Shown here: piece by piece, positions 1 to 64,000 of the stretch
Layout: each line of letters starts with the position of its first letter
How positions within the stretch are numbered: position 1 is the stretch's first letter
NCBI GenBank assembly: GCA_016699735.1
Contig: CP065008.1
Location: 404,032-468,031 of the forward strand
Source: Alphaproteobacteria bacterium
GTDB taxonomy: Bacteria; Pseudomonadota; Alphaproteobacteria; Micavibrionales; Micavibrionaceae
DNA length: 64,000 nucleotides
Direction of reading: 5' to 3'
Made by a program: the position numbers and the translations under genes
Notes under the pieces: model-generated
Seen by the model: only the letters and a program-made list of their open reading frames with translations
Told to the model about the DNA's origin: nothing
Database searches by the model: none

Positions 1-1
1 G

Positions 2-1252
2 CGCGTATTGGAATTTACTTTCTCGGGAACCGAATTTCAGGAAGCAGTTAATCAAGTGACGGCGACTTCGGTCGATATCCGCGCTGCCGCGACCGGTGCG
101 ACGACCCTCCAGAACTGGCTGGGCCTCCGCTCCAGCAACCAGCTCGCGGGCAGTGTGGATTTAACCGCCTACAGCAGCATCGCCGATCTGGTGAACACCG
201 GCGGCACGAACGTGTTCGGCATCGGCGGCGCGGAAACCGACCGCTTCATCATCCGCTTCGATGACCCGGATTTCGGCGGCGGCCCCTACGATATCGAAAT
301 CGACCTCAGAAACGTGGCGGTCTCAGGCAGCGGCGCGGTGCAGGATCTCATCAACCACATAACGGCCGACGCCGACTGGGCTAACGCCGTGGCCGATTAT
401 GGCGCCAGCGTTTCAGCCGGAGCCGACGGCGAACTCCTCATCCAGAGCCGCGGCAACATCCAGACTCTGGCCAGCGGTACCGAGCCCCTCTCCGATACGG
501 GCTTCGCCTTCCTCGGCCTGAAGCCCGAACTCAAGGAAGCCACGGACCCATACTTCGACGTGAGCGTCGGAAACAACGCTGCGGTGCGAATCACTATCGA
601 ACCGACGGATACGGAAACAGACATCCTTGCCAAGCTCAACGCCGTGCCCGGTCTGGTAGCCCAGACCGATGCCAATGGTTTTCTGTCTCTGCGTCCAGGC
701 GGCAGCTTCGTGTCCCCCGATTTCGGCGGCGATATCAAGCTGGTGGGCGGCCCCTTCGAGACCGATTCGGCGGCGCTGGCGGGCACGGCTGCAGGCCGCG
801 CCTCTGTTGATGACGGCGTGAACATCGTTTCGGCTCTTTTCGGAACCTATTCCGTCCTCTCCGGCGGCGCGATCAACGACGAATCGCCCATCGTGGACGT
901 CCCCTATACCTCTGAAACCGAAAACGGCACAGGCTCTTTTGTACATTTCCGCTCGGAATTTTTGGGGCCGGGGGCGAATATTGAATCCGAAGTCGTCGGT
1001 GCCCTGACGTTGGAGGACTACGCCCAGAAGATGGTAAACCAGCATGGGCAGGAGCTGAACCTCATTAAGGAGCGCCGTGCGGATGAGGAAACCCTGCAAG
1101 GTTTGCTCGAAAAGGAACTGGTGGACAGCTCCGGCGTAAATCTGGACGAGGAACTGGGATTCCTGATCGTGGTCCAGACCGCCTATGCCGCCTCGGCACG
1201 GGTGATCAACGCGATCGACGAGATTTTTCAGGAACTGTTAAGAGTCGTATAG
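2..1252 (+). CDS. flgK: flagellar hook-associated protein FlgK, 5'-truncated by window edge
   Basis: Frame is open to the window edge. C-terminus LGFLIVVQTAYAASARVINAIDEIFQELL is the conserved FlgK/flagellin-type terminal helix. flgL follows 13 nt downstream. Confidence 0.75.
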   Translation, partial: RVLEFTFSGTEFQEAVNQVTATSVDIRAAATGATTLQNWLGLRSSNQLAGSVDLTAYSSIADLVNTGGTNVFGIGGAETDRFIIRFDDPDFGGGPYDIEIDLRNVAVSGSGAVQDLINHITADADWANAVADYGASVSAGADGELLIQSRGNIQTLASGTEPLSDTGFAFLGLKPELKEATDPYFDVSVGNNAAVRITIEPTDTETDILAKLNAVPGLVAQTDANGFLSLRPGGSFVSPDFGGDIKLVGGPFETDSAALAGTAAGRASVDDGVNIVSALFGTYSVLSGGAINDESPIVDVPYTSETENGTGSFVHFRSEFLGPGANIESEVVGALTLEDYAQKMVNQHGQELNLIKERRADEETLQGLLEKELVDSSGVNLDEELGFLIVVQTAYAASARVINAIDEIFQELLRVV

Positions 1253-1265
1253 ACGGAGAGAAACG

Positions 1266-2462
1266 ATGACAGGCATATCGACATTAGGTCAGGCGCTCAG
1301 GCAGATAGAAAATATCAAAAAGCAGCAAACCACTTTTTCCGACCTGTCCACCCAACTGGCAACCGGCAAGAAAAGCCAGAGTTTCTCAGGTCTGGGAACC
1401 GATGCCTTGACCACAATTCGCTCCCGCTCCAGCATCGTCTCCCTTGATTCGTATATCAGCAACATAGGCAAGGCCGATACGCGCCTGAAGATCATGCTCT
1501 CCTCGATCGAGGAGTTCCAGGCGCAGGGCAATAACCTTGCCGACGGCTTTATCGGCTTCGTCCAGCAAGGCACCCACCAGCTGGGCGAGATCGTCACCTA
1601 TGACGATCCCTCGACCCCGTTCGTGCATGAGGAGGTCGCCGTGGGCATGACCTCCGCCACCTCCGATGAGGAGCTGCAGGGGCTGATCGACCTGTCGAAA
1701 AATCTCTACAACTACATGACCGAGCTCATCAACAGCAAGGACGGCGACCGTTACGTCTTCGGCGGGGCCGAAACCCTGACCCCGCCCCTGAACGATACCG
1801 GAACGCTGGACGCGGCGGTCAGCACCCTGCTGACCAGCTGGAAAAACGGCACGATTACGACCGACCAGCTTCTGGCTGATATCCGCGACCGCACGGCGAC
1901 CGCCGGCAACCCGGACGCCCTGACCGACAGCGTGATTGGCTACTCCGCGCCGCTCAGCGCCGGTAACGCGGGTCGCGTATTCGTGCGGGTGGATGATGAT
2001 TCGGAACTCGAATACACGGTCCACGCCAACGAGGACCCCTTCCGGGATATCCTTGTGGCCCTCTCCTTCCTGAAAAACGAGAGCTTCCCGCCGATTGCCG
2101 ACACCTACGAGGACGGCGTATTCCCCGGAACCCCCGACGTGCAGGGCGCCCCCGGTTACACTCTGGCGCAGCAGCAGGAAAGCTTCTACACCCTCTACAA
2201 CGAACTGACAGAGATGGTGAGCCGTTCCCTTGATGAAATCGACAATATCCGCTTCGATATGGAGGGGGTGCGCGTCTCCATGAACGAAACCAAGGAATTC
2301 CACGTCGACCAGAAAAACCTCTTCCAGAGCATCGTCTCAGGGATAGAGGATGCCGACACCAACGACGTCGCGCTCAAGCTGAACACCTTGCAGGTCCAGC
2401 TCGAAGCCACCTTCCGGGTCACAGCCCTGGTCAGCCAGCTTTCACTGGTCAACTTCATATAA
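1266..2462 (+). CDS. flgL: flagellar hook-associated protein 3 FlgL
   Basis: Flagellin-like N-terminal helix (MTGISTLGQALRQIENIKKQQTTFSDLSTQLATGKK) and C-terminal helix (LQVQLEATFRVTALVSQLSLVNF). Position directly after flgK. Confidence 0.75.
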   Translation: MTGISTLGQALRQIENIKKQQTTFSDLSTQLATGKKSQSFSGLGTDALTTIRSRSSIVSLDSYISNIGKADTRLKIMLSSIEEFQAQGNNLADGFIGFVQQGTHQLGEIVTYDDPSTPFVHEEVAVGMTSATSDEELQGLIDLSKNLYNYMTELINSKDGDRYVFGGAETLTPPLNDTGTLDAAVSTLLTSWKNGTITTDQLLADIRDRTATAGNPDALTDSVIGYSAPLSAGNAGRVFVRVDDDSELEYTVHANEDPFRDILVALSFLKNESFPPIADTYEDGVFPGTPDVQGAPGYTLAQQQESFYTLYNELTEMVSRSLDEIDNIRFDMEGVRVSMNETKEFHVDQKNLFQSIVSGIEDADTNDVALKLNTLQVQLEATFRVTALVSQLSLVNFI

Positions 2463-2475
2463 AGCCAATCCAAAC

Positions 2476-2517
2476 AAAAAACCCCCGCAAGTCCGCGGGG
2501 GCTTTGCCAATTTTTTC
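2476..2517. terminator. bidirectional rho-independent terminator between convergent genes
   Basis: A-run, then 7-bp GC stem CCCCCGC(2482-2488)/GCGGGGG(2495-2501) with a 6-nt loop, then a T-rich tract. Lies between flgL (+) and the 548-aa gene (-). Confidence 0.6.
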
Positions 2518-2523
2518 AACAGC

Positions 2524-4170
2524 TTAACCGCTGGCGGCCTCATCAATGACCAGAGCAGCGTCCGACCCTGTCTTGAGGTTATGCGAGGGGCCGTTTTTAA
2601 TAGCCTGCGCGAACAAAACTTTAACCGCATTGTCGAACGTCCCGCTGATCAGGATATTGCTGCTCAGCGTATAGTCCTTCTCGGCATTCCATTGCAGAGG
2701 CACGTTGGCCTGCTTGGACCAGCTATCCAGAGTTTCCTTCAGGCTCGATCCCTGTTTGGCTTCCCAGATCCGGGGCTGGAACAGCTGCTCGTTCGAACGG
2801 GAGGAGGGCGCAGGCTTTTCTGTTTCCTCGGCTTTGGCGGCTTTCAGAGCATCATCGGCAGGAGGTGCAGGTTCGTCAGCCTTTGCCAGAATGACCTCCT
2901 CAATCTCTTCCTCATCCGATTTCTCGGCCTTTTGCGCTTCATCTGCAACAGGGGCTTTTACATCGCCGGGATCAAGAATGACGTTGCGTCCGGGCGCTTT
3001 CTTAATTTGTGGCTCCGGCGCAGTCTCAGGAGCGGAGGCAACCTTTACAGGCTCTTCAGCAACCGCAGCTTCGACAGCGGTCTCCTCATCGGCCTTCTCT
3101 TCAAGCACCTTGGCCTTTTTAGCCAGCTTCTCGGCCTCTTTCTTGCTCAGCTTTTCAGCCTTCTTGTCAGCCTTGACGGGCAAAACCTCCGCTTCCGGAG
3201 TCTCGAGTGGGGCAGCCTCAGGCAGAGGAGCAAGAGCGGCGCTATCCTCGGCTACTGGAACAGGTTCCGGCGCGGGGGCAACAGGTGCTGCACCCGAAAC
3301 CACCTTGACGACATTGCCCTGGATCAAAGCCTTAATATTGAGAGGCCGGAGCATATCGTCCAGAACCAGATTCCAGGGCTTGCCTCCCTCCCAGGACACG
3401 AGGTACCCGGGATTAACCCCCCGGCCGAACGAAAACGCATACTGGGCGGGAACAACCTGACGCAGAGCCAGAGCCAGCGGCATATCGGACCCGAACCCCT
3501 CGATCACGTCAAAAGCCCCGCCTTTCCAGGTAATCTCTTCCGGCTGGGCAGGAGCGGCAGTAAGTGCAGGCTCGGTATGGTCTTCTTCCTCAAGCGGATA
3601 AGGGTTGATGTTGAGCCCCGGAGGAGGTTCTTTATTAGCAGGCTCGTAAACACTCTCGGCGGGTTCAGGCATAACCGTGCCGGTTCCCTGATGCGTTTCG
3701 GTGATTGGGAACGGCTCGGGTGCAGCTTCAACACCCTCTGACTTGGGAACAAGGGGGGCGCTCATAACGACAGGCTCAGCAACGCTACCATTATAGTCAA
3801 GGCCGCGTTCTTGGGTACTAGCTTCATCGTGGGGGGTGATAACTTTGACCTTTAGACGCCCATCAGTACGCGGGGGCTGCACATCTTCAATAACTTGGTG
3901 TGCGGGCTCCTCGCTAATTTCAACGTCTCCGACCTCGGGAAGGCCGCTTGATTCACTTGAAAAGTCTTGTGTCGAAGAGGATTTCGGCAGCGGCGCGGCT
4001 ACCTGCCTTTCTGGCGGAGTCCATTCAAATCCTGCAAAAACAGGGCTAGGAATCAAAAAAAGTGGAAAAGCCAGAAAACCAAGGCACGTAGAAGTCAAAA
4101 AACGATTCGTTCTTACAGACATCTCATTATTCCCAAAAAAACATAAAGCCAAGCCCCGACGGACAGACAA
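2524..4170 (-). CDS. secreted Pro/Glu/Ala-rich protein with C-terminal TcpQ/PilL-like domain (alternative start at 4122)
   Basis: Signal-like N-terminus (FLAFPLFLIPSPVFAGFEW). Long low-complexity acidic/proline linker. C-terminus WEAKQGSSLKETLDSWSKQANVPLQWNAEKDYTLSSNILISGTFDNAVKVLF fits my recollection of the TcpQ/PilL domain pattern. Same strand, directly downstream of the icmT-like gene. Confidence 0.5.
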   Translation of the reverse strand: MSVRRGLALCFFGNNEMSVRTNRFLTSTCLGFLAFPLFLIPSPVFAGFEWTPPERQVAAPLPKSSSTQDFSSESSGLPEVGDVEISEEPAHQVIEDVQPPRTDGRLKVKVITPHDEASTQERGLDYNGSVAEPVVMSAPLVPKSEGVEAAPEPFPITETHQGTGTVMPEPAESVYEPANKEPPPGLNINPYPLEEEDHTEPALTAAPAQPEEITWKGGAFDVIEGFGSDMPLALALRQVVPAQYAFSFGRGVNPGYLVSWEGGKPWNLVLDDMLRPLNIKALIQGNVVKVVSGAAPVAPAPEPVPVAEDSAALAPLPEAAPLETPEAEVLPVKADKKAEKLSKKEAEKLAKKAKVLEEKADEETAVEAAVAEEPVKVASAPETAPEPQIKKAPGRNVILDPGDVKAPVADEAQKAEKSDEEEIEEVILAKADEPAPPADDALKAAKAEETEKPAPSSRSNEQLFQPRIWEAKQGSSLKETLDSWSKQANVPLQWNAEKDYTLSSNILISGTFDNAVKVLFAQAIKNGPSHNLKTGSDAALVIDEAASG

Positions 4171-4275
4171 GAGAGAATATCGTTAAATCTTTGAAAAAAC
4201 AAGAGATAAGAAGACGGCTAACACCAACAAAAAACAACTGCAATAAAGGAAAGGCAGGAGATATTTAGTTTGGAG

Positions 4276-4575
4276 TTAACCCCAATCGATAAAACGGTGC
4301 CTCCAAGCCTTTACCAAGCCCGGACGTTCCCTTCCGACAATCCAGGACCGTAACGCACGCAAAGCAGAGGGTAAAGACAGCCCCTTATTCTCAAGAAACC
4401 TAAAAATATAGAAAACGGCAAAGCTAATAATTATTGTCGACCATCTAAGATAAAAGAGCCACACGGGAATCATAAACGCAACGCGACCATCAAAGCCCAA
4501 AAATCGGACAGTTCTCATACTGTCCCGCCAGTGCCAATTAATCTTGGCCTCAAGGTTCTCTAGCTCTTTAACCAC
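4276..4575 (-). CDS. icmT: IcmT/TraK-family small T4BSS membrane protein
   Basis: 99 aa. HWRDSMRTVRFLGFDGRVAFMIPVW followed by hydrophobic helices resembles IcmT/TraK. Synteny dotD-dotC-dotB-icmT equals R64 traH-I-J-K. Confidence 0.6.
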   Translation of the reverse strand: MVKELENLEAKINWHWRDSMRTVRFLGFDGRVAFMIPVWLFYLRWSTIIISFAVFYIFRFLENKGLSLPSALRALRSWIVGRERPGLVKAWRHRFIDWG

Positions 4576-4615
4576 GGTAGCACCCTATAAAAAAATACAA
4601 AAAACTCCAAAAAAT

Positions 4616-5776
4616 CTAACCTGATCCCGTGCTTGATGACAATAATAAATAAGCGCGGCGATCAATGAGCTTCGCCTCGAAAGCGATTTCAGCTGATTTC
4701 TGCATACTCCGGCCATATTGATTGAGAATACGCTGGATCTCGTTGGACCACTTTGTAAAATGCATATCCATCAGCTTTTCACGTACATCGTCGGGAAACT
4801 GCATCCACTCCCGCACACCACAACGTCCGCCGCCGACTCGCGGCACAAGCGCCTGTGTGACAATCAGCCTTAGGGTTTCCATAAGAGCAACAGCACGCTC
4901 CTCGCGCTCACTGATATCGTAGGTCGAAAGCAGACGCGAGACAGTGTTGGCCACACCGAGTGTGTGCGTAGTGGTGTAGACCGCATGGCCCGTCTGCGCG
5001 GCTTCGATGGAGGCGTTGATCGTTTCGCGATCCCGGGATTCTCCCACAAGAATCACTTCCGGTTTACGGCGCAGGGCGTTACGGATTCCATGGGCAAAAC
5101 TCGGCAAATGCCGAGGTATTTCAGTCTGGGAAACGAGGGAGCGCGGACTGTGAATGCTGTCGTAAACATATTCGATCGGCGCTTCGTATGTCAGCATTTT
5201 ACCGCAGCCCTTAGGGCGTTCGAGCAACATACGGTTTCCTGCCGCCAGAAGCGTCGTTTTTCCGGAACCCGTCGGTCCTGTGATAATGACAATCCCCTGA
5301 CGCGGTGCCCAGGCATCGATGATTTCCCGCTCGATATTCAGATCGCGCATCGTCGGCGGTTCGCTGGGCAATGCGCGCATGGTGATCTGCGCGGCATCGC
5401 GTCCGCGGGAGAGAACGGCGGTGATATTGACCCGGAAACGGATCCTTGTATAGCGATCAGGTCGGATTTCATAAGAAACATCAAGGTCTTTGGCTGAAGC
5501 AAGGCGGGCGCGAGCCTCCGGGCCATAGAGTTTTTGCAAAAAAATACCCATATCGGCCGCATCAACATCCCTGAAAGTCGCGGGATAGAGAACGCCATGT
5601 ATCTCGTTATAAACGGGGCGGTCGCTCTGGATGGTGATATCTGAGGAGTTTTGCTTTACACACCAAAGGAGAAACTTGTCTATATGCTCCTCTGTAAACC
5701 TGTTGGGCTCATCCGGCCAGGTTTGCGCGAAACTGTCCTGCTTTTTAAGAAGGCTTACTGGTTTGCGGGCTTCCAC
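4616..5776 (-). CDS. dotB: DotB/TraJ-type (PilT/VirB11 superfamily) secretion ATPase
   Basis: Walker A ITGPTGSGKTTLL, Asp box LVGESRD and His box TGHAVYTTTHT. Length 386 aa. Flanked by dotC-like and icmT-like genes. Confidence 0.85.
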   Translation of the reverse strand: MEARKPVSLLKKQDSFAQTWPDEPNRFTEEHIDKFLLWCVKQNSSDITIQSDRPVYNEIHGVLYPATFRDVDAADMGIFLQKLYGPEARARLASAKDLDVSYEIRPDRYTRIRFRVNITAVLSRGRDAAQITMRALPSEPPTMRDLNIEREIIDAWAPRQGIVIITGPTGSGKTTLLAAGNRMLLERPKGCGKMLTYEAPIEYVYDSIHSPRSLVSQTEIPRHLPSFAHGIRNALRRKPEVILVGESRDRETINASIEAAQTGHAVYTTTHTLGVANTVSRLLSTYDISEREERAVALMETLRLIVTQALVPRVGGGRCGVREWMQFPDDVREKLMDMHFTKWSNEIQRILNQYGRSMQKSAEIAFEAKLIDRRAYLLLSSSTGSG

Positions 5777-6618
5777 TGGTCCGCTCCCGTAACAAACTCT
5801 GGTACTCCAGTGATTTGGACGGCGCGGTCGCCAACTTTCATCTCTTCCCCTCCACCTGTCACTCCGCGGTCAACCTGAAGCGCATAAGGAGGAGAAACCA
5901 TGCCCTGCGCGAGCAAAAGCTTGTAGCGAACCATCCCCTCAAAATCAAGGGTCAGACGGCTCAAATCATCGTTAAAAATCTCATCAGCCTGCTCATAGCC
6001 TACTTTCCAACCTTTACGTACGTGTTCTTCCCAAATAACCCTCTCATCGTCATCTCTGGGCAAAAGAATGGCCGGAGGGGGGATAACCTCGCCCCATTCG
6101 CGCTCAAGATACTGACGCCAGTTCCGGGGAGCCGAGACGATACGGGCATTTTTGATAATGTTGTAAATCCGGTCGGAAACCGCAGCCTCCTGTCCAGAAA
6201 AATCGACAATCATTGCGTTCATGGCCTCAGTCACGATAGGGGGCTCGATCTTGAAGCCTGAAGGCGCGGCAACGAGGAGCTGCTCGAAATCGTAGACCTT
6301 ATCAAGGTAGCGTGCACGGGTGTCAAGATTCTTACGAATCTCCCACGTTCTCTTGGCTAGGCCACCACGGGCTCCAAAAGATATCGCAGCTTCCTTCAAG
6401 GCATCTTCTCGGATATCGAAGGGAAGAGCCGTGTCATCGTCTGGATCCTCCTCAACCTCATAGCCCAAAAGAACCTCGATATCGACAGGCTCGACGTCGC
6501 TTTCAACAAGAGGCCTATCCTCGTCAGTGGGAAGCATACCGAAAGAAACACTCGGGAAACCAAAAGTCCCCAGCAGCAGAAGAAACGAACAGGCACCAAT
6601 CTTGAGGGTCTTACGCAT
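5755..6618 (-). CDS. dotC: DotC/TraI-like T4BSS outer-membrane-complex protein
   Basis: 287 aa with an N-terminal signal sequence. Lies between the dotD-like lipoprotein and dotB and overlaps the dotB start by 22 nt. Called mainly from synteny and size. Confidence 0.55.
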   Translation of the reverse strand: MRKTLKIGACSFLLLLGTFGFPSVSFGMLPTDEDRPLVESDVEPVDIEVLLGYEVEEDPDDDTALPFDIREDALKEAAISFGARGGLAKRTWEIRKNLDTRARYLDKVYDFEQLLVAAPSGFKIEPPIVTEAMNAMIVDFSGQEAAVSDRIYNIIKNARIVSAPRNWRQYLEREWGEVIPPPAILLPRDDDERVIWEEHVRKGWKVGYEQADEIFNDDLSRLTLDFEGMVRYKLLLAQGMVSPPYALQVDRGVTGGGEEMKVGDRAVQITGVPEFVTGADQWKPANQ

Positions 6619-6635
6619 AGGTCAATCGGCCTTTC

Positions 6636-7145
6636 TTATCCACCAAGTCCGGCATTGGGAGCATAATAGATTTCAACCATACGGCTCTTGGCGTCAACTC
6701 TGACATCGCCGCGCATACCCAGTTGCAGGCCGATATCGCGTAGCGTATCGACGACGCGCTGGTTTTCAGCGTCAATCGAGACAACCACGGGCGTGGAGGG
6801 CTTGTTTCCGAGGACAAGGAAACCATATCCCGCACGATCCGCAAGTGTCTTGGCAATCGGTTCGATCGGTCCGACCCAGTTGACCGTGATCGCCCGTCCA
6901 AGTTCCGGCGGGACGTTATCGATCGGTGAAACGGTCGTCGCCGGGGTTCTGGCACGCTCGACAGCCGCCAGAGTTTCCAAGGCGGTCGATGCCCGGTCTG
7001 CTGACTCGGCCAGCATGGCAGTGACCTTGTCCGGGGAGGCGACAAGCTGAGGACTTCCGCCGCTGAAAGCAGCATCGGAGGACTCGCATCCTGTGACCAA
7101 AACCATACTGAATAAGAGCAAGAGAGAGAGCTGTTTACGTGACAT
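6636..7145 (-). CDS. dotD: DotD/TraH-like T4BSS lipoprotein
   Basis: Lipobox LVTGC after MSRKQLSLLLLFSMV. 169 aa. First gene of the dotD-C-B order, with an AT-rich promoter region upstream (7146-7345). Confidence 0.6.
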   Translation of the reverse strand: MSRKQLSLLLLFSMVLVTGCESSDAAFSGGSPQLVASPDKVTAMLAESADRASTALETLAAVERARTPATTVSPIDNVPPELGRAITVNWVGPIEPIAKTLADRAGYGFLVLGNKPSTPVVVSIDAENQRVVDTLRDIGLQLGMRGDVRVDAKSRMVEIYYAPNAGLGG

Positions 7146-7345
7146 AACTTTTAAAAACCCTAATAAGACAACTTAGTCTATTGGAAATACTAGACAAAAT
7201 AATACTCCAAATCAAGAATAACTGCACTTTACGGTAAAGATCAAGTCGAGTTTTACCGAAAGGCCCACACTATCTCCACAAATTTTTCAACAGAACCGCG
7301 GATTTCAGCCAAAATTTAACAAAACGGCGGGAGCAGAAAAAATCG

Positions 7346-7759
7346 TTAACGCTCCGATTTTAGAAGCCCGTGCCCCCTCAGAATCCCCACAACGCGGTCC
7401 TGATAGCGTTCACCATAATAAGAAGTCCGGGAATGATAATAGGAAAGGGCGCGTCCGAGACTCTGCGTTTCACTCAGATGATTCCTCAAAATCCAGGCGG
7501 CAACACTGACATTGGTACAGGCATTGTCGCGCAGCTCCTTGCGGGCCTTTGTATTGCTGACACCCCACTTTTTCGCAACGACCGGAACCCAGAGCGTATT
7601 GATTTGCATGGGCCCAAGGTCATGGGTTCCATTGGTGTTGGCCACCTCCTGGCCCACACGCCCACCCTCGGCTTTATATATACCCGCGAGCAGAACCGGC
7701 GGCACATTATAAGTCTGCGCGGCCAGTAACAGACAGGTCATAAGCTCTTTTGCGGCCAT
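7346..7759 (-). CDS. SLT-domain lytic transglycosylase (IagB/VirB1-like); ATG at 7759 preferred over ORF start 7798
   Basis: Motif YKAEGGRVGQEVANTNGTHDLGPMQINTLW includes the catalytic Glu context and the GxMQIN signature. Confidence 0.8.
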   Translation of the reverse strand: MAAKELMTCLLLAAQTYNVPPVLLAGIYKAEGGRVGQEVANTNGTHDLGPMQINTLWVPVVAKKWGVSNTKARKELRDNACTNVSVAAWILRNHLSETQSLGRALSYYHSRTSYYGERYQDRVVGILRGHGLLKSER

Positions 7760-7825
7760 ATCCTTTATCTCTCGTAAAAAAAAGCACCAGCGCCACATTA
7801 TATATATCTGCGATACGAGCCGTCA

Positions 7826-8761
7826 TCATTTTTTAAAGAAAGCCATGGGGGTGCCCGAGGGCTGTCCGCCTGAGCCTGTATCGCCACCTTCATCGCTTTC
7901 GGTATTCTCGTTTACGGCAGAGAGATGAACCGCAGGCGTTTCCGGGGGCGCACTGTCCGAAGCCTGAGGATCCCCCCCTTGGGCAAGCGGGATGAAGCTG
8001 GTCGCCAGAGCCTCAAGCATAAGCATTCTCTGCTCGAACAGATCCCAGATCGTGGACGGCTGAATCGCCAGCCGGGCGGATTCGTGAAGTTTGATGAAAC
8101 GTTCAGTTTCGGAAATATGGCAGTCGGCGTAAAGCGAAGCCAGAATGCGGAGCAGGGACAGCTCCGCGATTCGGGCTTGATTAAGGTCAAGCCCACCTCC
8201 GAAAAGCTTCCCGCGTAACTCGGTAGCACGCAGGATAAGCTTGTCACAAATATCCTTGACCATCTTGCTCCCGGCTTGCCCGAACGAAAAAATACTGACG
8301 GCGCGGATAATGGGCAAAAACGCATGAAGCAGATGAACGTGAATCTGATAGCCGCCGAAGAGGGCAAAATCCTCGCCAAGCTTGCGCAGGGGTTCAAGGC
8401 TCTCTTCCTCGGGAATAAGATCATCGGAAAAAGCCAGGACGGCCTCGAATCCTTTTGTAACCCTCTGGACATCCTGTTCGGAAAAGGCTTTTCCCGAATT
8501 CTTTTGATGGGCGGCGATCATTTGCGCGGCAAGGACGGTCAGGGCGATCCGTATTGATTTTTTATCGCCGTCTGCAGGAAGGTGAAGGGCTTTACGCAAC
8601 TCTTGACCCAGACTCTTGGATGCGGCGAGTAAATCCTTAAGCCGCTCGGCCTCCTTAGCGGGGTCCGGGGCAGACTTCCAGGAACTGCTGTCGACAGCCT
8701 GAATAAGGGGCAGGCCCAGATTTTCAAGCAAAGAAAGCAGCAGGTCCGAGCGGGGGGTCAT
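7826..8761 (-). CDS. hypothetical protein (311 aa) inside the T4BSS-associated gene string
   Basis: Long ORF co-oriented between the DsbC-like and SLT genes. No motif recognised. Confidence 0.5.
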   Translation of the reverse strand: MTPRSDLLLSLLENLGLPLIQAVDSSSWKSAPDPAKEAERLKDLLAASKSLGQELRKALHLPADGDKKSIRIALTVLAAQMIAAHQKNSGKAFSEQDVQRVTKGFEAVLAFSDDLIPEEESLEPLRKLGEDFALFGGYQIHVHLLHAFLPIIRAVSIFSFGQAGSKMVKDICDKLILRATELRGKLFGGGLDLNQARIAELSLLRILASLYADCHISETERFIKLHESARLAIQPSTIWDLFEQRMLMLEALATSFIPLAQGGDPQASDSAPPETPAVHLSAVNENTESDEGGDTGSGGQPSGTPMAFFKK

Positions 8762-8785
8762 CCTGAATCCGAAAAACGCAAAAAA

Positions 8786-9649
8786 TTAACTCCTTGCCCC
8801 GAGATCGCCGATCAGGGACTGCACGTTCTTCGGCTTGCCCTCGATGATCTTAACGCTCTCGTCCTTGGCGCGATAAATGAGGGTCGGCGTCCCGGAAAGT
8901 TTCCACGCCTGCATGATCGACAGGTTGCGCTGAACGCCCTGCGTATTGATTTCGCTCTTGGCGGGCAGGGCGTTTGTATCGCCGTCCAGATTGCGCCACC
9001 AGAGTTCGATCGGGTCGGGCGCGGCCAGAAGAAAGGCGGCCTGCGCCTCGGTCTCTGGCCGGAACCCGATGGGGATCAGCCGAACCTGCGCTTTCCCTTC
9101 ATCCAGCAAGGGCTTGAGTTCCTTCATCATCTCATGGCAATGCGGGCACTGCGGATCGATGAAGGAGTAGAAAACGGGCGTTCCGGCCTTGCCGAAGGCA
9201 ATCCAGTTGCTGTTCTCGACATCGTAGAAAAACTGCTCGGACGGGGTTTTGAAATCATACTTGGTTTTATCCGGCGAAGCCTCAGAAGGTTTATTGGGGG
9301 TCTCGCTGGCCAGACGGTCAAGCAGGTCGTCCCCCTGTCCGCGTAAGCGCTGCACCTGCTGCACGGTCAGGGCGTTGCCCTGTTTATCGAACATGATCCC
9401 GGTGATAAAAGCACCGGTGGGGAGGACATAAAAATACTGCTCCACGCCGTTTTTAATGACCACCCAGCCCTCCGCGCCTTCATCACGGCCAAGGAAGCGG
9501 ATTTGCGCCCCCTCGTTGACCAGGCTCTTCAGCGGATCGGGAATGGTGGGCAGCAACTCCTCCTGTGCGAAAACACAGGGCGCTGAAACGGTCAGCATGG
9601 TCGTAGCAAGGATAAGGGCAAGGCGTCTGATGCGGCGAGTAGGGGTCAT
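8786..9649 (-). CDS. DsbC/DsbG-like periplasmic thiol:disulfide interchange protein
   Basis: Signal peptide MTPTRRIRRLALILATTMLTVSAPCVFA from the ATG at 9649. Thioredoxin CxxC active site in FIDPQCPHCHEMMKEL. Confidence 0.75.
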   Translation of the reverse strand: MTPTRRIRRLALILATTMLTVSAPCVFAQEELLPTIPDPLKSLVNEGAQIRFLGRDEGAEGWVVIKNGVEQYFYVLPTGAFITGIMFDKQGNALTVQQVQRLRGQGDDLLDRLASETPNKPSEASPDKTKYDFKTPSEQFFYDVENSNWIAFGKAGTPVFYSFIDPQCPHCHEMMKELKPLLDEGKAQVRLIPIGFRPETEAQAAFLLAAPDPIELWWRNLDGDTNALPAKSEINTQGVQRNLSIMQAWKLSGTPTLIYRAKDESVKIIEGKPKNVQSLIGDLGARS

Positions 9650-9730
9650 AGGGGCTCCGTCTTGAAAATTCCCTGAAATTGAGGCAAGGCCTAAGATAGC
9701 GGGATCGGCGGACGAGTACAAATTCTTTCT

Positions 9731-10981
9731 TCAGAGGAACAGAATAAGCAGCCCGGTATAGCCGTAAAGTCGGGCGTTGTTAATCTCGCCCCCCGCATAA
9801 AATCCCGTCAGCGGTACGTCCCCGATCACCTCCCGGACCGCATCGATCTCTTTCTGTGCGGCTTCGGGGGTTTCGGCGAACCCGCGGGCGATGCAGGAGA
9901 TATAAAGTCCGGCCTTCGGTGTGAAAGACCCGCGTTCATTCTCGATTCTCTGGCGCAGCCCAAGCAGGGTCTTCGACAGATCCTCCAGCACCGTCTCCTC
10001 CGTCCTCCGCACGAAAAGCAGGGTTTCCCCGGCGGAAACGCTTTGCGAGAGGGTCAGGCTCTCTTCGGCGGGGTCGATCCCCATGATATTGCGGACAAGG
10101 TAGTCCTTCTGGTCCGATTGTGAAATCGGCAGAGCGATATGGATATGCCCGCTGAACAGGGGCAGAAGCTCCTCAGGCACATCGTCGGAGGATTCCATAT
10201 CCCGAAGGTCGGGAAACGGAGCGGAATCCGCGCTTTCGGCACCCTGGCCTTTCAAATCGCGCAGCAGGGCGCACAGGGCGCTGATCCCGTCCAGTTCATA
10301 AACCGTGGTTCCGCTGGCTTTGGTAATCGTGTGAAACCGGCTGATCGGCTGACAACCTTGCGAAAGCGAGGTGGCAACGGGGATTTTTTCGGAAAAAAAC
10401 ACGCCGCTGACGGAGTTTTCACAGACCGTATTGGCGAATTGGTAGTGATACGACCGTGAGGATGTCAGTCCACCCACGATAAACCCGCTGGAAAGCGAAT
10501 CAAGATCGGCAAGCACGGCCATCGGGTCGTCATCCGCCATCGGGTCGGCATGAACGCAGACAAGGAAGGGCGCATGGGCGTCCAGCCATTTTTTAACCCT
10601 GTTTTGGCTGCGGCCGGAAGCTCGTGCAAGGGAATCGGAATCCTCTTCATCCGTTTCCGGAAAAACGCAGAATTCGTCCTCAGGGAAATGCCCGATCAGC
10701 GCGCTGATGGCCGGCTGGTTGACGAACGCCTGCCCGGTGCCGATGACTCCCATCCCGACCGACCCGATCCAGTGATCGATATGCGTAACCGAGCGGAAGA
10801 GGTTAAGAATGCTCGGCGCAAAATCCGCCAGCATATCGGAGATATAAAGAAAGCCGAAATTAAACTGGTCGTTCTCGGTGCGGATACTTTCAAGCTCTTC
10901 CAGAACGGCTTTGGACGTATCCCGCCAGTCCGTGCCTGAGGCAGCGGCGGCGGCAAATTCTCTGGACGTAAAAAGAGGCAT
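9731..10981 (-). CDS. FIST N/C domain signal-transduction protein
   Basis: GFLYISDMLADFAPSIL...WIGSVGMGVIG (FIST_N-like) and GLYISCIARGFAE...VPLTGFYAGGEI (FIST_C-like). Confidence 0.75.
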   Translation of the reverse strand: MPLFTSREFAAAAASGTDWRDTSKAVLEELESIRTENDQFNFGFLYISDMLADFAPSILNLFRSVTHIDHWIGSVGMGVIGTGQAFVNQPAISALIGHFPEDEFCVFPETDEEDSDSLARASGRSQNRVKKWLDAHAPFLVCVHADPMADDDPMAVLADLDSLSSGFIVGGLTSSRSYHYQFANTVCENSVSGVFFSEKIPVATSLSQGCQPISRFHTITKASGTTVYELDGISALCALLRDLKGQGAESADSAPFPDLRDMESSDDVPEELLPLFSGHIHIALPISQSDQKDYLVRNIMGIDPAEESLTLSQSVSAGETLLFVRRTEETVLEDLSKTLLGLRQRIENERGSFTPKAGLYISCIARGFAETPEAAQKEIDAVREVIGDVPLTGFYAGGEINNARLYGYTGLLILFL

Positions 10982-11078
10982 GATTTTTTCTGCCGGTCAC
11001 TTTATTTTCTGAAGACAAAGCCTTGCGATATCATTAAGATAACCCACAGCGTTTGTTAGGAAAAGGGAATTTAAGGTC

Positions 11079-11642
11079 ATGGAATGGATTGTCTTGGCGG
11101 TCATCGTCGTTGTGGCGCTTGTAATGGTTATGCTTTACAACCGCTTGGTCGCCTTGCGTCAGACGCGCAACAACGCCTTTTCCGATATCGACGTCCAGCT
11201 CAAGCAGCGTTACGACCTCGTGCCCCAGCTTGTGGAAACCGTCAAGGGCTACGCCGCACACGAAAAGCAGGTTTTTGAAAACGTAACCAACGCTAGGGCT
11301 CAGGTCGGCGCGGCCAGAAGCGGCAACCCGGAGAGCCGGATGAAGGCCGAAGGCCTTTTCGGTGGTGCGATTGCCGGACTTCTGGCGGTGGCGGAAAACT
11401 ACCCGCAGCTTAAGGCCGACCAGAATTTCCAGCGCCTGATGGACGAACTCTCCGACATCGAGAACAAGATCGCCGCCGCCCGCCGCTTCTTCAACAGCGC
11501 GACCGCCGAATACAACACCGCAACCGAGCAGTTTCCGGCCGTTCTTATCGCCAACTCCTTCGGCTTCAAGAAGGAAGTCTTCTTCGAACTGGATGAGGCG
11601 GAGAAAGCCGCGGTCCACAAGGCGCCGGTGGTCAAGTTTTAA
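11079..11642 (+). CDS. lemA: LemA family protein
   Basis: N-terminal TM helix, then YNRLVALRQTRNNAFSDIDVQLKQRYDLVPQLVETVKGYAAHEKQVFE, the typical LemA signature. Confidence 0.9.
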   Translation: MEWIVLAVIVVVALVMVMLYNRLVALRQTRNNAFSDIDVQLKQRYDLVPQLVETVKGYAAHEKQVFENVTNARAQVGAARSGNPESRMKAEGLFGGAIAGLLAVAENYPQLKADQNFQRLMDELSDIENKIAAARRFFNSATAEYNTATEQFPAVLIANSFGFKKEVFFELDEAEKAAVHKAPVVKF

Positions 11643-11679
11643 CGCCGCATTATTCGATATGGCCTTCAGGGTTTGAGCA

Positions 11680-12753
11680 ATGGCTGCAACGGTCGGTCTG
11701 AAATCCCACATCTGGAACAATAACCTCCGGTCAGTCATCCTGCTGGTCCTCTATCCGGTCCTGCTGATGATCATGGTCTGGGCGATAAGCCTTGTGATTG
11801 GTGTATCGATGGAGGGGCAGCATCAATATAACACTCAGCCCGACCCAACCGCCTTTGCCAACGCCATCCTTATGGAATACTGGCCCACAATTCTGACGGT
11901 CGTTCTGATCTGGTTTGCCATTTCATGGTTTTTCCACACCTCGATGATTCGCAAACTTTCTCATTCCCACCCGGTGAGCCGGACCGATGAGCCGGAGCTC
12001 TATAACCTCCTCGAAAATCTATGCATATCGCGGGGCATGAAGATGCCGCGCCTCGAAATCATCGAAACCCACGCCCGCAATGCCTTCGCCAGCGGCATAG
12101 ACGAGAAGTCCTACAGCATTACGGTGACACGGGGGCTGATGAACTCCCTGACCCGTGACGAGATGGAGGGGGTTCTGGGCCACGAACTCACCCACATCAT
12201 CAACCGCGACGTTCGCCTTCTGATTATCACCGTGATATTCACCGGAATGTTCGGGTTTGCGGCCCAGCTGGTCTGGAGCAGCATCCGCTATCGCGTCTTC
12301 TACACCCATGGCCGCCGGGACAATAACGGCGGCATCGTCGTGGTCGTGTTTATGATCGCCATCATCCTTTGGCTCGGCTACCTCGCCACGCTTCTTATGC
12401 GCTTTGCCCTCTCGCGCCACCGCGAATATATGGCCGACGCCGGGGCGATCGAACTCACACGAAACCCCGAGGCCATGATGCGCGCCCTTATGCGGATTGC
12501 GGGCCGCGACCGCATCCCCCAGACCACCGACGACATAGCCATGATGTGCATCGAAAACCACGTCCCGTTTCTCGGCCTGTTCGCCACGCACCCGCCGATA
12601 GAGGCCAGGATCAGAGCGATTTCCGAAACCACCGGAACCCCCGTCCCTGAACTTCCGCATACTGGCCCCGCCCCGAAGGAAGAAGCCTTCGCGGCGCTAA
12701 AAGAACAGGGAGAAAGACCCAACCCTTGGCTCACCCGTGGACGCAGGATATAA
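11680..12753 (+). CDS. M48-family (HtpX-like) zinc metalloprotease
   Basis: HELTHIINRD (HExxH) in a multi-TM protein. The lemA-htpX-like pairing is common. Confidence 0.85.
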   Translation: MAATVGLKSHIWNNNLRSVILLVLYPVLLMIMVWAISLVIGVSMEGQHQYNTQPDPTAFANAILMEYWPTILTVVLIWFAISWFFHTSMIRKLSHSHPVSRTDEPELYNLLENLCISRGMKMPRLEIIETHARNAFASGIDEKSYSITVTRGLMNSLTRDEMEGVLGHELTHIINRDVRLLIITVIFTGMFGFAAQLVWSSIRYRVFYTHGRRDNNGGIVVVVFMIAIILWLGYLATLLMRFALSRHREYMADAGAIELTRNPEAMMRALMRIAGRDRIPQTTDDIAMMCIENHVPFLGLFATHPPIEARIRAISETTGTPVPELPHTGPAPKEEAFAALKEQGERPNPWLTRGRRI

Positions 12754-12759
12754 AGAAGC

Positions 12760-14661
12760 ATGACGAACGCCGCCCCCGTTTCCGTCCAGCCCCCGAGCGT
12801 TTCCGCCGAAGCGCAGGAAAAATACGGCAAAGCGCTAACGCTGATTTCCCAAGGCAAAACAGCGGAGGCTAAAATCCTGCTCATCGAAATCCTCGAACAG
12901 GAAAAAATGCCCATTGCCTTTAACGAACTCGGAAAAATCTTTTTTGCCGAGGGCGATTCGGACAGCGCTTTGGGCTGTTACGAGGAGGCGATAGAGGCTG
13001 ACCAAACGCTTCACGAAGCCCTCGCCAACGCCGGCGATCTGTTCATCAAGGAAAATCTGGGCCTGCAGGCGCTGGACTTCTATATGCGGGCGATCATGGC
13101 GAAACCCGACCACATCCCCTACCGCGACCGTTTCATCGCCATCGCTACGAATTTCCATTTCAAGAAACTGATCCCGAACCTTAAGCCGCTGCTCATCGAC
13201 TGTATGCAAAAACCCGGCATCGATCTCAGTAACATCGACCGCACATGGATCAGCGTCCTGACCGCCGACCCCGTCTTTTCCGAACCCCTGAAACTGGTAG
13301 GGGCGAAGGATTACGGCGCCTTTCAGAAAATCTTCTCAAAACTTAAAAACCACGTCGGCCTCGTCGATCCGCTCTTTCTCTCCGGCCTGAAACGCATCCG
13401 CTTCCAGAATCTGGAATTCGAGGGTCTTCTCACGCACCTGCGCCGCTTCATGCTGGATAATCTCAACAACCGCGGCGTTTTCGGCCACCCGGACCTCTTC
13501 ACCCATATCGCCGCCCACCTTGCGCTCTACGCCTTCAAGACCGATTACATTTTTGATTGTGACCCCGAAGAGGAAAAATCGGCACAAAAACTCAAACACC
13601 GGATCGAAAGCGAAGACCGCCTGTCATCGGAGGGTTATCCCTTGCTGGCCCTTCTGGGCGCTTACATCCCGCTTCATTCTCTGACAAACGCGCCGCAAAT
13701 CGCCAGGGCGGGCGTCCCCATGGTCCTGCAGGATCTGGTGGACCAGCAGATCGTTGAGCCGCAGCGCCTCAGGGAGATTGAAAAAACCGTCCCCGTCCTC
13801 GTCCCCGTGGAGAACGAAGTCTCCCAAAAAGTCCGCAGCCAGTACGAAGAGTCTCCCTATCCCCGCTGGACCGACTTCGCCAAAAGACCCTATCACGAGG
13901 AACTGGAGGGGCAATTCCGCGGCAAAAAGGCCAAAATGCTGGTGGCCGGATGCGGCACGGGCCGCGAAGCCATCGAACTCGCCGCCGTTTACCCGGACGC
14001 GGAAATTCTGGCCGTGGACCTCAGCCGCGCCAGCCTCTCCTACGCCATCGACCGCGCAAAACATCTCGGCTTTTCCAACGTCACCTTCAAACAGGCGGAC
14101 ATTCTCGGCCTTGGCATTTTGGGCAAGGATCAATTTGATTTCATCGCCAGCTCCGGCGTCCTCCATCATATGCAGGAACCGCTGAAGGGATGGGAAGTCC
14201 TGCGCGATCTTCTCAAACCCGGCGGCATCATGCGGATCGGCCTCTACAGCCGCATCGCCCACGCCCCGCTGATCGAGGCGCAGAAGATCATAGCCAGACA
14301 CAATCTCGGAGCATCGCCGCAGGATATCCGAACCTTCCGCAAAAATGCCCCCAAATGGCTGGGCCGCAAACTGTTCGACTCCTTCTCCGGCATGATCGAC
14401 TATTACGCCACCGCCGAATGCCGCGATATGTTCTTTCATGTGCAGGAAACGCGCTTCAGCATGCCGGAAATCAAACAGGCTCTGGAAACCCTCGGCCTTG
14501 AATTCAGGGGCTTTAACCTGCCTCTGGCCGTCCTTGAAAATTATCGTAAATTGAACCCTTCGGACCCCGAGGCGCTGGATTTAAGCCGCTGGGACGCCTT
14601 CGAGAAAAAGAACCCGCGCACCTTTGCCTCCATGGTTAATTTCTGGTGCCAAAAACCCTGA
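12760..14661 (+). CDS. TPR-repeat protein fused to class I SAM-dependent methyltransferase
   Basis: N-terminal TPR-like repeats. MTase motif I MLVAGCGTGREAIELA, then AVDLS and FDFIASSGVLHHM. Confidence 0.8.
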   Translation: MTNAAPVSVQPPSVSAEAQEKYGKALTLISQGKTAEAKILLIEILEQEKMPIAFNELGKIFFAEGDSDSALGCYEEAIEADQTLHEALANAGDLFIKENLGLQALDFYMRAIMAKPDHIPYRDRFIAIATNFHFKKLIPNLKPLLIDCMQKPGIDLSNIDRTWISVLTADPVFSEPLKLVGAKDYGAFQKIFSKLKNHVGLVDPLFLSGLKRIRFQNLEFEGLLTHLRRFMLDNLNNRGVFGHPDLFTHIAAHLALYAFKTDYIFDCDPEEEKSAQKLKHRIESEDRLSSEGYPLLALLGAYIPLHSLTNAPQIARAGVPMVLQDLVDQQIVEPQRLREIEKTVPVLVPVENEVSQKVRSQYEESPYPRWTDFAKRPYHEELEGQFRGKKAKMLVAGCGTGREAIELAAVYPDAEILAVDLSRASLSYAIDRAKHLGFSNVTFKQADILGLGILGKDQFDFIASSGVLHHMQEPLKGWEVLRDLLKPGGIMRIGLYSRIAHAPLIEAQKIIARHNLGASPQDIRTFRKNAPKWLGRKLFDSFSGMIDYYATAECRDMFFHVQETRFSMPEIKQALETLGLEFRGFNLPLAVLENYRKLNPSDPEALDLSRWDAFEKKNPRTFASMVNFWCQKP

Positions 14662-14783
14662 AAAACCTGTAACGCCTTGCAGGAGCGGCACGAATAAGAC
14701 AGCAGAAAACACCCTCTGCGAATTATTCGCATATTCTTTGTAATGTGATAGAATAGGGTGTATAAACGGCAAGGTTTTAATTT

Positions 14784-15530
14784 TTGGAGAAAAAAATGCA
14801 ACCTTCTTACCTGTCCAAAGAACGCGCAAAAGGCAGAGAGTTCGATGCCGGCCTGCGTAACTATTTGAATAACATCTATTTCAAAATGGCTACGGGCGTA
14901 CTTCTGACCGCTCTTGTCGCCTACGTTGTAGGAAGCTCACCGACACTCCTTCAGCTTTTTCTAGGCGGTCCACAAAAGCTGATCGTTATTTTTGCACCTG
15001 TGGCCATTTTATGGTTCGGCTTTAATCCGATGAAGATGAGATCATCTCAACTCATGCTGGCCTTCTATGCAGTTTCTGCTTTGTACGGGATTAGCTTTTC
15101 GACAATCGCTGTCCTTGCGGGCCAAGACATGACCTTCGCGGTCGATGTCGCCAAGGCTTTCTTTATAGCCACGGCGATGTTCGCAGGCCTGAGTATTTTC
15201 GGTTATACGACCAAGATCGACCTCTCACCCATGAAAACCTTCCTGTTTATGGGTATCACGGGGTTGTTCGCCGCTGGGCTGCTGAACTACTTCTTGTTTC
15301 AAAGCAGCATGATGTCAAACCTGATCGCTGGTGTCGGGATCGTTGCCTTTTCCGGCCTGACCGTCTGGCAGACCCAGGAAATGAAACGGATGTACGATAT
15401 GGCAAATGCTATGGAGGTTGGTGTAGCAGCGGAAGTCGGGGAGCGCCTCGCATGGGCCGCCGCGCTGAACCTCTACATCAGCTTCATCGTTCTGTTCCAG
15501 AACATCCTGCACTTCATGAACCAGCGCTAA
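14784..15530 (+). CDS. Bax inhibitor-1/YccA family membrane protein (start may be the ATG at 14796)
   Basis: YLNNIYFKMATGVLLTALVAYVV plus seven hydrophobic segments. Typical BI-1 length. Confidence 0.85.
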   Translation: MEKKMQPSYLSKERAKGREFDAGLRNYLNNIYFKMATGVLLTALVAYVVGSSPTLLQLFLGGPQKLIVIFAPVAILWFGFNPMKMRSSQLMLAFYAVSALYGISFSTIAVLAGQDMTFAVDVAKAFFIATAMFAGLSIFGYTTKIDLSPMKTFLFMGITGLFAAGLLNYFLFQSSMMSNLIAGVGIVAFSGLTVWQTQEMKRMYDMANAMEVGVAAEVGERLAWAAALNLYISFIVLFQNILHFMNQR

Positions 15531-15550
15531 TCCGCAACAATTCCGAACAA

Positions 15551-15580
15551 AGCCCCGCCCGCCGCGGGGCTTTTTCTTTT
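15551..15580 (+). terminator. rho-independent terminator
   Basis: 8-bp stem AGCCCCGC/GCGGGGCT, 5-nt loop, then TTTTTCTTTT. Confidence 0.7.
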
Positions 15581-15684
15581 CAGCGTCATCCACCCCAACC
15601 GCATTGACAAAATCCGCGCCTCTGCTAATTTGCCCCTTTCTACATCACAAAACGATAATATAACTCTTTGAGGAGGGCTTAACT

Positions 15685-16119
15685 ATGTTGAAGGAGTTCA
15701 AGGACTTTATCGCCCGCGGCAATGTCATGGACATGGCGGTCGGGATTATTATGGGCGCGGCCTTTACCGCGATCGTCAATTCCATGGTGGGCGACCTCAT
15801 CATGCCCGTCATCGGTGTGCTGACCAGCGGCGTGGACTTCGCCGACAAGTTCGTGGCCCTCGACGGCAATTCCTACGCCAGTCTGAAAGCCGCCAAGGAC
15901 GCCGGAGTCAGCGTCATGTCCTACGGCATTTTCATCAACGCCGTCATCAACTTCCTGATCATTTCCTTCGTGGTCTTCATGCTCGTCAAGGGCGTCAACA
16001 AGATCAAGGCCGCCGCCGAGAAGGAAGAAAAGGACAAGGCCGCCGCCGCCCCTCCCGCGCCACCCGCGGACGTGGTCCTCTTGGGCGAAATCCGCGACCT
16101 GCTGAAAAAGGCCGCCTGA
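15685..16119 (+). CDS. mscL: large-conductance mechanosensitive channel MscL
   Basis: [44 protein letters not shown] is a near-canonical MscL N-terminus. Confidence 0.95.
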
Positions 16120-16145
16120 AATCGGCCGGAATCCTGAAAATTAAG

Positions 16146-16174
16146 AACGGCGCCCTCATCGGCGCCGTTTTTTG
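16146..16174 (+). terminator. rho-independent terminator
   Basis: 9-bp stem AACGGCGCC/GGCGCCGTT, 6-nt loop, T-run. Confidence 0.75.
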
Positions 16175-16226
16175 GCTTGAAATCCCCCCCTTTTCGCAGT
16201 ACTCATTACCCCTGCCTTTTCAAAAA

Positions 16227-16302
<76 letters not shown>

Positions 16303-16425
16303 ACTTACCTGTTAGCAACGTTCACCAGCAACCACGATTGACCGCAAACCCCTTGTAAATAAAGGGGTTTAGTTTTTTCTGCATTCTTTTCTGTTCGCAG
16401 ATATTCGTTTACAGCCCGAAAATTA

Positions 16426-16467
16426 GGGGGCAAGATATGGGGGCAAGCAGAAAAAACAGGGGGCAAG
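16426..16467 (+). promoter_or_regulatory. three direct copies of GGGGGCAAG (candidate integrase/Xis arm-type sites)
   Basis: Copies at 16426-16434, 16439-16447 and 16459-16467, directly upstream of the int ATG. Related copies lie at the other island end (34227-34247). Confidence 0.5.
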
Positions 16468-17700
16468 ATGAAGCTCACAAACACATCCTGTAAGAACGCC
16501 AAGCCGGACAAGAAGCCATACAAGCGCTTTGACGGTGGGGGTTTGTATCTGGAAGTGATGCCGAATGGCAACAAACTCTGGCGCGTGAAATACCGCTATC
16601 TAGGGACAGAGCGCCGCCTGTCCTTGGGGGCATATCCCCTCATTACGCTGGCCGAGGCACGGGAAGGACGAGACGAGATCAAAAAGCTTCTTGCAAAGGA
16701 GATAGATCCCGCGAACGCAAAGAGAGAACGGAGGCACCAGATCAAGAGAGATGCGGAAAACACCTTCAAGGCCTTAGCTCTAGAGTGGCTGGACACTCAT
16801 TCGCACCGCTGGAGCGAGGGATACACGAATAAGGTCAAGCGGCTGCTTGAATTGCACCTGTTCCCGCATATCGCGCATCGTCCCATATCGCAAATCACGC
16901 CGCCAGAGCTTCTGGAGTGCTTAAGGAAAGTAGAAAAATCTGGGGCTTTGGATATGGCTGGACGCGCCAAGCAGGTGGCAGGGCAGATTTTCAGATACGG
17001 GATACAGACGGGCCGCTGTGAACGGGATGCCTCTGCGGATCTGAAAGGCGCCCTGAAAACCCACAAAACAGAGCATTACCGCACTTTAGAGGAAAAGCAA
17101 CTTGGGCCTTTTCTAAAGGCACTAGATCGTAATGAAGCCCGCCTATATCAGCGCACACGCCGCGCAATCTGGCTCTCCTTGCTGACATTTCAAAGGCCGG
17201 GGGAAATTCGGCAAGCCCGCTGGAGCGATATAGATATGGAGCAGGGAATTTGGTCTATGCCTGCACCAAACACGAAAAGCCGGAGAGCGCACATCGTGCC
17301 CCTCAGCAAGCAAGCCTTAAAAATATTGAAAGAACAACAGGATGAAACCGGATTCTTGAATACCGATTACGTTTTTCCTTCGCAAATCCGTCCAAGAGAA
17401 TCCATGAGCGATGGAACGGTGAACAGAGCTATAAAACGACTAGGATTCGGTGAAAGCATGGTAGCGCATGGCGTAAGAGCTTTGGCGCGGACATTGCTAC
17501 GGGAAACGCTGGGCTTTGATAGCGAAGTCATAGAAAAGCAACTGTCGCATAAAACCAAAAACCCACTAGGGGAAGCTTACGACCGGACGCAGTTTCTTCC
17601 CCAGCGCCGCAAGATGATGCAGGTATGGGCAGATTATTTGGATACAAACTCTCAACAAGAACAAATGGTTGTAGGAATAATTAAGATAAGGAGCGCATAG
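16468..17700 (+). CDS. int: tyrosine-type integrase (P4/DUF4102 N-terminal class)
   Basis: N-terminus KPYKRFDGGGLYLEVMPNGNKLWRVKYRYLGTERRLSLGAYP is the typical P4-integrase arm-binding domain. C-terminal HGVRALART...LSH region. Adjacent to the tRNA. Confidence 0.9.
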   Translation: MKLTNTSCKNAKPDKKPYKRFDGGGLYLEVMPNGNKLWRVKYRYLGTERRLSLGAYPLITLAEAREGRDEIKKLLAKEIDPANAKRERRHQIKRDAENTFKALALEWLDTHSHRWSEGYTNKVKRLLELHLFPHIAHRPISQITPPELLECLRKVEKSGALDMAGRAKQVAGQIFRYGIQTGRCERDASADLKGALKTHKTEHYRTLEEKQLGPFLKALDRNEARLYQRTRRAIWLSLLTFQRPGEIRQARWSDIDMEQGIWSMPAPNTKSRRAHIVPLSKQALKILKEQQDETGFLNTDYVFPSQIRPRESMSDGTVNRAIKRLGFGESMVAHGVRALARTLLRETLGFDSEVIEKQLSHKTKNPLGEAYDRTQFLPQRRKMMQVWADYLDTNSQQEQMVVGIIKIRSA

Positions 17701-17706
17701 TTATCC

Positions 17707-18471
17707 ATGGCCACAGAGAGGAAAAATAAAGCCGATCCCTTTTTTTTAGCATCCGAAACGCTAGCAGAATTAGAAGAATCTGAAAGAATAAATATCAAAA
17801 AAAAATTATATGAAATATTCGAAAAGTGGAAAAATGAACATGGGGTTTATCCACCTAGGGCAGCCGGAATGATAGGAGTGTTAATAGAGCTTGGACTAAG
17901 ACCGAAGAAGCCTGATCCAGAACCTGCCAAAGCTTATATTGAAAGACAAAAGCTTATAGCCTTAGAAGCCGATACTGTTCCAAAGCACATTGAAGCTTGG
18001 GAGTGTGACAGCTTTGCTGACACACCAGTAAAGCTTTTTTATAAACTTAAAGCAGATAACTATGAACCGATAACAAGCATCATTATGGAAAGCGGAGAAC
18101 CTCACACTCTAGCGACCGCCATGTTGTTATGTAAATCGATAGCAAAGCATCAATGCTTGTGTTGTAACGAAGCGGCTTTTAGGCTGGCAGAATACTTCAA
18201 AGAACAAACAAAAAAATATAAAACACCAGCACTTAAGAAAAGCAGAGTTTTAAAAGAGAATCATGAAAAGAGAACAATAGAAGTCAAGGCTACTAAACAA
18301 GAAATTCACTCACTAGCATCACAATTTTTATACGAAGGCAAGGCAAAATCCAACATTGTGAGCCTAATTCATAAAAAAATTAAAGAAAAAATAAGTAAAA
18401 GGCAGATAAGAAGACACCTAGAGGATCATCCCTCTAGCAACTGGATATCTAAAAACATCAAAAAAAAGTGA
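17707..18471 (+). CDS. hypothetical protein (254 aa, Lys-rich)
   Basis: ORF in island context, starting 7 nt after the int stop. No motif recognised. Confidence 0.45.
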   Translation: MATERKNKADPFFLASETLAELEESERINIKKKLYEIFEKWKNEHGVYPPRAAGMIGVLIELGLRPKKPDPEPAKAYIERQKLIALEADTVPKHIEAWECDSFADTPVKLFYKLKADNYEPITSIIMESGEPHTLATAMLLCKSIAKHQCLCCNEAAFRLAEYFKEQTKKYKTPALKKSRVLKENHEKRTIEVKATKQEIHSLASQFLYEGKAKSNIVSLIHKKIKEKISKRQIRRHLEDHPSSNWISKNIKKK

Positions 18472-18560
18472 CATCGCGTTAGGCATGTCACTCTGTAATT
18501 CCCCATATTTGATTTCATGCAACGCATGGTGCGTTCACTGACATTTACATGGGGTAATAA

Positions 18561-18758
18561 ATGCAAATCTCTTTATCTATAGAAGAAGCCCGTGCTGCAA
18601 CTGGCTTAGGCAGAACAAAGCTATATCAACTAATAAACTCCGGTGAATTAAAAGCCCGCAAGATTGGAAAGCGGACCATCATCCTGAAGGAAGACCTTGA
18701 AGATTTTTTAAACAACCTTCAGCCCTATAATTCCATAACATCAAGCATAAGACCATGA
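18561..18758 (+). CDS. AlpA/excisionase-family helix-turn-helix protein
   Basis: 65 aa. LSIEEARAATGLGRTKLYQLINSGELKARKIGKRTII is the MerR-type excisionase HTH pattern. Confidence 0.75.
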   Translation: MQISLSIEEARAATGLGRTKLYQLINSGELKARKIGKRTIILKEDLEDFLNNLQPYNSITSSIRP

Positions 18759-19606
18759 GAAGTATTACATGCTTTAAAAAGGCACTAGATCAGCTTGGCC
18801 TAAACACTAACGATAAGATAATCCCAGACGGCAAGCTGCGTCGTTTTCATGTGAAAGGTGACAAACCCGGCTCAAAAAACGGTTGGTATGTTCTATATGA
18901 AGACGGCCTGCCTTCTGGTGCTTTCGGATGCTGGAAGCGCGGCATTTCGGAAACATGGTGCGCAAAGCCTCACAGGGAACTGACACAGGCGCAGAGGGAA
19001 CAAAACCGCAGCCGCATGATCGAGGCGCAAAAGGCCCGCGAAACCGAGGAAGCCGAACGGAGGCAAGCTGCGAGAGATCAGGCGCTGCTGATCTGGAAGT
19101 CCTCGCCCCTAGCGCCGGACAGTCACCTCTATCTGGTGAAAAAAGGCATTAAAAGTCACGGCCTGCGCTTGTATAAGGGCTTGCTGGTTATTCCTATGTG
19201 CGACAGCGCTGGGAATCTTCACAGCCTGCAATTCATCGACGAAGATGGGAACAAACGTTTCCTGTCCGATGGGCGGAAAAAGAGCTGCTATTTTCTCGTA
19301 GGAAGCCCGCTGGATTCGGTCTGCGTTTGCGAAGGCTTTGCCACCGCCGCCAGCATATATGAGGCTTCAGGTTATCCTGTGGCGGTAGCCTTTGATTCTG
19401 GAAACCTTACTGCTGTGGCGGTGGCTTTAAGAGCCAAATACCCCACTTACAAGATTATTTTGTGCGCCGATAATGACGCTCATACAAAAGGCAATCCCGG
19501 CCTGACCAAAGCACGCGAAGCCGCCGATTATATTGATGGATATCTCGCTGTTCCGCCAAACGCGGGTGATTTTAATGATTTGTCGCATCAAAAATCCCAT
19601 GAATAA
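18755..19606 (+). CDS. Toprim-domain DNA primase-like protein
   Basis: FHVKGDKPGSKNGWYVLYEDGLPSGAFGCWKRG resembles a P4-alpha-like primase N-terminus. Toprim acidic cluster CEGFATAAS...ILCADNDAHTKGNPG. 4-nt overlap with the alpA-like gene. Confidence 0.7.
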   Translation: MRSITCFKKALDQLGLNTNDKIIPDGKLRRFHVKGDKPGSKNGWYVLYEDGLPSGAFGCWKRGISETWCAKPHRELTQAQREQNRSRMIEAQKARETEEAERRQAARDQALLIWKSSPLAPDSHLYLVKKGIKSHGLRLYKGLLVIPMCDSAGNLHSLQFIDEDGNKRFLSDGRKKSCYFLVGSPLDSVCVCEGFATAASIYEASGYPVAVAFDSGNLTAVAVALRAKYPTYKIILCADNDAHTKGNPGLTKAREAADYIDGYLAVPPNAGDFNDLSHQKSHE

Positions 19607-20696
19607 AGTTAAGAAAATCATCGAAAATGCTAAGCCACCGGAAAGCAATATTTCTTATTGCCGGCTTTCAGAGGTTAAAGCTGAGCCAATTAAATGGCTT
19701 TGGAAAAATAGGATTGCCAGAGGAAAGATAACCATCTTGGCTGGTGATCCCGGTCTTGGAAAATCGCAGCTTACGGCATGTATGGCTGGCGTAGTAACAA
19801 ACGGCGGTGCTTGGCCCGTGGATAATGAACCTTGCCCGAAAGGTAATGTCGTATTTTTGTCAGCAGAGGATGATGCCTCTGACACGATCAGGCCAAGGTT
19901 AGAAGCTGTGGGGGCAGATTTGAATAAAGTTTTTCTTATCAATGCCGTTAAAAATTACGACCCCGAACACGAGAATTCTGAAAGAAGCTTTGATCTCAAG
20001 CGGGATATTAAGAATCTTGAGACATTTTTAAGAGAAATCGGTGGCACGGTCTTACTCATCATTGATCCAATCAGTGCCTATCTCGGCGGAACGGACAGTC
20101 ACAAAAACGCGGATATTCGTGCATTACTCGCACCTTTATCTGATCTGGCAGCCAAACATAAGATTGCCGTTATAGGAGTTACGCATCTTAATAAAAGTCA
20201 GTCTAGGCAGGCATTGCAGCGTGTAACTGGATCGCTGGCTTTTGTAGCTGCGGCACGAGGGGCCTTTGTAGTAGCAAAGGATCAAAACGAGCCTGATCGC
20301 CGCCTGCTTCTGCCCATTAAGAATAACATTGGTGATGATCGAACGGGATTTGGATTTTCTATTGAATCCGTAACTTTATCGGGAGGAATCAGCACAAGCA
20401 AAATTGTGTTTGAACCTGATCTAGTTATGGAATCTGCTGACGATGTCTTGAATTTTGGCAACAATTTACAAGATCGTGGCGCCTTGGGGGAAGCAAAGGA
20501 GTTTTTGCAGCATGTTTGTATTATTGGGTGCACTGCTCAGCAAGTTAAGGAGCAGGCAGAAGAAGCCGGAATTTCCTACGCTACATTGAAACGGGCAAAG
20601 AAAGAACTGGGCATTAAATCCAAGAAAGGTGGTCAAAACGGTTCTTGGATGTGGAGGTTGCCTGATTTGGAAGAGGCTCAAGATGCCTACGATTAG
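19599..20696 (+). CDS. RecA-fold AAA_25/RepA-like replicative helicase
   Basis: Walker A ILAGDPGLGKSQL and Walker B LLIIDPISAY. The ATG at 19599 overlaps the primase stop (ATGAATAA). Confidence 0.7.
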   Translation: MNKVKKIIENAKPPESNISYCRLSEVKAEPIKWLWKNRIARGKITILAGDPGLGKSQLTACMAGVVTNGGAWPVDNEPCPKGNVVFLSAEDDASDTIRPRLEAVGADLNKVFLINAVKNYDPEHENSERSFDLKRDIKNLETFLREIGGTVLLIIDPISAYLGGTDSHKNADIRALLAPLSDLAAKHKIAVIGVTHLNKSQSRQALQRVTGSLAFVAAARGAFVVAKDQNEPDRRLLLPIKNNIGDDRTGFGFSIESVTLSGGISTSKIVFEPDLVMESADDVLNFGNNLQDRGALGEAKEFLQHVCIIGCTAQQVKEQAEEAGISYATLKRAKKELGIKSKKGGQNGSWMWRLPDLEEAQDAYD

Positions 20697-20699
20697 AAT

Positions 20700-21395
20700 G
20701 TGAGCATCTTGAGCATCTTCCAGCTTGGATTTTACATAGGATATGTCATGCTGAAATTACCCGCAGATATGAAAATAACCAATACTGCAGAAGCGGTGGC
20801 CATGAAATTATCTGCTAAGAAAATGGAAGATGATGCTGCTGTTAACGTCGATGATAATTTTAGTAGGCAGATCGCAGCTGATTTGGATGAAGCTGCTGAT
20901 TCTTATTTGATTTTGACAGAAACTCCTGTGAAGGGAGTGGGCGGGGAATTCGTTCAGCAAAAGGAAGGCAATCCCCTGATTTCTTGCCCTTCCCTGAAAA
21001 AGGCAGATCGAATTAACGTGGATGCAAGCCTTGACCGTGTGGAACTGGCGCACAAGAACGGTGTGTTAAATATGGCTCTGGATACTGCAGAAGCCTTAGG
21101 GGCCAAAAACGGGGCGGAGCAAATGCTGGCACACCAGATGGCGGCTGTGCACAGGATGAGCCTTGATCTGATGGCCGAGGCTGGAAACACACGCGATCCC
21201 GTTGAAAAATGCCGTCTACTCAACACGTCCGCACGGCTGATGGAGACTTACCAGAAGGGCTTGTTAACTATAAACCGCATCAGAACCGGCGGTCAGCAAA
21301 CCGTGACTGTGCAACATGTGCAGGTATCTGATGGTGGACAGGCCGTGATTAACGGCTCTTTAGATGTCTGCGGGAGGGGGGGCAGTAAAAAATGA
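20700..21395 (+). CDS. hypothetical protein (start uncertain; ATG at 20748 possible)
   Basis: ORF co-oriented with the replication module. No motif recognised. Confidence 0.4.
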   Translation: MSILSIFQLGFYIGYVMLKLPADMKITNTAEAVAMKLSAKKMEDDAAVNVDDNFSRQIAADLDEAADSYLILTETPVKGVGGEFVQQKEGNPLISCPSLKKADRINVDASLDRVELAHKNGVLNMALDTAEALGAKNGAEQMLAHQMAAVHRMSLDLMAEAGNTRDPVEKCRLLNTSARLMETYQKGLLTINRIRTGGQQTVTVQHVQVSDGGQAVINGSLDVCGRGGSKK

Positions 21396-21661
21396 AGGGG
21401 GAGTGTGATCGAAAAATGAATAACCCCATGCACGAGGCAAGAACAGCTCTAGCCCAACATCATAAATGCGGGGCGAACTGCCGAACGACCGGAAACCCGT
21501 GCCGAAATCCTTCGATGAAAAACGGCCGATGCCGGATGCACGGCGGCAAATCGACAGGCAGACCGATAATTCACGGCAGAAATACAGGGACTAAAAAGAA
21601 ACAATATGCCGAAGCCAGAAGATTACTGGCTACATTGAAGGATATCCTGTCCAGCTTATAA
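21392..21661 (+). CDS. small Cys-rich protein with CRMHGGKSTG motif
   Basis: 89 aa. Four spaced Cys (CGANC...CRNP...CRMHGG). ATGA overlap with the preceding ORF. Confidence 0.45.
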   Translation: MKGECDRKMNNPMHEARTALAQHHKCGANCRTTGNPCRNPSMKNGRCRMHGGKSTGRPIIHGRNTGTKKKQYAEARRLLATLKDILSSL

Positions 21662-22006
21662 GGGATAATCTCCGTCGGTATCCTCTTCCCTTTCATCTTC
21701 TTCATCAGCGTGCTTTCTCCAGAACTCTTTCAGATCAAGCCATGAAACGTGCTGGTTAAAAGCGTCCAATGCATCTTCGCAGGCACGGAAGTATTTGCAT
21801 GGCTCTTCCATGTCGTACCACACTCCAAGAGATGGGTGATCTGCCAGTTCATGCTCATGCCAAATAATTTCTAGTTTGCTGTCATCTGGCGGCTCGCCGC
21901 ATACGAACAGCACGTAATTTTTAGCGAGTTTAAGGCACAAAAGAATCCACGCCTCATCATCAGGCATTTCACCTGTATCGACGCTGCCAATATTTTCCCA
22001 AGGCAT
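21656..22006 (-). CDS. hypothetical acidic protein (116 aa)
   Basis: Last gene of a three-gene overlapping minus-strand cassette. Confidence 0.45.
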   Translation of the reverse strand: MPWENIGSVDTGEMPDDEAWILLCLKLAKNYVLFVCGEPPDDSKLEIIWHEHELADHPSLGVWYDMEEPCKYFRACEDALDAFNQHVSWLDLKEFWRKHADEEDEREEDTDGDYPL

Positions 22007-22410
22007 CAGTCCTCCTTAGCCCCATTTTTCTTCTTCTGTGAAGAATCATGCCTAAAAGCACGGATGTCTTTAAGGAGTTCGTCTGTTGAAACAGCTTCCA
22101 TTACTACTCCTTCCTCGGACAGTACAGGCATAATGATGCAATCCGGAGCAGAAGCCTTTTTCTTACGTCCCCCAAAGCCCCATAAGATCAGGGTAAAACC
22201 AAGAAAAAACCAAGGATGAGATGTCAGGAAGAAAGCAGCAATTACCAGCCCCACAATCCCGACAGTAGGCCCGTAGATAAGCAGCGTCCGTAACAGCGGA
22301 TTCCAGAATATTGCGGGATGATTGTGTCTAGGCTGGATAAAATAGGAGTTATAAACCCACCAGCCAATCTGTATAAAAATGACCTGTAAAATTCCAAAAA
22401 TCCAGATCAT
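22006..22410 (-). CDS. hypothetical membrane protein (134 aa)
   Basis: Three or four hydrophobic helices. 4-nt overlap with the upstream gene and 1-nt overlap with the downstream gene. Confidence 0.45.
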   Translation of the reverse strand: MIWIFGILQVIFIQIGWWVYNSYFIQPRHNHPAIFWNPLLRTLLIYGPTVGIVGLVIAAFFLTSHPWFFLGFTLILWGFGGRKKKASAPDCIIMPVLSEEGVVMEAVSTDELLKDIRAFRHDSSQKKKNGAKED

Positions 22411-22856
22411 TGTTCGTCTTTCAATTGAATCTGAAAGTAACCGGACTGCTCGCTCACGCTGGCTTGAATGGCATCGCCAAGAACGCCGAGGCCGTAACCG
22501 CCCATGACGTTACTGCCGCGCGGTGAGATTTCAAAGTTATAGGTCTTCTGCGGATCAGCATTGAATGTCAGGGCGAATTGTCCGGGTGCTGTCGGCGTCG
22601 ATACGGAGAGCGTATTCCGTCCTTGAGGAATCTCATGGACCACGCTTCCACCTCGCCCCAGACTGGCGATTTTTTCACCGTTTGCCCGAACATGCACAGT
22701 CGCGGCCAGATACATCATGCTGGTGTTGCGGGTGATAACGACGCGCGCCTTATCTTCGGGAACAGGCTTATTCAGTGCTGTCACATCAACCGGGCCTGTC
22801 GTGCCACACGCAGTTAGAAAAATGACAGTAAATAATGATGGTAATAGTTTTTTCAT
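22407..22856 (-). CDS. lipoprotein (possibly DUF2846-like)
   Basis: Lipobox in MKKLLPSLFTVIFLTACGT. Confidence 0.55.
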   Translation of the reverse strand: MKKLLPSLFTVIFLTACGTTGPVDVTALNKPVPEDKARVVITRNTSMMYLAATVHVRANGEKIASLGRGGSVVHEIPQGRNTLSVSTPTAPGQFALTFNADPQKTYNFEISPRGSNVMGGYGLGVLGDAIQASVSEQSGYFQIQLKDEQ

Positions 22857-23122
22857 AACTTTCTCCCCTTTTGTTGTAAAAACGGCCTCCAGATTTCTCT
22901 GGAAGCCGGGGAGTTTTCAACCGTCACATGAACGGCGCAGCGTATTCACGCAAGCGCTATTATATTCCGCCGCCTCCCCGACCACAGGTCGAGAAGGCAT
23001 CGCTGGTAACGGCCCGATGCTGTTGGCCGCATGTGAAGAGGTTGAAACGCCCCAGAAGGTCAGATTTTCTGTCCTTCATGCAAAATTACTAGCACATTTT
23101 TTCAGCAAGCAGATAGCTCTTT

Positions 23123-26100
23123 ATGATAAGACGTAAAATGAACTTGAAACCTTTAAGAAGGACTATTTCGATGGTCGATTTCTCAAAAATCAGAATATAT
23201 AAAGGCGGTCAAAGTGCCGGATTTGAAGAGTTTATATGCCAGCTCGCACGGAGAGATACGCCTACAAAGTCTTTAGAGTTTCGGCGAGTAGAGGGCGCAG
23301 GTGGTGATGGCGGCGTAGAAGCCTATTGGGAGAAAAAGGATGGCACAAAAATAGGTTATCAAGCCAAATTTTTCCTTAAATCAGGGCAGATTGATTGGGC
23401 GCAAATAGACAAATCCGTAAAGCAAGCTCTTGATACGCATCCTACCCTAACACGCTATGTTGTCGCCCTTCCATGCGACCTTACTGACAAGAAAGGTAAA
23501 AAGGGCCAAGGCAAAACAGGATGGGGACACTGGCAAGAGCGTAAGAAGAAATGGGAAGGTTGGGCCGCTGCAAAGGGCATAATCGTTGCTTTTGAAACTT
23601 GGACAGCTTCCGAGATCCTTGACAGGCTGGCGAAACCTAATGCTCAGGGGATAAAAAAATTTTGGTTTGATACAGCAGAATTTACTGAGGATTGGTATAC
23701 GCAGCACATCGTTGAGGCGATTGCGAGACTGGGTGAGCGTTATCATCCCGAAGACCATGTGAATGTAACCGCACAGGCCATAGGACACGGTATTGTTCGA
23801 CATTCCTCTTTTGTTAAAGAACTATCTGATTTGTGTTCCAAAGCTCTAAAAATTCCATCAGCTCCTGATTTGGCAAATGACGATAGCGTTAAGGAAGTAG
23901 AGAAATATCTCCAAAAATTAGAGAAGCTCTCAAAAAATTTAGCTGACTTGGATTTTTCTGTGCCATGCGAGGTGGCTTTTCCAATAGATGAGCTTAATAA
24001 AACAATAAAATCTATTCGTGAGGAAATATCGCATAGTGAAGACTGGTATTGGAAAAAAAGGCGAGAATTTAATGAGGAAAATAAAATACCAAATTCACTT
24101 TATTATTTTAAGCAGAATCTCGAAAAGTTTGAAGACAGAGTAAGGAGGTTTTCGTATTTCATAGAGAGAGATCAATTTTTAGCCGACCAGACAAAGTTTG
24201 CAATCATTTCAGGTGCAGCCGGTACAGGAAAATCTCATCTTTCAGCTTTTCTTGCGGAATCGGCATACAAAGATCGGCGGCCCGTTTTCTTATTTAATGG
24301 AAATGATTTTTTTGGGGGTATCCAAGCTTTACAAAAGATAGCCGATATAATTCATAAAGGACTTCCGGAAAGCGAGGTTTTGGGAGCGATTAATGCAGCA
24401 GGAGAAGCTGCAAGAACTAGAGCCATAATAGTAATTGATGCTATAAACGAGGGGGCAGGTTCACATTATTGGTATAATGAACTTCCTGCTTTCATAGCTG
24501 CATTAGATAAATACCCCTATATTGCGTGTATCCTAACTTGCAGAGAAGAATATGAAGCGTACGCCGTTCCTAAAACAATCCATGATAAAGTAATACGGCT
24601 ACGCATAAATGGATTCTCTACAGTTGAAGAACAAGAAGAAGCGGCTCGCGTCTATTTGGATAAACGTGGGATTTCTCGTCCTGCTACCCCTTGGCTTAAT
24701 CCTGAATTTATTAACCCTCTATTTTTACGCAGCGCCACAACAGCACTGCAAAGAGATGGAAAAGCGGAGTTTCCAAAAGGTTTAACGGGAACAAGTGCTA
24801 TCTTTTCGTACTTTGTAAAGGCCACAGCAAATAATATGGCTGGCTTGTATCCGGCCCTTGGCAAAGGATTGCTGCAACGCATATTGGACAGCTTGCAAAA
24901 AATTGCAAAAGAAATGCTTGCCCAAAAAGAGGATCGGTTACCTTTCGATAAAGCTTTAGAAATTGTAAATAAATCCTTTGAAAATTATGCCCCACCCGCT
25001 GGCACAACATGGCTGGATGTTCTCATTCGCAATGGTCTTCTGCAATGTTTCCCGGCTTACAATCCTGACCCAGACCCTCTATTGCCTATAGAAGAGTCCG
25101 TTTGTTTCGCCTTCCAAAGATTCCAAGATCATGTGATGGCAAACCAGCTTCTTGAAAAGGTTATAGACCCGGTATCTGCTTTTGAGAAAAATGGCGTTGC
25201 AGCTTTCTGCATTGAAAAAATGGGTCAATGGAGCGGTTTAATTTCTGCCCTTTCGATCATCATTCCAGAAAAATACGGAAAGGAATTGATTGACTGTCTG
25301 CCAGAGAGAAAACAAGGGTGGTGGAATTACTCTACAGCCAAGGCATTTGCAGAGAGCGTTCGATGGCGTAAGAAGGATGCTTTTACTGATCGAACGCGAG
25401 AATTTTTAAGATATCTGCCCAGTCAAGGAATTGATGAGCTTTCATTGGTTCTTGAAATGAGTGTTTGTGAGGATCATCCCTTTAATGCAGCGAATCTTTT
25501 GCATCCAATTTTGATTGGCTTAAAGATGCCCAAGCGCGACTCTTGGTGGTCTATTGCTTTGACTGAGACAGACGACGATCATCCAATATACCAAATTATT
25601 GATTGGTCTTTGCAGGGTGCTCGCCATGTTAGCGCAGGGGAGGCTCATAAGCTCGCGGCTTTGATATTGGCTTGGTCTTTCTCCACTACAGCCCGGATCA
25701 TTCGTGACAGAGCAACAAAATCTCTAGTTTCTTTGATCGAAATCGACCCAGATATATTTTCTTTGCTAATTAAAGAATTTGGAGAGATCGACGATTTTTA
25801 TATTCTTGAGCGGATTTATGCCGCCGCTTATGGAGCAGCTTGCAGAAACCATGATGCAAAATGGATTTCTTCTTTTGCAGAAATTGCATTTAAGCATGTA
25901 TTTGCTGGCGGAAAACCGCCTCTGCATATTCGTATTCGTGATTATGCCCGCGGTCTGGTCGATATAGCTAAATCACAAAATCGTTTACCTAAAGGCGTTA
26001 ATGAAAAACTGGCTTATCCTCCATACAATTCGTCTCCTCCCAAGTTTAAAATCAAAGAAGAAGCTATTAAAAAGATCGCTGAAAAGGCAGGAGATAACAG

Positions 26101-27658
26101 GATATTAAATTCATGCTCCGCCTTTATAGGAGATTTTGGAATTTATGAAATTGATCCCGGCGCAAGACATTTTCTTACAGTGCCTCTTACACAAGAAATG
26201 CCTTTAACTGCAAGAGAGAAGTATGAGCGATTCAAAGAAGAGGTGATAGAGCCAAACAAGGCATACAAACTAGCATTTAAAGAATTAGAGGCAGCCAATA
26301 ACGACTTATCAATGTCTTTGTTCACAGTCTCTAAGAGTGATGACAATAAGGCAATAATAAAGATTAAAAAGCATTTAGAAAAAAATATGCCATTAATTGA
26401 ATCGGCTCAAAAGAAGCTCTTGGCACTTTTATCTAAAGACGAGAAGCAGCGTTATAAAAATGAAGTTGAACCCTATCATGATAGATCGGGTAAAGATAAT
26501 GATCCAAAACCTTTTGATTTAACTCAACTTAGGTGGTGGGTTGCAAAACGAGCTTATCGTTATGGTTGGACGAAAAAGCTTTTTGAAACGGAGCCTTCCA
26601 GACGCGGCTATTATTCAAGGGACAGACCAGTAGTTGAGCGTATAGGGAAAAAATATCAATGGCTTGCTTTGAGTGAATTGCAATGCCGACTTGCCGATAA
26701 TTACTGGCTTTCAGAAAGCTACAGGGGCACTTCAAGAAAATACGAAGGTCCGTTAAGCATCGGCTTTGAAAGAGATATAGACCCTACCATTTTACGACCG
26801 GAGAAAATTGAACAGGCGCAAGAGGAAGCTTTTGTAGGTCATCTCATGGGGCCGGAGATAGATTTGGGTGAATGTGAAGATAAAGATATTAGCCAATGGC
26901 CCTTTCTAGTTAATCCGGGCGATAAGCTTCCTTCGCTTGTATCTCGCATCGCGCCTGACGGAAAGAAATTTGTTGTTTTGTATGAACACCGCAGCACATC
27001 AGAGAAATATCCCGGCGATGATGATGATTATCGTGGGTACAAACGACAGGAATTTCGTTTTCTTTCCGCTGTGATCGTTTCAAAAGCAGACCGCATGAAG
27101 GTGGTTGATATACTGAAAACGACCAACGATTTGCATTTTGAAGATTGGGATCCTCTGGTTTTTACAGACGGCCCTTTCCTGTTGGAGCATCCTTGGCATT
27201 TCACATGGCAGTATGAGGAATGGGATAAGGTATTATGGAGAGAAGAAGACAGCCCCAAAAAAGCGCAAATCGTAACCCGTTATTGTTGGGAATCACATCT
27301 TGATAAAGCAATGACGGAAGGGTGTACGGTTTATATGCCTTGCCCATGGCTATGCAAAGTGCTTGGCCTGAAAAGAGCGGATGAAACTTCTACAAAATAT
27401 ATCGATAAAAAGGGGAACATCTCTGCAGTATGCGGCCACAGCCCCGAAGGGGGACGATTTGTAGGTATTGAGGCAGAATCATTTGAGCAATATCTCAAAG
27501 ACAACGGCTATGAATGTTTATGGATTTTTCTCTCCGAGCGAAACACGTTCCTTGATGGAAGACCCGGCGGCGGCGCTTATCGTAGGATAGAAGGCGTTGC
27601 ATGGAGGCAGGGCAAAGGATTGGCTAAAGAGATATGGAACAAGGATAGGACGCACTAG
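23123..27658 (+). CDS. Mrr-like PD-(D/E)xK nuclease fused to STAND/NACHT-like P-loop NTPase with about 1000-aa C-terminal region (Avs/bacterial-NLR-like)
   Basis: GGDGGVEAYW...KIGYQAKFF fits the Mrr_cat D...QxK pattern. Walker A ISGAAGTGKSHL (about 24212-24240). Walker B AIIVIDAINEG (about 24425-24452). True start may be the ATG at 23171 (MVDFSK). Confidence 0.7.
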   Translation: MIRRKMNLKPLRRTISMVDFSKIRIYKGGQSAGFEEFICQLARRDTPTKSLEFRRVEGAGGDGGVEAYWEKKDGTKIGYQAKFFLKSGQIDWAQIDKSVKQALDTHPTLTRYVVALPCDLTDKKGKKGQGKTGWGHWQERKKKWEGWAAAKGIIVAFETWTASEILDRLAKPNAQGIKKFWFDTAEFTEDWYTQHIVEAIARLGERYHPEDHVNVTAQAIGHGIVRHSSFVKELSDLCSKALKIPSAPDLANDDSVKEVEKYLQKLEKLSKNLADLDFSVPCEVAFPIDELNKTIKSIREEISHSEDWYWKKRREFNEENKIPNSLYYFKQNLEKFEDRVRRFSYFIERDQFLADQTKFAIISGAAGTGKSHLSAFLAESAYKDRRPVFLFNGNDFFGGIQALQKIADIIHKGLPESEVLGAINAAGEAARTRAIIVIDAINEGAGSHYWYNELPAFIAALDKYPYIACILTCREEYEAYAVPKTIHDKVIRLRINGFSTVEEQEEAARVYLDKRGISRPATPWLNPEFINPLFLRSATTALQRDGKAEFPKGLTGTSAIFSYFVKATANNMAGLYPALGKGLLQRILDSLQKIAKEMLAQKEDRLPFDKALEIVNKSFENYAPPAGTTWLDVLIRNGLLQCFPAYNPDPDPLLPIEESVCFAFQRFQDHVMANQLLEKVIDPVSAFEKNGVAAFCIEKMGQWSGLISALSIIIPEKYGKELIDCLPERKQGWWNYSTAKAFAESVRWRKKDAFTDRTREFLRYLPSQGIDELSLVLEMSVCEDHPFNAANLLHPILIGLKMPKRDSWWSIALTETDDDHPIYQIIDWSLQGARHVSAGEAHKLAALILAWSFSTTARIIRDRATKSLVSLIEIDPDIFSLLIKEFGEIDDFYILERIYAAAYGAACRNHDAKWISSFAEIAFKHVFAGGKPPLHIRIRDYARGLVDIAKSQNRLPKGVNEKLAYPPYNSSPPKFKIKEEAIKKIAEKAGDNRILNSCSAFIGDFGIYEIDPGARHFLTVPLTQEMPLTAREKYERFKEEVIEPNKAYKLAFKELEAANNDLSMSLFTVSKSDDNKAIIKIKKHLEKNMPLIESAQKKLLALLSKDEKQRYKNEVEPYHDRSGKDNDPKPFDLTQLRWWVAKRAYRYGWTKKLFETEPSRRGYYSRDRPVVERIGKKYQWLALSELQCRLADNYWLSESYRGTSRKYEGPLSIGFERDIDPTILRPEKIEQAQEEAFVGHLMGPEIDLGECEDKDISQWPFLVNPGDKLPSLVSRIAPDGKKFVVLYEHRSTSEKYPGDDDDYRGYKRQEFRFLSAVIVSKADRMKVVDILKTTNDLHFEDWDPLVFTDGPFLLEHPWHFTWQYEEWDKVLWREEDSPKKAQIVTRYCWESHLDKAMTEGCTVYMPCPWLCKVLGLKRADETSTKYIDKKGNISAVCGHSPEGGRFVGIEAESFEQYLKDNGYECLWIFLSERNTFLDGRPGGGAYRRIEGVAWRQGKGLAKEIWNKDRTH

Positions 27659-27873
27659 TACCGGAACTCAAATATGGGGTTGAACAAGATTATAGCTTGA
27701 AAACTATATGACACATCGAATTATTACTTTGACTGGATAATCAGAATCTTGCTATCAGAATGGAATTGATGTTTGTACACATTTTAGTTTTAGTCTTAAA
27801 TGGATAGTGCATTAAGAGGTGTAAGTTTTTTCAATGTTCTTGCATGATTAAAGCAGAATACAAAGGGTAAATT

Positions 27874-28839
27874 ATGAATAAAGTTGTTTGCTGTATTCTG
27901 ACTGTCCTTTTGGCTTTCCTCGTTTCTGCTAGCTTTAGATATGCATACGCAGAACCGACATTAGAGTTAAGTCGTCAGGAAAAAATAAAGCGCTCCTTCG
28001 AAAAGTATCTTGAAAATTTTTTGTTAAAGAGCCTTATACCAGAGAGCAACGTCGCACCATCAGTTATTTCACATAGAGAATCCCACGATTCCGTGTATGA
28101 AGAGCTTCACAAAAGGCATCCACAACTGATCCCGCTTTTTACACTAAATAAAACACATGATTTGTACTCACTTTACAAATTATCAAACCCTCCGAAAGTG
28201 TTTCTGGGCTACCCTGAATACCTTCAGCCAAGATATGATGGAGAAGAAAAACAGGAGGGACGCAAGAAAGCATTTGAATATTCAAAGCTACTCAATGAGA
28301 AACTAAAGGATTTTGAGTGGCCAGAAAATTTTTCGGTCGTACTATCGCCCAAAGAGGCGAACATCTTCATCTTTCCTGTTGAAAAGAAAACATTCATCTA
28401 TGTCTCGGTACCCAGTCGTCTCTCAATACATTCCAAATCACGAGGCAACTATGAAAATTTATTCTTAAACATTAACGATACTTTCTACAACGCTACATCC
28501 TTCAAGTTAAACGATGAGGGATTAAGCGGAGAGTTCTTTACTACAGAGGAAAGAAAAATACTTGTCTCTTTCTGCCCAATAGACATGCAAAAGAGTGATC
28601 CTGAGATCAAAGAAAGCGTAGATCTATGCCTTATTAAATCACAGGGACTCCCCGGATTTAGCCGAATAATGCCCTTCCAGAAAGCTTATTATCGAGAATG
28701 GGGAGCGATCCTTAATAAATTTTCTGCCTGTATCTTTGATGAGGGCACGAGTTCTTTCACCGATATCGATTTCTCATCTGCTTTTAAAAAGTGCTTGAAA
28801 GAAAAGGATTATATAAATGCCGGTAAGCTTTTCGAGTGA
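27874..28839 (+). CDS. secreted hypothetical protein (321 aa)
   Basis: Signal peptide MNKVVCCILTVLLAFLVSASFRYAYA. AT-rich. Overlaps the RTX gene start by 23 nt. Confidence 0.5.
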   Translation: MNKVVCCILTVLLAFLVSASFRYAYAEPTLELSRQEKIKRSFEKYLENFLLKSLIPESNVAPSVISHRESHDSVYEELHKRHPQLIPLFTLNKTHDLYSLYKLSNPPKVFLGYPEYLQPRYDGEEKQEGRKKAFEYSKLLNEKLKDFEWPENFSVVLSPKEANIFIFPVEKKTFIYVSVPSRLSIHSKSRGNYENLFLNINDTFYNATSFKLNDEGLSGEFFTTEERKILVSFCPIDMQKSDPEIKESVDLCLIKSQGLPGFSRIMPFQKAYYREWGAILNKFSACIFDEGTSSFTDIDFSSAFKKCLKEKDYINAGKLFE

Positions 28840-31800
28840 TCATCCCTCTGTCAGCAACTCCGATATTAGGAACGCAACTAACAACCTAATTAATAAGTCG
28901 GCCAGTCTTCGCCGCGCCATTGATGCATTGGAAAAGAAAGGGGTACAAATAGATATTAAAGTTACAGACAATCCCGATGCGGAAGGCGCAGAAATAACGG
29001 AAATAGGTAATGATGACAGTCATTTTGAAATCAAAATTCCTAAGCAAGTATTTGATGGAGAAAAATATACTGACCCTGATAATCAGCAACATGACACGAC
29101 ATTTGAAAGAAATTTAGCTCACGAACTTGTTCACGTTTACAAGGACGTTATGAATAAAACAGACTCTGAGCAGATTGCTGAGGACGGTGCCGATAAAATT
29201 ATGAAAGAGGCCTATCAGGAGAAGGAAAATCAATACGATAGTAATCCCCCAGACTCAACTTCAGGTACTCCTAAATTCCACGACACTTCTCCACCCGATC
29301 CAAATGATTACGAGTGGCCAGGTCAACCCATTTATACACCGCCAGCCGATCTTCAGCCGATAGGATTTGTGCCCACCCAGTCTGGAGGTTCCGGAGTCGG
29401 CATGGGAGGCGGACTTGATCCCTTAGTATTTGACTTAGATGGAAGCGGAACTATTGACCTAATATCTGTACAAAACTCTGGTATTCATTTCGATTTCTGG
29501 GGCGATGGCTTTGCTGAGGCTACTGGATGGGTTGCAGCCGCAGACGGAATGTTGGCGTGGGATATAGATGAGTCCGGACTTATTGATAGTGTAGCCGAGT
29601 TGTTTGGTTCTAATTTCCCAATCTCTTATGTCACAGAGGCTGATTGGGTTCAGTTCAGAGATTTTGAGAACGGATTCGCTCGTTTAGCAGCGCTAGACTC
29701 GAATCTTGATGGAGAAATTAGCTCCAGCGATGCGATCTGGACTGAATTACGCATTTGGCAAGATGTTAATCAAGACGGCGTATCGCAGAGCAGCGAATTA
29801 TTAACGCTGAGCCAATCTGGTATTTCAAGCATTGACATTACTAATTATGTCTTAGACTCGTTTCAGGGGCTTTCTAGCGGTGGTTTCACGAGAATCATTG
29901 AGGGGAATACAGTTACCCATTCAGGCAGTTTTGAATTGGTAGGTGGGGGAACAAGAGAGCTTGTAGATGTATGGTTTGATGCCAACATGGACAACACTGT
30001 GTATTCATCAGAGTACATATACGAAGGGGATGTTCTTTTTCTTCCGATGCTTCGCGGTTATGGACAAATTGCGGACCTTTATGTTTCTATGAGTATCGAT
30101 AATCAAGCAGGAGGATTATTTGATCTTATTCAAAATTTCTCTGTAGCAAGAACATTCTCGGATATTTTTGTCGATTTTAGTTCAGTCCGTGATGAGGTAG
30201 AGGAAATAATTCTTCGTTGGGGTAGCATCGACTCAATCTCTTTTGAAGAGCAGAAATACGGTGTGTTCGGCCTAATGCAAGAATTTCTTTTTCTAAAAAA
30301 ATTATCAGGCACTGATTCTGATTATCAAGGTGTTTGGTTTGATGGAACCCCCTACTTACCTCATACGGTAGATGGAATAGAAGCGATTCATGATACATGG
30401 TCTAGTCTGATTGACTCTTATACCGTAAGATTAGCCTTTCAAAGCGGAGCTGAAGCACTCTTTGAAAATGTAGTGGCTTATGACCCTGATCGCGATTTAT
30501 TCAATGGGGACTTAAGTCTTTCGCAGGCTGCAATAGCAGCACTCGAAACAGGGGCAACTGGCCATGCTGATATTCAGGGATTCTGGCATTTTGTGGCCAA
30601 TTTTATCAATGAAGTTAAAGGTATATCTCAGCTCACGACCAATGAAGTGACTTGGTTATCGGATGCTGTCGATGATAGCTCTTCAAGTGCTTTAAGCTGG
30701 AGCGGGATCGTAGCGACTTTAAGTGAGCAGACAATAACAGGAACCAGTGGCAGTGAAACCCTTAACGGCACGCGCTGGGATGATAATATTAATGCCTTGG
30801 CAGGCAACAATATTGTTAATGGCGGCGACGGCAACGACTCTCTTCAAAGCAGCACAGGCTCAGATATTTTAAACGGCGGTTCCGGGAACGATATTTTGCG
30901 AGGCGGTTCCGGGAACGATATCTATATATATGACTCAGGTCACGATGTAATCGCGGAAGATTTCAATAATTTTACGACCAGCACGGACACTATTCAATTT
31001 GGTGCGGGCATAGCTGTTGGCGACGTGACTCTTCACATTGCCCAGATGATCGCAAATGTGAGCACATGGCACATTTTTCTAGAGATTGCAGGACGCGGTA
31101 CATTAACGATTGATACTCCATCGGGAGGCAGCGGCCCCTTTACAAAAATTGTCGATACTCTCGTCTTTGCTGACAGCACGACATTCAATATAGCCACAAT
31201 GGACGTGACCTTTCATGGGCAAGTCGGGGATGATTATATCAACACCGCTAACTGGGCCACGACAGGCGATCAGTTTGTCTATGGCTATGGCGGAGATGAC
31301 CGGATTGACCTGATCGGAACGCAACCTATTCAAGTGGACGCAGGAGAGGGCAAGGACTTAATTTATGGCAGTGTTAATAACGACACGTTTGTTGTCAGTC
31401 CCGGAGGCGACCAGTTTGTTGGAGGCGGTGGAACCAATACGATCTTGCTGCCGTCGGGATATTCTGCTGGAGACGTTACTTATTACCGCTACGAAGATAT
31501 ATCGACTCCGTATAGCAGCCCCAAAACATGGGATGCGTTGATTACTGTCGCGGGGTTGGGTTCTATTACGGTTCTAAGACAGTTTGAAGGTGATACGGAC
31601 TCTATTATCCAAACGCTAAAATTTTCAGATGGCTCGACAGTCAATCTACTGACTCAGGAATATGTAACGTTTGGCACATCAGGCGATGACACTTATGACA
31701 ACGTTGGTTCCTTGTGGGCAAACAAGAATGATGTTTATCTTTTTGGACAAGGGGACGATATTGTTCAAGAGGATACCGGAACGGATACCATTCTTTTCGC

Positions 31801-34099
31801 AGCAGGGTTAAACCTGTCAAATATTACCGTTCAAAAGCGTGATACAGGCAGCCATTTCTCTACAACCAAATTCCTTGTAATCGAGGACGGTAATGGAAAT
31901 ACTCTTACGTTCAAAGGTCACTTTGACAATAATGCTTACAAGGCAGAGAACTTAAAGTTTAACGATGGCTCTATTATCAGCATCTCTAGCCTTGAAATCG
32001 ACTCTCATGGCTCAGGGGGCGATGACAGGCTTGATGGCATAGTGGCAGGTTCTGATCTCACTACTAACGATGTCATGTACGGTCATGGCGGCGCTGACCA
32101 GATTTACGCGGGCGCGGGCAACGATGTGTCCTATGGCGGCACGGGCAATGATTACATTTTCGATGATGCCGGGAACGACACCCTGTATGGTGAAGACGGG
32201 GATGACCAGCTCTATGGTTACTCCGGGAACGACACTCTTTACGGCGGCATAGGAACCGATATTTTGCGGGGCGATGACACGTTTGCCAGTTCTTCGATTA
32301 CTGGCAACGACTTCCTCTATGGTGGCGATGGCAACGACAATCTCTCCGGAGGTCGGGGCAATGACCTCCTCGACGGTGGCGCTGGTGATGATGTGCTGAG
32401 CGGGGATAATGACACCGATACAGTGGCCTACGCCTCTTCAACAGCAGGCGTGACCGTTTCGTTGGCTCTCACTTCAGCCCAGAACACAATCGGCGCCGGA
32501 ACCGATACCATCACCAATACCGAAAACCTCACCGGATCGGCTTTCAATGACGTTCTGACCGGCGATGCCAGCGCCAATACCCTGACAGGCAGTGACGGGA
32601 ACGATGTTCTGGAAGGTTTGGCCGGGAATGATACCCTCGATGGCGGGAATGGCAGTGATACGGCCAGCTACGCCAATGCGACCGCTGCTGTGACGGTCAA
32701 TCTGGCCACCACGACCGCCCAGAATACTGTGGGTGCAGGAACCGATACGCTCGTCAGTATCGAGAACGCAAAAGGCTCGGCCTTCAACGACACGCTGACC
32801 GGAAGCTCTGGCAGTAACGTCATTGAGGGCGGAGCGGGCAACGACACGCTCAATGGCGCGGCCGGTACGGATACGCTGAGCTATGTCTCGGTGGCTTCAG
32901 CGGTGACGGTCAATCTGGCCACGACTACGGTGCAGGCCACGGGCGGGGCCGGATCGGACACGGTCTCCAATTTCGAGAACCTGACAGGCTCGGCCTTTAA
33001 CGACACGTTGACGGGCAATACCGGAAACAACGTCATCGAAGGTGGCGCGGGCAATGATGCCATTAACGGCAGCACGGGAACGGATACGGCTTCATACGAA
33101 AATGCAACTGCCGCCGTCACGGTGAGCCTTGCCCTCACCACAGCTCAGAATACGCTCGGCGCAGGCACAGATACGCTCACAGCCATGGAGCATCTGCGCG
33201 GCTCGGCGTTCAACGATACCCTGACCGGAAGCTCGACGGACAACACCATAGAAGGCGGCGCCGGGGATGACACGATGAATGCGGGGTCCGGCTCCGACAC
33301 ACTCCTGTATGCAAGCGCGACCTCCGGCATTACTGTCAGTCTTGCTCTCACCACCGCGCAGAACACGGGCGGCGCGGGGACGGACACGATCTCGAACTTC
33401 GAGAAAATCACCGGATCGGCTTTCGCGGATGTTCTTACAGGAAATTCTGCGGCGAATACGTTGGATGGCGGATTGGGCGATGACATTCTGGACGGTGGCG
33501 CAGGCAACGACACGCTGAACGGCAACACCGGAACGGATACGGCCAGCTATGCTTCGGCAACAGCGGCCGTTACGGTCAGTCTGGCCCTCACCACGGCGCA
33601 GAATACGGTCGCCGCTGGATCGGACACCATCACAAACACCGAAAATCTGACGGGCTCGGGCTTCAACGACACGCTGACGGGCAATACAGGGATCAATATC
33701 CTGACCGGAGGGGCTGGGAACGATACTCTGCGAGGCGGCGCAGGCAATGACGCGCTCAAAGGCGGTCTGGGCACGGATACCCTCTACGGCGAGGCGGATG
33801 CCGATTTGTTTGTCTTTGAAGCGGCCTCAGCGTTCACAGCGCAGGATACAGTGGCGGATTTCTCGATCGCGCAGGGGGACAAGCTCAACATTGCCGACCT
33901 TCTGATCGGCTATACGGCTGGACAGAGCGCGATTGATGATTTTGTAACCTTCACCACCGCCGGAGCCAATACCAACTTCGCTGTAGACCGCGACGGAACC
34001 GGAACGACATACAGCGCCATTACGATTGCCAGCATCACAGGTGTTACTGGCCTTGATGCCGATACGCTTCTCAATAACGGAAACCTGATTGCGGTTTAA
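28817..34099 (+). CDS. RTX calcium-binding repeat protein with N-terminal HExxH zincin-like region and type I secretion C-terminal target domain
   Basis: LAHELVHVY. Many GGxGxD nonapeptides (GGSGNDILRGGSGNDIYIY, GGDGNDNLSGGRGNDLLDGGAGDD). C-terminus DADLFVF...GDKLNIADLL...NGNLIAV resembles a T1SS target domain. Confidence 0.85.
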   Translation: MPVSFSSDHPSVSNSDIRNATNNLINKSASLRRAIDALEKKGVQIDIKVTDNPDAEGAEITEIGNDDSHFEIKIPKQVFDGEKYTDPDNQQHDTTFERNLAHELVHVYKDVMNKTDSEQIAEDGADKIMKEAYQEKENQYDSNPPDSTSGTPKFHDTSPPDPNDYEWPGQPIYTPPADLQPIGFVPTQSGGSGVGMGGGLDPLVFDLDGSGTIDLISVQNSGIHFDFWGDGFAEATGWVAAADGMLAWDIDESGLIDSVAELFGSNFPISYVTEADWVQFRDFENGFARLAALDSNLDGEISSSDAIWTELRIWQDVNQDGVSQSSELLTLSQSGISSIDITNYVLDSFQGLSSGGFTRIIEGNTVTHSGSFELVGGGTRELVDVWFDANMDNTVYSSEYIYEGDVLFLPMLRGYGQIADLYVSMSIDNQAGGLFDLIQNFSVARTFSDIFVDFSSVRDEVEEIILRWGSIDSISFEEQKYGVFGLMQEFLFLKKLSGTDSDYQGVWFDGTPYLPHTVDGIEAIHDTWSSLIDSYTVRLAFQSGAEALFENVVAYDPDRDLFNGDLSLSQAAIAALETGATGHADIQGFWHFVANFINEVKGISQLTTNEVTWLSDAVDDSSSSALSWSGIVATLSEQTITGTSGSETLNGTRWDDNINALAGNNIVNGGDGNDSLQSSTGSDILNGGSGNDILRGGSGNDIYIYDSGHDVIAEDFNNFTTSTDTIQFGAGIAVGDVTLHIAQMIANVSTWHIFLEIAGRGTLTIDTPSGGSGPFTKIVDTLVFADSTTFNIATMDVTFHGQVGDDYINTANWATTGDQFVYGYGGDDRIDLIGTQPIQVDAGEGKDLIYGSVNNDTFVVSPGGDQFVGGGGTNTILLPSGYSAGDVTYYRYEDISTPYSSPKTWDALITVAGLGSITVLRQFEGDTDSIIQTLKFSDGSTVNLLTQEYVTFGTSGDDTYDNVGSLWANKNDVYLFGQGDDIVQEDTGTDTILFAAGLNLSNITVQKRDTGSHFSTTKFLVIEDGNGNTLTFKGHFDNNAYKAENLKFNDGSIISISSLEIDSHGSGGDDRLDGIVAGSDLTTNDVMYGHGGADQIYAGAGNDVSYGGTGNDYIFDDAGNDTLYGEDGDDQLYGYSGNDTLYGGIGTDILRGDDTFASSSITGNDFLYGGDGNDNLSGGRGNDLLDGGAGDDVLSGDNDTDTVAYASSTAGVTVSLALTSAQNTIGAGTDTITNTENLTGSAFNDVLTGDASANTLTGSDGNDVLEGLAGNDTLDGGNGSDTASYANATAAVTVNLATTTAQNTVGAGTDTLVSIENAKGSAFNDTLTGSSGSNVIEGGAGNDTLNGAAGTDTLSYVSVASAVTVNLATTTVQATGGAGSDTVSNFENLTGSAFNDTLTGNTGNNVIEGGAGNDAINGSTGTDTASYENATAAVTVSLALTTAQNTLGAGTDTLTAMEHLRGSAFNDTLTGSSTDNTIEGGAGDDTMNAGSGSDTLLYASATSGITVSLALTTAQNTGGAGTDTISNFEKITGSAFADVLTGNSAANTLDGGLGDDILDGGAGNDTLNGNTGTDTASYASATAAVTVSLALTTAQNTVAAGSDTITNTENLTGSGFNDTLTGNTGINILTGGAGNDTLRGGAGNDALKGGLGTDTLYGEADADLFVFEAASAFTAQDTVADFSIAQGDKLNIADLLIGYTAGQSAIDDFVTFTTAGANTNFAVDRDGTGTTYSAITIASITGVTGLDADTLLNNGNLIAV
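32411..33790 (+). repeat. about six tandem coding repeats of 70-80 aa (210-240 bp) within the RTX gene
   Basis: Reiterated unit DTxSYAxATAAVTVxLAxTTAQNTxGAGTDTxxxxENLxGSAFNDTLTGxxxxNxxxGGAGNDTLxG. Confidence 0.8.
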
Positions 34100-34163
34100 A
34101 AGGCCTTTGCGGATTGAACTTAAGCCTTGCCGAGTTTACTCGTCAAAGCTTCCATTGAGACGG

Positions 34164-35828
34164 TTATGCGGTAATGCCTTTCACTGAGCTATTGAGCGTG
34201 AAAAACCTGTGGTAAAAACTTTGATTGGGGGCAGGATAGGGGGCAAGACAATAAATATGAATTAATAATATGTTTAACAACAAATACTTAATAATATGGT
34301 TCGATCCCGATAGGGCCACCATTTCTGTCCTCCCCAGTGACAACTCCTGTAAAAGCCTGACTGGCAGCGAGGTTTCAGCGGTTCGAAAACCCGTTTTCTT
34401 GTCATAGGCCAGTTTGCTGGTAAAGGTGAGTTTTATCACGGCGCGTTTGTGTTCGAGGTTGCCTTTAGCCCATATTTTCTGCGGGTTTGAGAGGAAAGAG
34501 AACGCGGTTCGAAAGGTTTCATCGAACGGAGCCAAAGGGCGACCGCATTGCGCGATTTTCTCATCCAACCTGATCTTCTCCTCTTCCAGAATTCTTATCT
34601 GGTTCTCGTAGGCGGCGATCAGTGTAGGGTTTTCATTCTGTGCAATCCTCTGAAAAAAATGAGTGGATTTGCGATCAAGCTGGAGTGCTTGCTGGCGCAA
34701 TGTTTCCGTGTCCGTTTTGACGGCCTCGCGTTTGGCATTCCAGAGGTCCGTAAACATGGCGGCAGCCATAAAGAACACATGCTCCGAAGGCTTCAGATCG
34801 GCCAGGAGGCTCTCAAAATCGCCTTCGAGCTGTTCACGGCGGATAGATTTCCCATCGCGCTCACACCCATTTGTGCGGCACAGGTAATAGGGATACTTGC
34901 CATTACGTCCCGTGGACCAGCAAGCGGCCATCGGCCTTTCGCAGCAGGCGCATATGACAAATCCTCTTAGCGGGAAGTCCGCATTGATATTCAGCTTAGC
35001 AGGGGCTTTGGCTTGCCCGTGGAGGCGGTCTTGTATCTTGCGGTAGGTCTCGTAGCTGATAAGGGGTTCGTGCCTGCCCTTAACCATCGACAGTCCCCAT
35101 TCGGGTTTGTCGATGTAGCCTGCATAAAAAACGCGATCCAGCATATCCCTGACCTGCGAGAAATAGATTTTACCTTTGCGGTCGCGCTGAAAATGCGGCG
35201 TACCCATAAAGAAATGCCGGAGTTCGGAAATCGTTTCAAACCGCCCGCAGGCATACCCTTCCAGCCCCTCGGCAATGATGGAGGCCAGAGGCTCATCCCG
35301 CACTAGAATTTTCCCGCCGGAGCCTTTTTCCTTAGCGTAGATATATCCGGGGACCGGATAAAAGGTCCAATACCCGTTTTGCATTCTGGACATCATCCGG
35401 TTTTTGACCTGTTCAGCATTTTTCTCGCGCTGGTGCGCGGCCACAGACGCCAGCAGATGCTCGACCAAGCGGCTGTCAGAATCCTCGCCAAACTCAATCG
35501 AAGGTGATTCCAGCTTGCCGCCTGCATCGGTAATCGAAGTCCTTAAACGAATATGGGTTTCAATATCTCTGGCCAGTCTGGAGATGTCGTCTATAATAAC
35601 GACAAGATGATCGTTTTTATGTTTCTTGAGATAACCCAGCATCGCTTTCATATTCGGACGATCCAAGAGCTTGCCTGACAACCCTTCATCCCGAAACACG
35701 TCAATAACCTCATAGTTCTTGTGCTTGGCATAATCACGGCATCGTGTTTCTTGCGAGGCAAGGCCGTTTCCTTCGGTCACCTGCTTCACCGAAGAAACCC
35801 GCGCATAGATGACAGCTTTTTGAATCAT
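34164..35828 (-). CDS. large serine recombinase; annotated 3' end runs through the att repeat into island 1
   Basis: Resolvase N-terminus KAVIYARVSSVKQ...DDISRLARD. Recombinase domain. Zn-ribbon CACCERPMAAC...YYLCRTNGC. Coiled-coil. Confidence 0.85.
   Translation of the reverse strand: MIQKAVIYARVSSVKQVTEGNGLASQETRCRDYAKHKNYEVIDVFRDEGLSGKLLDRPNMKAMLGYLKKHKNDHLVVIIDDISRLARDIETHIRLRTSITDAGGKLESPSIEFGEDSDSRLVEHLLASVAAHQREKNAEQVKNRMMSRMQNGYWTFYPVPGYIYAKEKGSGGKILVRDEPLASIIAEGLEGYACGRFETISELRHFFMGTPHFQRDRKGKIYFSQVRDMLDRVFYAGYIDKPEWGLSMVKGRHEPLISYETYRKIQDRLHGQAKAPAKLNINADFPLRGFVICACCERPMAACWSTGRNGKYPYYLCRTNGCERDGKSIRREQLEGDFESLLADLKPSEHVFFMAAAMFTDLWNAKREAVKTDTETLRQQALQLDRKSTHFFQRIAQNENPTLIAAYENQIRILEEEKIRLDEKIAQCGRPLAPFDETFRTAFSFLSNPQKIWAKGNLEHKRAVIKLTFTSKLAYDKKTGFRTAETSLPVRLLQELSLGRTEMVALSGSNHIIKYLLLNILLIHIYCLAPYPAPNQSFYHRFFTLNSSVKGITA
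34227..34247 (+). promoter_or_regulatory. two copies of GGGGGCA(G/A)G near the island-1 right end
   Basis: GGGGGCAGG at 34227-34235 and GGGGGCAAG at 34239-34247. Same orientation as the three copies at 16426-16467. Confidence 0.45.
34298..34321 (+). repeat. attR-like copy of the tRNA-Ala 3' end (junction between island 1 and island 2)
   Basis: 24 nt identical to 16278-16302 apart from one deleted T. Confidence 0.8.
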
Positions 35829-36118
35829 GGGTTATTCTCCTGTGTTTCCACGCCTGCGGCGGCGCAGAACGTCTCTTTCATTTGGGGATGATTAACGTCT
35901 ACCACATCGCTTAGAATTTGCCGAGGTATATTGATCGTTCTGGGCCATGTGTTGATGATTTTTTGTGTCCGTGCCACTTGCACAGGGTGCTGATTAAAAG
36001 CCGAGGCCACGCATTCGCGCATAATGCCCCATGCGAAGGCGATGATTTCATCTTCATGGTCTTTGGCAAGGCCAAGGGGACGCAGGAACGCTCTGTATTT
36101 TTCCGTGTCTGGTTGCAT
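35825..36118 (-). CDS. small protein (97 aa) translationally coupled to the serine recombinase
   Basis: ATG at 36118 is preceded by an AGGAGAG RBS. Its stop overlaps the recombinase ATG (ATGA). The longer ORF start at 36316 is rejected. Confidence 0.5.
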   Translation of the reverse strand: MQPDTEKYRAFLRPLGLAKDHEDEIIAFAWGIMRECVASAFNQHPVQVARTQKIINTWPRTINIPRQILSDVVDVNHPQMKETFCAAAGVETQENNP

Positions 36119-36425
36119 GAGTCTCTCCTGTGCAGGCAAAGTCTTTTGCCCGCATAGTGTTGTGTTTCCGATATGTCTGAAGTGTACCAACGCTAAAAGC
36201 CGCCCTTGGGCGGCTTTGCGGTTAATTCTCCGATGATGGAATTGTGGCGTGTATGCAAATACATATATCAAAATCCGATCAAAAACGCCAGAAAAAAGGT
36301 CGGCTGACAGAGTCACATCTGCGCCGACCTTGCATAGTTCAGCGCTGCAAAACTTCGTAAAAATCTAAGCCCTCGTAAGACGTTCAGGGACTATGCCTGC
36401 CTTTTCGTGTTTGACGATGGAGGCT

Positions 36426-36510
36426 GGGCGAAGGCGGCGCAAAAGCAATAGCGCGGCCCGCTCCAAAATTCCGTGTTGGCTATTGCTTTTGCGCCTGATG
36501 CCCTTCGCCC
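36426..36510. repeat. large interrupted inverted repeat (9 + 17 bp arms)
   Basis: Perfect 17-bp arms GGCGCAAAAGCAATAGC (36436-36452) and GCTATTGCTTTTGCGCC (36479-36495). Outer 9-bp arms GGGCGAAGG (36426-36434) and CCTTCGCCC (36502-36510). Confidence 0.8.
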
Positions 36511-36548
36511 GTGTGGCTCTCCATCAACACAAAAAGGAGGCACACGCC

Positions 36549-37037
36549 ATGAATACGATCCGATATTTTCACGACCTGCATACGGTGGGGGAGATCAAAA
36601 CCCGATACCGCGACCTTGCCAAAGCTCACCATCCCGACCTTGGCGGCGATGAAAACACGATGAAAGAGATCAACGCCCAGTATCAGGCGGCTCTGAAATC
36701 CTGCCACGGTCAGCGCACCGAAGAGCGCGAATATACCTACAAGGCCGACATTGAACAGGAACTCATGGACAAGCTGCTAGAGCTTCTCAAGCTCCGCAAT
36801 CTCGACATTGCCCTGATCGGATACTGGATTTGGGTCTCCGGCGATACCAAGCGCAACAAGGACGCCCTGAAATCCGCAGGGCTGCAGTGGAACCCGCAGC
36901 GCCGATGCTGGTACTACAAGCCCAAAGACTGGCGGCGCAGTTTCAAGAGCAACGGCAGCTTCCAAGATCTTGCCCAGAAATACGGCTATCGCGGCTATCA
37001 GACCGCCGACACCGAAAAAGTCCCCGCCGCCACATAA
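36549..37037 (+). CDS. J-domain (DnaJ-like) protein typical of mobile elements
   Basis: IKTRYRDLAKAHHPDLGGD carries the HPD motif. ATG at 36549 is preceded by AGGAGG. C-terminus IGYWIWVSGDTKRNKDALKSAGLQWNPQRRCWYYKP. Confidence 0.8.
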   Translation: MNTIRYFHDLHTVGEIKTRYRDLAKAHHPDLGGDENTMKEINAQYQAALKSCHGQRTEEREYTYKADIEQELMDKLLELLKLRNLDIALIGYWIWVSGDTKRNKDALKSAGLQWNPQRRCWYYKPKDWRRSFKSNGSFQDLAQKYGYRGYQTADTEKVPAAT

Positions 37038-37056
37038 GGCAAAGTCTTCTCTCGAC

Positions 37057-37093
37057 AGGCGGTTTCGGGGCAACCTGAAACCGCCTTTTTCTT
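37057..37093 (+). terminator. rho-independent terminator
   Basis: 10-bp stem AGGCGGTTTC/GAAACCGCCT, 10-nt loop, TTTTT. Confidence 0.75.
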
Positions 37094-37591
37094 ATCCAGC
37101 CACCAAAAGACAAAAGCGGTTCGAAGACTCCGCCAAAGCAGGGGTTCGCCGCCTCAAAAACCACCTCCCCACGATCCGCAAGCTGTGTGGTGTATTACAC
37201 CACGCTTGGCAAGGGGAAGGGTAAACCTCCCCCGTTGCATCCCCCTCCCGTGGCGCTCCCGTTCATCATTCTTGCGCCATGCACCGTCTGGCCGTTGCAT
37301 CACCAATCAAGGGAACCTTCAAGCTCCCCCGATACCCCCATGATGATCTCATCAAGACCAAAGAGCCTTCGTGCCCCTTGGAACCCAGACCAACCGTCCG
37401 CCGATTGGATACGCGCCAAAGGGCATTTCATAGCCCCTGTGGAACCCTCGACCTTTTGTTCCAGCAACTGCTTCTGGCAAAGGCTTAACCTTATGCAATC
37501 CCTTCATAATCATAAAATAGCATGAATCATTAATGAAAAATCATGCAGTCTAGCTAATCTTCCTGTAGAGTGGAAGTATGGAGAAAATGCC

Positions 37592-38176
37592 ATGAGTGCG
37601 CTTGAGCAAGTTAAACATCATCTTCGGGAGGGCGAAGTTTATCGCCGCGCTGACCTTGAACAATGGTCAAATGCCGTTGATCGTCACCTGCACCAGTTAC
37701 AAGAAGAAGGGGTGCTGGTGAAGCTCTCTGGCGGCATGTATTATCGCCCGAAGATGACCGCGTTTGGCGCAACCCCTGCCGATGATGAAACGCTGGTTGA
37801 GGCGTTTCTCAAGGATCATCGTTTCCTGCTGACCTCCCCAAATCTTTATAACGCTTTGGGGCTTGGCATGACGCAGCTTTATAATGAAACGGTAGTTTAT
37901 AATCACAAGCGGCATGGCCAGTTTAAACTAGGCGGCAGGACATTCCGCTTTGCGATGAAACCGCATTTTCCGTCCAAACCAACCCCTGAATTCTTGCTGG
38001 TGGATGTTGTAAATAACCTTGGCCAGCTTGCCGAAGACAGGGAGCAGGTATTGAAGCAGGTTCAAAAAAAGGCGCTTTCTATGGAGAGGATCATCCTTGC
38101 CAAGGCCGTGCGCGACTATGGCGGCGCACGGGCGAAGAAAGTATTTGCCAAACTTCTTTCCACAGATACGATGTAA
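37592..38176 (+). CDS. AbiEi-antitoxin-like / DUF6088-like winged-helix protein
   Basis: EVYRRADLEQWSNAVDRHLHQLQEEGVLVKLSGGMYYRPK fits the AbiEi_4-type pattern (G-l-x-rl-x-rG-x-Y). No AbiEii nucleotidyltransferase partner is present. Confidence 0.5.
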   Translation: MSALEQVKHHLREGEVYRRADLEQWSNAVDRHLHQLQEEGVLVKLSGGMYYRPKMTAFGATPADDETLVEAFLKDHRFLLTSPNLYNALGLGMTQLYNETVVYNHKRHGQFKLGGRTFRFAMKPHFPSKPTPEFLLVDVVNNLGQLAEDREQVLKQVQKKALSMERIILAKAVRDYGGARAKKVFAKLLSTDTM

Positions 38177-38250
38177 TATGTACGATATTAAATTCTTACA
38201 TAACTTACTAATTATTTTGCGCTCAAACGTATTGCCGTGGAACACTAAAA

Positions 38251-40941
38251 GTGAATATAGCAGAAATCGGAATAGAACTTGGTGATCTGGTCAATGAAAA
38301 TTTTGATCCGGCTACATTCATCTATCGTTTTCTGGAAATATACAAAGCCCCCAAAAGCACACTTGATAAATTTCGCAAAGGCACACAAAACAAGGCCGAT
38401 ATAAACGGAGATTTGCTTTGGCAGAGAAAGATATATTTCCGCCAAATACAAAGCGGAGATACAGCCAAAGCACTTGATGAAATCAAAGCCCTTAAAGTTA
38501 TAAAAACCTACAAGCCCAGATTGATATTGGTTACTGACGGCAAGGAAGTATCCGCCCTCGATTTGAAAACAGATGATTCTCTCCATTGTGATTTTATAAA
38601 ATTGAGTGACCGCTTCGGTTTTTTCTTATCTGTAGCCGGAATAGATGTATATAAGGCAGTAGAGGAAAACTGCGCAGATATTAAAGCCGCAGGACTTTTA
38701 GCAAAATTCCATGACGAAATCATGCAGGTGAATGCTGGATGGCATACGCCTGAAAAACGCCATGCCCTCAACCAATTTATGATGCGAGTTTTGTTTTGCT
38801 TATTTTCAGAGGATACAGGCAGTTTCAAAGAAGATTTATTCGTACAAACTGTATCAGATTACGGCGGTGATAACGGCGAATATATCCAAGACCTTCTGAC
38901 ACAGCTTTTTGAGATCATGAACACCTCGAAAGAGAAGCGGGGCAATATTTCAACGCATATATCCGCTTTTCCCTATGTTAATGGCGGCCTGTTTGCCGAT
39001 AAAACTGAAGTTCCGAAGTTCAGCAAACGCGCTAAACGCCTCCTGATTGAAGCGGCAAGGCTGGATTGGCGCGAAATTAACCCCGATATTTTTGGCTCGA
39101 TGATCCAAGCGGTCGTGGATACCGATATGCGCGGTGATCTGGGAATGCACTATACGTCCGTTCCCAATATCATGAAGGTTCTGCATCCGCTTTTTCTCAT
39201 GTCTTTGGAAGAAGAATTTGAGGAAGCGCAGGGACGGCGTGATGAACGCGCACGGCTTCAAAAGCTGCTTACTCGCATTTCAAAAATCAGGGTATTTGAT
39301 CCAGCCTGTGGCTCTGGAAACTTCCTGATTATAGCCTATCGAGAGCTTAGAAAGCTCGAAATGCGAATATTCCAGCGTGAGGATGATCTGGACGGCGGCA
39401 CGATCCGAAACCGTTATGAAACCCATGTTAAAATCTCAAATTTCTATGGCATAGAGCTTGCCGATTTTGCCGCAGAAACCGCCAAATTATCGCTCTGGAT
39501 TGCCGAATATCAGATGAATCAGAGATTCAAAAATCTATTCGGAGAAATGCCAGACCCTTTTCCATTGAATGAAGGCGGTCATATCACCAGTGGCAATGCC
39601 CTGCGAGAAAACTGGGAAGAAATTTGCCCACCCGTAAATGATCCAGAAATTGAAACCTATATCGTAGGAAACCCGCCATATTTAGGAAGCACTTTCCAAA
39701 ATCCAGAACAGAAGCAGGATATGGCGTCGGTATTTTCCCCCATAACCAAAAACTATAAAAACCTAGACTATGTAACGGCTTGGTATCTAAAAGGAGCGCA
39801 CTACTGCACCAAACATCAGGCAGAATGCGCTTTTGTAGCGACCAATTCGATTTGTCAGGGTGAACAAGTAGCTCTGCTCTGGCCTTTGATATTCAAAATG
39901 GGTTTAGAAATAGGTTTTGCACACCAATCTTTCAAATGGAGTAATCTGGCAACAAATAACGCAGGTGTTACCTGCTCAATTATTGGAATTAGAAAAAATT
40001 GTGACCAAAAAAAAATACTATTTCATGATGAAATTGCCCGTAATGTAAAAAACATTGGGGCATATCTCATTGAAATGCCTAATGTTATAGTTCAAAAATC
40101 ATCAAAGCCGCTTAACAGCTTGCCTAACATGGATTACGGCAATAAACCTGTAGATGGTGGTAATCTCATTCTATCCGCTGAAGAAAAAAACGAGCTTATT
40201 GGTAAATACCCTCAAGCAGAAAAATTGATACGACGTTTCTATGGATCACAAGAGCTTATCAAGGGTATTGAGAGGTGGTGTTTGTGGATTCAAAATGATG
40301 ATCTACCTTTCGCAAACAGCATACCGCCTATAGCACAGCGCATTAAAAATGTTCATGCTCTTAGATTAAAAAGCAAAGATAGTGGCGCAAATAAAATGGC
40401 AGAGCGCGCACACCAATTTAGAGAGATGAATATTGCTCAGGAACACTACCTGATTATTCCCAGTGTTTCCTCGGAAAATAGACCTTATATACCCGTGGAC
40501 TTATCAGATTCAAAATCTTGTATTAGTAATCTGGCTTTTGGAATATATGACTGCCCTATATATGTATTTTCGATAGTTGCCTCAAAACTGCATAACATAT
40601 GGATAAAAGCCGTTTGCGGCCAGCTAGAAACACGAGTGCGCTATTCAAATACCCTCGGTTACAACACATTTCCGCTCCCAGCTTTGACTAAAGAAGATAA
40701 AGAAGAGCTGGAAAACCATGCTTGGAATATCTTAGGAATACGGCAATCCTACACTGGCAAAACAATCGCATGGCTTTACGATCCCAAAACAACGCCAGCC
40801 GACCTACTCGCCGCGCACAAATCTCTCGATGATTGCCTTGAAAAAATCTACATAGGCCGCCCTTTCAAAGACGATACCGAACGCCTCGAACACTTGTTCA
40901 AAATGTATGAAAAAATGACCGCAAAAGGGGGTAAAAAATGA
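38251..40941 (+). CDS. MmeI-family (type IIL/IIG-like) N6-adenine DNA methyltransferase homologue, full length, nuclease motif apparently degenerate
   Basis: Collinear with my recollection of MmeI throughout: FMMRVLFCLFSEDTGSF, AFPYVNGGLF, LGMHYTSVPNI, motif I FDPACGSGNFLI, motif IV VGNPPYLG, ATNSICQGEQVALLWP, YGNKPVDGGNL, SSENRPYIP. GTG start. Confidence 0.9.
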   Translation: MNIAEIGIELGDLVNENFDPATFIYRFLEIYKAPKSTLDKFRKGTQNKADINGDLLWQRKIYFRQIQSGDTAKALDEIKALKVIKTYKPRLILVTDGKEVSALDLKTDDSLHCDFIKLSDRFGFFLSVAGIDVYKAVEENCADIKAAGLLAKFHDEIMQVNAGWHTPEKRHALNQFMMRVLFCLFSEDTGSFKEDLFVQTVSDYGGDNGEYIQDLLTQLFEIMNTSKEKRGNISTHISAFPYVNGGLFADKTEVPKFSKRAKRLLIEAARLDWREINPDIFGSMIQAVVDTDMRGDLGMHYTSVPNIMKVLHPLFLMSLEEEFEEAQGRRDERARLQKLLTRISKIRVFDPACGSGNFLIIAYRELRKLEMRIFQREDDLDGGTIRNRYETHVKISNFYGIELADFAAETAKLSLWIAEYQMNQRFKNLFGEMPDPFPLNEGGHITSGNALRENWEEICPPVNDPEIETYIVGNPPYLGSTFQNPEQKQDMASVFSPITKNYKNLDYVTAWYLKGAHYCTKHQAECAFVATNSICQGEQVALLWPLIFKMGLEIGFAHQSFKWSNLATNNAGVTCSIIGIRKNCDQKKILFHDEIARNVKNIGAYLIEMPNVIVQKSSKPLNSLPNMDYGNKPVDGGNLILSAEEKNELIGKYPQAEKLIRRFYGSQELIKGIERWCLWIQNDDLPFANSIPPIAQRIKNVHALRLKSKDSGANKMAERAHQFREMNIAQEHYLIIPSVSSENRPYIPVDLSDSKSCISNLAFGIYDCPIYVFSIVASKLHNIWIKAVCGQLETRVRYSNTLGYNTFPLPALTKEDKEELENHAWNILGIRQSYTGKTIAWLYDPKTTPADLLAAHKSLDDCLEKIYIGRPFKDDTERLEHLFKMYEKMTAKGGKK

Positions 40942-41678
40942 TTTTTGATAATATTGATTATTCAAAACTCCCCTCAAGCGGAGAAGAAGCATTCATTGAA
41001 TTTGAAAGACAGTTACGACATGAATACAACGGCACAGTTGAATACGACAGAAATGTCAGAGAAAATACAGACATGAACGGTAATTATATAGGCTCTTATG
41101 CCCCTGAAAGAGCCTATCTAAACTCAATCATGGCTTTTATTGATGAATATAATCTTGATCTTGACATAGCAGACTGTGGTAGCCTCAGGGGTTACGAATT
41201 TTATGAAAAATTTGAAGAACTAAAAGCAAAAATTGGCTATGCCGTAACACGATTTAGCATCAGAAAACATAGGATTGGCGAAGGAACAGTTGGGACGCTT
41301 ATATACATAGAAAGCTCGTATAAAGCTGAAATTGGATCGCTTTTGGAAAAGATTAGAAAAATTGTGAATCAAGAAGTTAAAGATGTTAAGAAGAGAGATC
41401 ATATATTTTCAAAAATCGCCTCTTTGCAATCAGAAGTGGATAGGGATCAAACAACTGTTGATGCGCTGTTTTCTCGAATGCTTGATTTATCTTCGACAAT
41501 AGGCGAAAGCGCAGAAAATTTAGAACCTTTAATAAATCTTCTGGAAAGAATAAAAAAAGTGTTTTGGGATAAATCTAATAAAGTTGAATTGCTGCCGCAA
41601 AAAGAGCGGCAAAAGCTAATCACAAAAGAAAATAAATCCTCAGAAATAGATGAATTTGAGGATGAAATACCATTTTAG
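40938..41678 (+). CDS. hypothetical protein (246 aa), translationally coupled to the methyltransferase
   Basis: ATGA overlap with the MTase stop. No P-loop or nuclease motif recognised. C-terminal half looks helical/coiled with an acidic tail. Confidence 0.55.
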   Translation: MIFDNIDYSKLPSSGEEAFIEFERQLRHEYNGTVEYDRNVRENTDMNGNYIGSYAPERAYLNSIMAFIDEYNLDLDIADCGSLRGYEFYEKFEELKAKIGYAVTRFSIRKHRIGEGTVGTLIYIESSYKAEIGSLLEKIRKIVNQEVKDVKKRDHIFSKIASLQSEVDRDQTTVDALFSRMLDLSSTIGESAENLEPLINLLERIKKVFWDKSNKVELLPQKERQKLITKENKSSEIDEFEDEIPF

Positions 41679-41692
41679 AAAAGGTGATATAA

Positions 41693-43669
41693 ATGCCAAA
41701 TTTTGTTGAGGTAGCATACGACCAAACAGGGGAAAGCCAGAAGCAAAATGCTATGGGCATGAGAGCCATGCAAGCCAGAGCCTTTGCAGAGCGCGGGTCT
41801 CAATATCTTCTGGTAAAAGCACCGCCAGCATCGGGCAAATCCCGTGCTTTGATGTTTATTGGTCTCGACAAACTCGAAAACCAAGGCATTCAAAAGGTTA
41901 TAGTAGCTGTGCCGGAACGCTCAATCGGTTCATCCTTCAAATCAACAGAGCTTACAAAATACGGGTTTTCTCGTGATTGGAGCGTGGATGAGCAATGGAA
42001 TCTTTGTACTGCCGGAGGGGATGCAGGGAAGGTTAGCAAATTTCAGTCCTTCATGGAAAGTGACGCCAAAATTCTGGTTTGCACCCATGCCACGTTGCGC
42101 TTTGCCTTTGATAAAATCGGGGTAGAACCTTTTGCCAAATGCCTGCTGGCGATTGATGAGTTTCACCATGCCTCTGCGGATGCCGATAACCGCCTTGGCG
42201 AGGTCGTGCGTAAACTTCTTGATGATGGCCGCGCCCATATTGTCGCTATGACAGGAAGCTATTTCAGAGGCGATAGCCTGCCTGTCCTGCGGCCTGAGGA
42301 TGAAGAGAAATTCACCCGTGTAAGCTATACCTACTATGAGCAGCTTAACGGCTATACCCATCTTAAAACCCTTGGAATTGGTTATCATTTCTATCGGGGA
42401 AATTACCTCGATGCGATTATGGAGGTTCTTGACCCTAAGAAAACCATCATTCACATCCCGAACGTCAACTCTGCTGAAAGCACCAGTGAAAAATACGTCG
42501 AAGTTGACAGGATTATTGACCATCTGGGCGAATGGCAGGAAACCTGCCCTGACACAGGTTTGCACATCATAAAGCACAAATGCGGTAAATTACTGCGTGT
42601 TGCCGATCTGGTCGAAGATGACGCAAAGACCAGAAACCGTGTCATGGAAACCTTGCGAAATGTGTCCAGTGCGGATGATCTGGACATTATCATAGCCCTT
42701 GGCATGGCGAAAGAAGGTTTTGACTGGACGTACTGTGAACACGCTCTTACGATTGGTTATCGTGGATCATTGACAGAAATTATCCAGATTATTGGCCGCT
42801 CCACCCGTGATTGCCCTAACAAAGCCCACGCCCAGTTTACCAATCTGATTGCAGAGCCGGATACCAGCCAAGAAAATGTAACCTCTGCTGTAAACGATAT
42901 GCTCAAAGCCATAGCTGCTTCGCTGCTTATGGAGCAGGTTCTAGCCCCCAATTTTAAGTTCAAGACCCACCCAACAGGCGATAATCTCGACGGCTCTGTG
43001 AAAGTCGTAGATATTGATTACACTCAGAGCGAAACAACAGTTGCGATCAAGGGTTTCGCAGAACCTAGCACGCCCCGTGTTAAGCAAATCGTACAAAACG
43101 ATCTAGTTGATTTAATGGCAAAAATTATGCAAGACGAACGTGTTATCAGGGCAGCGATTAACCCTGATGAGATTGCACCTGAAGTAGTTTCACAGGTTTA
43201 CATCCCTAAGGTTATTGAGAAAAAATATCCAGAATTATCAGAGCAAGAAGTTGAAGAAATTAGGCAGCACGTCATGGCAAATGCTGTATTCAAAACCTCG
43301 GCAGAGGGCGGAATGCCGGAGCTAAACAATAACCTAATAAAGTTGGTTAATAAATTCGTGAATGTTCGGGATTTGGATGTTGATCTTATTGACTCTATAA
43401 ACCCGTTCCAGCTTGCCTACGAGGTTATGTCAAAATCTATTGATGCCGATATTCTAAAGGTAATTCATGGTGCAATTACCGCTACAAAAATCAAAATGAC
43501 GGAGGAAGAGGCTACCTCATTATATCCGCGTATTCGTGCTTTCAAGGATTCACATGGGCGAGAGCCAAGTATGGTTTCTTCCGACCCTATGGAACGACGA
43601 ATGGCAGAAGCCCTTGAATGGATACGCAACAAGAAACGTGAAAAATTGCGTTCTCAGCAATCGGCATAG
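41693..43669 (+). CDS. SF2 (DEAD/DEAH, ResIII-like) helicase
   Basis: Motif I KAPPASGKSRAL, motif II LLAIDEFHHA, motif III MTGS, motif VI QIIGRSTR. Starts 15 nt after the preceding stop. Confidence 0.85.
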   Translation: MPNFVEVAYDQTGESQKQNAMGMRAMQARAFAERGSQYLLVKAPPASGKSRALMFIGLDKLENQGIQKVIVAVPERSIGSSFKSTELTKYGFSRDWSVDEQWNLCTAGGDAGKVSKFQSFMESDAKILVCTHATLRFAFDKIGVEPFAKCLLAIDEFHHASADADNRLGEVVRKLLDDGRAHIVAMTGSYFRGDSLPVLRPEDEEKFTRVSYTYYEQLNGYTHLKTLGIGYHFYRGNYLDAIMEVLDPKKTIIHIPNVNSAESTSEKYVEVDRIIDHLGEWQETCPDTGLHIIKHKCGKLLRVADLVEDDAKTRNRVMETLRNVSSADDLDIIIALGMAKEGFDWTYCEHALTIGYRGSLTEIIQIIGRSTRDCPNKAHAQFTNLIAEPDTSQENVTSAVNDMLKAIAASLLMEQVLAPNFKFKTHPTGDNLDGSVKVVDIDYTQSETTVAIKGFAEPSTPRVKQIVQNDLVDLMAKIMQDERVIRAAINPDEIAPEVVSQVYIPKVIEKKYPELSEQEVEEIRQHVMANAVFKTSAEGGMPELNNNLIKLVNKFVNVRDLDVDLIDSINPFQLAYEVMSKSIDADILKVIHGAITATKIKMTEEEATSLYPRIRAFKDSHGREPSMVSSDPMERRMAEALEWIRNKKREKLRSQQSA

Positions 43670-43680
43670 GATTTCAGGAT

Positions 43681-44862
43681 ATGCCAAGAATGACTTTAGA
43701 TGATATTCTTGCCCTAGATGATGATCTTTTGGACGTGAAGCTCTCTAGCAACCATGCCGGAACAGAAGATCAAAGAATCCTTAGTGTATTTGAAGAAATT
43801 AATTTATTCATAGACAAGCATAAGCGAAAACCCGCAGAAGGCAAAAATCCTTCTGTTTTCGAGCGTAGCCTTAAGATCAAACTTTCCGGCATTCTGAATG
43901 ATGCAAATAGGCATGACTTTTTACTCGAACATGACAGGCACGGGCTGTTACCTTCTGTTCCAGTGAAGTCTCCTAAAACATTGGATGAAATCCTTGATCT
44001 GGACGATGATCTTTTAACCACCCCGAAAGACGATATTTTTAATTTGGTTCATGTGCTATCTGCGGCTGATAGACCAGATATGATTTCTGACCGCCGCCCA
44101 TGTCTTGATTTTGAGAGCTTTAAGCCTCTTTTCGAAAAATGTTCCCAAGAAATCAATACTGGTAAGCGCAAAACGCTTAAATTTTCAAAAGAGCAGGAAA
44201 TCAATGCTGGTGAATTTTTCATACTGAACGGTGTCATGGTTTATGTTGCCGAAGTGGGGGAAACACACATTCGAAATGGCAAAAAAAATGCTCGCTTAAG
44301 ACTAATATTTGACAATGGTATGGAGGGAAAGAACCTTCTTCGATCATTAGCTACAGAACTGTATAAGGATAAAAACGGGCGCCGCGTATCTAATCCAGAA
44401 GTTGGCGGCCTTTTTGATTCTCAGCCAGAAGAAGGGGACTTACAAACGGGCATGATCTATGTGGTTAGAAGCCTGTCACCCGATCCAGAAATCAAGAAAT
44501 ACGATGGAATGCTCCATAAAATCGGATTCACCTCTGGAAAAATGGAGATTCGTATTCAAAACGCCAAGGATGATCCAACATTTCTTATGGCGGCCGTTCA
44601 TCCTGTCGCAACATATATTCTCTACAACATTGACAAAGTTAAGCTGGAATATCTTCTACATAGCTTCTTCGCAGAAGCACGGCTTGATATTGATATAGCC
44701 GACCGTTTCGGGAAGAAAATCAAACCTAGAGAATGGTTTTTATTAAAATATGAAACGATTGCCGAAGCTGTATCCAGACTGAAAGACGGTTCAATCGTAG
44801 ATTATAAGTTTGATTTAGATACGGGAAATTTAATCCTACGGGAACAAGTAAATGCAAAATGA
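43681..44862 (+). CDS. T5orf172 / GIY-YIG-superfamily-like domain protein
   Basis: C-terminal GMIYVVRSL...LHKIGFTSGKMEIRIQNA...EYLLHSFFAEARL...REWFLL matches the T5orf172 pattern as I recall it. Duplicated N-terminal motif LD(D/E)IL-LDDDLL. Confidence 0.65.
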   Translation: MPRMTLDDILALDDDLLDVKLSSNHAGTEDQRILSVFEEINLFIDKHKRKPAEGKNPSVFERSLKIKLSGILNDANRHDFLLEHDRHGLLPSVPVKSPKTLDEILDLDDDLLTTPKDDIFNLVHVLSAADRPDMISDRRPCLDFESFKPLFEKCSQEINTGKRKTLKFSKEQEINAGEFFILNGVMVYVAEVGETHIRNGKKNARLRLIFDNGMEGKNLLRSLATELYKDKNGRRVSNPEVGGLFDSQPEEGDLQTGMIYVVRSLSPDPEIKKYDGMLHKIGFTSGKMEIRIQNAKDDPTFLMAAVHPVATYILYNIDKVKLEYLLHSFFAEARLDIDIADRFGKKIKPREWFLLKYETIAEAVSRLKDGSIVDYKFDLDTGNLILREQVNAK

Positions 44863-44913
44863 TACCTCAAAAATTACTTGCTTAAACAGCTATTTGCGGA
44901 AATGATATGTCTT

Positions 44914-45840
44914 ATGAGTAATAGCGCAAAAGACTGGAAATCATTTGAAGAGCAAATAGGCATCCTCCAATCAAGGGGGATGATTATTGATGACAAATCG
45001 GAAGCATTAATATTTTTAGAACGTGTTGGCTATTATAGGCTGAGTGGCTATTGGTATCCCTTTCGTAAATTTGATAATGGTGCGCGGCAGGACGACTTTA
45101 TCCCTGAAACACGTTTTTCTGATATTATCTCATTATATGATTTTGATCGCAGGCTTCGCTTGCTTGCCCTTGATGCGGTAGAGCGTATTGAACTATCTGT
45201 TCAGGTTGATATTGCTTATCTTCTAGGAAAACGCGATCCTTTTGCTCATGAAAGTCCGAATGAACTTCACGGTAATTTTTCAAGACCCAGAAGAAGCGGA
45301 CAATCAGAATATGACCTGTGGATTGAGGATTACAATCGGCTTGTAGATCGTTCTAAGCGCAAACCCTTTGTAGCCCATAATTTGAAAAAATATGGCAAAT
45401 TACCTATTTGGGTAGCTATTGAAATATTTGATTTTGGGGCAATGTCAAAGCTCTATGCGGGCATGAAACATCAAGACAAAATCAATATAGAAAAGAAATT
45501 TGGTCTTAACGCGGGAACAGAATTTGAAACATGGCTTAGAGGCTTTAACTTTATCCGCAATACTGCTGCACATCATAGCAGGCTTTGGAATTGCAATGTC
45601 TTGGAAAGGGCTATAATTCCGCGCTCAAAATTAAAGCTATACCCCTTAAACAATTCAAGGCCGTTTCTATATTTTTGCATGATGCAAAGTGTTTTAAAGG
45701 TGATCTGTCCTGATGCCAGATGGGGTGAAAGATTTATTGAATTGCTGAATACATTTCCAGAGGTTAAAAACCAAGCAATCAAATTGGAAGATATGGGATT
45801 TATAGAAGGCGCAAAAGAATGGCCACTTTGGAAAACATGA
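44914..45840 (+). CDS. Abi_2 (AbiD/AbiF-like) abortive-infection family protein
   Basis: KSFEEQIGILQSRGMIIDD...FLERVGYYRLSGYWYPFR and FIRNTAAHHSRLWN are hallmark Abi_2 motifs. ATG at 44914 preferred over TTG at 44878. Confidence 0.8.
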   Translation: MSNSAKDWKSFEEQIGILQSRGMIIDDKSEALIFLERVGYYRLSGYWYPFRKFDNGARQDDFIPETRFSDIISLYDFDRRLRLLALDAVERIELSVQVDIAYLLGKRDPFAHESPNELHGNFSRPRRSGQSEYDLWIEDYNRLVDRSKRKPFVAHNLKKYGKLPIWVAIEIFDFGAMSKLYAGMKHQDKINIEKKFGLNAGTEFETWLRGFNFIRNTAAHHSRLWNCNVLERAIIPRSKLKLYPLNNSRPFLYFCMMQSVLKVICPDARWGERFIELLNTFPEVKNQAIKLEDMGFIEGAKEWPLWKT

Positions 45841-46042
45841 TCCCTAAAAAAAGAAAGCCGATGCGTACACTTGCGTGAAGAGGCATCGGGCATATTAAGG
45901 ATAGTGTACAATTTTATAAATTTTAAAGCAATTTAAATTTCTAAACTAGTTTAGTCCTTAAACTGTTTAAATAATTAATTTAAAACATAACCAGTTGATT
46001 TGTCTTGTATATTTCAAGACAGACAGTTGGTGTCTATGGTAA

Positions 46043-47098
46043 TTATTTTGGTAAATCAACACTTACAATGTCTTCAAGAATTAACCTAATAGGTTGATTA
46101 GAGGCATCTCTAACAAAATAAAACGACGCTCCAATCCGCTCTGAACGTAATGCCTCAGATATAATAGCAAGTTTTTTCTTTTTAATACTCATTGGAACTT
46201 GAAACGCGATAGGTTTAATAAACTGCACTTCATTTCTAAATTTACCCCAGCCAGTATCCTTATCGTAAGCTCTAACAATCCCTTCGATATAGGTTGGAGT
46301 TTTGTCGATATTCACCTCCCCTAGGTTTTCTAAAGATTGCCTATCGAATACGCATACTTTCTGATCCGATTGTCCTAATGAAATTGAAAGAGAATTTGCT
46401 GATCCTCTTAAAGGAAGCGCTAATTCTTGGCTATGTTTTCTAAATAAGTCTGACAACTGTACTAATTGTTCATCACTAATTGATGAAAGAACGGACTTAA
46501 TTGGCTCAGAAGTTTTTTCAAATTCTATTTCGGCAAGCAATTCCTGTTGTATATAATCTTTCTCAAATTCTGTTTCAATAGCATTAGGTTTAAGATGGTT
46601 TACTTGTGGTAAGCTATAACCAGCAATAACCTCCAAAGCTTGCTGGGCAGTCGCTTCCTTAGCTCCTAAAATATCTGCCATTATTTGCAATCTTTTAGTC
46701 TCCTCAGATGATTGAAGTGTTCTTTCTCTTTCGCGGGAAAGCTCTATTTGGGCAAGCTCCATAGCTAACTCTTTACCTTTTGAAGGAGGCTTTAATTTAT
46801 TCATGATGTAAGAGAAAAGAGAAGTGAGAGGGACTTTTAAAGTGCATTGAGCTATGTTGGGAATTTTTTCAAGTATTACAGAAAGTTCCCAAGAACCTTC
46901 CTTGGCCGCCGAAACTCTAATATCTGCTTCAATTTTTTTTGAAATTCGATCTAATACTATGCCTTTTTGCCTAAAGTGTTCGATCTTATAAATCAATTTT
47001 GCAGCCGCGTATTGAAACCTAGCAGCCTCATAAAAGTTAAGTTCGTGACTGTCTGCTATTCCACCACTAAAAGAAAAAACTATTGCATCATCTTGCAT
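46043..47098 (-). CDS. hypothetical protein (351 aa), downstream partner of the P63C gene
   Basis: Starts 12 nt after the P63C stop on the same strand. AT-rich. No motif recognised. Confidence 0.5.
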   Translation of the reverse strand: MQDDAIVFSFSGGIADSHELNFYEAARFQYAAAKLIYKIEHFRQKGIVLDRISKKIEADIRVSAAKEGSWELSVILEKIPNIAQCTLKVPLTSLFSYIMNKLKPPSKGKELAMELAQIELSRERERTLQSSEETKRLQIMADILGAKEATAQQALEVIAGYSLPQVNHLKPNAIETEFEKDYIQQELLAEIEFEKTSEPIKSVLSSISDEQLVQLSDLFRKHSQELALPLRGSANSLSISLGQSDQKVCVFDRQSLENLGEVNIDKTPTYIEGIVRAYDKDTGWGKFRNEVQFIKPIAFQVPMSIKKKKLAIISEALRSERIGASFYFVRDASNQPIRLILEDIVSVDLPK

Positions 47099-47109
47099 TC
47101 AAAAACCTC

Positions 47110-48105
47110 TTAATCTGTAAAATCAAGCTCAATCTGATCGCCCATTTGCGGAAATGCTCGCTTAAATGATCTCTCAAAATCAATCTTGCTTTTAGATGCG
47201 TTACCAATACCTATCACTTGCCATAGATGTGCTCTGAAGGTATCCAAGCCTAATTCCTGACTCAAATATTGATGTAGCTTATGTTTGCGCCCACCATTAA
47301 CATAAACCGTTGGGGTTTTTTTATCCAACTCTTCTAGTATCGCCCCATTGCTGCCAGCTAACGGAAAATAAATATACTTCCTAATAAATTTTCCAAAAAA
47401 CGCGGGGTGTTGAAATGACTTCGGATTTTCTCGTTTTAAACCGTATATCCTATAAATCATGTCAAAAAACTGATCTGGAAACTCCTTCGCCCATTCTCGA
47501 CACTCATGAGCAATAAAATCACGAAAAAGCTCTCGATATTCTTCTTTCCTCTTATCTGCAATATAGCCAGTAGCCTCATCAATAAGAGCAACTATTCCTA
47601 ATTTAGCTGCAGACCGGATAATAATTTGCGCGTTTCTTGCAAGAAATTTTTGGGAATCTGCCAATTTCCCTTCATTATCCGCCTGAATGATTGTGTCACA
47701 AACCTCAATTAAGGTGGCAGCTTCATATCCATGTGTTAAAATCCCGGATGTGTTTTTGAACTTAATAGGATTATCAATTTTTTCTTGAAGCGGATCAGTT
47801 ATTTTTTGAGAAATGCCCTTTCTTGTCATTGTCCGCAAAAAGGCATTTCCGCCTTGAGATTTCAGCCCAAGAGCATTTGCCATTTCTTTCTTATGAAACA
47901 AGCGCCTCTTATCATTAAGAACATAACAATCAAGTTCCACATCACCAATGTATAGCTCTCCTTGGTAACTTGCTGTGGGCAATACATTGGGGTCAATCTC
48001 TTTTGACCACCTTGCAGTAGCAGCTTGTGTGGCAATCTCTTGACGCTGCTCTGGCGAGAGTTTTTGCGCTCTCGCTTTTCCTCCTAAACTTTGACTGCTT
48101 TGCAA
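47110..48105 (-). CDS. P63C-domain protein
   Basis: N-terminus GGKARAQKLSPEQRQEIATQAATARW, then ASYQGELYIGDVELDCYVLNDKRRLF and the downstream region, fit my recollection of P63C-domain proteins. Confidence 0.6.
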   Translation of the reverse strand: MQSSQSLGGKARAQKLSPEQRQEIATQAATARWSKEIDPNVLPTASYQGELYIGDVELDCYVLNDKRRLFHKKEMANALGLKSQGGNAFLRTMTRKGISQKITDPLQEKIDNPIKFKNTSGILTHGYEAATLIEVCDTIIQADNEGKLADSQKFLARNAQIIIRSAAKLGIVALIDEATGYIADKRKEEYRELFRDFIAHECREWAKEFPDQFFDMIYRIYGLKRENPKSFQHPAFFGKFIRKYIYFPLAGSNGAILEELDKKTPTVYVNGGRKHKLHQYLSQELGLDTFRAHLWQVIGIGNASKSKIDFERSFKRAFPQMGDQIELDFTD

Positions 48106-48121
48106 AATTATATCTCCTAAA

Positions 48122-48200
48122 ATGCTTGCTATAATTACTAATTAATATGCTTGCTGAATAATAGCAAGCATTATTTTAAAAAACACATTTTATGCTTGCT
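48122..48200. promoter_or_regulatory. four copies of the 9-mer ATGCTTGCT (three direct, one inverted) upstream of the P63C operon
   Basis: Direct copies at 48122-48130, 48147-48155 and 48192-48200. Inverted AGCAAGCAT at 48163-48171 forms a perfect 9-bp inverted repeat with the second copy (7-nt spacer). Confidence 0.6.
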
Positions 48201-48279
48201 GCCTTGCTGCTAATATGCAGTTGTATACTCAAATTTGGATTGAAGCATGGGCTTTGGTAAAAGCCTAGTATTATGGAGG

Positions 48280-49545
48280 TTAATCTTCAATAATACTTAC
48301 TGTATGGCTTTTGTGTTTCTGCAATATCTTGCTCTCCCCCATCTCCCCGTACCGCGCCATATCCAGCCGCAGGTTTTGCATACTCCGGTAATAAGCCGTG
48401 CGGTGTTGCTGGATTTTGGATTGCAGGCGCTGGCGTTCTTCAAGCTGACGCAGGATCAGGGCTTGCTTTTCTGCGCGGTCACGTAAAAGGGCATTCTGCG
48501 CTTCGATCTCATTTTCCTTACAGATTTTCTGGTATTTCCCCGTAAAGCGTTGCCACAGGGCAAACAACCCGCGTGGCAGGCGCTCCATTCTGGCCTTGTC
48601 CTCCTCTTGTCTGCGCTTGGTTTGCTCGTTATCCAGCGTTTGCCGTGCGGCGCGGTGATGGTCGCGCATGGTTTGGGCGGCGTGTTTGATCGGCTTGAAG
48701 TCTTTTTCTTTCTTGCGCTTGATTTCCGTGATGTAAGTTTGAAGCTTCTCGCTCATGCCCTGCGCGATTTCGGTTCTGACCTCTTGCAGCGATGGCAAAG
48801 TTTCCGCATTCCCCAGCCGTTCTTGCAAAATCCTCGGCTTTACCCCTGCCCAGCGGGAGAGAGAATAGATTTCACCTTTGTAATCCACGGCGACAAAGCC
48901 CCGCCGCTCCCCCCGTGCCAGCCAAAATCCATGCTCTTTCAGGGCATGGGTGAAGGCCTTTGCGCTGTCAGAGGATTCCCATGCCCGTATAAACAGAGCT
49001 TTCAAAAGGCGCGGGTCTTCATCTGTCCGTTTGGCCTGTTGCCATTCCTCCCGCGTGAAGTTGAGCGGGTTCCGATAGGCTTTATCAATAAACCCTTGCG
49101 GAATCTCCCAGCCGTGATTCAGATACAGTTCTTTTGAAAGCTCATTAAGTTTACGTTTATAGTGCGGCAGGTTAATCGCTGTCATGGTCTGCGGATCAAT
49201 CCTTGACCAGACACAGTGCGCGTGTCTGCGCCCTTGCTTTTCATGGAAGACAATTACACGCGGCTGACCCTTCAGGCCCAACCTGTCTCCCATATCTGAA
49301 ATCGCCTGTTCAAAGACCTCTACGGGAACGTCTGCTTTGTGCGGCGGGTTCAGGGACACCGAAAACATATATTGCCTGCACTTTGTCCCATAAGCCGAGG
49401 CTTTAATCTCCTGAAACGCACCCTGCACGGTATCAGAGACAAAGCCCGAGATTTCATGGACTTCAACATGGTCATTGTCCTGTGTGTTCAGGAGGTGGCG
49501 GGCCAGATGTCCTGCGCCACTGCGCTGATTGCCCTCAAGGATCAT
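48280..49545 (-). CDS. relaxase/mobilization nuclease (MobA/VirD2 superfamily, MOBQ-like)
   Basis: N-terminus MILEGNQRSGAGHLARHLLN...HVEVHEISGF and histidine cluster RRHAHCVWSRI. Confidence 0.85.
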   Translation of the reverse strand: MILEGNQRSGAGHLARHLLNTQDNDHVEVHEISGFVSDTVQGAFQEIKASAYGTKCRQYMFSVSLNPPHKADVPVEVFEQAISDMGDRLGLKGQPRVIVFHEKQGRRHAHCVWSRIDPQTMTAINLPHYKRKLNELSKELYLNHGWEIPQGFIDKAYRNPLNFTREEWQQAKRTDEDPRLLKALFIRAWESSDSAKAFTHALKEHGFWLARGERRGFVAVDYKGEIYSLSRWAGVKPRILQERLGNAETLPSLQEVRTEIAQGMSEKLQTYITEIKRKKEKDFKPIKHAAQTMRDHHRAARQTLDNEQTKRRQEEDKARMERLPRGLFALWQRFTGKYQKICKENEIEAQNALLRDRAEKQALILRQLEERQRLQSKIQQHRTAYYRSMQNLRLDMARYGEMGESKILQKHKSHTVSIIED

Positions 49546-49922
49546 GAGCGGCCTCCGCTTGAAAGCCCCAAGGCCTGTATCAAAAGATCACGCATCTGGA
49601 GTATGGCTGTGCAGGCTTCCTTTATCATCTCTTCAGTTTCCACCGAGACAATCAGGGAGCCTGTATTCAGGCCTCTGGCAATCTGGTTCAAATTGCTGGC
49701 CATTCGGGACGCTCCCAGCAGGGCGAGTATCTGCGCCAAGGGTTTATGATCTTTGATCGGGGCTTTGAGGCGGTGCTTTCTGGGGCAAGGAACCAAAAGC
49801 ATGGTTTGGCGGATAAAATCACTCAGCGTTAAAGAACCAGCTTTCTGGGCAATCTGCGCCCGTTCTTCCTCAGTGAGGCGCAGAGAAATCGTGCAGCGGC
49901 GATGTCTGTTGTTCTGTGGCAT
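49542..49922 (-). CDS. mobC: MobC-family relaxosome accessory protein
   Basis: RCTISLRLTEEERAQIAQKAG (ribbon-helix-helix-like) and ASNLNQIARGLN motif. 4-nt overlap with the relaxase. Confidence 0.8.
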   Translation of the reverse strand: MPQNNRHRRCTISLRLTEEERAQIAQKAGSLTLSDFIRQTMLLVPCPRKHRLKAPIKDHKPLAQILALLGASRMASNLNQIARGLNTGSLIVSVETEEMIKEACTAILQMRDLLIQALGLSSGGRS

Positions 49923-50148
49923 GGGTTTTACGTCCTTGCGATCAAGAACAGGATAGCGTCACCGCGCCAGAAAGCTGGGCGGGGAACGATCATCCTGTAG
50001 TGATTGGGAAAATAAAAAGCCGGACCTAGGGGCAGGTCTGGCGCAGAAGATTCATAAAAAGTTACGGTTCGAAGGTTTATGAAGGTCCAGAACAAACTTC
50101 AGGAAAACCCTTGAAAACCTTCTCCCATTCCTCTAAAAGCGAGAAAAT

Positions 50149-50183
50149 CTGGTTCGTCAGGTGGGGGGCGATGTCCACCAACT
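50149..50183 (+). repeat. degenerate third copy of the tRNA-Ala 3' end (candidate distal att of island 2)
   Basis: GGTTCG...CGATGTCCACCAACTTA. The 13-mer GTCCACCAACTTA is identical to 16295-16307 and the GGTTCG head is shared. The middle has diverged. Confidence 0.35.
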
Positions 50184-50233
50184 TATTCCTTTTCCTTTTA
50201 TTATTGTCGGAACGCCCGGAGCTCGCCGAAATC

Positions 50234-52042
50234 TCACTTAATTCCGGGCGGCTTATCCTGAGGCGCGGTAGCGGCCGGTGCCGCAGCCGCCGGAGCGGCA
50301 TCCGGTTTCGGCGCCATCTCTGCGGTCAGCCTTTGGCTGTACTGCATCATCTGGTCCATCAACCCGCCCTGATTGTATCCGTAAACGGTCATGCTGGCAC
50401 TTTGCATAGTGGAATCCTGACCGCTGATCAGACGCACGCGCCAAGTATCGTCTGTGCGCTGGGTTTCGCCGAAATGCTGCTCCTGCCGGGCCCAGCCGCT
50501 AAAATTCGAACCCTCGCCTCCAGCGTTCTGGATCGAAAGCGCATAGGGGTTTTGCCCCGGCGGTATCACCGCAGCCAGGTTGGGCACCCGGCCGTCAACA
50601 CGGTAATCCAGATCGAAGCGCATCCGGTCGATGACCATAGCTTGCCCTTCCGGCAGAGGGGTGCGAAAAAGCATCGCACTGTCCCCCGTCTGGCCGGGGG
50701 CAAGCGTTGCGAGACTCGTCGCGGTCACGGAAGTCCTGTCGATATTCGGATTGGTCTCGATGCGCTTATAGGCCTCGTTCAGGAGTTTCCTGAAAACATC
50801 AGGCCGGAACACCCCGTGCCCGCCCCCTTCGACGAAGGTTTGCCCCGCTGTATTCGTGCGGGACGGCATCGGTTCCGTACGCCCCTCGCGGGTTTGCGTA
50901 TCCACGGTCGCCATCTTGGCCAATGTCGTGATTTCATCCTTGGTCAGGATAGGTCGGTTCCGATCCTCCCGACGCGTTTGTTCGTACAAGGCGCCTGAGA
51001 TATATCCGGCCACCTCCGGTGCGGAAAAAGACGTGCCGTCCATTCCTGTGACAGACCCCTTGCGGTCGATCGTCTGGCTCTGTCGGAACTCCGCCATGAT
51101 CTGCGAATGAAGAGTCTCCGGCCTGGCCATATAGCCCTGAACCTGCGCGTTGATTTTTGCACGGTACGCCTCGGCTTTTTCATATTCGACCTGCTTCTCC
51201 TGACGGATTTTATTATAGGCATCCGTAAGACCGGATTCATCCAGTCCTTTGGCTGGGTCTGACTGTTTAAATTGCTCGAAAGCCTGCTCGATATCCTTGT
51301 CGCGGTCCGCCTCGGTCATCTCATATTGACGATGCATGGAATCACTGAGTTTTACATAGGCATTAGAAAGGCCGATCTCATCAAGCCCCTTGGCCGGGTC
51401 GGTGGTCTTGAACTGCTCAAAAGCTTGATCGATCTCCTTGTTGATGATCCATTTGCTGATCAGACCCTCATGCCCGGTCAGTGAGGGGCTGACATTGTAA
51501 AACTGATACTTCTGCCCCCGGTTGAACGGGCTGTCGGCAGTCAGAGTTGGATTAATTCGGCTGCTGTGCTCTTCGACAAAAGGCTTCCCGCGGCCCATGT
51601 TGGCTTCGCCCACCACCAGGCTGTTGCGGGCGAAATCGGAGACTCTGGGTAAACCCGTCTGAGGGGTCAAACCTTCGTTCCCGGCGGCTTCGACAAAGAC
51701 AGGCATATCGCGCTCTGCGAACGCCTGTTCGTATGCTCTCGCAGTTTGCTGGTTCGCAACGCCGCTGCTATTGGTAACGGCTCCCAGTTCGACTCCGGAA
51801 CTGACCGAAACGACATCGTATTGCTGCAGACGACCGAGCGTACCCTGCAGATTATCAGGCACGATAGGACTCTCTCGCACAAGATCGACAGTCAGCCGTT
51901 TGTTGCCCGTAAAAGTCCTGAGGGCATCCTGATGGATATCCCGCGCAACCTCGGCATGACGTGTGTAAAGCCCGTAAAGGCTCGTCACCTTTGTGCTTTC
52001 AAAATGTGCAAATCTCGGTTGGTTTGGCTCCGGCACACTCAC
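50234..52042 (-). CDS. divergent subtilase (S8)-like protein with inserted internal repeat
   Basis: GMDGTSFSAPEVAGY is a Ser-motif GTSxSxP context and VEAAGNEG is Asn-box-like. Canonical Asp and His boxes were not recognised. Tandem motif (D/E)QAFEQFKxxDPAKGLDExGLxxAY occurs twice. Confidence 0.5.
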   Translation of the reverse strand: MSVPEPNQPRFAHFESTKVTSLYGLYTRHAEVARDIHQDALRTFTGNKRLTVDLVRESPIVPDNLQGTLGRLQQYDVVSVSSGVELGAVTNSSGVANQQTARAYEQAFAERDMPVFVEAAGNEGLTPQTGLPRVSDFARNSLVVGEANMGRGKPFVEEHSSRINPTLTADSPFNRGQKYQFYNVSPSLTGHEGLISKWIINKEIDQAFEQFKTTDPAKGLDEIGLSNAYVKLSDSMHRQYEMTEADRDKDIEQAFEQFKQSDPAKGLDESGLTDAYNKIRQEKQVEYEKAEAYRAKINAQVQGYMARPETLHSQIMAEFRQSQTIDRKGSVTGMDGTSFSAPEVAGYISGALYEQTRREDRNRPILTKDEITTLAKMATVDTQTREGRTEPMPSRTNTAGQTFVEGGGHGVFRPDVFRKLLNEAYKRIETNPNIDRTSVTATSLATLAPGQTGDSAMLFRTPLPEGQAMVIDRMRFDLDYRVDGRVPNLAAVIPPGQNPYALSIQNAGGEGSNFSGWARQEQHFGETQRTDDTWRVRLISGQDSTMQSASMTVYGYNQGGLMDQMMQYSQRLTAEMAPKPDAAPAAAAPAATAPQDKPPGIK

Positions 52043-52183
52043 ACCCGTACATTATTCAGTATTTTTTTCTTCTATAACACTACCATAACCGGGGTGCAAA
52101 AAGGAAATTTTACGGGATCAAGGTACAGGGCAAGAATAACGGGAGTAAATTTCCCTATTTATTGAGTATTATTTCACAAATAT

Positions 52184-52236
52184 TCCTTGCTTTTTCATAG
52201 ACTTATCAAGTATACCCTCCCGCTATGAAACAAGCG
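52184..52236 (+). repeat. left copy of a 53-bp imperfect direct repeat (duplicate of the rimO 5' region)
   Basis: 48 of 53 positions are identical to 52916-52968 by hand alignment. Includes ATGAAACAAGCG. Confidence 0.8.
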
Positions 52237-52238
52237 GT

Positions 52239-52838
52239 CTATACTTCCCTCTTCGGCGGTTTGGGTTTGTTTCTATCTTTAAATTTCCTTAGAAACGCCT
52301 GAACATCCTCTACGGATTTTCCTTCGATAGAAAAAACAGGCTCTCCCGGCTCAGGGGCAAGCTGCCAGAGCGAAGTTCCGGGGTAAAATGAATCAATCCC
52401 TATATCTTCGTTATCGGTCTGGATGAGGGTCAGTACGCGCTGATCAAACAGTATACTGACTCTGGAAAACTCTACCATCTCGACCAGGAAATGGTACACA
52501 AGACCCAGATTAGGGGGGATAAGCCTTTCGAAATTCTCAAAAGAGAAAACAACGCCTCCACTCGGAACAGCAAAAAAATTCAGCGCAACGCCGAGATCAT
52601 GCAGATGACTGTCTATGATACGACCGAGGGAATCCTCCAGATGCTCTGTGAAAGCGCCCCAAGTCGTGCAGTCAAGACGGATAATCTTGTATCCGTAGCC
52701 CTTAAGCTGCTCTAGATGTTCATTAAAATAGTCATGCTTTCGGTAAAACTGGAGACCGCCCTCCATGAAAAGTCTTAAATCCAGCCGATCGCCGTCTTTT
52801 TTTGAAAAAGCCATAAGTTCCTCCGCGAGAAACTTCAT
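52239..52838 (-). CDS. hypothetical protein (199 aa), sole gene between the 53-bp repeats
   Basis: Clean ORF. Weak resemblance of IIRLDCTTWGAFTEHLEDSLG...FSFENFERL to barstar-like immunity folds (low confidence). Confidence 0.5.
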   Translation of the reverse strand: MKFLAEELMAFSKKDGDRLDLRLFMEGGLQFYRKHDYFNEHLEQLKGYGYKIIRLDCTTWGAFTEHLEDSLGRIIDSHLHDLGVALNFFAVPSGGVVFSFENFERLIPPNLGLVYHFLVEMVEFSRVSILFDQRVLTLIQTDNEDIGIDSFYPGTSLWQLAPEPGEPVFSIEGKSVEDVQAFLRKFKDRNKPKPPKREV

Positions 52839-52915
52839 TTATAATAAACACAAAAAATATGTCAAATATCTGATGGGGAATAACGAGAACTGACAGTTTA
52901 TTTCATAAGAGAGAC

Positions 52916-52968
52916 TCCTTGCCTGTTCACAGACTTATCAAGTATAACCCCCCGCTATGAAACAAGCG
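52916..52968 (+). repeat. right copy of the 53-bp direct repeat, containing the genuine rimO start
   Basis: See 52184-52236. The ATG at 52957 opens rimO. Confidence 0.8.
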
Positions 52969-54318
52969 CAGAAAACCCCAATCGTCGGCATGGTCAGCCT
53001 CGGATGCCCCAAGGCTCTGGTCGATTCCGAGCGGATTCTGACCAAGCTGCGCGCCGACGGGTATGACTTCACGAACTCCTACGAAGGCGCGGACGTGGTG
53101 GTCGTCAACACCTGCGGCTTTATCGACAGCGCCAAGGAGGAAAGCCTGAACGCCATCGGCGAGGCTTTGGACGCCAATGGTCGCGTCATCGTCACGGGCT
53201 GCATGGGCGCCGAAGCCGAAACCATCACCGAGCGTTACCCGAAACTTCTGGCCATCACCGGCCCGCATCAGTACGAACAGGTCGTGGACGCCGTAAAAAA
53301 GGCCCAGCCGATCGCGCACGACCCCTTCGTCCATCTCGTGCCGGAGGAGGGGCTGAAGCTCACCCCCAAACATTACTCCTACCTCAAAATCTCCGAGGGC
53401 TGTAACAACCGCTGCTCGTTTTGCATCATCCCCGCCCTGCGTGGCGATCTGGTCAGCCGCCCGATCCACCGTGTCCTTCATGAAGCCGAACAGCTGTTAA
53501 AAGCCGGCACGAAAGAAATTCTGGTGATCTCGCAGGACACCAGCGCCTACGGCATCGATCTGAAATATGCCGAAAGCCCGTGGCGCGGGCAGCGCATAAA
53601 AACCAAATTCTACGATCTCTGCCAAGCGCTCGGGACGCTGGCCAGGGAATACGGCGCCTGGGTGCGCCTCCACTACGTTTACCCTTACCCCCATGTCGAT
53701 GACGTCATCCCCCTGATGGCCGAAGGCCTGATCCTGCCCTACCTCGACATCCCCTTCCAGCACGCCAGCCCGGCGGTGCTGAAGGCCATGAAGCGCCCCG
53801 CGGCGCAGGAAAAAACGCTCCACCGTATCCGCAAATGGCGGGAAATTTGCCCTGACCTCGTCCTGCGCTCGACCTTCATCGTCGGGTTCCCCGGCGAGAC
53901 GGAGGAGGATTTTGAAATCCTTCTTAACTGGCTGGAGGACGCGCAGATCGACCGCGCCGGCGCCTTCAAATACGAAGCCGTGGACGGCGCAAAGGCGAAC
54001 GAAATCGCCGAACATATCCCCGAAGATGAAAAGCAGGAACGCTGGGAACGCTTCATGACCCTCCAGACCGAAATCGCCGCCGCGAAGGCCCGACAGAAAA
54101 TCGGTCAAGTTCTGGAGGTCATCATCGACGAAATCGGCGAACCGGACGAAGACGGCGCGATAGGCGCAGACGGCCGCTCAAAGGGCGACGCGCCGGAAAT
54201 CGACGGCACCGTCTTCATCCGCGATCTGCCTGCAGGCATAAATAAGGGCGATATCGTCAACGTTCTGATTGAGGATGCCGAGGACTACGACCTTTTCGGC
54301 ATCGTGCAGAAGCGGTGA
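52957..54318 (+). CDS. rimO: ribosomal protein S12 methylthiotransferase RimO (radical SAM)
   Basis: [13 protein letters not shown] in the N-terminal UPF0004 domain, radical-SAM CNNRCSFC, and a C-terminal TRAM-like region. Confidence 0.9.
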
Positions 54319-54472
54319 TTAAAAAACACCACCTACATAAGTAATTGTAATATAATAATAAATTTATGCGTTACAAAATCAAGTTTTCTTGCCATTCGCA
54401 TTTTTAGTATGTCATAATAGCGCAACCGGCTAACCTAAAAATTTCGGTAACGCATAATAAAAGGGGAAAATC

Positions 54473-54868
54473 ATGGGGGCTCGTAAACTCGACGAGACAG
54501 GCGGGGAACTGTCCATGCGCTTTGGAGGCGTTTCCGAAGGCACAATTTATATCGATGCAACACTCCAACAAAGACAGGAACTCGCGCAGTTTCTGCAGCA
54601 AAGCATCGACACAAAACAGATTGACACAAGTAACGCCGCAGGAGCGCCTGAATATTACGCGGTTCTTAAGGAAAAAATTTTAAGCCAGACCGATGAAACC
54701 AAACCGCTCTTGCTAACCCCGCAGGAGTTTCTGGGGCTCACGACTCTGGCCAACGCCTGGTCCTACGGTTTTCGTATGGGTGGAGATGAAGTCGAATATG
54801 ACGTCTCCCCGGATATGGTTGAAAACTTGAGGCAAATATCGGCCGACTATCTGGATCGTGCCCCCTAA
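54473..54868 (+). CDS. hypothetical protein (131 aa)
   Basis: ORF 15 nt upstream of the 844-aa gene on the same strand. Confidence 0.4.
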   Translation: MGARKLDETGGELSMRFGGVSEGTIYIDATLQQRQELAQFLQQSIDTKQIDTSNAAGAPEYYAVLKEKILSQTDETKPLLLTPQEFLGLTTLANAWSYGFRMGGDEVEYDVSPDMVENLRQISADYLDRAP

Positions 54869-54883
54869 CGGAGTGAGGGCGGG

Positions 54884-57418
54884 ATGCCCATAACCTTTGA
54901 CGATCTTCTGGAGTATGTATCCCGAGGCCACGCTTTCCCCGAGCACGTTGAGGGAAGGGGGAATAATTTTCGGGGTCGTCCCAGAAACGGAGCGAATGAA
55001 TTCCAGCAGGCAGGCATTGATATCCGAAATCCCGAGGATCTTAAAGATTATATGGGGCGGATGCTGGACTCTCCCCAAACGCGCGGATACGTCAGAGGCG
55101 ACGGGGCTCTTGTCGTTTTTAACAGCACAGACAACGTAAAGCTCGTCTTTAATCCATCGCGCGGCGAAGTTGATCTGGGGACGATCTACCCCCAGCAAGG
55201 GGCAGGGGCATCGGATTTTGATACGGAGTGGAGGCAAGCCCAAAGACATGGCCAAGCCTTTGATAACGCGCGTACTCCCGGTTCTGTTAGGGCTCAGGCC
55301 GAAACATTCGCCCGGAGCATCCCGAGCAACCATCCCGCGCTCTCACAAGTGCCGGGGTTCAGAGCGGAGCAGGATTTTTCCGGTTCAAGAAATCAGACAA
55401 TTAATCAATTAAGTCCTCAGTACAGGACATGGACGTCCTTGAGTTATGTCCGGGCGTCTGGCTTGGAATCAGGGAGGGGATTTATAGCCGGGGTTAGCGC
55501 CGATAATGGCCTGCCGACGAGAATGTTTTTTCTCGACGAGCGGACCAACAGAGTCACGGAAATTAATAACGGTGCGGTCACAGTCCATACCTTCAATAAC
55601 CTTCCTGAAGGAAACCGGGCTGCCGCCGCCCAGCTTTTTTTCGAGAGCAACCGCCCACCGCAGGCCGTGATTTCCCAAGGGGGCGTGCGCGGCTTGGTTC
55701 AGGAGTTTCAGGCGCACAACACGGGCGGGGCGCGACTCTCGGAAGGGGTGATCAATTCGGCGGTCCGCACTCACCTGTCTGCCAATCCGGGAACGGTGCC
55801 AACCAACATACCCTATGGATCTTCTGCCGATGCTTTACACGCATCCGAGCAGGCGTTGCAGAGATATCTGGGCTGGGCGGACGCTCCTGTGGGGCAGGTT
55901 GATGCGTTCAACAGGCTTCCGACAAATATATCAGCGGATACTCTTTCAAGAGTCAGTCCTAACGCTATCGAACCCGTGAGGGATTTGATTCACGCCAAGG
56001 AAATGGCGATGAGCCCGGACGCAGCGACGCGCGAAATGGGACTGAAGTTTTTCGACGAGACCTTTAGGGGTATGGATGCTTCGACCAGAACGGCCGTGAT
56101 GACGGCGCTGGAAACTGTTGCTCGGGCGCCCATTGCCGAGACGGCCCGGGCTGCCCGCGGCTTGGCAACCCTTTCCGACTTGGCCGAGGCGGCCCGGGCG
56201 TTGAAGGCTTTGCGCCTGCCCGCGAATATCGGCAAGGCCGGGGTCGTGACGACAGTGGCGCTCACGGCCGCTTCTGTCGCCTTGACGGACAGGGCGAACG
56301 CCATGACTCTCGATCTGGCTGGACAGCTTCATGCTTCAGGCCGCCTCACGGACGCGGCTTATCGCGATTATCGTCAGATGATGGGCGAAGTCGGCCCGAT
56401 GCTGACGGCCCAGGCCGCCGACCCCTTTATAACGTCCATTCCCGGGATGGCGATCGTCGAGCGCATCGCCTACAACCGTTTCAGGGAATTTTCCGACCGC
56501 CATCAGTTGCCGCAGGACGTGCACGAAATGCTCAGCCCTTCGATGGTCGCGGGAACGTCCTTGCGCGGCCAGATCGGCAACGACACCTACCGCATGATCC
56601 CCACCAACGCGGCCTCAGCGCCGCCGTCCCTCAGGGAACTTGTCGAAGCTAGGCAGGGCGTGGAGGCCGCGCAAACGGCTTATAATCAGGCCTACGAAAG
56701 AAACCGCCCTCATTGGTTTACGGAGGCCTTGATGAACATGGGGTCGGGGGAAGTTCCTATGGGGATGCCTCCCTCCCATTATATCATTACAAGCACGCCG
56801 GAGGTGCAGGCGGCGCAGCAAAGGCTCGATGAAGCTCGATCGAATTTCCAATCGGAATTCGATCAGGCGCTGGCCAATCCTTCAGGGGCAAGGGCATTGG
56901 CAGGGTTGATGACCCCGGATCAGCTTCTCGAGGTCGTAAAATCGACGGCCCGGTTCAACACAGGCCGTCAGGATCCCTTGATTGAAAATCTTGTTAGGGC
57001 GCAAGAGCAGGGCTTTTTATCCGGGGCTTGGGCGCGTATGCAGGCGGAAAATGCTCTGCGCCAGAATCCGCAAGTGATGCGGGATTATCTCTCGAACCTC
57101 TTCACCCCCCGGCCGGGTCAGCGCGCGTCTCTCGATATCGAAAGCAATTCGGATTATGTAACTGTAGCCAGCGCGTTTGAAAGGCTGAAGACGGGGGAAG
57201 ACCTCGACTCCTCTGAACACGCGGAAATACGACAAATTCTAAACAGCACAGATCCTGAAAACAGGGCGATCGCGGAAGAAATCTCCGCCCGCTACCCCCA
57301 GCAGGCAGCCCAATTCATAACCGCCGGCAATTCTCCTTCAGAACCAGAAGTTCCTGCTGCGGCGTCCCAAGCCTCCTACAGCCCGTCAGCGACAAGAACG
57401 CAAGCAATGGCCATTTAA
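54884..57418 (+). CDS. large hypothetical protein (844 aa), no recognisable domain
   Basis: Long uninterrupted ORF in GC-rich DNA. No signal peptide or known motif seen. Confidence 0.55.
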   Translation: MPITFDDLLEYVSRGHAFPEHVEGRGNNFRGRPRNGANEFQQAGIDIRNPEDLKDYMGRMLDSPQTRGYVRGDGALVVFNSTDNVKLVFNPSRGEVDLGTIYPQQGAGASDFDTEWRQAQRHGQAFDNARTPGSVRAQAETFARSIPSNHPALSQVPGFRAEQDFSGSRNQTINQLSPQYRTWTSLSYVRASGLESGRGFIAGVSADNGLPTRMFFLDERTNRVTEINNGAVTVHTFNNLPEGNRAAAAQLFFESNRPPQAVISQGGVRGLVQEFQAHNTGGARLSEGVINSAVRTHLSANPGTVPTNIPYGSSADALHASEQALQRYLGWADAPVGQVDAFNRLPTNISADTLSRVSPNAIEPVRDLIHAKEMAMSPDAATREMGLKFFDETFRGMDASTRTAVMTALETVARAPIAETARAARGLATLSDLAEAARALKALRLPANIGKAGVVTTVALTAASVALTDRANAMTLDLAGQLHASGRLTDAAYRDYRQMMGEVGPMLTAQAADPFITSIPGMAIVERIAYNRFREFSDRHQLPQDVHEMLSPSMVAGTSLRGQIGNDTYRMIPTNAASAPPSLRELVEARQGVEAAQTAYNQAYERNRPHWFTEALMNMGSGEVPMGMPPSHYIITSTPEVQAAQQRLDEARSNFQSEFDQALANPSGARALAGLMTPDQLLEVVKSTARFNTGRQDPLIENLVRAQEQGFLSGAWARMQAENALRQNPQVMRDYLSNLFTPRPGQRASLDIESNSDYVTVASAFERLKTGEDLDSSEHAEIRQILNSTDPENRAIAEEISARYPQQAAQFITAGNSPSEPEVPAAASQASYSPSATRTQAMAI

Positions 57419-57429
57419 GTCGCCGCTGG

Positions 57430-58227
57430 TCACCAGAACGCCCAGAAAACGAACGCCCCCGCAAACAGCCTGTAGACCGCAAACGGATAAAACCCGTAGC
57501 GGTTCACCACGCCGAGCAAGGCCTTGATAACCACCAGCGCCGTCACGAATGCTACTCCAAACCCCGTCAGCATCAACGCGAGATAATCCCCGGCAGCAAC
57601 ACTGTCCCAGCTTTTGTAAAGATCATAAGCGACGGCAAGAAACATGACGGGAATCGCCAGGAAAAACGACAATTCCGCCGCCGCCGGACGTGAAAGCCCC
57701 GCCATCAATCCGCCGATGATACTCGCCCCCGACCGCGACACGCCGGGAATAAGCGCGAGCGCCTGACAGCACCCGATCATCACAGCGGTCTTGAGGGGAA
57801 CGGACTGGATATTCTCAATCCTGGCCTTCGGCAGGTTCCGCTCGACGATCAGCATAATGAGTCCGCCCAGAATAAGGGTCGTCCCGATCACCAGGGGATT
57901 ATTATAAAGCGTACCCTTGATGAAATCCCGCCCGATCGCCCCGGCGACCAGCGCCGGAAGGGTTCCGATAAGCAGGATCGTGGCGAAATGCCGCGACGCC
58001 GGATCGGAATGAAGCGTGAAAGCGGTTCTGAAAAGCTTTTTCCGGTAAAGCACAACAACGGCAAAAATCGCGCCCAGTTGAATAAAGATCTCGAAAAGAT
58101 GCCCCGGCGGTCCGGCGAATTTGAAGAGGTCCGTGAGGATCAGCAGGTGCGCGGTCGAGGAGACCGGAAGAAATTCGGTCAATCCTTCGATAAATCCAAG
58201 AAGCGCGGCGGTGGAGAAATCGGACAT
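57430..58227 (-). CDS. uppP: undecaprenyl-diphosphate phosphatase UppP/BacA
   Basis: GFIEGLTEFLPVSSTAHLLI and PGVSRSGASI motifs. ATG at 58227 preferred. Confidence 0.9.
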   Translation of the reverse strand: MSDFSTAALLGFIEGLTEFLPVSSTAHLLILTDLFKFAGPPGHLFEIFIQLGAIFAVVVLYRKKLFRTAFTLHSDPASRHFATILLIGTLPALVAGAIGRDFIKGTLYNNPLVIGTTLILGGLIMLIVERNLPKARIENIQSVPLKTAVMIGCCQALALIPGVSRSGASIIGGLMAGLSRPAAAELSFFLAIPVMFLAVAYDLYKSWDSVAAGDYLALMLTGFGVAFVTALVVIKALLGVVNRYGFYPFAVYRLFAGAFVFWAFW

Positions 58228-58384
58228 GAGCCTTCGACAAAAAAATTGAAACGGGAGCGGACAGCGCCGGATCATACATCTGCAAGATTAGAGCCACAAG
58301 GATCAAAAAAAGAAGCACATGCTTGCAAAGTGACAAATATGTTATATAGTAACACTTAAAGAGAAGGCAGAGTATTAAGGTCCA

Positions 58385-58801
58385 ATGAAGCACAACACAC
58401 ATTTCTTGACCTCATCCGCCTTGGCCGCATTTTTGAACCTGTCCGCCCCCTTCGAGGCAGTCTCGCAGGAACAACGTGGCCCGCAAACGCCGCAGGACCG
58501 CGAATTCACCCAGACTCTCGCAAACGGCACACTTGTGCCCATTGATTGTCATAAGTTGTATAAGGTCGCGGATCGCCCGCCCGCTCTCACCGTGGCCTTT
58601 ATCGCGCAATATGAGCCCCTGGATGAGCAGGCCGTAGAACGCCTCCAGCCGTGGCAAAGGCAATGGCTCATGGCCTCGCGCAATAATCCCTCGACGAACC
58701 CGGATCAGATCCGGGGCATGATCAACCATCTGGCCGTCCATAAGATTACACAGGACGACATAGCGGCCGGATATACGCAATGCCTGCCTTATCTGAAATA
58801 A
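58385..58801 (+). CDS. hypothetical secreted protein (138 aa)
   Basis: N-terminal signal-like segment. No motif recognised. Confidence 0.45.
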   Translation: MKHNTHFLTSSALAAFLNLSAPFEAVSQEQRGPQTPQDREFTQTLANGTLVPIDCHKLYKVADRPPALTVAFIAQYEPLDEQAVERLQPWQRQWLMASRNNPSTNPDQIRGMINHLAVHKITQDDIAAGYTQCLPYLK

Positions 58802-58825
58802 CCTGAATAACTTCGGAGGAAATTT

Positions 58826-59005
58826 ATGATGAAAATCTTGAACTGCGGATGTGCATTGGCCGTTTGCGCGTTAGTGTTTATCAGCGGCCTGTCCAAGGCG
58901 GATTTCGGCGTGAGGGAGGCGGCGCAATCCCTCGAAAAGAACACCGCCACCCACACCCACGGATCGGGCTGTTGCTGCTATAACTGCACTGAAGAAATAA
59001 AGTAA
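58826..59005 (+). CDS. unannotated small ORF: 59-aa signal-peptide-bearing Cys-rich peptide
   Basis: GGAGGA RBS 5 nt upstream of the ATG. Hand translation: MMKILNCGCALAVCALVFISGLSKADFGVREAAQSLEKNTATHTHGSGCCCYNCTEEIK. Below the 60-aa cutoff of the ORF track. Confidence 0.4.
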   Translation: MMKILNCGCALAVCALVFISGLSKADFGVREAAQSLEKNTATHTHGSGCCCYNCTEEIK

Positions 59006-59014
59006 ACCATTCGA

Positions 59015-61396
59015 TCACGGCCCCGGATCGGCGGCAAGAAAAGGATCGGCATCCACAGTACTGCCGACCTCAAGCGTCACTTCCCCGCCCAAAAGCCCGG
59101 CGGGATTGCCCCACCAGTTATTCTCGGCCATAAGATTCCCGCCATCCAGATCGACCCGCAGCTCAGTGCCAGAGTTTCCAAAAATCCGGTTATTCCCCGC
59201 GCTGCCCAGCGTCCCGCCGCCCAGATCGATATTAAACGGCGTAAGGCTAATGGCATCGTCATCCACATAAACCCCGTTTGCCGCATTTCCAGTGGAATAG
59301 TGGGTTTCAACAGAAGAGTTGATGTGCGTAAGACTCGAGCCGAAGAAATAGAGCCCAACATTGGAGTTATTGTTGGTCTGGCTGTTTTCGATATGTGAAG
59401 ACAAGAGGCGTGCGGCCAGAAAACGCAACCAGATACCGTTAATATTGCTATTGGCAGTAACATTGTCCAGATGAGCGGAACCTAGAGAATTGCTTGCTCC
59501 GATGCCAAAAATGTAAACACCGGCCAGAGAACTGTTTTGGTTGGCGGTAACATCCTGAAGATCGATAGAATTGATTGTGCTGCTGACCCCGCTCAAAGTA
59601 ACTTGAATACCTGCACCGGTATTCAAGTTTACGGTCGCGTTGCTGATAGACAGGTTATCAAGAAGACTGGAAGTGTTTTGTATCAAGACACCGCCAAAAC
59701 TGTTGGAGTTCGCGGTAATGTTATCCATCTGTAGATTCCGGATAACGCTGACTCCGGTATTGATAACATATATCCCGCGCAGGCCATTCGAACTGGAATC
59801 GATATCGGTAAGCGAAATCGTATTCCACGTGCTGGCACCATTTGTATCGATCTGTAGCCCTACATTCCCGTTTAATTGTGTTGTAAGGTCGCGGATGGTA
59901 ATAGATCGCGTTCCGCCATCGGTATTCTGGGCATAGATGCCGCGGCCGAGGTTATTGTTAGTCGCGACATCTTCAATGACAGCACCATCAGCATTGACAA
60001 CCGAGATTCCGATATCTTGAGCGCCGATAACCCTGATGCCGGAAATTCTGACATCATCAGCGGTAACCGTAACCCCATCGCCGCTGACATTGATGTTGGA
60101 GAGCACAGGCGCAGTGGTGGCCTCAGCAATCAGCAGGGCGTGGGGTGCCAGACCGTTCCGGGTGGTAAAGAGCGAAGTGTTGTAAAAGAAATCCGCCCCG
60201 CTGCCCAAAAGCTGCTGCCCGGTCTGGCTGAGTGTGATTCCGGTATCCTGATTGGCCGCCGTGCCGTCCCCTTCATGGACATAAATAATACTGTGCGGTG
60301 TCGCGGCGGCCTGCGCGTTCGCAAGAGTATTGAAAGGAGCCTCGGCGCTGCCATCCCCGCCGCCCGCCGCCGTGTTATCGACGTGCAGGACGACCTGTGC
60401 GTTGCCGGTATTCACATTCTCCACCACGACACGCGCACCGGGATCGACGACGCTCTGCGCGGTGACGATATCGATATCGCGCTCCGGCGCATCGTCCAGC
60501 CGCGCTTTCAGCCCCTCCTTGCGGTAGCTTTTCTTATGCCCGAAGGGCAGGCGCACCGTAGCCTCAATAAACCCCTGCGACCCGCGCTCATCATCCCTCT
60601 GGAACCGCGCCCCGACCTGAAGATCGGGCGTGATATCGGCGGCGATCCGCGTGCGCCATCCGGCGGTCTCGTCCGTATTCGCCCCGTCGAAATAATACCC
60701 GCCGCCATAAACCCGCACCGCATCCGTATGCTCACGGATCATCCCGATCGATTGCCCCAGTTCCCATCCGATCTCGAGATCGAACCCGGCCTGTGGCTCC
60801 TCGATGGCCGTGCCGTCCGTATCGACGACGATCCCCGTTCCGGAGAAGCCCGCGCCTTGCGGATCTTCATTCGGGATTGTAAAACGCCGCTCGTCCGAAA
60901 GCGGGATATAACCGTTGGCGAGAACATCGAGAGCCTCGCCCCGCCATTCCGCACCCATCGTAATTTGGTGGAAGTGTGAATCGTTTTCGGTGATCCTGCG
61001 ATCGAACCAACCATTAACGCCGACCACGCCCTTGCCCAGGACGGGAGCGGTCGTAATCGTGCGGTACCCGATTCCGAAATTCCCCTCGCGGTTATCGTGA
61101 TCGTCGCCCATCAATCGGACATCGGCGTAAAGCACACCGTCTTCATCCTGCGCGAGAGGCGCCCAGAAATCGGTCATCAGGATCGAGCGTTCGGTCCCGT
61201 ACCGCCAGTTCACCTCCGCCCGCCCCTTGAGCGGCGCATCATCGGCCAGAGCAGCCGGACCCGCGCACAGCATCGCGCATCCGGCCAGCAGGGGCAGGAA
61301 GGAGCGGGTAGTCCATCTCGGGGATACAAGGAAAATAATCGGAGGCTTCCCAATAATATCAAGCCACTTACAGGCCCAATTATGGCGGCAATTCAT
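59015..61396 (-). CDS. inverse autotransporter (intimin/invasin-type beta-barrel) with parallel beta-helix passenger
   Basis: N-terminal region FWAPLAQDEDGVLYADVRL...NFGIGYR...GVNGWFD...GAEW...ANGYIPLS fits the IAT beta-domain pattern. C-terminal reiterated N/G/I-rich PbH1-like repeats. Start codon uncertain. Confidence 0.65.
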   Translation of the reverse strand: MNCRHNWACKWLDIIGKPPIIFLVSPRWTTRSFLPLLAGCAMLCAGPAALADDAPLKGRAEVNWRYGTERSILMTDFWAPLAQDEDGVLYADVRLMGDDHDNREGNFGIGYRTITTAPVLGKGVVGVNGWFDRRITENDSHFHQITMGAEWRGEALDVLANGYIPLSDERRFTIPNEDPQGAGFSGTGIVVDTDGTAIEEPQAGFDLEIGWELGQSIGMIREHTDAVRVYGGGYYFDGANTDETAGWRTRIAADITPDLQVGARFQRDDERGSQGFIEATVRLPFGHKKSYRKEGLKARLDDAPERDIDIVTAQSVVDPGARVVVENVNTGNAQVVLHVDNTAAGGGDGSAEAPFNTLANAQAAATPHSIIYVHEGDGTAANQDTGITLSQTGQQLLGSGADFFYNTSLFTTRNGLAPHALLIAEATTAPVLSNINVSGDGVTVTADDVRISGIRVIGAQDIGISVVNADGAVIEDVATNNNLGRGIYAQNTDGGTRSITIRDLTTQLNGNVGLQIDTNGASTWNTISLTDIDSSSNGLRGIYVINTGVSVIRNLQMDNITANSNSFGGVLIQNTSSLLDNLSISNATVNLNTGAGIQVTLSGVSSTINSIDLQDVTANQNSSLAGVYIFGIGASNSLGSAHLDNVTANSNINGIWLRFLAARLLSSHIENSQTNNNSNVGLYFFGSSLTHINSSVETHYSTGNAANGVYVDDDAISLTPFNIDLGGGTLGSAGNNRIFGNSGTELRVDLDGGNLMAENNWWGNPAGLLGGEVTLEVGSTVDADPFLAADPGP

Positions 61397-61477
61397 TACA
61401 ATTTAGTGAAAATGCAAGTCATAATAAAGATTAACTTAAGTATTATGAAAATAATACTTAGGGGTAAATTTTGTCTT

Positions 61478-62659
61478 TTACCTATTGTTTTTATTGATGT
61501 TTTCCGTCCATTGCATAACCAGCAGAGCGCCCACCGACAGCGTCAGATACCCGCCCGCCAGCGGCACGACCGTCCCGTCATAAAGCTGCCCGATCAAGGC
61601 TCCGCAAGCAATCGCTACCCCCGTGGAAACAAAACTGACGAACGCCGAGGCCGATCCGGCGATATGCCCCATCGGCTCCATCGCCAGCGCACTCATATTC
61701 CCGAACATCAGCCCGAGGCAGAAAAAGCACAGTCCGGCATAGGCCAGAAAAACGGGCAGGGGAACGACGGATACCTGCACCGCCAGCGGCAGAAACAAAA
61801 GAGAAAGTCCAATCATGCCCAGCAACGCCAGCCGGATCAACCGCCGCATCCCCAGCCGCTGCACAAGAGCCGAGTTGACGAAAGACGCGGCGCCGATCAT
61901 TGCCGCCATCATCCCGAAATAAAGCGCGAACAGAGGTCCGGCGTGATAGATATCCTGCAGGATTTGCTGGATGCTGTTGAGATATCCGATGATGGCCCCA
62001 AAGCAAATCCCGCTCGTGACCGCATACCCCAGCGTCACCCGCGTCCCCGCCGCCTCTTTGAAACCATCGACCAGATCCAAAAATCTCAACTTCTTGGCCT
62101 GATCCGGGGGCAGTGTTTCCGTAAGGCGAAAGAAGGTCCAAATCCCGGCCACCAGCGCCGCTACAATAAAAAATCCGAACATCGCCCGCCAGGACGCCAC
62201 CGCCAGAACCGCCTGCCCGAGCGCCGGCGCCACGATGGGAACCAGAATGAAAATCCCCATGATGACGGACATCACCCGCGCCATCTCCCGCCCGCTGAAC
62301 GTATCGCGGACGATGGCAATCGTCACGATCCGCCCGCCCGCCGCGCCCAGCCCCTGCACGAACCGCCCGAGCAGCAGAACCCAGAGGGAGGGGGACAGAC
62401 AGCAGATCAGGCTCCCCAGAATATAAAGCCCCAGCCCCAGATTGAGCGCCGGTTTCCGCCCCCACGCATCCGCCACCGGCCCGTAGATAAGATATCCCGC
62501 CATCATCCCCGCGAACAGAACGGTAATCACAAGCTGCACGCTGTTCGCCCGTGCCACTTCAAGGTCAACGCCGATCTGCTCCAGCGCCGGCAGCATCGCA
62601 TCCACCGAAAGCGCAGCCAGCGACGTCAAAAAAGCCATGAGAACGATGAATTCGCGCAT
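61478..62659 (-). CDS. MFS transporter, Bcr/CflA drug-resistance subfamily
   Basis: MREFIVLMAFLTSLAALSVDAMLPALEQIG and 12 hydrophobic segments. Confidence 0.85.
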   Translation of the reverse strand: MREFIVLMAFLTSLAALSVDAMLPALEQIGVDLEVARANSVQLVITVLFAGMMAGYLIYGPVADAWGRKPALNLGLGLYILGSLICCLSPSLWVLLLGRFVQGLGAAGGRIVTIAIVRDTFSGREMARVMSVIMGIFILVPIVAPALGQAVLAVASWRAMFGFFIVAALVAGIWTFFRLTETLPPDQAKKLRFLDLVDGFKEAAGTRVTLGYAVTSGICFGAIIGYLNSIQQILQDIYHAGPLFALYFGMMAAMIGAASFVNSALVQRLGMRRLIRLALLGMIGLSLLFLPLAVQVSVVPLPVFLAYAGLCFFCLGLMFGNMSALAMEPMGHIAGSASAFVSFVSTGVAIACGALIGQLYDGTVVPLAGGYLTLSVGALLVMQWTENINKNNR

Positions 62660-62688
62660 TGCTCAGAAAATATTAGCCAGAATGTAAC

Positions 62689-63165
62689 TCAAATCATTCC
62701 GATCGCTTCGGTAAAAAGATGCTCTTCGAGCTGCTCGAAAGCCTCGCTCCATCCGCCTTCGTGCCCGTCCATCGACTCTTTCGAATCCAGACCCTCCTGA
62801 ATAAACACCATCTTGGTCTTCCCCTCGAAATCCGCGAACGTGACCGTCACCAGCGTTTTCACGCCCGGACTCCCGTTCGCCGTATCCCAGACATGGGTGA
62901 ACACGATGCACTCAAACGGCACGATCTCCTGATACACTCCGCTCAGCCAGTGTTCCGTCCCGTCCGGCCCCCGCAGACACGTCCGGTACGCCCCGCCGGG
63001 GCGGATATCCCCCTCCTGATGCGGAATCGTGAAATCGAAGGGCTTGCACCAGATTTCAAGCTGGTCCGGGTCGGTCCACGCCTCGAACACCCGCTGGCGC
63101 GTATCGTCGAACAGCCGCTCGATAACCAGCGTAAAAGTCTCAGGTTTCTTCTCCGCCCCGCTCAT
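62689..63165 (-). CDS. SRPBCC/AHSA1-family protein
   Basis: FTLVIERLFDDTRQRVFEAWTDPDQLEIWCKP. The ATG at 63165 overlaps the stop of the upstream gene. Confidence 0.75.
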   Translation of the reverse strand: MSGAEKKPETFTLVIERLFDDTRQRVFEAWTDPDQLEIWCKPFDFTIPHQEGDIRPGGAYRTCLRGPDGTEHWLSGVYQEIVPFECIVFTHVWDTANGSPGVKTLVTVTFADFEGKTKMVFIQEGLDSKESMDGHEGGWSEAFEQLEEHLFTEAIGMI

Positions 63166-63692
63166 GCCGCCTTTTTCAGAACCTCGCCCATATTCCTGAG
63201 CCCGTCCTCGAACGGACCGCCGACCATTTTGTCGCAATCCATCATCAGATGCATCCCCTTGGCGATGAAATTTTTATCGCCGGTCATGCTCCACGTCACG
63301 CGGGTGCCTGCGCCTTCCGGCGTGAATGTAAAAATGGTTGTGCTGGTAGCCCGGAACGGCTTGATAAATTCCAGCCGGAATTTGACGATTTCATTTGGAC
63401 GGCTTTCGATGATCGTCATCTTGCCTTCGCCGACAGTCTTGTTCCCCGCCCAGCTCATGGCGGCATCCACCCCGAACTCCGGCCCCTCGAATGAATTTTT
63501 CGCATTCGGGTCCATCCGCGCCCATGGCGACCACGCGTTCCAGTTTCGCAAACTGTTCACCTGCGCGAACACCTCAGCGGGAGATCCGGGCACCACTGCG
63601 CTGCGCGTAACCTTGAAACGATCCGGCTGGATATTAACAAAAATCGCCAGCCCGACCAGAGCCGCACAAAGAATAAGAAAAATAAGGGTCAT
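63162..63692 (-). CDS. SRPBCC-family (polyketide cyclase/dehydrase-like) protein with N-terminal TM anchor
   Basis: TM helix, then FKVTRSAVVPGSPAEVFAQVNSLRNWNAWSPW. Confidence 0.7.
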   Translation of the reverse strand: MTLIFLILCAALVGLAIFVNIQPDRFKVTRSAVVPGSPAEVFAQVNSLRNWNAWSPWARMDPNAKNSFEGPEFGVDAAMSWAGNKTVGEGKMTIIESRPNEIVKFRLEFIKPFRATSTTIFTFTPEGAGTRVTWSMTGDKNFIAKGMHLMMDCDKMVGGPFEDGLRNMGEVLKKAA

Positions 63693-63706
63693 GAATCTCT
63701 CCGCTG

Positions 63707-64000
63707 TTACAAAGCAACCAAAGCCTTGAAGCCCCCGTAAGCCATGCGCTTGCAGTCGAACGGCATACTATCAGGCAGACACTTCATCCGCTCGTCCGCC
63801 ATGACTTTTGCGTTCACCTTGTCGCGGTGGGCGCGGGATTTATAAACGATATAGGCAAACACCACCGTCTCACCCTTTTTGGTCTTGAAGGCATCGGGGA
63901 ACGTCTTGCAGAATCCCTTATCTTCCAGATCCTCCCCCACGCACTCGACATAAGCCAAAGCGCCGTGCTCCATCCAGATTTTACCGGCCTGCGCGGCCAT
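63707..64000 (-). CDS. DUF1428 (YbaA-like) protein, N-terminus cut by window edge
   Basis: Aligns with my recollection of E. coli YbaA from about residue 20 (AAQAGKIWMEHGALAYVECV...MPFDCKRMAYGGF). Confidence 0.7.
   Translation of the reverse strand: MAAQAGKIWMEHGALAYVECVGEDLEDKGFCKTFPDAFKTKKGETVVFAYIVYKSRAHRDKVNAKVMADERMKCLPDSMPFDCKRMAYGGFKALVAL

Follow-up and report, generated by a model that had tools for sequence, protein, structure and literature searches.

A divergent, standalone Avs2 antiviral STAND NTPase with a predicted Mrr-like nuclease on an integrative tRNA-Ala island

The giant gene at 23123–27658 (+) of the 64,000-nucleotide stretch of DNA analyzed here (the window) most probably encodes an antiviral STAND NTPase, a standalone Avs2 (AVAST type 2) protein of the family's commonest architecture, with a proposed terminase-triggered abortive mechanism, a reading to which we give a probability of about 90%. 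It is an ordinary defense gene of the well-studied Avs2 family, carried by a mobile island, rather than one for a sensor of a new type.

Results

An Intact Reading Frame with Conserved Motifs

The longest open reading frame at this locus is intact over its 4.5 kb and encodes 1511 residues, exactly as the first-pass annotation of this DNA had it. The motifs reported there are likewise all present, namely GGDGGVEAYW (containing D62 and E66), GYQAKFF (Q80 and K82), GAAGTGKSH (the Walker A K370), and VIDAINEG (the Walker B D439). In a 121-member family alignment, G60-G61-D62-G63-G64, E66, Q80-A81-K82, GxxGxGKSH, and D-A-x-N-E-G show no or almost no variation and are therefore selected features rather than chance strings. 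The true start is probably M17, encoded by the ATG at 23171, which leaves 1495 residues. This start is favored because the family alignment begins at M17, with homologs lacking residues 2–16, because a GAAGGA Shine-Dalgarno-like motif lies ∼9 nt upstream of the ATG, and because a sigma-70-like promoter match just 5′ of it (TTTTCA-17-TATGAT, 23099–23127, +; a match to consensus only) overlaps the first ATG of the frame. A 139-aa ORF upstream (22717–23136) is unlikely to be a gene; it has no family match and overlaps a minus-strand lipoprotein gene.

The Protein Belongs to the Avs2 Family

Family membership is evident along almost the entire protein. The PADLOC Avs2 sub-model PDLC02161 aligns with residues 18–1509 at 1622 bits, covering positions 1–1486 of its 1499; five further PADLOC Avs2 sub-models score 576–1222 bits, and no other defense family comes near. 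The NCBIfam Avs2 model NF041813 matches residues 200–1476 over 1290 of 1317 profile positions (E = 1.4e-223), at a score of 745.5 bits, below its curated equivalog cut-off of 1000 bits, which is a conservative naming threshold and not a biological feature. This score places the protein in a divergent Avs2 sub-clade, whose members, as a result of the cut-off, carry only the label “ATP-binding protein” (or “hypothetical”). By sequence, the protein also matches PDB entry 9O4E, an Avs2 deposition identified as EcAvs2 in complex with terminase, across residues 186–1475 (E = 2.7e-104; 353 bits over about 1290 aligned residues). Pfam, searched with the whole protein, returns P-loop matches only (AAA_22, NACHT, and others), all of them sub-threshold.

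The PADLOC, NCBIfam, and 9O4E homologies agree with the earlier proposal of an Avs-type antiphage NTPase built from effector, STAND, and sensor parts, as a predicted function. They also place the protein in Avs2, an established Avs clade whose sensor is known, the outcome that the first-pass annotation had itself set against its reading.

The N Terminus Is a Predicted Mrr-like Nuclease

Residues 17–186 (23171–23680, +) are predicted to form a PD-(D/E)xK (Mrr-like) nuclease effector, on the basis of conservation, a structure model, Foldseek, and a weak NCBIfam Avs4 match. The model of the N terminus (pLDDT 89.8) has an α-β-β-β-α-β core, in which helix 1 bears E35, D62 and E66 precede strand 2, and strand 3 bears Q80-A-K82. 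These residues, the conserved catalytic set of the predicted nuclease, are invariant in the family alignment. The top Foldseek match is 8DGF (EcAvs4-Mrr), with a probability of 1.0 and a modest E value of 1.7e-3; further matches are to PD-(D/E)xK nucleases of restriction and repair, including EcoO109I, NucS/EndoMS, and the LmuA nuclease. The sole sequence-level family match in this region is the weak one to the N-terminal part of NCBIfam Avs4 (residues 64–188, E = 1.9e-4), and the full-length NCBIfam Avs4 model, whose cut-off is 1500, scores just 18.7 bits.

Searches with residues 1–211 returned no Pfam family, Mrr_cat (PF04471) included, even at E = 10, and nothing useful from PDB sequences, so that the nuclease assignment needed the structure model. 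With Mrr_cat unmatched, the “Mrr-like” label derives from the fold, the motif, and the connection with Avs4 and KpAvs2. The original call of an Mrr-type nuclease is supported as an Mrr-like PD-(D/E)xK nuclease. Mrr-like double-stranded DNA nucleases are the effector in most Avs2 homologs described in the literature.

An NTPase Module Followed by an Avs2 Sensor

A helical extension links the effector to the NTPase (residues ∼189–345; 23687–24157, +; model helices H173–329, boundaries approximate); an equivalent extension has been described in EcAvs2 and KpAvs2. The STAND NTPase (residues ∼346–690; 24158–25192, +; boundaries likewise approximate) consists of an NBD containing K370 and D439, followed by helical and winged-helix subdomains. 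The family alignment shows no variation in either GAAGTGKSH (K370) or VIDAINEG (D439). The sensor begins with a TPR-like α-helical part (residues ∼691–1272; 25193–26938, +), which includes D1004 and the RxR pair R1166/R1168, and ends in a β-strand-rich C-terminal domain (residues ∼1273–1511; 26939–27655, +), which includes E1472 and a W-E1390-S-H1392-L-D motif.

An AlphaFold model of residues 330–1511 (pLDDT 88.1, pTM 0.84) has the same layout, with the NBD and helical domains leading into an extended stretch of helical repeats and then a β-rich C-terminal domain. Its best PDB folds by Foldseek are Avs3-terminase, NLRC4, and Avs4, and Cdc6/ORC is also matched. The Foldseek PDB library, which extends to 2026-04-08, does not contain 9O4E, so the C-terminal fold search could return no Avs2, and the argument for an Avs2 sensor is carried by the sequence match to 9O4E. 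The C-terminal 562 residues alone match this entry with E = 4.4e-20. In EcAvs2, the sensor comprises a TPR domain and a β-rich C-terminal domain that binds the terminase ATPase (doi 10.64898/2026.04.30.721860). The C-terminal ∼1000 residues are homologous to the Avs2 sensor, with PDLC02161 extending to residue 1509 and 9O4E to residue 1475, and are therefore not the new sensor type suggested when about 1000 residues had appeared to lack a motif. The region had also looked unlike TPRs by eye; the model shows a TPR-like helical domain and a β-rich domain.

Several ligand-contact residues are conserved. The cryo-EM study of EcAvs2 named the residues that contact terminase and the bridging ATP (doi 10.64898/2026.04.30.721860), and, by pairwise HMMER alignment only, D981 corresponds to D1004, R1130/R1132 to the RxR pair R1166/R1168, E1362 to E1390, and E1444 to E1472. 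In that same alignment alone, E1364 is replaced by H1392, T1128 has no clear counterpart, and W1266 corresponds to a tyrosine in a gapped loop.

Comparison with Characterized Avs Proteins

From its published description, KpAvs2 (Bechon et al., 2024; PMC11564622) has the same three-part plan, in which an Mrr-family endonuclease at the N terminus is followed by a STAND NTPase and a long C-terminal Avs2 sensor, and both proteins have a helical bundle between nuclease and NTPase. The catalytic lysine (K71 in KpAvs2, K82 here, or K66 counted from M17) and the Walker A lysine (K337 and K370, respectively, the latter K354 from M17) occupy similar positions, and the KpAvs2 mutants K71A and K337A lose defense (PMC11564622). 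The KpAvs2 gene shares its operon with those for Avap1 (radical SAM) and Avap2 (DUF6375), whereas neither flanks the gene here; a search of the flanks for an Avap1/Avap2-type partner found none. KpAvs2 requires Avap2 against phage SECphi18 (PMC11564622), and Avap2 accompanies only ∼5% of Avs2 genes.

EcAvs2 (PDB 9O4E; Evans et al., 2026, preprint, doi 10.64898/2026.04.30.721860) is homologous to residues 186–1475 through its helical extension, NTPase, TPR, and sensor. In contrast, its N-terminal effector is a different, uncharacterized domain that does not align with residues 1–185, where the protein described here has the commoner Mrr-like nuclease. The reverse holds for EcAvs4 (PDB 8DGF), whose N-terminal Mrr-like nuclease is the best structural match to our N terminus but whose sensor, which recognizes the portal protein, is not homologous.

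The Gene Lies on an Integrative Island

The Avs2 gene was acquired horizontally on an 18-kb island integrated at tRNA-Ala and flanked by att repeats. The last 25 nt (16278–16302) of tRNA-Ala(GGC) (16227–16302, +) form the left repeat, and the right repeat (34298–34321, +), at 24 nt, is one base shorter. Arm-like repeats (GGGGGCAAG/GGGGGCAGG) lie just inside both ends of the island. One congener (G001) has an empty site, in which the tRNA end is joined straight to the homolog of 34298–34613. The Avs2 gene is missing from all six congeners and is AT-rich relative to its flanks.

The island backbone (16468–20696, +), assigned with Pfam and PHROG, encodes a tyrosine integrase (Phage_integrase; 16468–17700, +), a 254-aa protein without assignment, an AlpA-like excisionase (phrog_66; 18561–18758, +), a Toprim primase (Toprim_3/phrog_2249; 18755–19606, +), and an AAA_25 RecA-type helicase in a gene separate from the primase (19533–20696, +). 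Avs2 had been taken for the solitary cargo, but it is followed, ahead of the right att repeat, by genes for a 321-aa signal-peptide (secreted) protein and a 1760-aa RTX-repeat protein (27874–34099, +).

The integrase, AlpA, and primase-helicase module of P4-like satellites is present in the island. P4-like satellites and PICI-type islands are defense hotspots (Rousset et al., 2022) and resemble this island in tRNA site, tyrosine integrase, AlpA-like protein, and Toprim primase with helicase, and also in variable cargo that includes a defense gene. The two differ in that the helicase here is of the RecA/AAA_25 type and encoded apart from the primase, in that genes for Psu, Sid, Delta, or the redirection of capsids or terminase were not detected in the island, and in that no helper phage or large terminase was detected in the genome. 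Among the five small ORFs of the backbone, none matches Sid, Psu, Delta, or packaging-hijack functions in Pfam or PHROG. The earlier description of the island as P4-like, or a satellite, is not supported: an integrase, AlpA-like protein, Toprim primase, and RecA-type helicase were all that was found, and Psu, Sid, Delta, and packaging genes were not detected.

The closest relatives of the protein are 45%–82% identical to it, and identity to any named protein is 45% or less. Each relative sits alone by defense or mobile genes (Gabija and DUF4062; integrases; type I RM and IS1595; Fic/MazE), and no neighbor gene is conserved among them. A search of genome contigs with the Avs2 protein found only distant relatives, at 26%–34% identity, in unrelated MAGs. 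The island primase was found in 24 of 121 host-family genomes and gave a single match, at 35%, in a search of viral contigs. No att repeats were found within the stretches examined of related islands, and PADLOC had no matches among the cargo-position ORFs of three of them. Two relatives adjoin tRNA-Val or tRNA-Cys.

Discussion

Homology to EcAvs2, KpAvs2, VcAvs2-trypsin, and EcAvs4 points to a most likely mode of action. When a tailed phage infects the cell, the large terminase would dock by its ATPase domain, accompanied by a bridging ATP, in a pocket of the helical extension, TPR, and C-terminal sensor. The ATP-bound NTPase (K370, D439) would then tetramerize, so that the four N-terminal nuclease domains (E35, D62, E66, Q80-x-K82) could assemble and cut double-stranded DNA indiscriminately. 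The infected cell would die or stall ahead of phage release, in an abortive infection.

Avs2 proteins can also respond to non-terminase proteins; besides terminases, Ksap1/2 and vs.8 activate both KpAvs2 and EcAvs2 (for KpAvs2, PMC11564622). An Avs2-fold protein could accordingly have a non-terminase physiological trigger, whether Ksap-like or another ATPase-fold phage protein, or could need a host or island partner; it would then act in the manner of KpAvs2 against Dhillonvirus rather than that of EcAvs2 against T7-like phages. The distance of the sub-clade from EcAvs2 (353 bits over about 1290 residues), its score under the NCBIfam cut-off, the replacement of EcAvs2 E1364 by histidine, and the non-conservation of T1128 are consistent with such a shift. 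Nevertheless, we consider it improbable: every Avs2 tested to date, including homologs with other effectors, responds to terminase according to the literature, most residues of the terminase and bridging-ATP pocket are kept across the clade (pairwise HMMER and family alignments), and the closest relatives lack any conserved neighbor gene. Similarly small odds attach to the island being a genuine phage satellite, whose divergent Avs2 would have a narrowed or shifted trigger range, either sparing the helper terminase while killing competitor-infected cells or being triggered chiefly by a protein other than terminase, as KpAvs2 is by Ksap1/2.

It is least credible of all that the gene is an inactive or domesticated remnant, an island passenger with no current defense role. 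Searched with four Pfam TerL families, the host genome showed no large terminase or prophage, and it thus gives no visible sign of recent selection by temperate phages. Against this, the 4.5-kb frame is unbroken, the catalytic, Walker, and sensor motifs all match invariant family columns, a promoter-like site and RBS precede a conserved start, and the near-perfect att repeats, together with the empty site of a congener, make the island look like a recent acquisition.

The protein matters little past annotation. It is a further Avs2 carrying the standard Mrr-like nuclease, from a small-genome lineage (2.7 Mb) whose six sampled congeners all lack the gene, and it belongs to a sub-clade that the NCBI Avs2 equivalog model misses and the PADLOC models capture. 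The integrase-AlpA-primase-helicase island family is common in the host family (24/121 genomes), and its distal slot is variable and so could be mined for other cargo.

The Window Encodes an Intact Avs2

The open reading frame at 23123–27658 (+ strand) encodes an ordinary, intact Avs2 (AVAST type 2) protein, which carries the commonest effector of its family and resides on a mobile island. The frame is single and uninterrupted, comprising 1511 amino acids, and contains all of the motifs picked out in the first-pass annotation: GGDGGVEAYW and GYQAKFF near the N terminus, the Walker A motif GAAGTGKSH (K370), and the Walker B motif VIDAINEG (D439). The PADLOC Avs2 model PDLC02161 matches residues 18–1509 with 1622 bits, spanning profile positions 1–1486 of 1499, and the five other PADLOC Avs2 sub-models score 576–1222 bits; the next family, AbiO, has an E value of 0.001. 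The NCBIfam Avs2 equivalog NF041813 aligns with residues 200–1476 (E = 1.4e-223), its 745 bits lying below the curated cut-off of 1000. The single relative in the PDB is 9O4E, the EcAvs2-terminase complex (doi 10.64898/2026.04.30.721860), titled “AVAST type 2 anti-phage system protein Avs2,” which aligns over residues 186–1475 (E = 2.7e-104). The numbering of this HMMER alignment fits that of the EcAvs2 paper at T1128, R1130, R1132, E1362, and E1364.

We aligned the protein with 120 homologs drawn from a collection of 5.8 billion proteins. Residues F34, E35, Q40, R55, G60–G64 (including D62), and E66 are invariant or nearly so, as are G78, Q80, A81, and K82, the P-loop, and the D-A-x-N-E-G Walker B block. 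This alignment begins at M17, residues 2–16 having no counterpart among the homologs. The M17 codon is preceded at suitable spacing by GAAGGA, and a promoter-like match (23099–23127) overlaps the first ATG of the frame. On these grounds, the protein probably starts at 23171 (M17) and comprises 1495 amino acids.

The first-pass annotation had correctly recognized the general class, a nuclease effector followed by a STAND NTPase and a sensor, and had suggested that the ∼1000 C-terminal residues, which lack a recognized motif, might form a new type of sensor. The matches to PDLC02161, NF041813, and 9O4E refute this suggestion and identify the region as the Avs2 sensor. An AlphaFold model of residues 330–1511 (111-sequence alignment, pLDDT 88.1, pTM 0.84) comprises, in order, an α/β nucleotide-binding domain, helical subdomains, ∼580 residues of helical repeats, and a β-rich domain of ∼240 residues, the same order as in the Avs2 layout. 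Foldseek ranks terminase-bound Avs3 (8DGC), NLRC4, and Avs4 as the best PDB folds for this model, a ranking that could not include 9O4E since the library ends at 2026-04-08 and lacks that entry.

The N Terminus Is Predicted to Be an Mrr-like Nuclease

EcAvs2 carries an unusual, uncharacterized effector domain, with which residues 1–185 of the window protein fail to align. Pfam and PDB sequence searches find nothing in residues 1–211, and the sole sequence-level lead is a weak NCBIfam match of residues 64–188 to the Avs4 N terminus (E = 1.9e-4). A model of residues 17–346 (pLDDT 89.8) has an α-β-β-β-α-β core, in which E35 lies on the first helix, D62 and E66 precede the second strand, and Q80-A-K82 is on the third. 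The top Foldseek match to this model is EcAvs4-Mrr (8DGF; probability 1.0, E = 1.7e-3), with EcoO109I, YaeQ, NucS/EndoMS, and the Lamassu LmuA nuclease at lower ranks. The modeled fold thus identifies the N terminus as an Mrr-like PD-(D/E)xK nuclease. This domain is part of four of the six PADLOC Avs2 sub-models, whose alignments start at residue 17 or 18. The architecture is exactly that of KpAvs2, for which the nuclease mutation K71A and the NTPase mutation K337A abolish defense and infected cells show DNA degradation (Bechon et al., 2024; PMC11564622).

Most of the EcAvs2 residues that form the terminase and ATP pocket can be placed in the window protein. D981 corresponds to D1004, within a GDF motif and at least 90% conserved in the clade, and R1130-G-R1132 to R1166-D-R1168, an RxR in which R1168 is invariant in the clade. 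E1362 is matched by E1390 (invariant) and E1444 by E1472 (nearly invariant), while E1364 aligns with H1392, a histidine nearly invariant in the clade of the window protein. T1128 has no clear counterpart, and W1266 is a tyrosine within a gapped loop. Considered together, these correspondences support, short of proof, a model in which the pocket is retained. By homology, a large terminase would bind the sensor through its ATPase domain and a bridging ATP, the ATP-bound NTPase would tetramerize, and the N-terminal nucleases would assemble and degrade double-stranded DNA, such that infection aborts.

Avs2 Lies in the First of Two Tandem Insertions

The Avs2 island (16.3–34.3 kb) adjoins a tRNA-Ala(GGC) gene at 16227–16302, the last 25 nt of which recur, minus one base, at 34298–34321; immediately internal to each end of the island are GGGGGCAAG-type repeats. 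From the tRNA end, the island carries a tyrosine integrase, an unassigned 254-aa protein, an AlpA-like gene, a Toprim primase, and an AAA_25 helicase. Downstream are two further genes without assignment and a three-gene minus-strand cassette. Avs2 follows, and after it come genes for a 321-aa signal-peptide protein and a 1760-aa RTX protein. Given these last two genes, Avs2 is not the solitary cargo initially proposed. The Avs2 gene is absent from all six congeners and is AT-rich (∼40%–44% GC, against 55%–61% in the flanks). The earlier description of the island as satellite-like holds for the replication module, which resembles those of satellites; Sid, Psu, Delta, and packaging genes were not found on the island, and the term remains one of resemblance in that module. 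No large terminase of the Pfam families Terminase_6N, TerL_ATPase, GpA_ATPase, or Terminase_3 was found in the 2.74-Mb host genome, which thus shows no obvious sign of a resident helper phage or tailed prophage.

In the closest congener, G001, the island is absent and the tRNA end is joined directly to a 316-nt stretch, 69% identical to 34298–34613 and ∼2.3 kb before the contig end; in a second congener, G003, it is joined directly to the homolog of ∼50283 onward. These junctions reveal two tandem insertions, the second element occupying 34.3 to ∼50.3 kb (34298–50283) at the same tRNA-Ala site. It encodes a large serine recombinase, an MmeI-like methyltransferase, a DEAD helicase, a T5orf172 protein, and an Abi_2 protein. 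The 554-aa recombinase frame (minus strand) crosses the right att repeat and ends ∼135 nt inside the Avs2 island (34164–34321), so its last ∼50 codons consist of att and island DNA.

Related Islands and Avs2 Relatives

Within the host family, 24 of 121 genomes encode the island primase. The minus-strand cassette (21656–22856), encoding proteins of 116 and 134 aa and a DUF2846-like lipoprotein, is conserved in islands from two further genera (L039, 8784–10020; L040, 11287–12367), where it again adjoins the primase backbone, at 65%–84% amino acid identity, and is therefore backbone rather than cargo. A 139-aa + strand frame at 22717–23136 reaches into both neighbors, covering the end of the lipoprotein gene and the initial ATG of the Avs2 frame; it sits in a locally GC-rich stretch, has no family match, and is probably not a gene. 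The distal slot of related islands varies in content. One (L041, 10676–15715, genome G013) holds a 1679-aa RTX protein that shares 33% identity with that of the window across 745 aa, and RTX proteins seem to recur as cargo in this island family. In another (L042, 9230–14017, genome G104), the cargo slot is occupied by two adjacent genes, the first encoding a 202-aa protein with an HD_4 domain and the second a 1390-aa protein whose N terminus weakly matches NACHT; PADLOC matches neither, and the two may represent an undescribed HD plus STAND pair.

The nearest relatives of the window Avs2 (82%, 80%, 69%, 66%, and 45% identity), all from metagenome contigs, are each a lone gene adjoining different defense or mobile genes, including integrases, a type I restriction subunit with IS1595 and a methyltransferase, and Fic/MazE. 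The 69% relative (L026, 1187–5937) follows a DUF4062 protein and a Gabija-like pair (AAA_15/OLD-TOPRIM and UvrD helicase) and precedes a serine recombinase, forming a compact mobile defense island. Full-length homologs on plasmids are mostly labeled “ATP-binding protein,” with one (Rhodothermus, 28% identity) labeled Avs2. The Avap2 partner accompanies only ∼5% of Avs2 genes, and the neighborhoods fit Avs2 acting as a single-gene defense cassette without a fixed partner.

Follow-up and report, generated by a model that had tools for sequence, protein, structure and literature searches.

Introduction

Morgan et al. 2009 (PMC2731913) described MmeI homologues without a PD-ExK motif whose genes, in every case, neighbor those of a DEAD helicase and a GIY-YIG protein; they assigned this triad to a 'second group of MmeI homologues' and proposed for it a mechanism in which restriction is outsourced. 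In Bacillus subtilis the triad is YeeA(DnmA)-YeeB-YeeC (Morgan 2009; Nye et al. 2020 NAR), and the conserved synteny of dnmA-yeeB-yeeC was analyzed again in a 2023 mBio article (PMC9973331). The only two experimental tests in the literature conflict with one another. The yeeAB genes of Vibrio crassostreae 7F1_18 confer phage resistance (bioRxiv 10.1101/2021.05.05.442762), whereas with B. subtilis dnmA-yeeB-yeeC three phages and transformation were unaffected and no restriction was seen; moreover, phage genomes are not depleted of the DnmA motif (PMC9973331). The mBio authors point out that the B. subtilis proteins do not have C-terminal stretches that the Vibrio proteins have (PMC9973331).

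Here, we analyze a gene cluster within a 64,000-nucleotide stretch of DNA from an Alphaproteobacteria bacterium (CP065008.1, 404032–468031), referred to as the window. A preliminary description presented the cluster as a candidate novel system, not recognized as a named one. We consider instead, with a probability of about 85%, that positions 38251–44862 belong to the YeeA(DnmA)/YeeB/YeeC group of three-component systems resembling restriction-modification, published in 2009 (PMC2731913), in which a gene for a 246-residue protein is carried as cargo, whereas the upstream AbiEi gene is an orphan and the downstream Abi_2 gene is a separate neighbor.

Results and discussion

Organization of the locus

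The six genes of the cluster are listed in Table 1. The successive intergenic spacers are 74, -4, 14, 11 and 15 nt, the last value referring to a TTG start of the Abi_2 gene (the first ATG would lengthen it to ~ 51 nt). The -4 spacer is an ATGA overlap at the methyltransferase stop codon. A search for strong terminators between the six genes found none. The GC content at third codon positions (GC3) is 0.54 in the AbiEi gene and 0.28–0.46 in the five genes that follow, and the shift in composition falls precisely at the boundary between the AbiEi and methyltransferase genes (0.54 versus 0.40). The island that carries the cluster adjoins tRNA-Ala and contains an integrase, a serine recombinase and a relaxase. 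The preliminary description is borne out on all these points: the plus-strand packing by the coordinates and spacers, the domain content by the Pfam and PADLOC scans, the AT-rich block by the GC3 values and the mobilizable island by its mobility genes.

Table 1 Genes of the cluster, with positions counted from the first nucleotide of the window.
Gene or product	Position	Strand	Supporting match
AbiEi/DUF6088 antitoxin-regulator gene	37592–38176	+	PADLOC AbiEi 2e-87
YeeA/DnmA-like MmeI-family N6-adenine methyltransferase and specificity subunit, 896 aa	38251–40941	+	five MmeI Pfam domains
246-aa all-alpha protein	40938–41678	+	matches no Pfam/NCBIfam family
YeeB-like SF2 helicase/ATPase, 658 aa	41693–43669	+	DEAD, ResIII, Helicase_C
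YeeC-like T5orf172/GIY-YIG-family protein, 393 aa	43681–44862	+	MUG113, T5orf172
Abi_2/AbiD-type abortive-infection gene	44878–45840	+	Pfam Abi_2 9.3e-54; PADLOC AbiD 1e-65

The methyltransferase

The methyltransferase aligns with the MmeI structure (PDB accession number 5HR4) across residues 14–891 with a value of 3e-180, and shares with the MmeI/Type IIL (IIG) enzymes the methyltransferase, target recognition (TRD) and C-terminal domains. The FDPACGSG motif is located at residues 349–356 and the NPPY motif at residues 474–477, and the asparagine of NPPY is kept in all 58 methyltransferase homologues. By analogy with MmeI, the window methyltransferase is likely to introduce m6A in one strand only. 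The PD-ExK motif, on the other hand, is gone from the N-terminal domain. The D70…E80-M-K82 residues of MmeI are aligned to D…R-Q-I, such that the catalytic Glu80 and Lys82 are replaced by Arg and Ile, and ExK is likewise missing in 58 of 58 full-length helicase-linked methyltransferase homologues. The degenerate nuclease motif of the preliminary description is thus correct with respect to the loss of ExK, but the 'QxQ' register given there is shifted by one residue in the alignment to 5HR4. Because the catalytic Glu and Lys are replaced, self-contained cleavage by the window methyltransferase is not expected, and unlike MmeI the enzyme would depend on separate helicase and nuclease genes. PADLOC assigns the protein to REase_MTase_IIG (8.8e-303), a label that is too strong because the nuclease motif is missing. 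Classification as a single-polypeptide Type IIL/IIG restriction-modification (RM) enzyme of the MmeI type was rejected on account of R-Q-I at the N-terminal PD-ExK position, despite that PADLOC score.

The helicase and the T5orf172 protein

A DEAD-superfamily helicase flanks the methyltransferase, although the 246-aa gene intervenes in the window, and the GIY-YIG/T5orf172 gene then follows the helicase directly. More than 8000 helicase relatives were found, at least 590 of them in species-representative genomes, and one relative with 78% amino acid sequence identity is annotated as 'putative ATP-dependent helicase yeeB'; the YeeABC assignment rests on this annotation together with the published definition. 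The Walker A GKS (K49), DEFHH (155–159), TGS (187–189) and QxxGRxxR (365–372) motifs are at least 95% conserved over 82 sequences, and helicase sequence identity across phyla ranges from 52 to 78%. The T5orf172 protein scores 1.8e-11 with MUG113 and 9.2e-8 with T5orf172, and its NCBI name is 'GIY-YIG nuclease family protein'. Residues G257, Y260, K280, G282, R291, E323, H327 and the P349-x-E351-W-F segment are at least 95% conserved over 68 homologues, and the protein is a putative nuclease subunit.

Synteny of the triad across genomes

Gene order was counted over 80 helicase loci fetched from genomes. The T5orf172 gene is located directly after the helicase in 79 of them, and in the remaining one the contig stops within the helicase. 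In 70 of the 80 loci the helicase is preceded, in the same orientation, by the gene for an MmeI homologue devoid of the nuclease motif; the other ten are contigs with less than 2.4 kb upstream of the helicase. The triad order is therefore strict, present in every fetched locus with room for it, and is more than a chance juxtaposition. The same triad occurs in Bacillus and Clostridium (loci L025, L026, L068 and L083) and in Vibrio (L049), where the helicases are 56–58% identical to that of the window. Homologues of the 246-aa, AbiEi and Abi_2 genes were found in 0 of the 80 helicase loci. Of the gene set put forward in the preliminary description, the methyltransferase–helicase–T5orf172 order is conserved across genomes and the 246-aa gene is not.

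Compared with the B. subtilis YeeA(DnmA)-YeeB-YeeC genes and their homologues, the window triad has the same order and strand, and both reside on horizontally acquired, low-GC DNA amid defense and toxin genes. The window copy differs in bearing the 246-aa cargo gene between the methyltransferase and the helicase.

The 246-aa gene and the methyltransferase–helicase junction

The AlphaFold2 model of the 246-aa protein (pLDDT 83) is all-helical with a disordered tail at residues 225–243. Comparison of the model with the PDB using Foldseek, the structural check called for in the preliminary description, yielded no match below E = 0.2. A weak PADLOC match to AbiEii (E = 0.003 over 44 residues) was rejected because the model is all-helical. 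Following the disordered linker, the chain ends in an SSB-like C-terminal tip, [DE]DEIPF, and the tip is conserved as DD[DE]IPF throughout the family. Clustering at 50% identity divides the family into ~ 1000 clusters, and all its members are ~ 240 residues long with a single domain.

The 246-aa gene has a GC3 of 0.275, compared with 0.40 and 0.455 for its flanking genes. Homologues are embedded at the same junction in loci L002/L003, L086 and L091. Of four independent embedded loci, three have the gene immediately behind the methyltransferase, whereas L086 has a 199-aa ORF in between. Elsewhere, at least 10 members of the family are solo genes, in housekeeping operons or beside a plasmid repA, and neither a methyltransferase nor a helicase is encoded in their vicinity. 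The junction itself is occupied by unrelated genes in 27 of 67 loci, among them RhuM, AlbA_2/HATPase_c_4, Fic/DOC, PDDEXK_3, DUF1016, KAP, and HamA with a helicase, and accessory genes have thus been inserted there repeatedly. From these comparisons the 246-aa gene appears to be co-transcribed embedded cargo, optional to the system, rather than the core adaptor of the preliminary description, which is at odds with its absence from the 80 helicase loci and with a family made up mostly of solo genes in unrelated contexts.

The ATGA overlap and the position directly after the methyltransferase nevertheless make a functional tie of the 246-aa gene to the system possible. It is possible but unlikely that, in a sub-variant, the protein is integrated into the function of the system as its fourth component. 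In one version, its SSB-like tail would recruit the helicase and nuclease to SSB partners or SSB-coated ssDNA; in the other, the protein would be a back-up effector or sensor resembling PrrC, which fires upon inhibition of the restriction complex. The translational coupling to the methyltransferase, the place immediately behind the methyltransferase in all embedded loci but L086 and the conserved tip behind a disordered linker are consistent with such a role, as is the nature of the other cargo at this junction, which is typical toxin and defense material. The SSB C-terminal peptide is a known protein-docking peptide (PMC5872125), which also favors such a role. The solo family members, the absence of the gene from all 80 genome loci and a fold without a known relative argue against a fourth component. 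The broader proposal is that an undescribed, widespread family of all-alpha proteins, each with an SSB-like disordered linker and tip, when embedded at this junction couples YeeABC to the SSB interactome or SSB-coated ssDNA, or backs it up as a sensor or effector in the manner of PrrC; it strikes us as quite unlikely. If true, the embedded 246-aa protein would define a four-component YeeABC-type variant, and the methyltransferase–helicase junction would be a site dedicated to the docking of genes with accessory roles in immunity.

Proposed function of the triad

Gene content, the state of the motifs and the strict gene order are results of the present analysis; the division of labor and the cleavage mechanism are proposed from the literature. 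The MmeI-family protein, in which the SAM-binding, NPPY and target-recognition domains have been retained, would be the subunit for specificity and m6A self-marking, probably modifying one strand of an asymmetric site, as do MmeI and DnmA. Its degenerate N-terminal domain may serve as a dock for the SF2 helicase/ATPase and the GIY-YIG/T5orf172 nuclease, and these two proteins would attack DNA bearing unmethylated sites. A similar scheme in the preliminary description, with the methyltransferase marking self and the helicase and T5orf172 protein restricting, is reasonable but not a new idea (Morgan 2009, PMC2731913). The 246-aa, AbiEi and Abi_2 genes lie in an AT-rich defense patch on the mobilizable island beside tRNA-Ala.

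The triad might instead be a relic, as proposed for B. subtilis: the methyltransferase would serve in epigenetic regulation as an orphan enzyme, while restriction by the helicase and nuclease would have been lost. The inertness of the B. subtilis genes toward phages and transformation and the undepleted DnmA motif point in this direction (PMC9973331). We nonetheless regard a relic as improbable for the window locus, given three intact ORFs, intact catalytic motifs in all three proteins, motifs and helicase sequences conserved across phyla as detailed above, a location on a mobile island amid defense genes, and an active Vibrio homologue (10.1101/2021.05.05.442762) with the C-terminal stretches that are missing from the B. 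subtilis proteins (PMC9973331).

Comparison with Type I RM, BREX and DISARM

Like the Type I RM systems (HsdM/S/R), the window system places modification and specificity on one side and the motor-nuclease function on the other, on separate subunits. It differs in that there is no HsdS, the TRD being fused to the methyltransferase, and in that the motor is one protein and the nuclease another, the latter GIY-YIG-like rather than PD-(D/E)xK. The hsd operons, including EcoprrI with its embedded PrrC, tolerate cargo between genes, and the triad operon does likewise with its embedded RhuM, Fic, AlbA_2, DUF1016, Abi and toxin genes.

In BREX (PglX) and class 1 DISARM (DrmMI), asymmetric sites are likewise marked by a related m6A methyltransferase of the gamma class. 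The PADLOC and NCBIfam matches of the window methyltransferase to PglX and DrmMI are weak and do not come near the family cut-offs: it scores 16–27 bits with the BREX PglX models of NCBIfam, whose cut-offs are 400–900, and the DrmMI matches are only partial. No PglZ, BrxC or BrxL was detected among the scanned neighbors, the helicase has no match to DrmA or DrmD, and no PLD or DUF1998 protein is encoded nearby. BREX was rejected on the missing partner genes and the PglX scores, and DISARM on the missing DrmA, DrmB and DrmC; the scans agree in this respect with the preliminary description.

The AbiEi and Abi_2 neighbors

The gene upstream of the triad encodes a full-length AbiEi, as in the AbiE pair (AbiEi-AbiEii). 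In the three plasmid records examined, the AbiEi homologue is followed each time by an overlapping AbiEii gene. The window differs in that the AbiEii nucleotidyltransferase toxin is missing from its entire 64 kb, where a tblastn search with the three partners of the closest plasmid homologues gave a best E-value of 0.5. By this comparison the gene is probably the orphaned half of an AbiE pair and a neighbor outside the system. Its proposed role as head of the operon is contradicted by its absence from the 80 helicase loci, its pairing with AbiEii elsewhere and the break in composition at its boundary.

An unrecognized five- or six-gene operon, with the 246-aa protein as obligatory adaptor, AbiEi as regulator and Abi_2 as component, is hardly credible: the tight single-strand spacing without strong terminators and the overlap of the 246-aa gene with the methyltransferase stop codon favor it, but none of the 80 helicase loci has a homologue of any of the three genes, the triad has been in print since 2009 (PMC2731913), the 246-aa family is mostly solo, and the pairing and composition of the AbiEi gene speak against it.

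The Abi_2 gene is an independent, single-gene Abi neighbor. Its inclusion as a component does not hold, since no homologue follows the T5orf172 gene in the 80 loci; the genes found downstream of the triad elsewhere are mutually unrelated singletons, for example AAA_15, GmrSD, KAP and SIR2_2.

Identification of a YeeABC-type operon

The window locus belongs, with a probability of about 0.85, to the YeeA(DnmA)/YeeB/YeeC-type system and carries an unusual embedded cargo gene, that of a 246-aa protein. Morgan et al. (2009, PMC2731913) divided the MmeI homologues into two groups. The second, exemplified by Bacillus subtilis YeeA, does not contain PD-ExK. In their conjecture, specificity and the protective modification both come from the MmeI-like subunit, whose altered N-terminal domain brings in a helicase and an endonuclease as separate subunits; this is the same division of labour as that inferred in the preliminary description. 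A YeeB-like helicase at position +1 and a YeeC-like T5orf172/GIY-YIG protein at position +2 were later reported to follow DnmA (YeeA) homologues across species (mBio 2023, PMC9973331). Thus, the gene set, first taken for an unrecognized, new system, has been in print since 2009. Searches of the six proteins with PADLOC, and also with NCBIfam and PHROGs, matched no named multi-gene system, and no newer formal name for the triad was found in the literature or defence catalogues searched. BREX, DISARM and MADS were ruled out, as none of their partner genes is present and the scores are far under the cut-offs.

The six plus-strand ORFs were recovered at the coordinates originally proposed, and their domain content agrees with the Pfam and PADLOC searches. 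The spacers between them are 74, −4, 14, 11 and 15 nt in the 5′ to 3′ direction; the last would be ~51 nt if Abi_2 started at its first ATG. The description of the region as AT-rich also holds, with GC3 values of 0.275–0.455 in the five genes that follow AbiEi.

Features of the operon and of the surrounding island (window coordinates).
Feature	Position	Strand	Matches or content	GC3
tRNA-Ala	16227-16302			
1511-aa protein	23123-27658		weak AAA_22 match only	
1760-aa protein	28817-34099		RTX repeats	
Partial tRNA-Ala 3′ repeat	34298-34321		18 identical bases within 24 nt	
AbiEi/DUF6088	37592-38176	+	PADLOC AbiEi, 2e-87	0.54
MmeI-family methyltransferase, 896 aa	38251-40941	+	all five MmeI Pfam domains	0.40
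246-aa protein	40938-41678	+	no Pfam family	0.275
C-terminal tip of 246-aa protein	41658-41675	+		
SF2 helicase, 658 aa	41693-43669	+	DEAD, ResIII, Helicase_C	0.455
T5orf172/MUG113 protein, 393 aa	43681-44862	+	Pfam, 1.8e-11 and 9.2e-8	0.36
Acidic motif, first copy	43690-43740	+	residues about 4-19	
Acidic motif, second copy	43978-44025	+	residues about 100-114	
Abi_2/AbiD	44878-45840	+	PADLOC, 1e-65	0.33
DUF7946, 351 aa	46043-47098	-		
P63C-domain protein, 331 aa	47110-48105	-	phrog_2384, 4.9e-103	
Partial tRNA-Ala 3′ repeat	50173-50185		13 nt, 5 nt of flank included	

Conservation of the triad

One genome per GTDB species was scanned, which yielded at least 590 helicase relatives, and 80 of the loci were fetched. 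The triad is therefore very widespread, occurring in at least 590 species-representative genomes of many phyla; the fetched loci span Alpha-, Beta- and Gammaproteobacteria, Bacteroidota, Firmicutes, Planctomycetota, Actinomycetota, Chlamydiota and Campylobacterota. A T5orf172 homologue lies directly 3′ of the helicase gene in 79 of the 80 loci, and the remaining contig stops inside the helicase. A same-strand MmeI homologue is located upstream of the helicase in 70 loci, and the contigs of the other ten contain less than 2.4 kb of upstream sequence. When the six window proteins were mapped onto the 80 loci, the 246-aa protein, AbiEi and Abi_2 had no homologue in any of them. The co-occurrence check proposed in the preliminary description thus bears out the methyltransferase-helicase-T5orf172 order but not the 246-aa gene. 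Given the shared synteny and the retained motifs, the triad is the conserved unit, and the copy in the window appears functional.

The window methyltransferase matches the MmeI structure 5HR4 at 3e-180. In the alignment, the MmeI catalytic E80-x-K82 is replaced by R-Q-I, so the PD-ExK nuclease motif is lost. Its degeneracy had been noted previously, although the 'QxQ' register given then was one residue off. The SAM motif FDPACGSG (residues 349-356) and NPPY (residues 474-477) are intact. Among 58 full-length helicase-linked methyltransferases, ExK is absent from all and the asparagine of NPPY is kept in all. The mean sequence identity is 51% in the core, 41% in the TRD and 34% in the N-domain; the greater divergence of the latter two is as expected for a putative specificity subunit. 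The nuclease-dead methyltransferase nonetheless matches the PADLOC Type IIG REase-MTase model PDLC03598 at 8.8e-303, whereas the PADLOC HMM library contains no helicase model specific to this system and gave no match for the T5orf172 partner. Automated annotation would therefore probably call a self-contained Type IIG enzyme and overlook the three-gene unit, and this labelling accounts for the failure to recognize the system at the outset.

Over 8000 relatives of the helicase occur in the protein collection; one of these, 78% identical, carries the name 'putative ATP-dependent helicase yeeB'. Its GKS, DEFHH, TGS and QxxGRxxR motifs are at least 95% conserved, as are the GIY-YIG-type residues G257, Y260, K280, G282, R291, E323, H327 and E351-W-F of the T5orf172 domain. 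This motif conservation supports three proteins predicted to be working enzymes. The search of PDB sequences with the helicase returned a weak, uninformative DHX58 match only. Weak C-terminal matches to the PbeA, Cas3 and Dnd restriction models, the only ones obtained from PADLOC, NCBIfam and PHROGs, were rejected. The YeeB-like helicase is unusually conserved, with 52-60% identity between phyla and up to 78% within Alphaproteobacteria (window versus the 80 helicase loci, L006-L085); the identity is lower for its partners, 35-58% for the methyltransferase and 31-68% for the nuclease.

A profile search of PDB sequences with the T5orf172 protein gave no match, and its AlphaFold2 model, calculated with a 38-sequence alignment, has a mean pLDDT of 47.7. 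An acidic motif, LD[DE]IL-x-DDD-LL, occurs twice in the N-terminal half of this YeeC-like protein. Both copies are kept in close homologues, and the motif may serve as a docking peptide.

Cargo at the methyltransferase-helicase junction

Of the genome loci, 67 include the whole methyltransferase 3′ end, and the junction was analyzed in these. The gap between the methyltransferase and helicase genes exceeds 350 nt in 27 of the 67 (~40%) and reaches 5.8 kb; in 26 of the 27 it is filled by same-strand ORFs (for example, comparison loci L056 9001-9999, L043 8262-9911, L055 9022-9999 and L072 4617-8110). The cargo comprises unrelated families: RhuM in 8 loci, AlbA_2/HATPase_c_4 in 6, and also Fic/DOC, PDDEXK_3, DUF1016/YhcG, KAP NTPase, a HEPN/Abi_2-like protein, Bro-N, HTH-M78 and a Hachiman-like combination of HamA and a helicase. 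In YeeABC-type operons this junction is thus an insertion hotspot, and its cargo resembles that of Type I hsd operons, in which the same repertoire is embedded.

The 246-aa gene is one of these many junction cargoes. Besides the window, three further independent loci carry it at the junction, accompanied by a 218-aa ORF (L002/L003), by a 199-aa ORF and AlbA_2 (L086), or by DUF6119 (L091). Family members are mostly solo, for example beside a reverse transcriptase or after a small HTH gene adjoining uvrB, with several more such contexts. Solo copies were also observed in core operons and on a plasmid (L098 3353-4093, L087 10001-10735 and L094 1199-1930), the sites being the rplW-rplB gap of the S10 ribosomal-protein operon, the purQ-purL gap and a position directly after plasmid repA (Replication initiator protein A). 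The proposal that the protein is an adaptor of the system is not sustained: the solo contexts, the absence from all 80 helicase loci and a GC3 that differs from those of both flanking genes show that it is not a conserved adaptor.

The window copy of the 246-aa protein is identical to a hypothetical protein from an Alphaproteobacteria MAG. The 246-aa family comprises ~1024 clusters at 50% identity, all of ~240 aa and free of fusions. The AlphaFold2 model (pLDDT 83) is all-helical with a disordered tail at residues 225-243. The Foldseek comparison with the PDB, suggested in the preliminary description, identified no relative (best E = 0.2 at a TM of 0.27). Because the model is all-helical and Foldseek returned nothing better than 0.2, weak sequence matches to AbiEii (E = 0.003), IcmG/DotF (0.0076) and phrog_9300 (5e-4) were rejected as coiled-coil or short-segment noise.

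The C-terminus follows a variable, disordered linker rich in proline and charged residues and ends in [IV]PF, mostly as DD[DE]IPF, in 81 of 123 near-full-length divergent representatives. Besides the window, the tip was noted in L001, L002, L004 and L086-L109. The fetched DNA contains 3344 ORFs in total, of which 27 end in [IVL]PF, and all but two of these 27 are members of the 246-aa family. PMC5872125 gives the conserved SSB C-terminal docking hexapeptide as DDDIPF. The resemblance suggests that the 246-aa protein may plug into the SSB interactome. Both this family, with its conserved SSB-tail look-alike, and the junction hotspot may merit specialist attention.

The AbiEi and Abi_2 neighbours

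An exact-sequence look-up found no record of the window AbiEi. Its nearest annotated homologues (58-62% identity) reside on alphaproteobacterial plasmids, and in all three plasmid records examined an overlapping AbiEii/AbiGii nucleotidyltransferase gene follows. Those AbiEii proteins have no match in the window (best E-value 0.5), and the composition break falls exactly in the AbiEi/methyltransferase intergenic region. AbiEi is therefore probably an orphaned remnant, not the operon head it had been thought to be, a role also at odds with its absence from the 80 helicase loci.

A same-strand gene lies within 200 nt downstream of the T5orf172 gene in 31 of 60 loci. None of these genes is related to another or to Abi_2; those examined encode AAA_15, HD-CE/HATPase, GmrSD, KAP, SIR2_2, SbcD-like and LigA proteins. 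Abi_2, previously counted as an added component, does not recur at this position in other loci and is an ordinary defence-island neighbour.

Proposed mechanism

The gene content, the nuclease-motif loss, the retained methyltransferase, ATPase and GIY-YIG-type motifs and the strict synteny are directly established. On the model of Morgan et al. (2009) and of MmeI/DnmA biology, the MmeI-family protein would mark one strand with m6A at an asymmetric site and would also recognize unmethylated sites; its degenerate N-domain would then recruit the helicase/ATPase and the nuclease, and the DNA would be cut in an ATP-dependent manner. This division of labour has an even or slightly better chance of being correct in detail. 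The only two in vivo tests in the literature conflict. Piel et al. (bioRxiv 10.1101/2021.05.05.442762) showed that 'only yeeAB mediated resistance' to one group of phages in V. crassostreae 7F1_18, whereas B. subtilis exhibited no phage or transformation phenotype (mBio 2023, PMC9973331).

The genomic island

No near-identical DNA to the 8.4-kb region was found in complete E. coli genomes or PLSDB plasmids. The island adjoins a tRNA-Ala gene and includes genes for a tyrosine integrase, a serine recombinase and a MobA/VirD2-type relaxase. The tRNA-Ala 3′ end is partly repeated at two sites, which suggests that the island consists of two elements in tandem (about 16.3-34.3 kb and 34.3-50.2 kb); the operon lies in the second of these. 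The DUF7946 and P63C-domain genes form a convergent pair in the same AT-rich block and may constitute a further small defence or phage-derived module. The first island segment encodes the 1511-aa protein and the 1760-aa RTX-repeat protein.

What the first reader, a model, noticed from the sequence alone, without database searches (positions are those of the whole stretch)
38404..38457. MmeI-type endonuclease triad reads D...Q-x-Q instead of D...E-x-K
Seen: residues 52-69 are NGDLLWQRKIYFRQIQSG. Knowledge (from my recollection of the MmeI sequence and its D70-X9-E80-X-K82 PD-ExK site): the equivalent MmeI segment is GFVDLFWPGILLIEMKSRG. With a 1-residue gap, D54 aligns with D70, Q65 with E80 and Q67 with K82. 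The rest of the protein is collinear with MmeI to the C-terminus. Inference: cleavage activity is lost while the methyltransferase and TRD are retained, which fits dependence on the downstream genes.
Basis: partly seen in the sequence, partly recalled or inferred. Interest (0 to 1): 0.6.

Follow-up and report, generated by a model that had tools for sequence, protein, structure and literature searches.

The report
MmeI-like methylase lacking its nuclease site
This gene encodes an MmeI-like DNA methylase that lacks the family's built-in DNA-cutting site and sits next to a separate helicase and nuclease, a gene trio (YeeA/DnmA-YeeB-YeeC) first described in 2009, so the finding is correct but not new.

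Summary
ORF 38251-40941 (+, 896 aa) is a full-length MmeI-family protein, and residues 52-69 read exactly as reported. D54 aligns with MmeI D70, R64 (not Q65) with E80, and I66 (not Q67) with K82. Q65 and Q67 are not conserved in relatives.

All 120 closest homologues lack E-x-K. In 80 genome loci the split is absolute. All 29 no-ExK loci with enough flank carry a DEAD helicase plus a T5orf172/GIY-YIG gene downstream. None of 31 D-E-K loci does. A tree built without the N-domain separates the two types on one branch.

This is the "second group" of MmeI homologues of Morgan et al. 2009 (YeeA/DnmA-YeeB-YeeC). Its methylases showed no endonuclease activity when purified, and Vibrio homologues protect against phage. 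The N-domain is as conserved as the methylase core, so it looks repurposed and not decayed.

The 246-aa gene between methylase and helicase is separable cargo in a variable slot. Verdict: an ordinary new member of a known kind whose biochemistry is still unsolved.

The parts
38251..40941 (+). YeeA/DnmA-type MmeI-family N6-adenine DNA methyltransferase and specificity protein, 896 aa, GTG start (MNIAEI, as in homologues)
   Evidence: Pfam MmeI_N, _hel, _Mtase, _TRD and _C all hit. PADLOC REase_MTase_IIG scores 1004.7 bits. MmeI 5HR4 matches at E=3e-180. It falls in the no-ExK clade.
38251..38721 (+). N-terminal domain (residues 1-157), homologous to the MmeI PD-ExK nuclease domain but without the catalytic E-x-K
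   Evidence: MmeI_N scores 71 bits. hhalign against D-E-K-type N-domains gives 98.3% probability, E=2.6e-14. The AF2 model has pLDDT 88.6 and lacks the first strand of the D-E-K type. Mean pairwise identity among 117 close homologues is 61%, against 63% for the MTase core and 44% for the TRD.
38404..38457 (+). The reported stretch, residues 52-69. D54 (38410-38412) aligns with MmeI D70, R64 (38440-38442) with E80, and I66 (38446-38448) with K82.
   Evidence: The clade consensus is GD(L/V)LWxRKxYFRxA.
39238..40023 (+). Gamma-class N6-adenine methyltransferase domain (residues 330-591) with motif I DPACGSG (350-356) and motif IV NPPY (474-477, bases 39670-39681)
   Evidence: MmeI_Mtase scores 363.6 bits. 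These columns are invariant in alignment A1.
40075..40686 (+). Target recognition domain (residues 609-812); recognition sequence not determined
   Evidence: MmeI_TRD scores 276.8 bits. It is the least conserved domain, 44% identity among close homologues.
40938..41678 (+). 246-aa protein of unknown function; its ATG overlaps the methyltransferase stop (ATGA). It is an accessory cargo gene in the variable methylase-helicase slot and not a core component.
   Evidence: No Pfam or NCBIfam family. It is absent from all 80 related loci. It is not similar to the genes in the same slot elsewhere. Its own family has 124 homologues. They occur in the slot (L086, L087) and also apart from any YeeABC genes (L088, L089).
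41693..43669 (+). YeeB-like SF2 DEAD/DExH helicase, 658 aa
   Evidence: Pfam DEAD, ResIII and Helicase_C hit. It is 47-74% identical to the gene downstream of every no-ExK methylase. Motifs I (PPASGKSRA), II (DEFHH) and VI (QIIGRxTRD) are at least 90% conserved across 38 orthologues and present here.
43681..44862 (+). YeeC-like T5orf172/MUG113 (GIY-YIG superfamily) protein, 393 aa; the only candidate nuclease of the system
   Evidence: Pfam MUG113 and T5orf172 hit. It is syntenic in 34 loci. GxIYV, hKIG, R and PrEWF are conserved. Public records annotate this position as 'GIY-YIG nuclease family protein'.

Best explanation
The gene encodes the methyltransferase and specificity subunit of a YeeA(DnmA)-YeeB-YeeC-type split restriction-like system, carried on a mobilizable genomic island. 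Shown here: the protein is a full-length MmeI relative. Its N-terminal domain is homologous to the MmeI nuclease domain, but arginine and isoleucine stand where the catalytic Glu and Lys should be. Its methyltransferase motifs are intact. It belongs to a deep clade in which every member with enough flanking DNA is followed by a DEAD helicase and a T5orf172/GIY-YIG protein, and both are intact here. Taken from the literature: purified members of this clade methylate one strand of an asymmetric 6-bp site and do not cut DNA, and the Vibrio crassostreae homologues protect against some phages. Inferred: the methylase marks host DNA and reads unmethylated sites. The conserved, catalytically dead N-domain serves as the contact or signalling module for the helicase and the GIY-YIG nuclease, which carry out ATP-dependent restriction in a type-I-like way. 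In this sub-clade the retained acidic residue 54 probably pairs with the basic residue 64 instead of binding metal. The 246-aa gene between methylase and helicase is an independent passenger.
For: The missing E-x-K is shown by three alignment methods. All 118 close homologues with an N-terminus lack it. Linkage is 29/29 no-ExK loci with helicase plus T5orf172 against 0/31 D-E-K loci. One branch (SH-aLRT 100) separates the two types on a tree of residues 171-end. The N-domain is conserved like the MTase core, 61% against 63%, with the TRD at 44%. An acidic residue at 54 goes with a basic residue at 64 in 31 of 34 representatives, against 11 of 31 when 54 is not acidic. Helicase and GIY-YIG-type motifs are intact. 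Literature: Morgan 2009 PMC2731913, Nye 2020 PMC7261158, Fernandez 2023 PMC9973331, Piel 2021 bioRxiv 10.1101/2021.05.05.442762. Distribution among relatives is patchy, 6 of 31 genomes. The region has low GC and lies between a serine recombinase and a relaxase.
Against: No biochemical mechanism has been shown for any member of this system. In B. subtilis, dnmA-yeeB-yeeC gave no protection against three phages and no restriction of plasmid uptake. The residue 54-64 covariation is not corrected for shared ancestry. B. subtilis YeeA itself was not in my alignments. The link to it rests on Morgan's description and on a source annotation of a 54%-identical homologue as 'yeeA'.
Confidence: 0.8

Rival explanations
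1. The methylase is functionally an orphan (epigenetic) methyltransferase, and the downstream helicase and nuclease genes are a non-working relic, as proposed for B. subtilis DnmA.
For: In B. subtilis, deleting yeeB or yeeC did not change infection by three phages, and deleting dnmA did not change plasmid uptake.
Against: All three genes are intact here, with helicase and GIY-YIG-type motifs conserved. They are tightly packed, with a 4-nt overlap and 14- and 11-nt spacers. They sit on a recently acquired mobile island among other defence-type genes. The trio is kept together in 29 of 29 loci across many phyla. The Vibrio yeeAB genes do protect. The B. subtilis YeeB and YeeC are reported to lack C-terminal stretches.
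Confidence: 0.1
2. The N-domain is still a nuclease that uses a rewired active site, for example D54 with K60, or D96/E99, or D104-x-K106.
For: In the close sub-clade D/E54, K60, R64, D96, E/D99, D104 and K106 are 88-100% conserved. PD-(D/E)xK nucleases are known to move catalytic residues (general knowledge).
Against: In the larger part of the no-ExK clade, residue 54 is Gly, 60 is Asn and 64 is Ala or Lys. D96 and D104 are also conserved in enzymes that have the canonical triad, so they do not replace it. In the model K60 sits in the hairpin turn, and D96 and D104 lie at opposite ends of their hairpin (inference). Foldseek finds the type IIL nuclease domain of DrdV for the D-E-K-type model but not for this one. 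Purified YeeA and MslORFHP did not cut.
Confidence: 0.05
3. The methylase is the PglX or DrmMI component of a BREX or DISARM system.
For: There are weak local hits of the methyltransferase core to PglX and DrmMI models.
Against: PglX models score 16-27 bits against cut-offs of 400-900. The best DrmMI model scores 115 bits, against 1005 bits for the MmeI-type IIG model. No PglZ, BrxC, BrxL, DrmA, DrmB or DrmC family appears among the neighbouring genes.
Confidence: 0.02

Closest known systems
DnmA(YeeA)-YeeB-YeeC of Bacillus subtilis and yeeA-yeeB of Vibrio crassostreae 7F1_18: the 'second group' of MmeI homologues (Morgan et al. 2009, PMC2731913; Nye 2020, PMC7261158; Fernandez 2023, PMC9973331; Piel 2021 preprint)
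   Same: It is an MmeI-like methylase without PD-ExK but similar to MmeI over the rest. It is followed in the same order and orientation by a DEAD helicase and a T5orf172/GIY-YIG protein, and it lies in a low-GC mobile region.
   Different: The sequence is only distantly related (closest database relatives 71%, genome-collection relatives at most 57%). An extra 246-aa gene sits between methylase and helicase. This sub-clade keeps an acidic residue at the D70 position, paired with Arg at the E80 position. The recognition site is unknown.
MmeI (type IIL restriction-modification enzyme, PDB 5HR4) and relatives such as NmeAIII and DrdV
   Same: Same five-domain order (N-domain, helical spacer, gamma-class m6A methyltransferase, TRD, C-terminal bundle). 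About 35-40% identity over residues 14-891, with E=3e-180.
   Different: The catalytic E80 and K82 equivalents are R64 and I66. The predicted N-domain lacks the first beta-strand. MmeI-type genes have no conserved neighbours, whereas this type always has the helicase and GIY-YIG genes.
Type I restriction-modification systems (HsdM/HsdS/HsdR)
   Same: Likely logic: a methylase and specificity module separate from an ATP-dependent SF2 motor and nuclease. Unrelated accessory defence genes are inserted inside the operon.
   Different: Specificity and methylation are in one chain, with no HsdS. Motor and nuclease are two proteins, and the nuclease is GIY-YIG-type and not PD-ExK. Only one strand of an asymmetric site would be methylated. 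This is a likeness in how it works and not membership.

Membership tests
MmeI family proper (type IIL bifunctional restriction-modification enzymes) | Collinear five-domain architecture similar to MmeI over the whole length | tested here: met
   Pfam MmeI_N, hel, Mtase, TRD and C all hit. 5HR4 matches at E=3e-180 over residues 14-891.
MmeI family proper (type IIL bifunctional restriction-modification enzymes) | PD-ExK catalytic residues aligned with MmeI D70, E80 and K82 | tested here: not met
   D54, R64 and I66 stand at these positions in three alignments. No conserved E-x-K occurs elsewhere in the domain.
MmeI family proper (type IIL bifunctional restriction-modification enzymes) | Self-contained: no consistently linked partner genes | tested here: not met
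   Helicase plus T5orf172 lie downstream here and in 29/29 no-ExK loci, and in 0/31 D-E-K loci.
MmeI family proper (type IIL bifunctional restriction-modification enzymes) | Cuts DNA about 20/18 nt from the site | not testable with these tools
   This needs purified protein. Purified relatives of the no-ExK group did not cut.
YeeA(DnmA)-YeeB-YeeC module ('second group' of MmeI homologues) | MmeI-like over the whole length but without the PD-ExK motif in the N-terminal domain | tested here: met
YeeA(DnmA)-YeeB-YeeC module ('second group' of MmeI homologues) | DEAD-type SF2 helicase gene next to it | tested here: met
   41693-43669: Pfam DEAD, ResIII and Helicase_C hit. It is 47-74% identical to the syntenic helicases. 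Motifs are intact.
YeeA(DnmA)-YeeB-YeeC module ('second group' of MmeI homologues) | GIY-YIG/T5orf172 protein gene after the helicase | tested here: met
   43681-44862: Pfam MUG113 and T5orf172 hit. It is syntenic in related loci.
YeeA(DnmA)-YeeB-YeeC module ('second group' of MmeI homologues) | Groups with other no-ExK members on a tree built without the N-domain | tested here: met
   One branch, SH-aLRT 100, separates 38 no-ExK from 40 D-E-K sequences. B. subtilis YeeA itself was not in the set.
YeeA(DnmA)-YeeB-YeeC module ('second group' of MmeI homologues) | m6A methylation of one strand of an asymmetric site, and no endonuclease activity of the methylase alone | not testable with these tools
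   Published for DnmA (GACGAG) and for YeeA and MslORFHP. Here only the intact NPPY and DPACGSG motifs could be checked.
BREX PglX | Scores over the curated cut-off of a PglX model and is linked to PglZ/BrxC genes | tested here: not met
   NCBIfam PglX models score 16-27 bits against cut-offs of 400-900. No such neighbours.
DISARM DrmMI | Best match to DrmMI models and linkage to DrmA/DrmB/DrmC | tested here: not met
   DrmMI scores 114.8 bits over residues 471-834 only, against 1004.7 bits for the MmeI-type IIG model. No DrmA, DrmB or DrmC nearby.

The most novel reading that the evidence does not exclude
The dead nuclease domain may not be a relic. It could be the conserved docking and licensing module through which the site-bound methylase recruits or activates the YeeB helicase and the YeeC GIY-YIG nuclease. 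In that case a charge swap at the old metal site (Asp/Glu54 paired with Arg/Lys64) would hold the fold without metal. Alongside this, the methylase-helicase junction would be a dedicated exchange slot for accessory defence genes, here the 246-aa protein, comparable to the PrrC/RhuM/Abi slots inside type I operons.
Probability: 0.4. Interest if true: 0.45.

Novelty: new member of a known kind. Interest (0 to 1): 0.2.

Why it matters
The missing E-x-K and the dependence on neighbouring genes were published in 2009, so this instance teaches little by itself. The class still matters. It is widespread across at least nine phyla and on plasmids, it is annotated only as 'DNA methyltransferase / DEAD helicase / GIY-YIG nuclease', and annotation tools class it as type IIG. 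It protected against phage in one Vibrio strain, and it has no worked-out mechanism. This copy is intact and compact and lies on a mobile island, so it would be a reasonable candidate for solving how a methylase with a dead nuclease domain directs a separate motor and nuclease.

Tried and rejected
- **Plasmid DNA search.** Megablast of the operon against plasmids found nothing.
- **Fold search of the N-domain.** Foldseek of the N-domain model against the PDB gave no match at E<=0.001. The best were anticodon-binding-type folds at TM about 0.25. The D-E-K-type control did find the DrdV nuclease domain. The negative result therefore reflects real divergence, but it cannot by itself prove a changed fold.
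This cannot be done on the MmeI crystal, because the 5HR4 model lacks residues 1-155.
- **Other family libraries.** NCBIfam has no model for this family or for the 246-aa and T5orf172 proteins. PDB sequence search gave nothing useful for the helicase (weak DHX58 match) or for YeeC.
- **The 246-aa gene as a core subunit.** I rejected this. It is absent from all 80 related loci, unlike the genes in the same slot elsewhere, and found away from YeeABC genes.
- **The upstream AbiEi-like gene as part of the system.** I rejected this too. It has no homologue beside any related locus, and upstream genes vary.
- **A relocated E-x-K.** Four [DE]xK tripeptides exist, but none is on the right strand or conserved across the clade.
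Full report
**The sequence.**
- The + strand ORF 38251-40941 starts with GTG and reads MNIAEI..., the same N-terminus as its homologues. It encodes 896 residues.
- All five Pfam domains of MmeI are found in order: MmeI_N 2-157, helical spacer 171-248, MTase 330-591, TRD 609-812, C 815-891.
- The PADLOC 'type IIG' model built on this family scores 1005 bits end to end.
- The only solved relative is MmeI itself (5HR4, E=3e-180, residues 14-891 on 23-904).
- The methyltransferase motifs DPACGSG (350-356) and NPPY (474-477) are present and fall in invariant columns of a 30-sequence family alignment.

**The motif.**
- MmeI's catalytic residues are D70, E80 and K82, and mutating any one of them abolishes cutting (Callahan 2016, PMC4833311).
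- HMMER aligns DLLWQRKIYFRQIQSG without a gap to MmeI's DLFWPGILLIEMKSRG.
- A MAFFT alignment with about 125 family representatives gives the same register. So does a profile-profile alignment of 32 no-ExK N-domains against 35 D-E-K N-domains (98.3% probability, E=2.6e-14, 140 columns).
- In that register D54 aligns with D70, R64 with E80 and I66 with K82.
- Those two glutamines are peculiar to this protein. Among 117 close homologues position 65 is mostly P, T, V or A and position 67 mostly E, A or P.
- Four other [DE]xK tripeptides occur in residues 1-170, against 2.7 expected from composition. They lie in helices, in a loop or at a strand end in the model. None is kept across the no-ExK group, and the Asp residues involved (D96, D104) are also conserved in enzymes that have the canonical triad.

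**It is a clade and not a local decay.**
- The 120 best database homologues (54-71% identity) all show the consensus GD(L/V)LWxRKxYFRxA wherever an N-terminus is present.
- An exhaustive search of cluster representatives returned both kinds of protein. One kind has D...(V/I/L)E.K and the other does not.
- A scan of one genome per species returned 80 loci.
- Among loci with more than 5 kb of downstream DNA, 29 of 29 without E-x-K have homologues of this window's helicase and T5orf172 protein just downstream in the same order. 0 of 31 with D-E-K have either.
- A maximum-likelihood tree of residues 171 to the end, which excludes the N-domain, separates the 38 no-ExK from the 40 D-E-K sequences on a single branch with SH-aLRT 100.
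- The no-ExK side includes Pseudomonadota, Bacteroidota, Bacillota, Actinomycetota, Campylobacterota, Chlamydiota, Verrucomicrobiota, Planctomycetota and Saccharimonadota.

**It is already described.**
- Morgan et al. 2009 (PMC2731913) split MmeI homologues into a group with PD-ExK and a second group without it.
[quoted passage not shown] - The authors speculated that the N-domain had become a module that interacts with the separate helicase and endonuclease, in a type-I-like arrangement with single-strand modification.
- YeeA was later renamed DnmA and shown to be necessary and sufficient for m6A at GACGAG (PMC7261158).
- In B. subtilis the trio gave no protection against three phages or plasmid uptake and was called a relic (PMC9973331).
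- In Vibrio crassostreae 7F1_18, inactivating yeeAB removed resistance to one phage group (bioRxiv 10.1101/2021.05.05.442762).
- I found no paper giving a mechanism.
- Public annotation of a plasmid example reads 'DNA methyltransferase / DEAD/DEAH box helicase family protein / GIY-YIG nuclease family protein'.

**What the N-domain looks like.**
- An AlphaFold2 model of residues 1-173 with 32 aligned N-domains is confident (pLDDT 88.6). It gives three helices, a beta-hairpin (55-57, 61-65), two helices, three strands (91-95, 99-104, 109-114) and then helices.
- The same procedure on a D-E-K-type N-domain (Limnohabitans locus L059, 35 sequences, pLDDT 84.6) gives the same order, plus one extra strand (49-55) before the hairpin.
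- Foldseek finds the nuclease domain of the type IIL enzyme DrdV for the D-E-K model (7lvv_D, E=6e-6, TM 0.48-0.56). It finds nothing significant for this protein's model.
- The domain is therefore homologous but remodelled.
- Among 117 close homologues the N-domain is 61% identical on average. The methyltransferase core is 63% and the TRD 44%. This argues for a retained function and not decay.
- In this sub-clade D/E54, W57, K60, R64, P89, R90, T95, D96, G97 and E/D99 are nearly fixed.
- In the larger sub-clade the same positions read G54, N60 and A/K64, so no alternative catalytic set is shared.
- An acidic residue at 54 goes with a basic one at 64 in 31 of 34 representatives, against 11 of 31 when 54 is not acidic. 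This is not corrected for ancestry. I read it as a salt bridge taking the place of the metal site. That is inference.

**The partners.**
- The helicase (41693-43669) has Pfam DEAD, ResIII and Helicase_C matches. It keeps motifs I (PPASGKSRA), II (DEFHH) and VI (QIIGRxTRD), which are at least 90% conserved in 38 orthologues.
- The T5orf172/MUG113 protein (43681-44862) keeps the GxIYV, KIG, Arg and PrEWF elements.
- The genes are packed: a 4-nt overlap, then 14-nt and 11-nt spacers. No convincing terminator lies between them, and a promoter-like site lies at 38145-38172.

**The 246-aa gene.**
- This gene (40938-41678) is absent from all 80 related loci.
- In 15 of them other genes fill the methylase-helicase gap of 0.8-2.7 kb. 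They are unrelated to it and mostly unrelated to each other.
- In closer relatives the slot holds different 252-aa and 260-aa proteins, a Schlafen/AlbA_2-ATPase gene, or nothing.
- The 246-aa protein has its own family of 124 homologues. They occur in the slot (L086, L087) but also alone beside a reverse transcriptase gene or after a small HTH gene (L088, L089).
- It is therefore a passenger, and the slot is variable.

**Setting.**
- The genome is 2.74 Mb in one contig, and this is its only MmeI-type methyltransferase.
- Only 6 of 31 related genomes have any homologue, none above 48% identity.
- GC falls from about 0.56 to about 0.40 across the region.
- The operon lies between a serine recombinase (34164-35828, - strand) and a relaxase (48280-49545, - strand), next to a second island at tRNA-Ala.
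- It is not a BREX or DISARM methylase. PglX models score 16-27 bits against cut-offs of 400-900, DrmMI models score far below the MmeI-type model, and no partner genes of those systems are nearby.

**Verdict.** The interpretation matches the published account. This is a new, intact member of the known YeeA(DnmA)-YeeB-YeeC kind. Notes from earlier follow-ups on other genomes reached the same classification. I read them after reaching mine.

Noticed in passing
window 40938-41678 (+); L086:6479-7219, L087:7001-7732, L088:7001-7720, L089:7001-7732: The 246-aa protein has no Pfam family. It belongs to a family of at least 124 proteins of about 240-250 aa. They are found inside YeeA-YeeB slots, and also alone next to a reverse-transcriptase gene or directly after a small HTH_3 gene. 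It may be an independent defence or toxin-like module.
   Followed up: partly
L004, L009, L011-L014, L016, L017, L020, L024, L026-L028, L032, L034 (between methylase and helicase); L082:10694-13110; L084:10679-11461: The methylase-helicase junction of this system is a variable slot. About half of the loci carry 0.8-2.7 kb of unrelated inserted genes there: Schlafen/AlbA_2-ATPase, roughly 330-aa and 340-aa families, and roughly 250-aa proteins.
   Followed up: partly
window 37592-38176 (+): An AbiEi-type (DUF6088) winged-helix gene lies 74 nt upstream of the methylase (PADLOC AbiEi 290 bits). No AbiEii toxin gene exists anywhere in the genome. It is an orphan antitoxin-like regulator and is not conserved beside related methylases.
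   Followed up: partly
window 44878-45840 (+): An AbiD/Abi_2 abortive-infection gene directly follows the T5orf172 gene. It is not present in related loci, so it is a separate defence gene.
   Followed up: partly
window 46043-48105 (-): A two-gene pair, a P63C-domain protein and a DUF7946 protein, lies between the Abi_2 gene and the relaxase. Its function is unknown.
   Followed up: no
window 16227-34099: A first island at tRNA-Ala(GGC) carries a tyrosine integrase, a Toprim protein and an AAA_25 ATPase. It also carries a 1511-aa protein with no Pfam match (23123-27658) and a 1760-aa RTX-repeat protein (28817-34099).
   Followed up: no
window 38410-38442 (residues 54 and 64); alignments: Across no-ExK methylases an acidic residue at the old Asp position co-occurs with Arg or Lys at the old catalytic Glu position (D-R or E-K). 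Lineages with Gly at the first position mostly have Ala at the second.
   Followed up: partly
L086:12209-13975; L084:14611-17208: In close relatives other defence-type genes sit directly after the T5orf172 gene, a SIR2_2 protein in L086 and an AAA_13/SMC-like ATPase in L084. These operons seem to collect passengers at their 3' end too.
   Followed up: no
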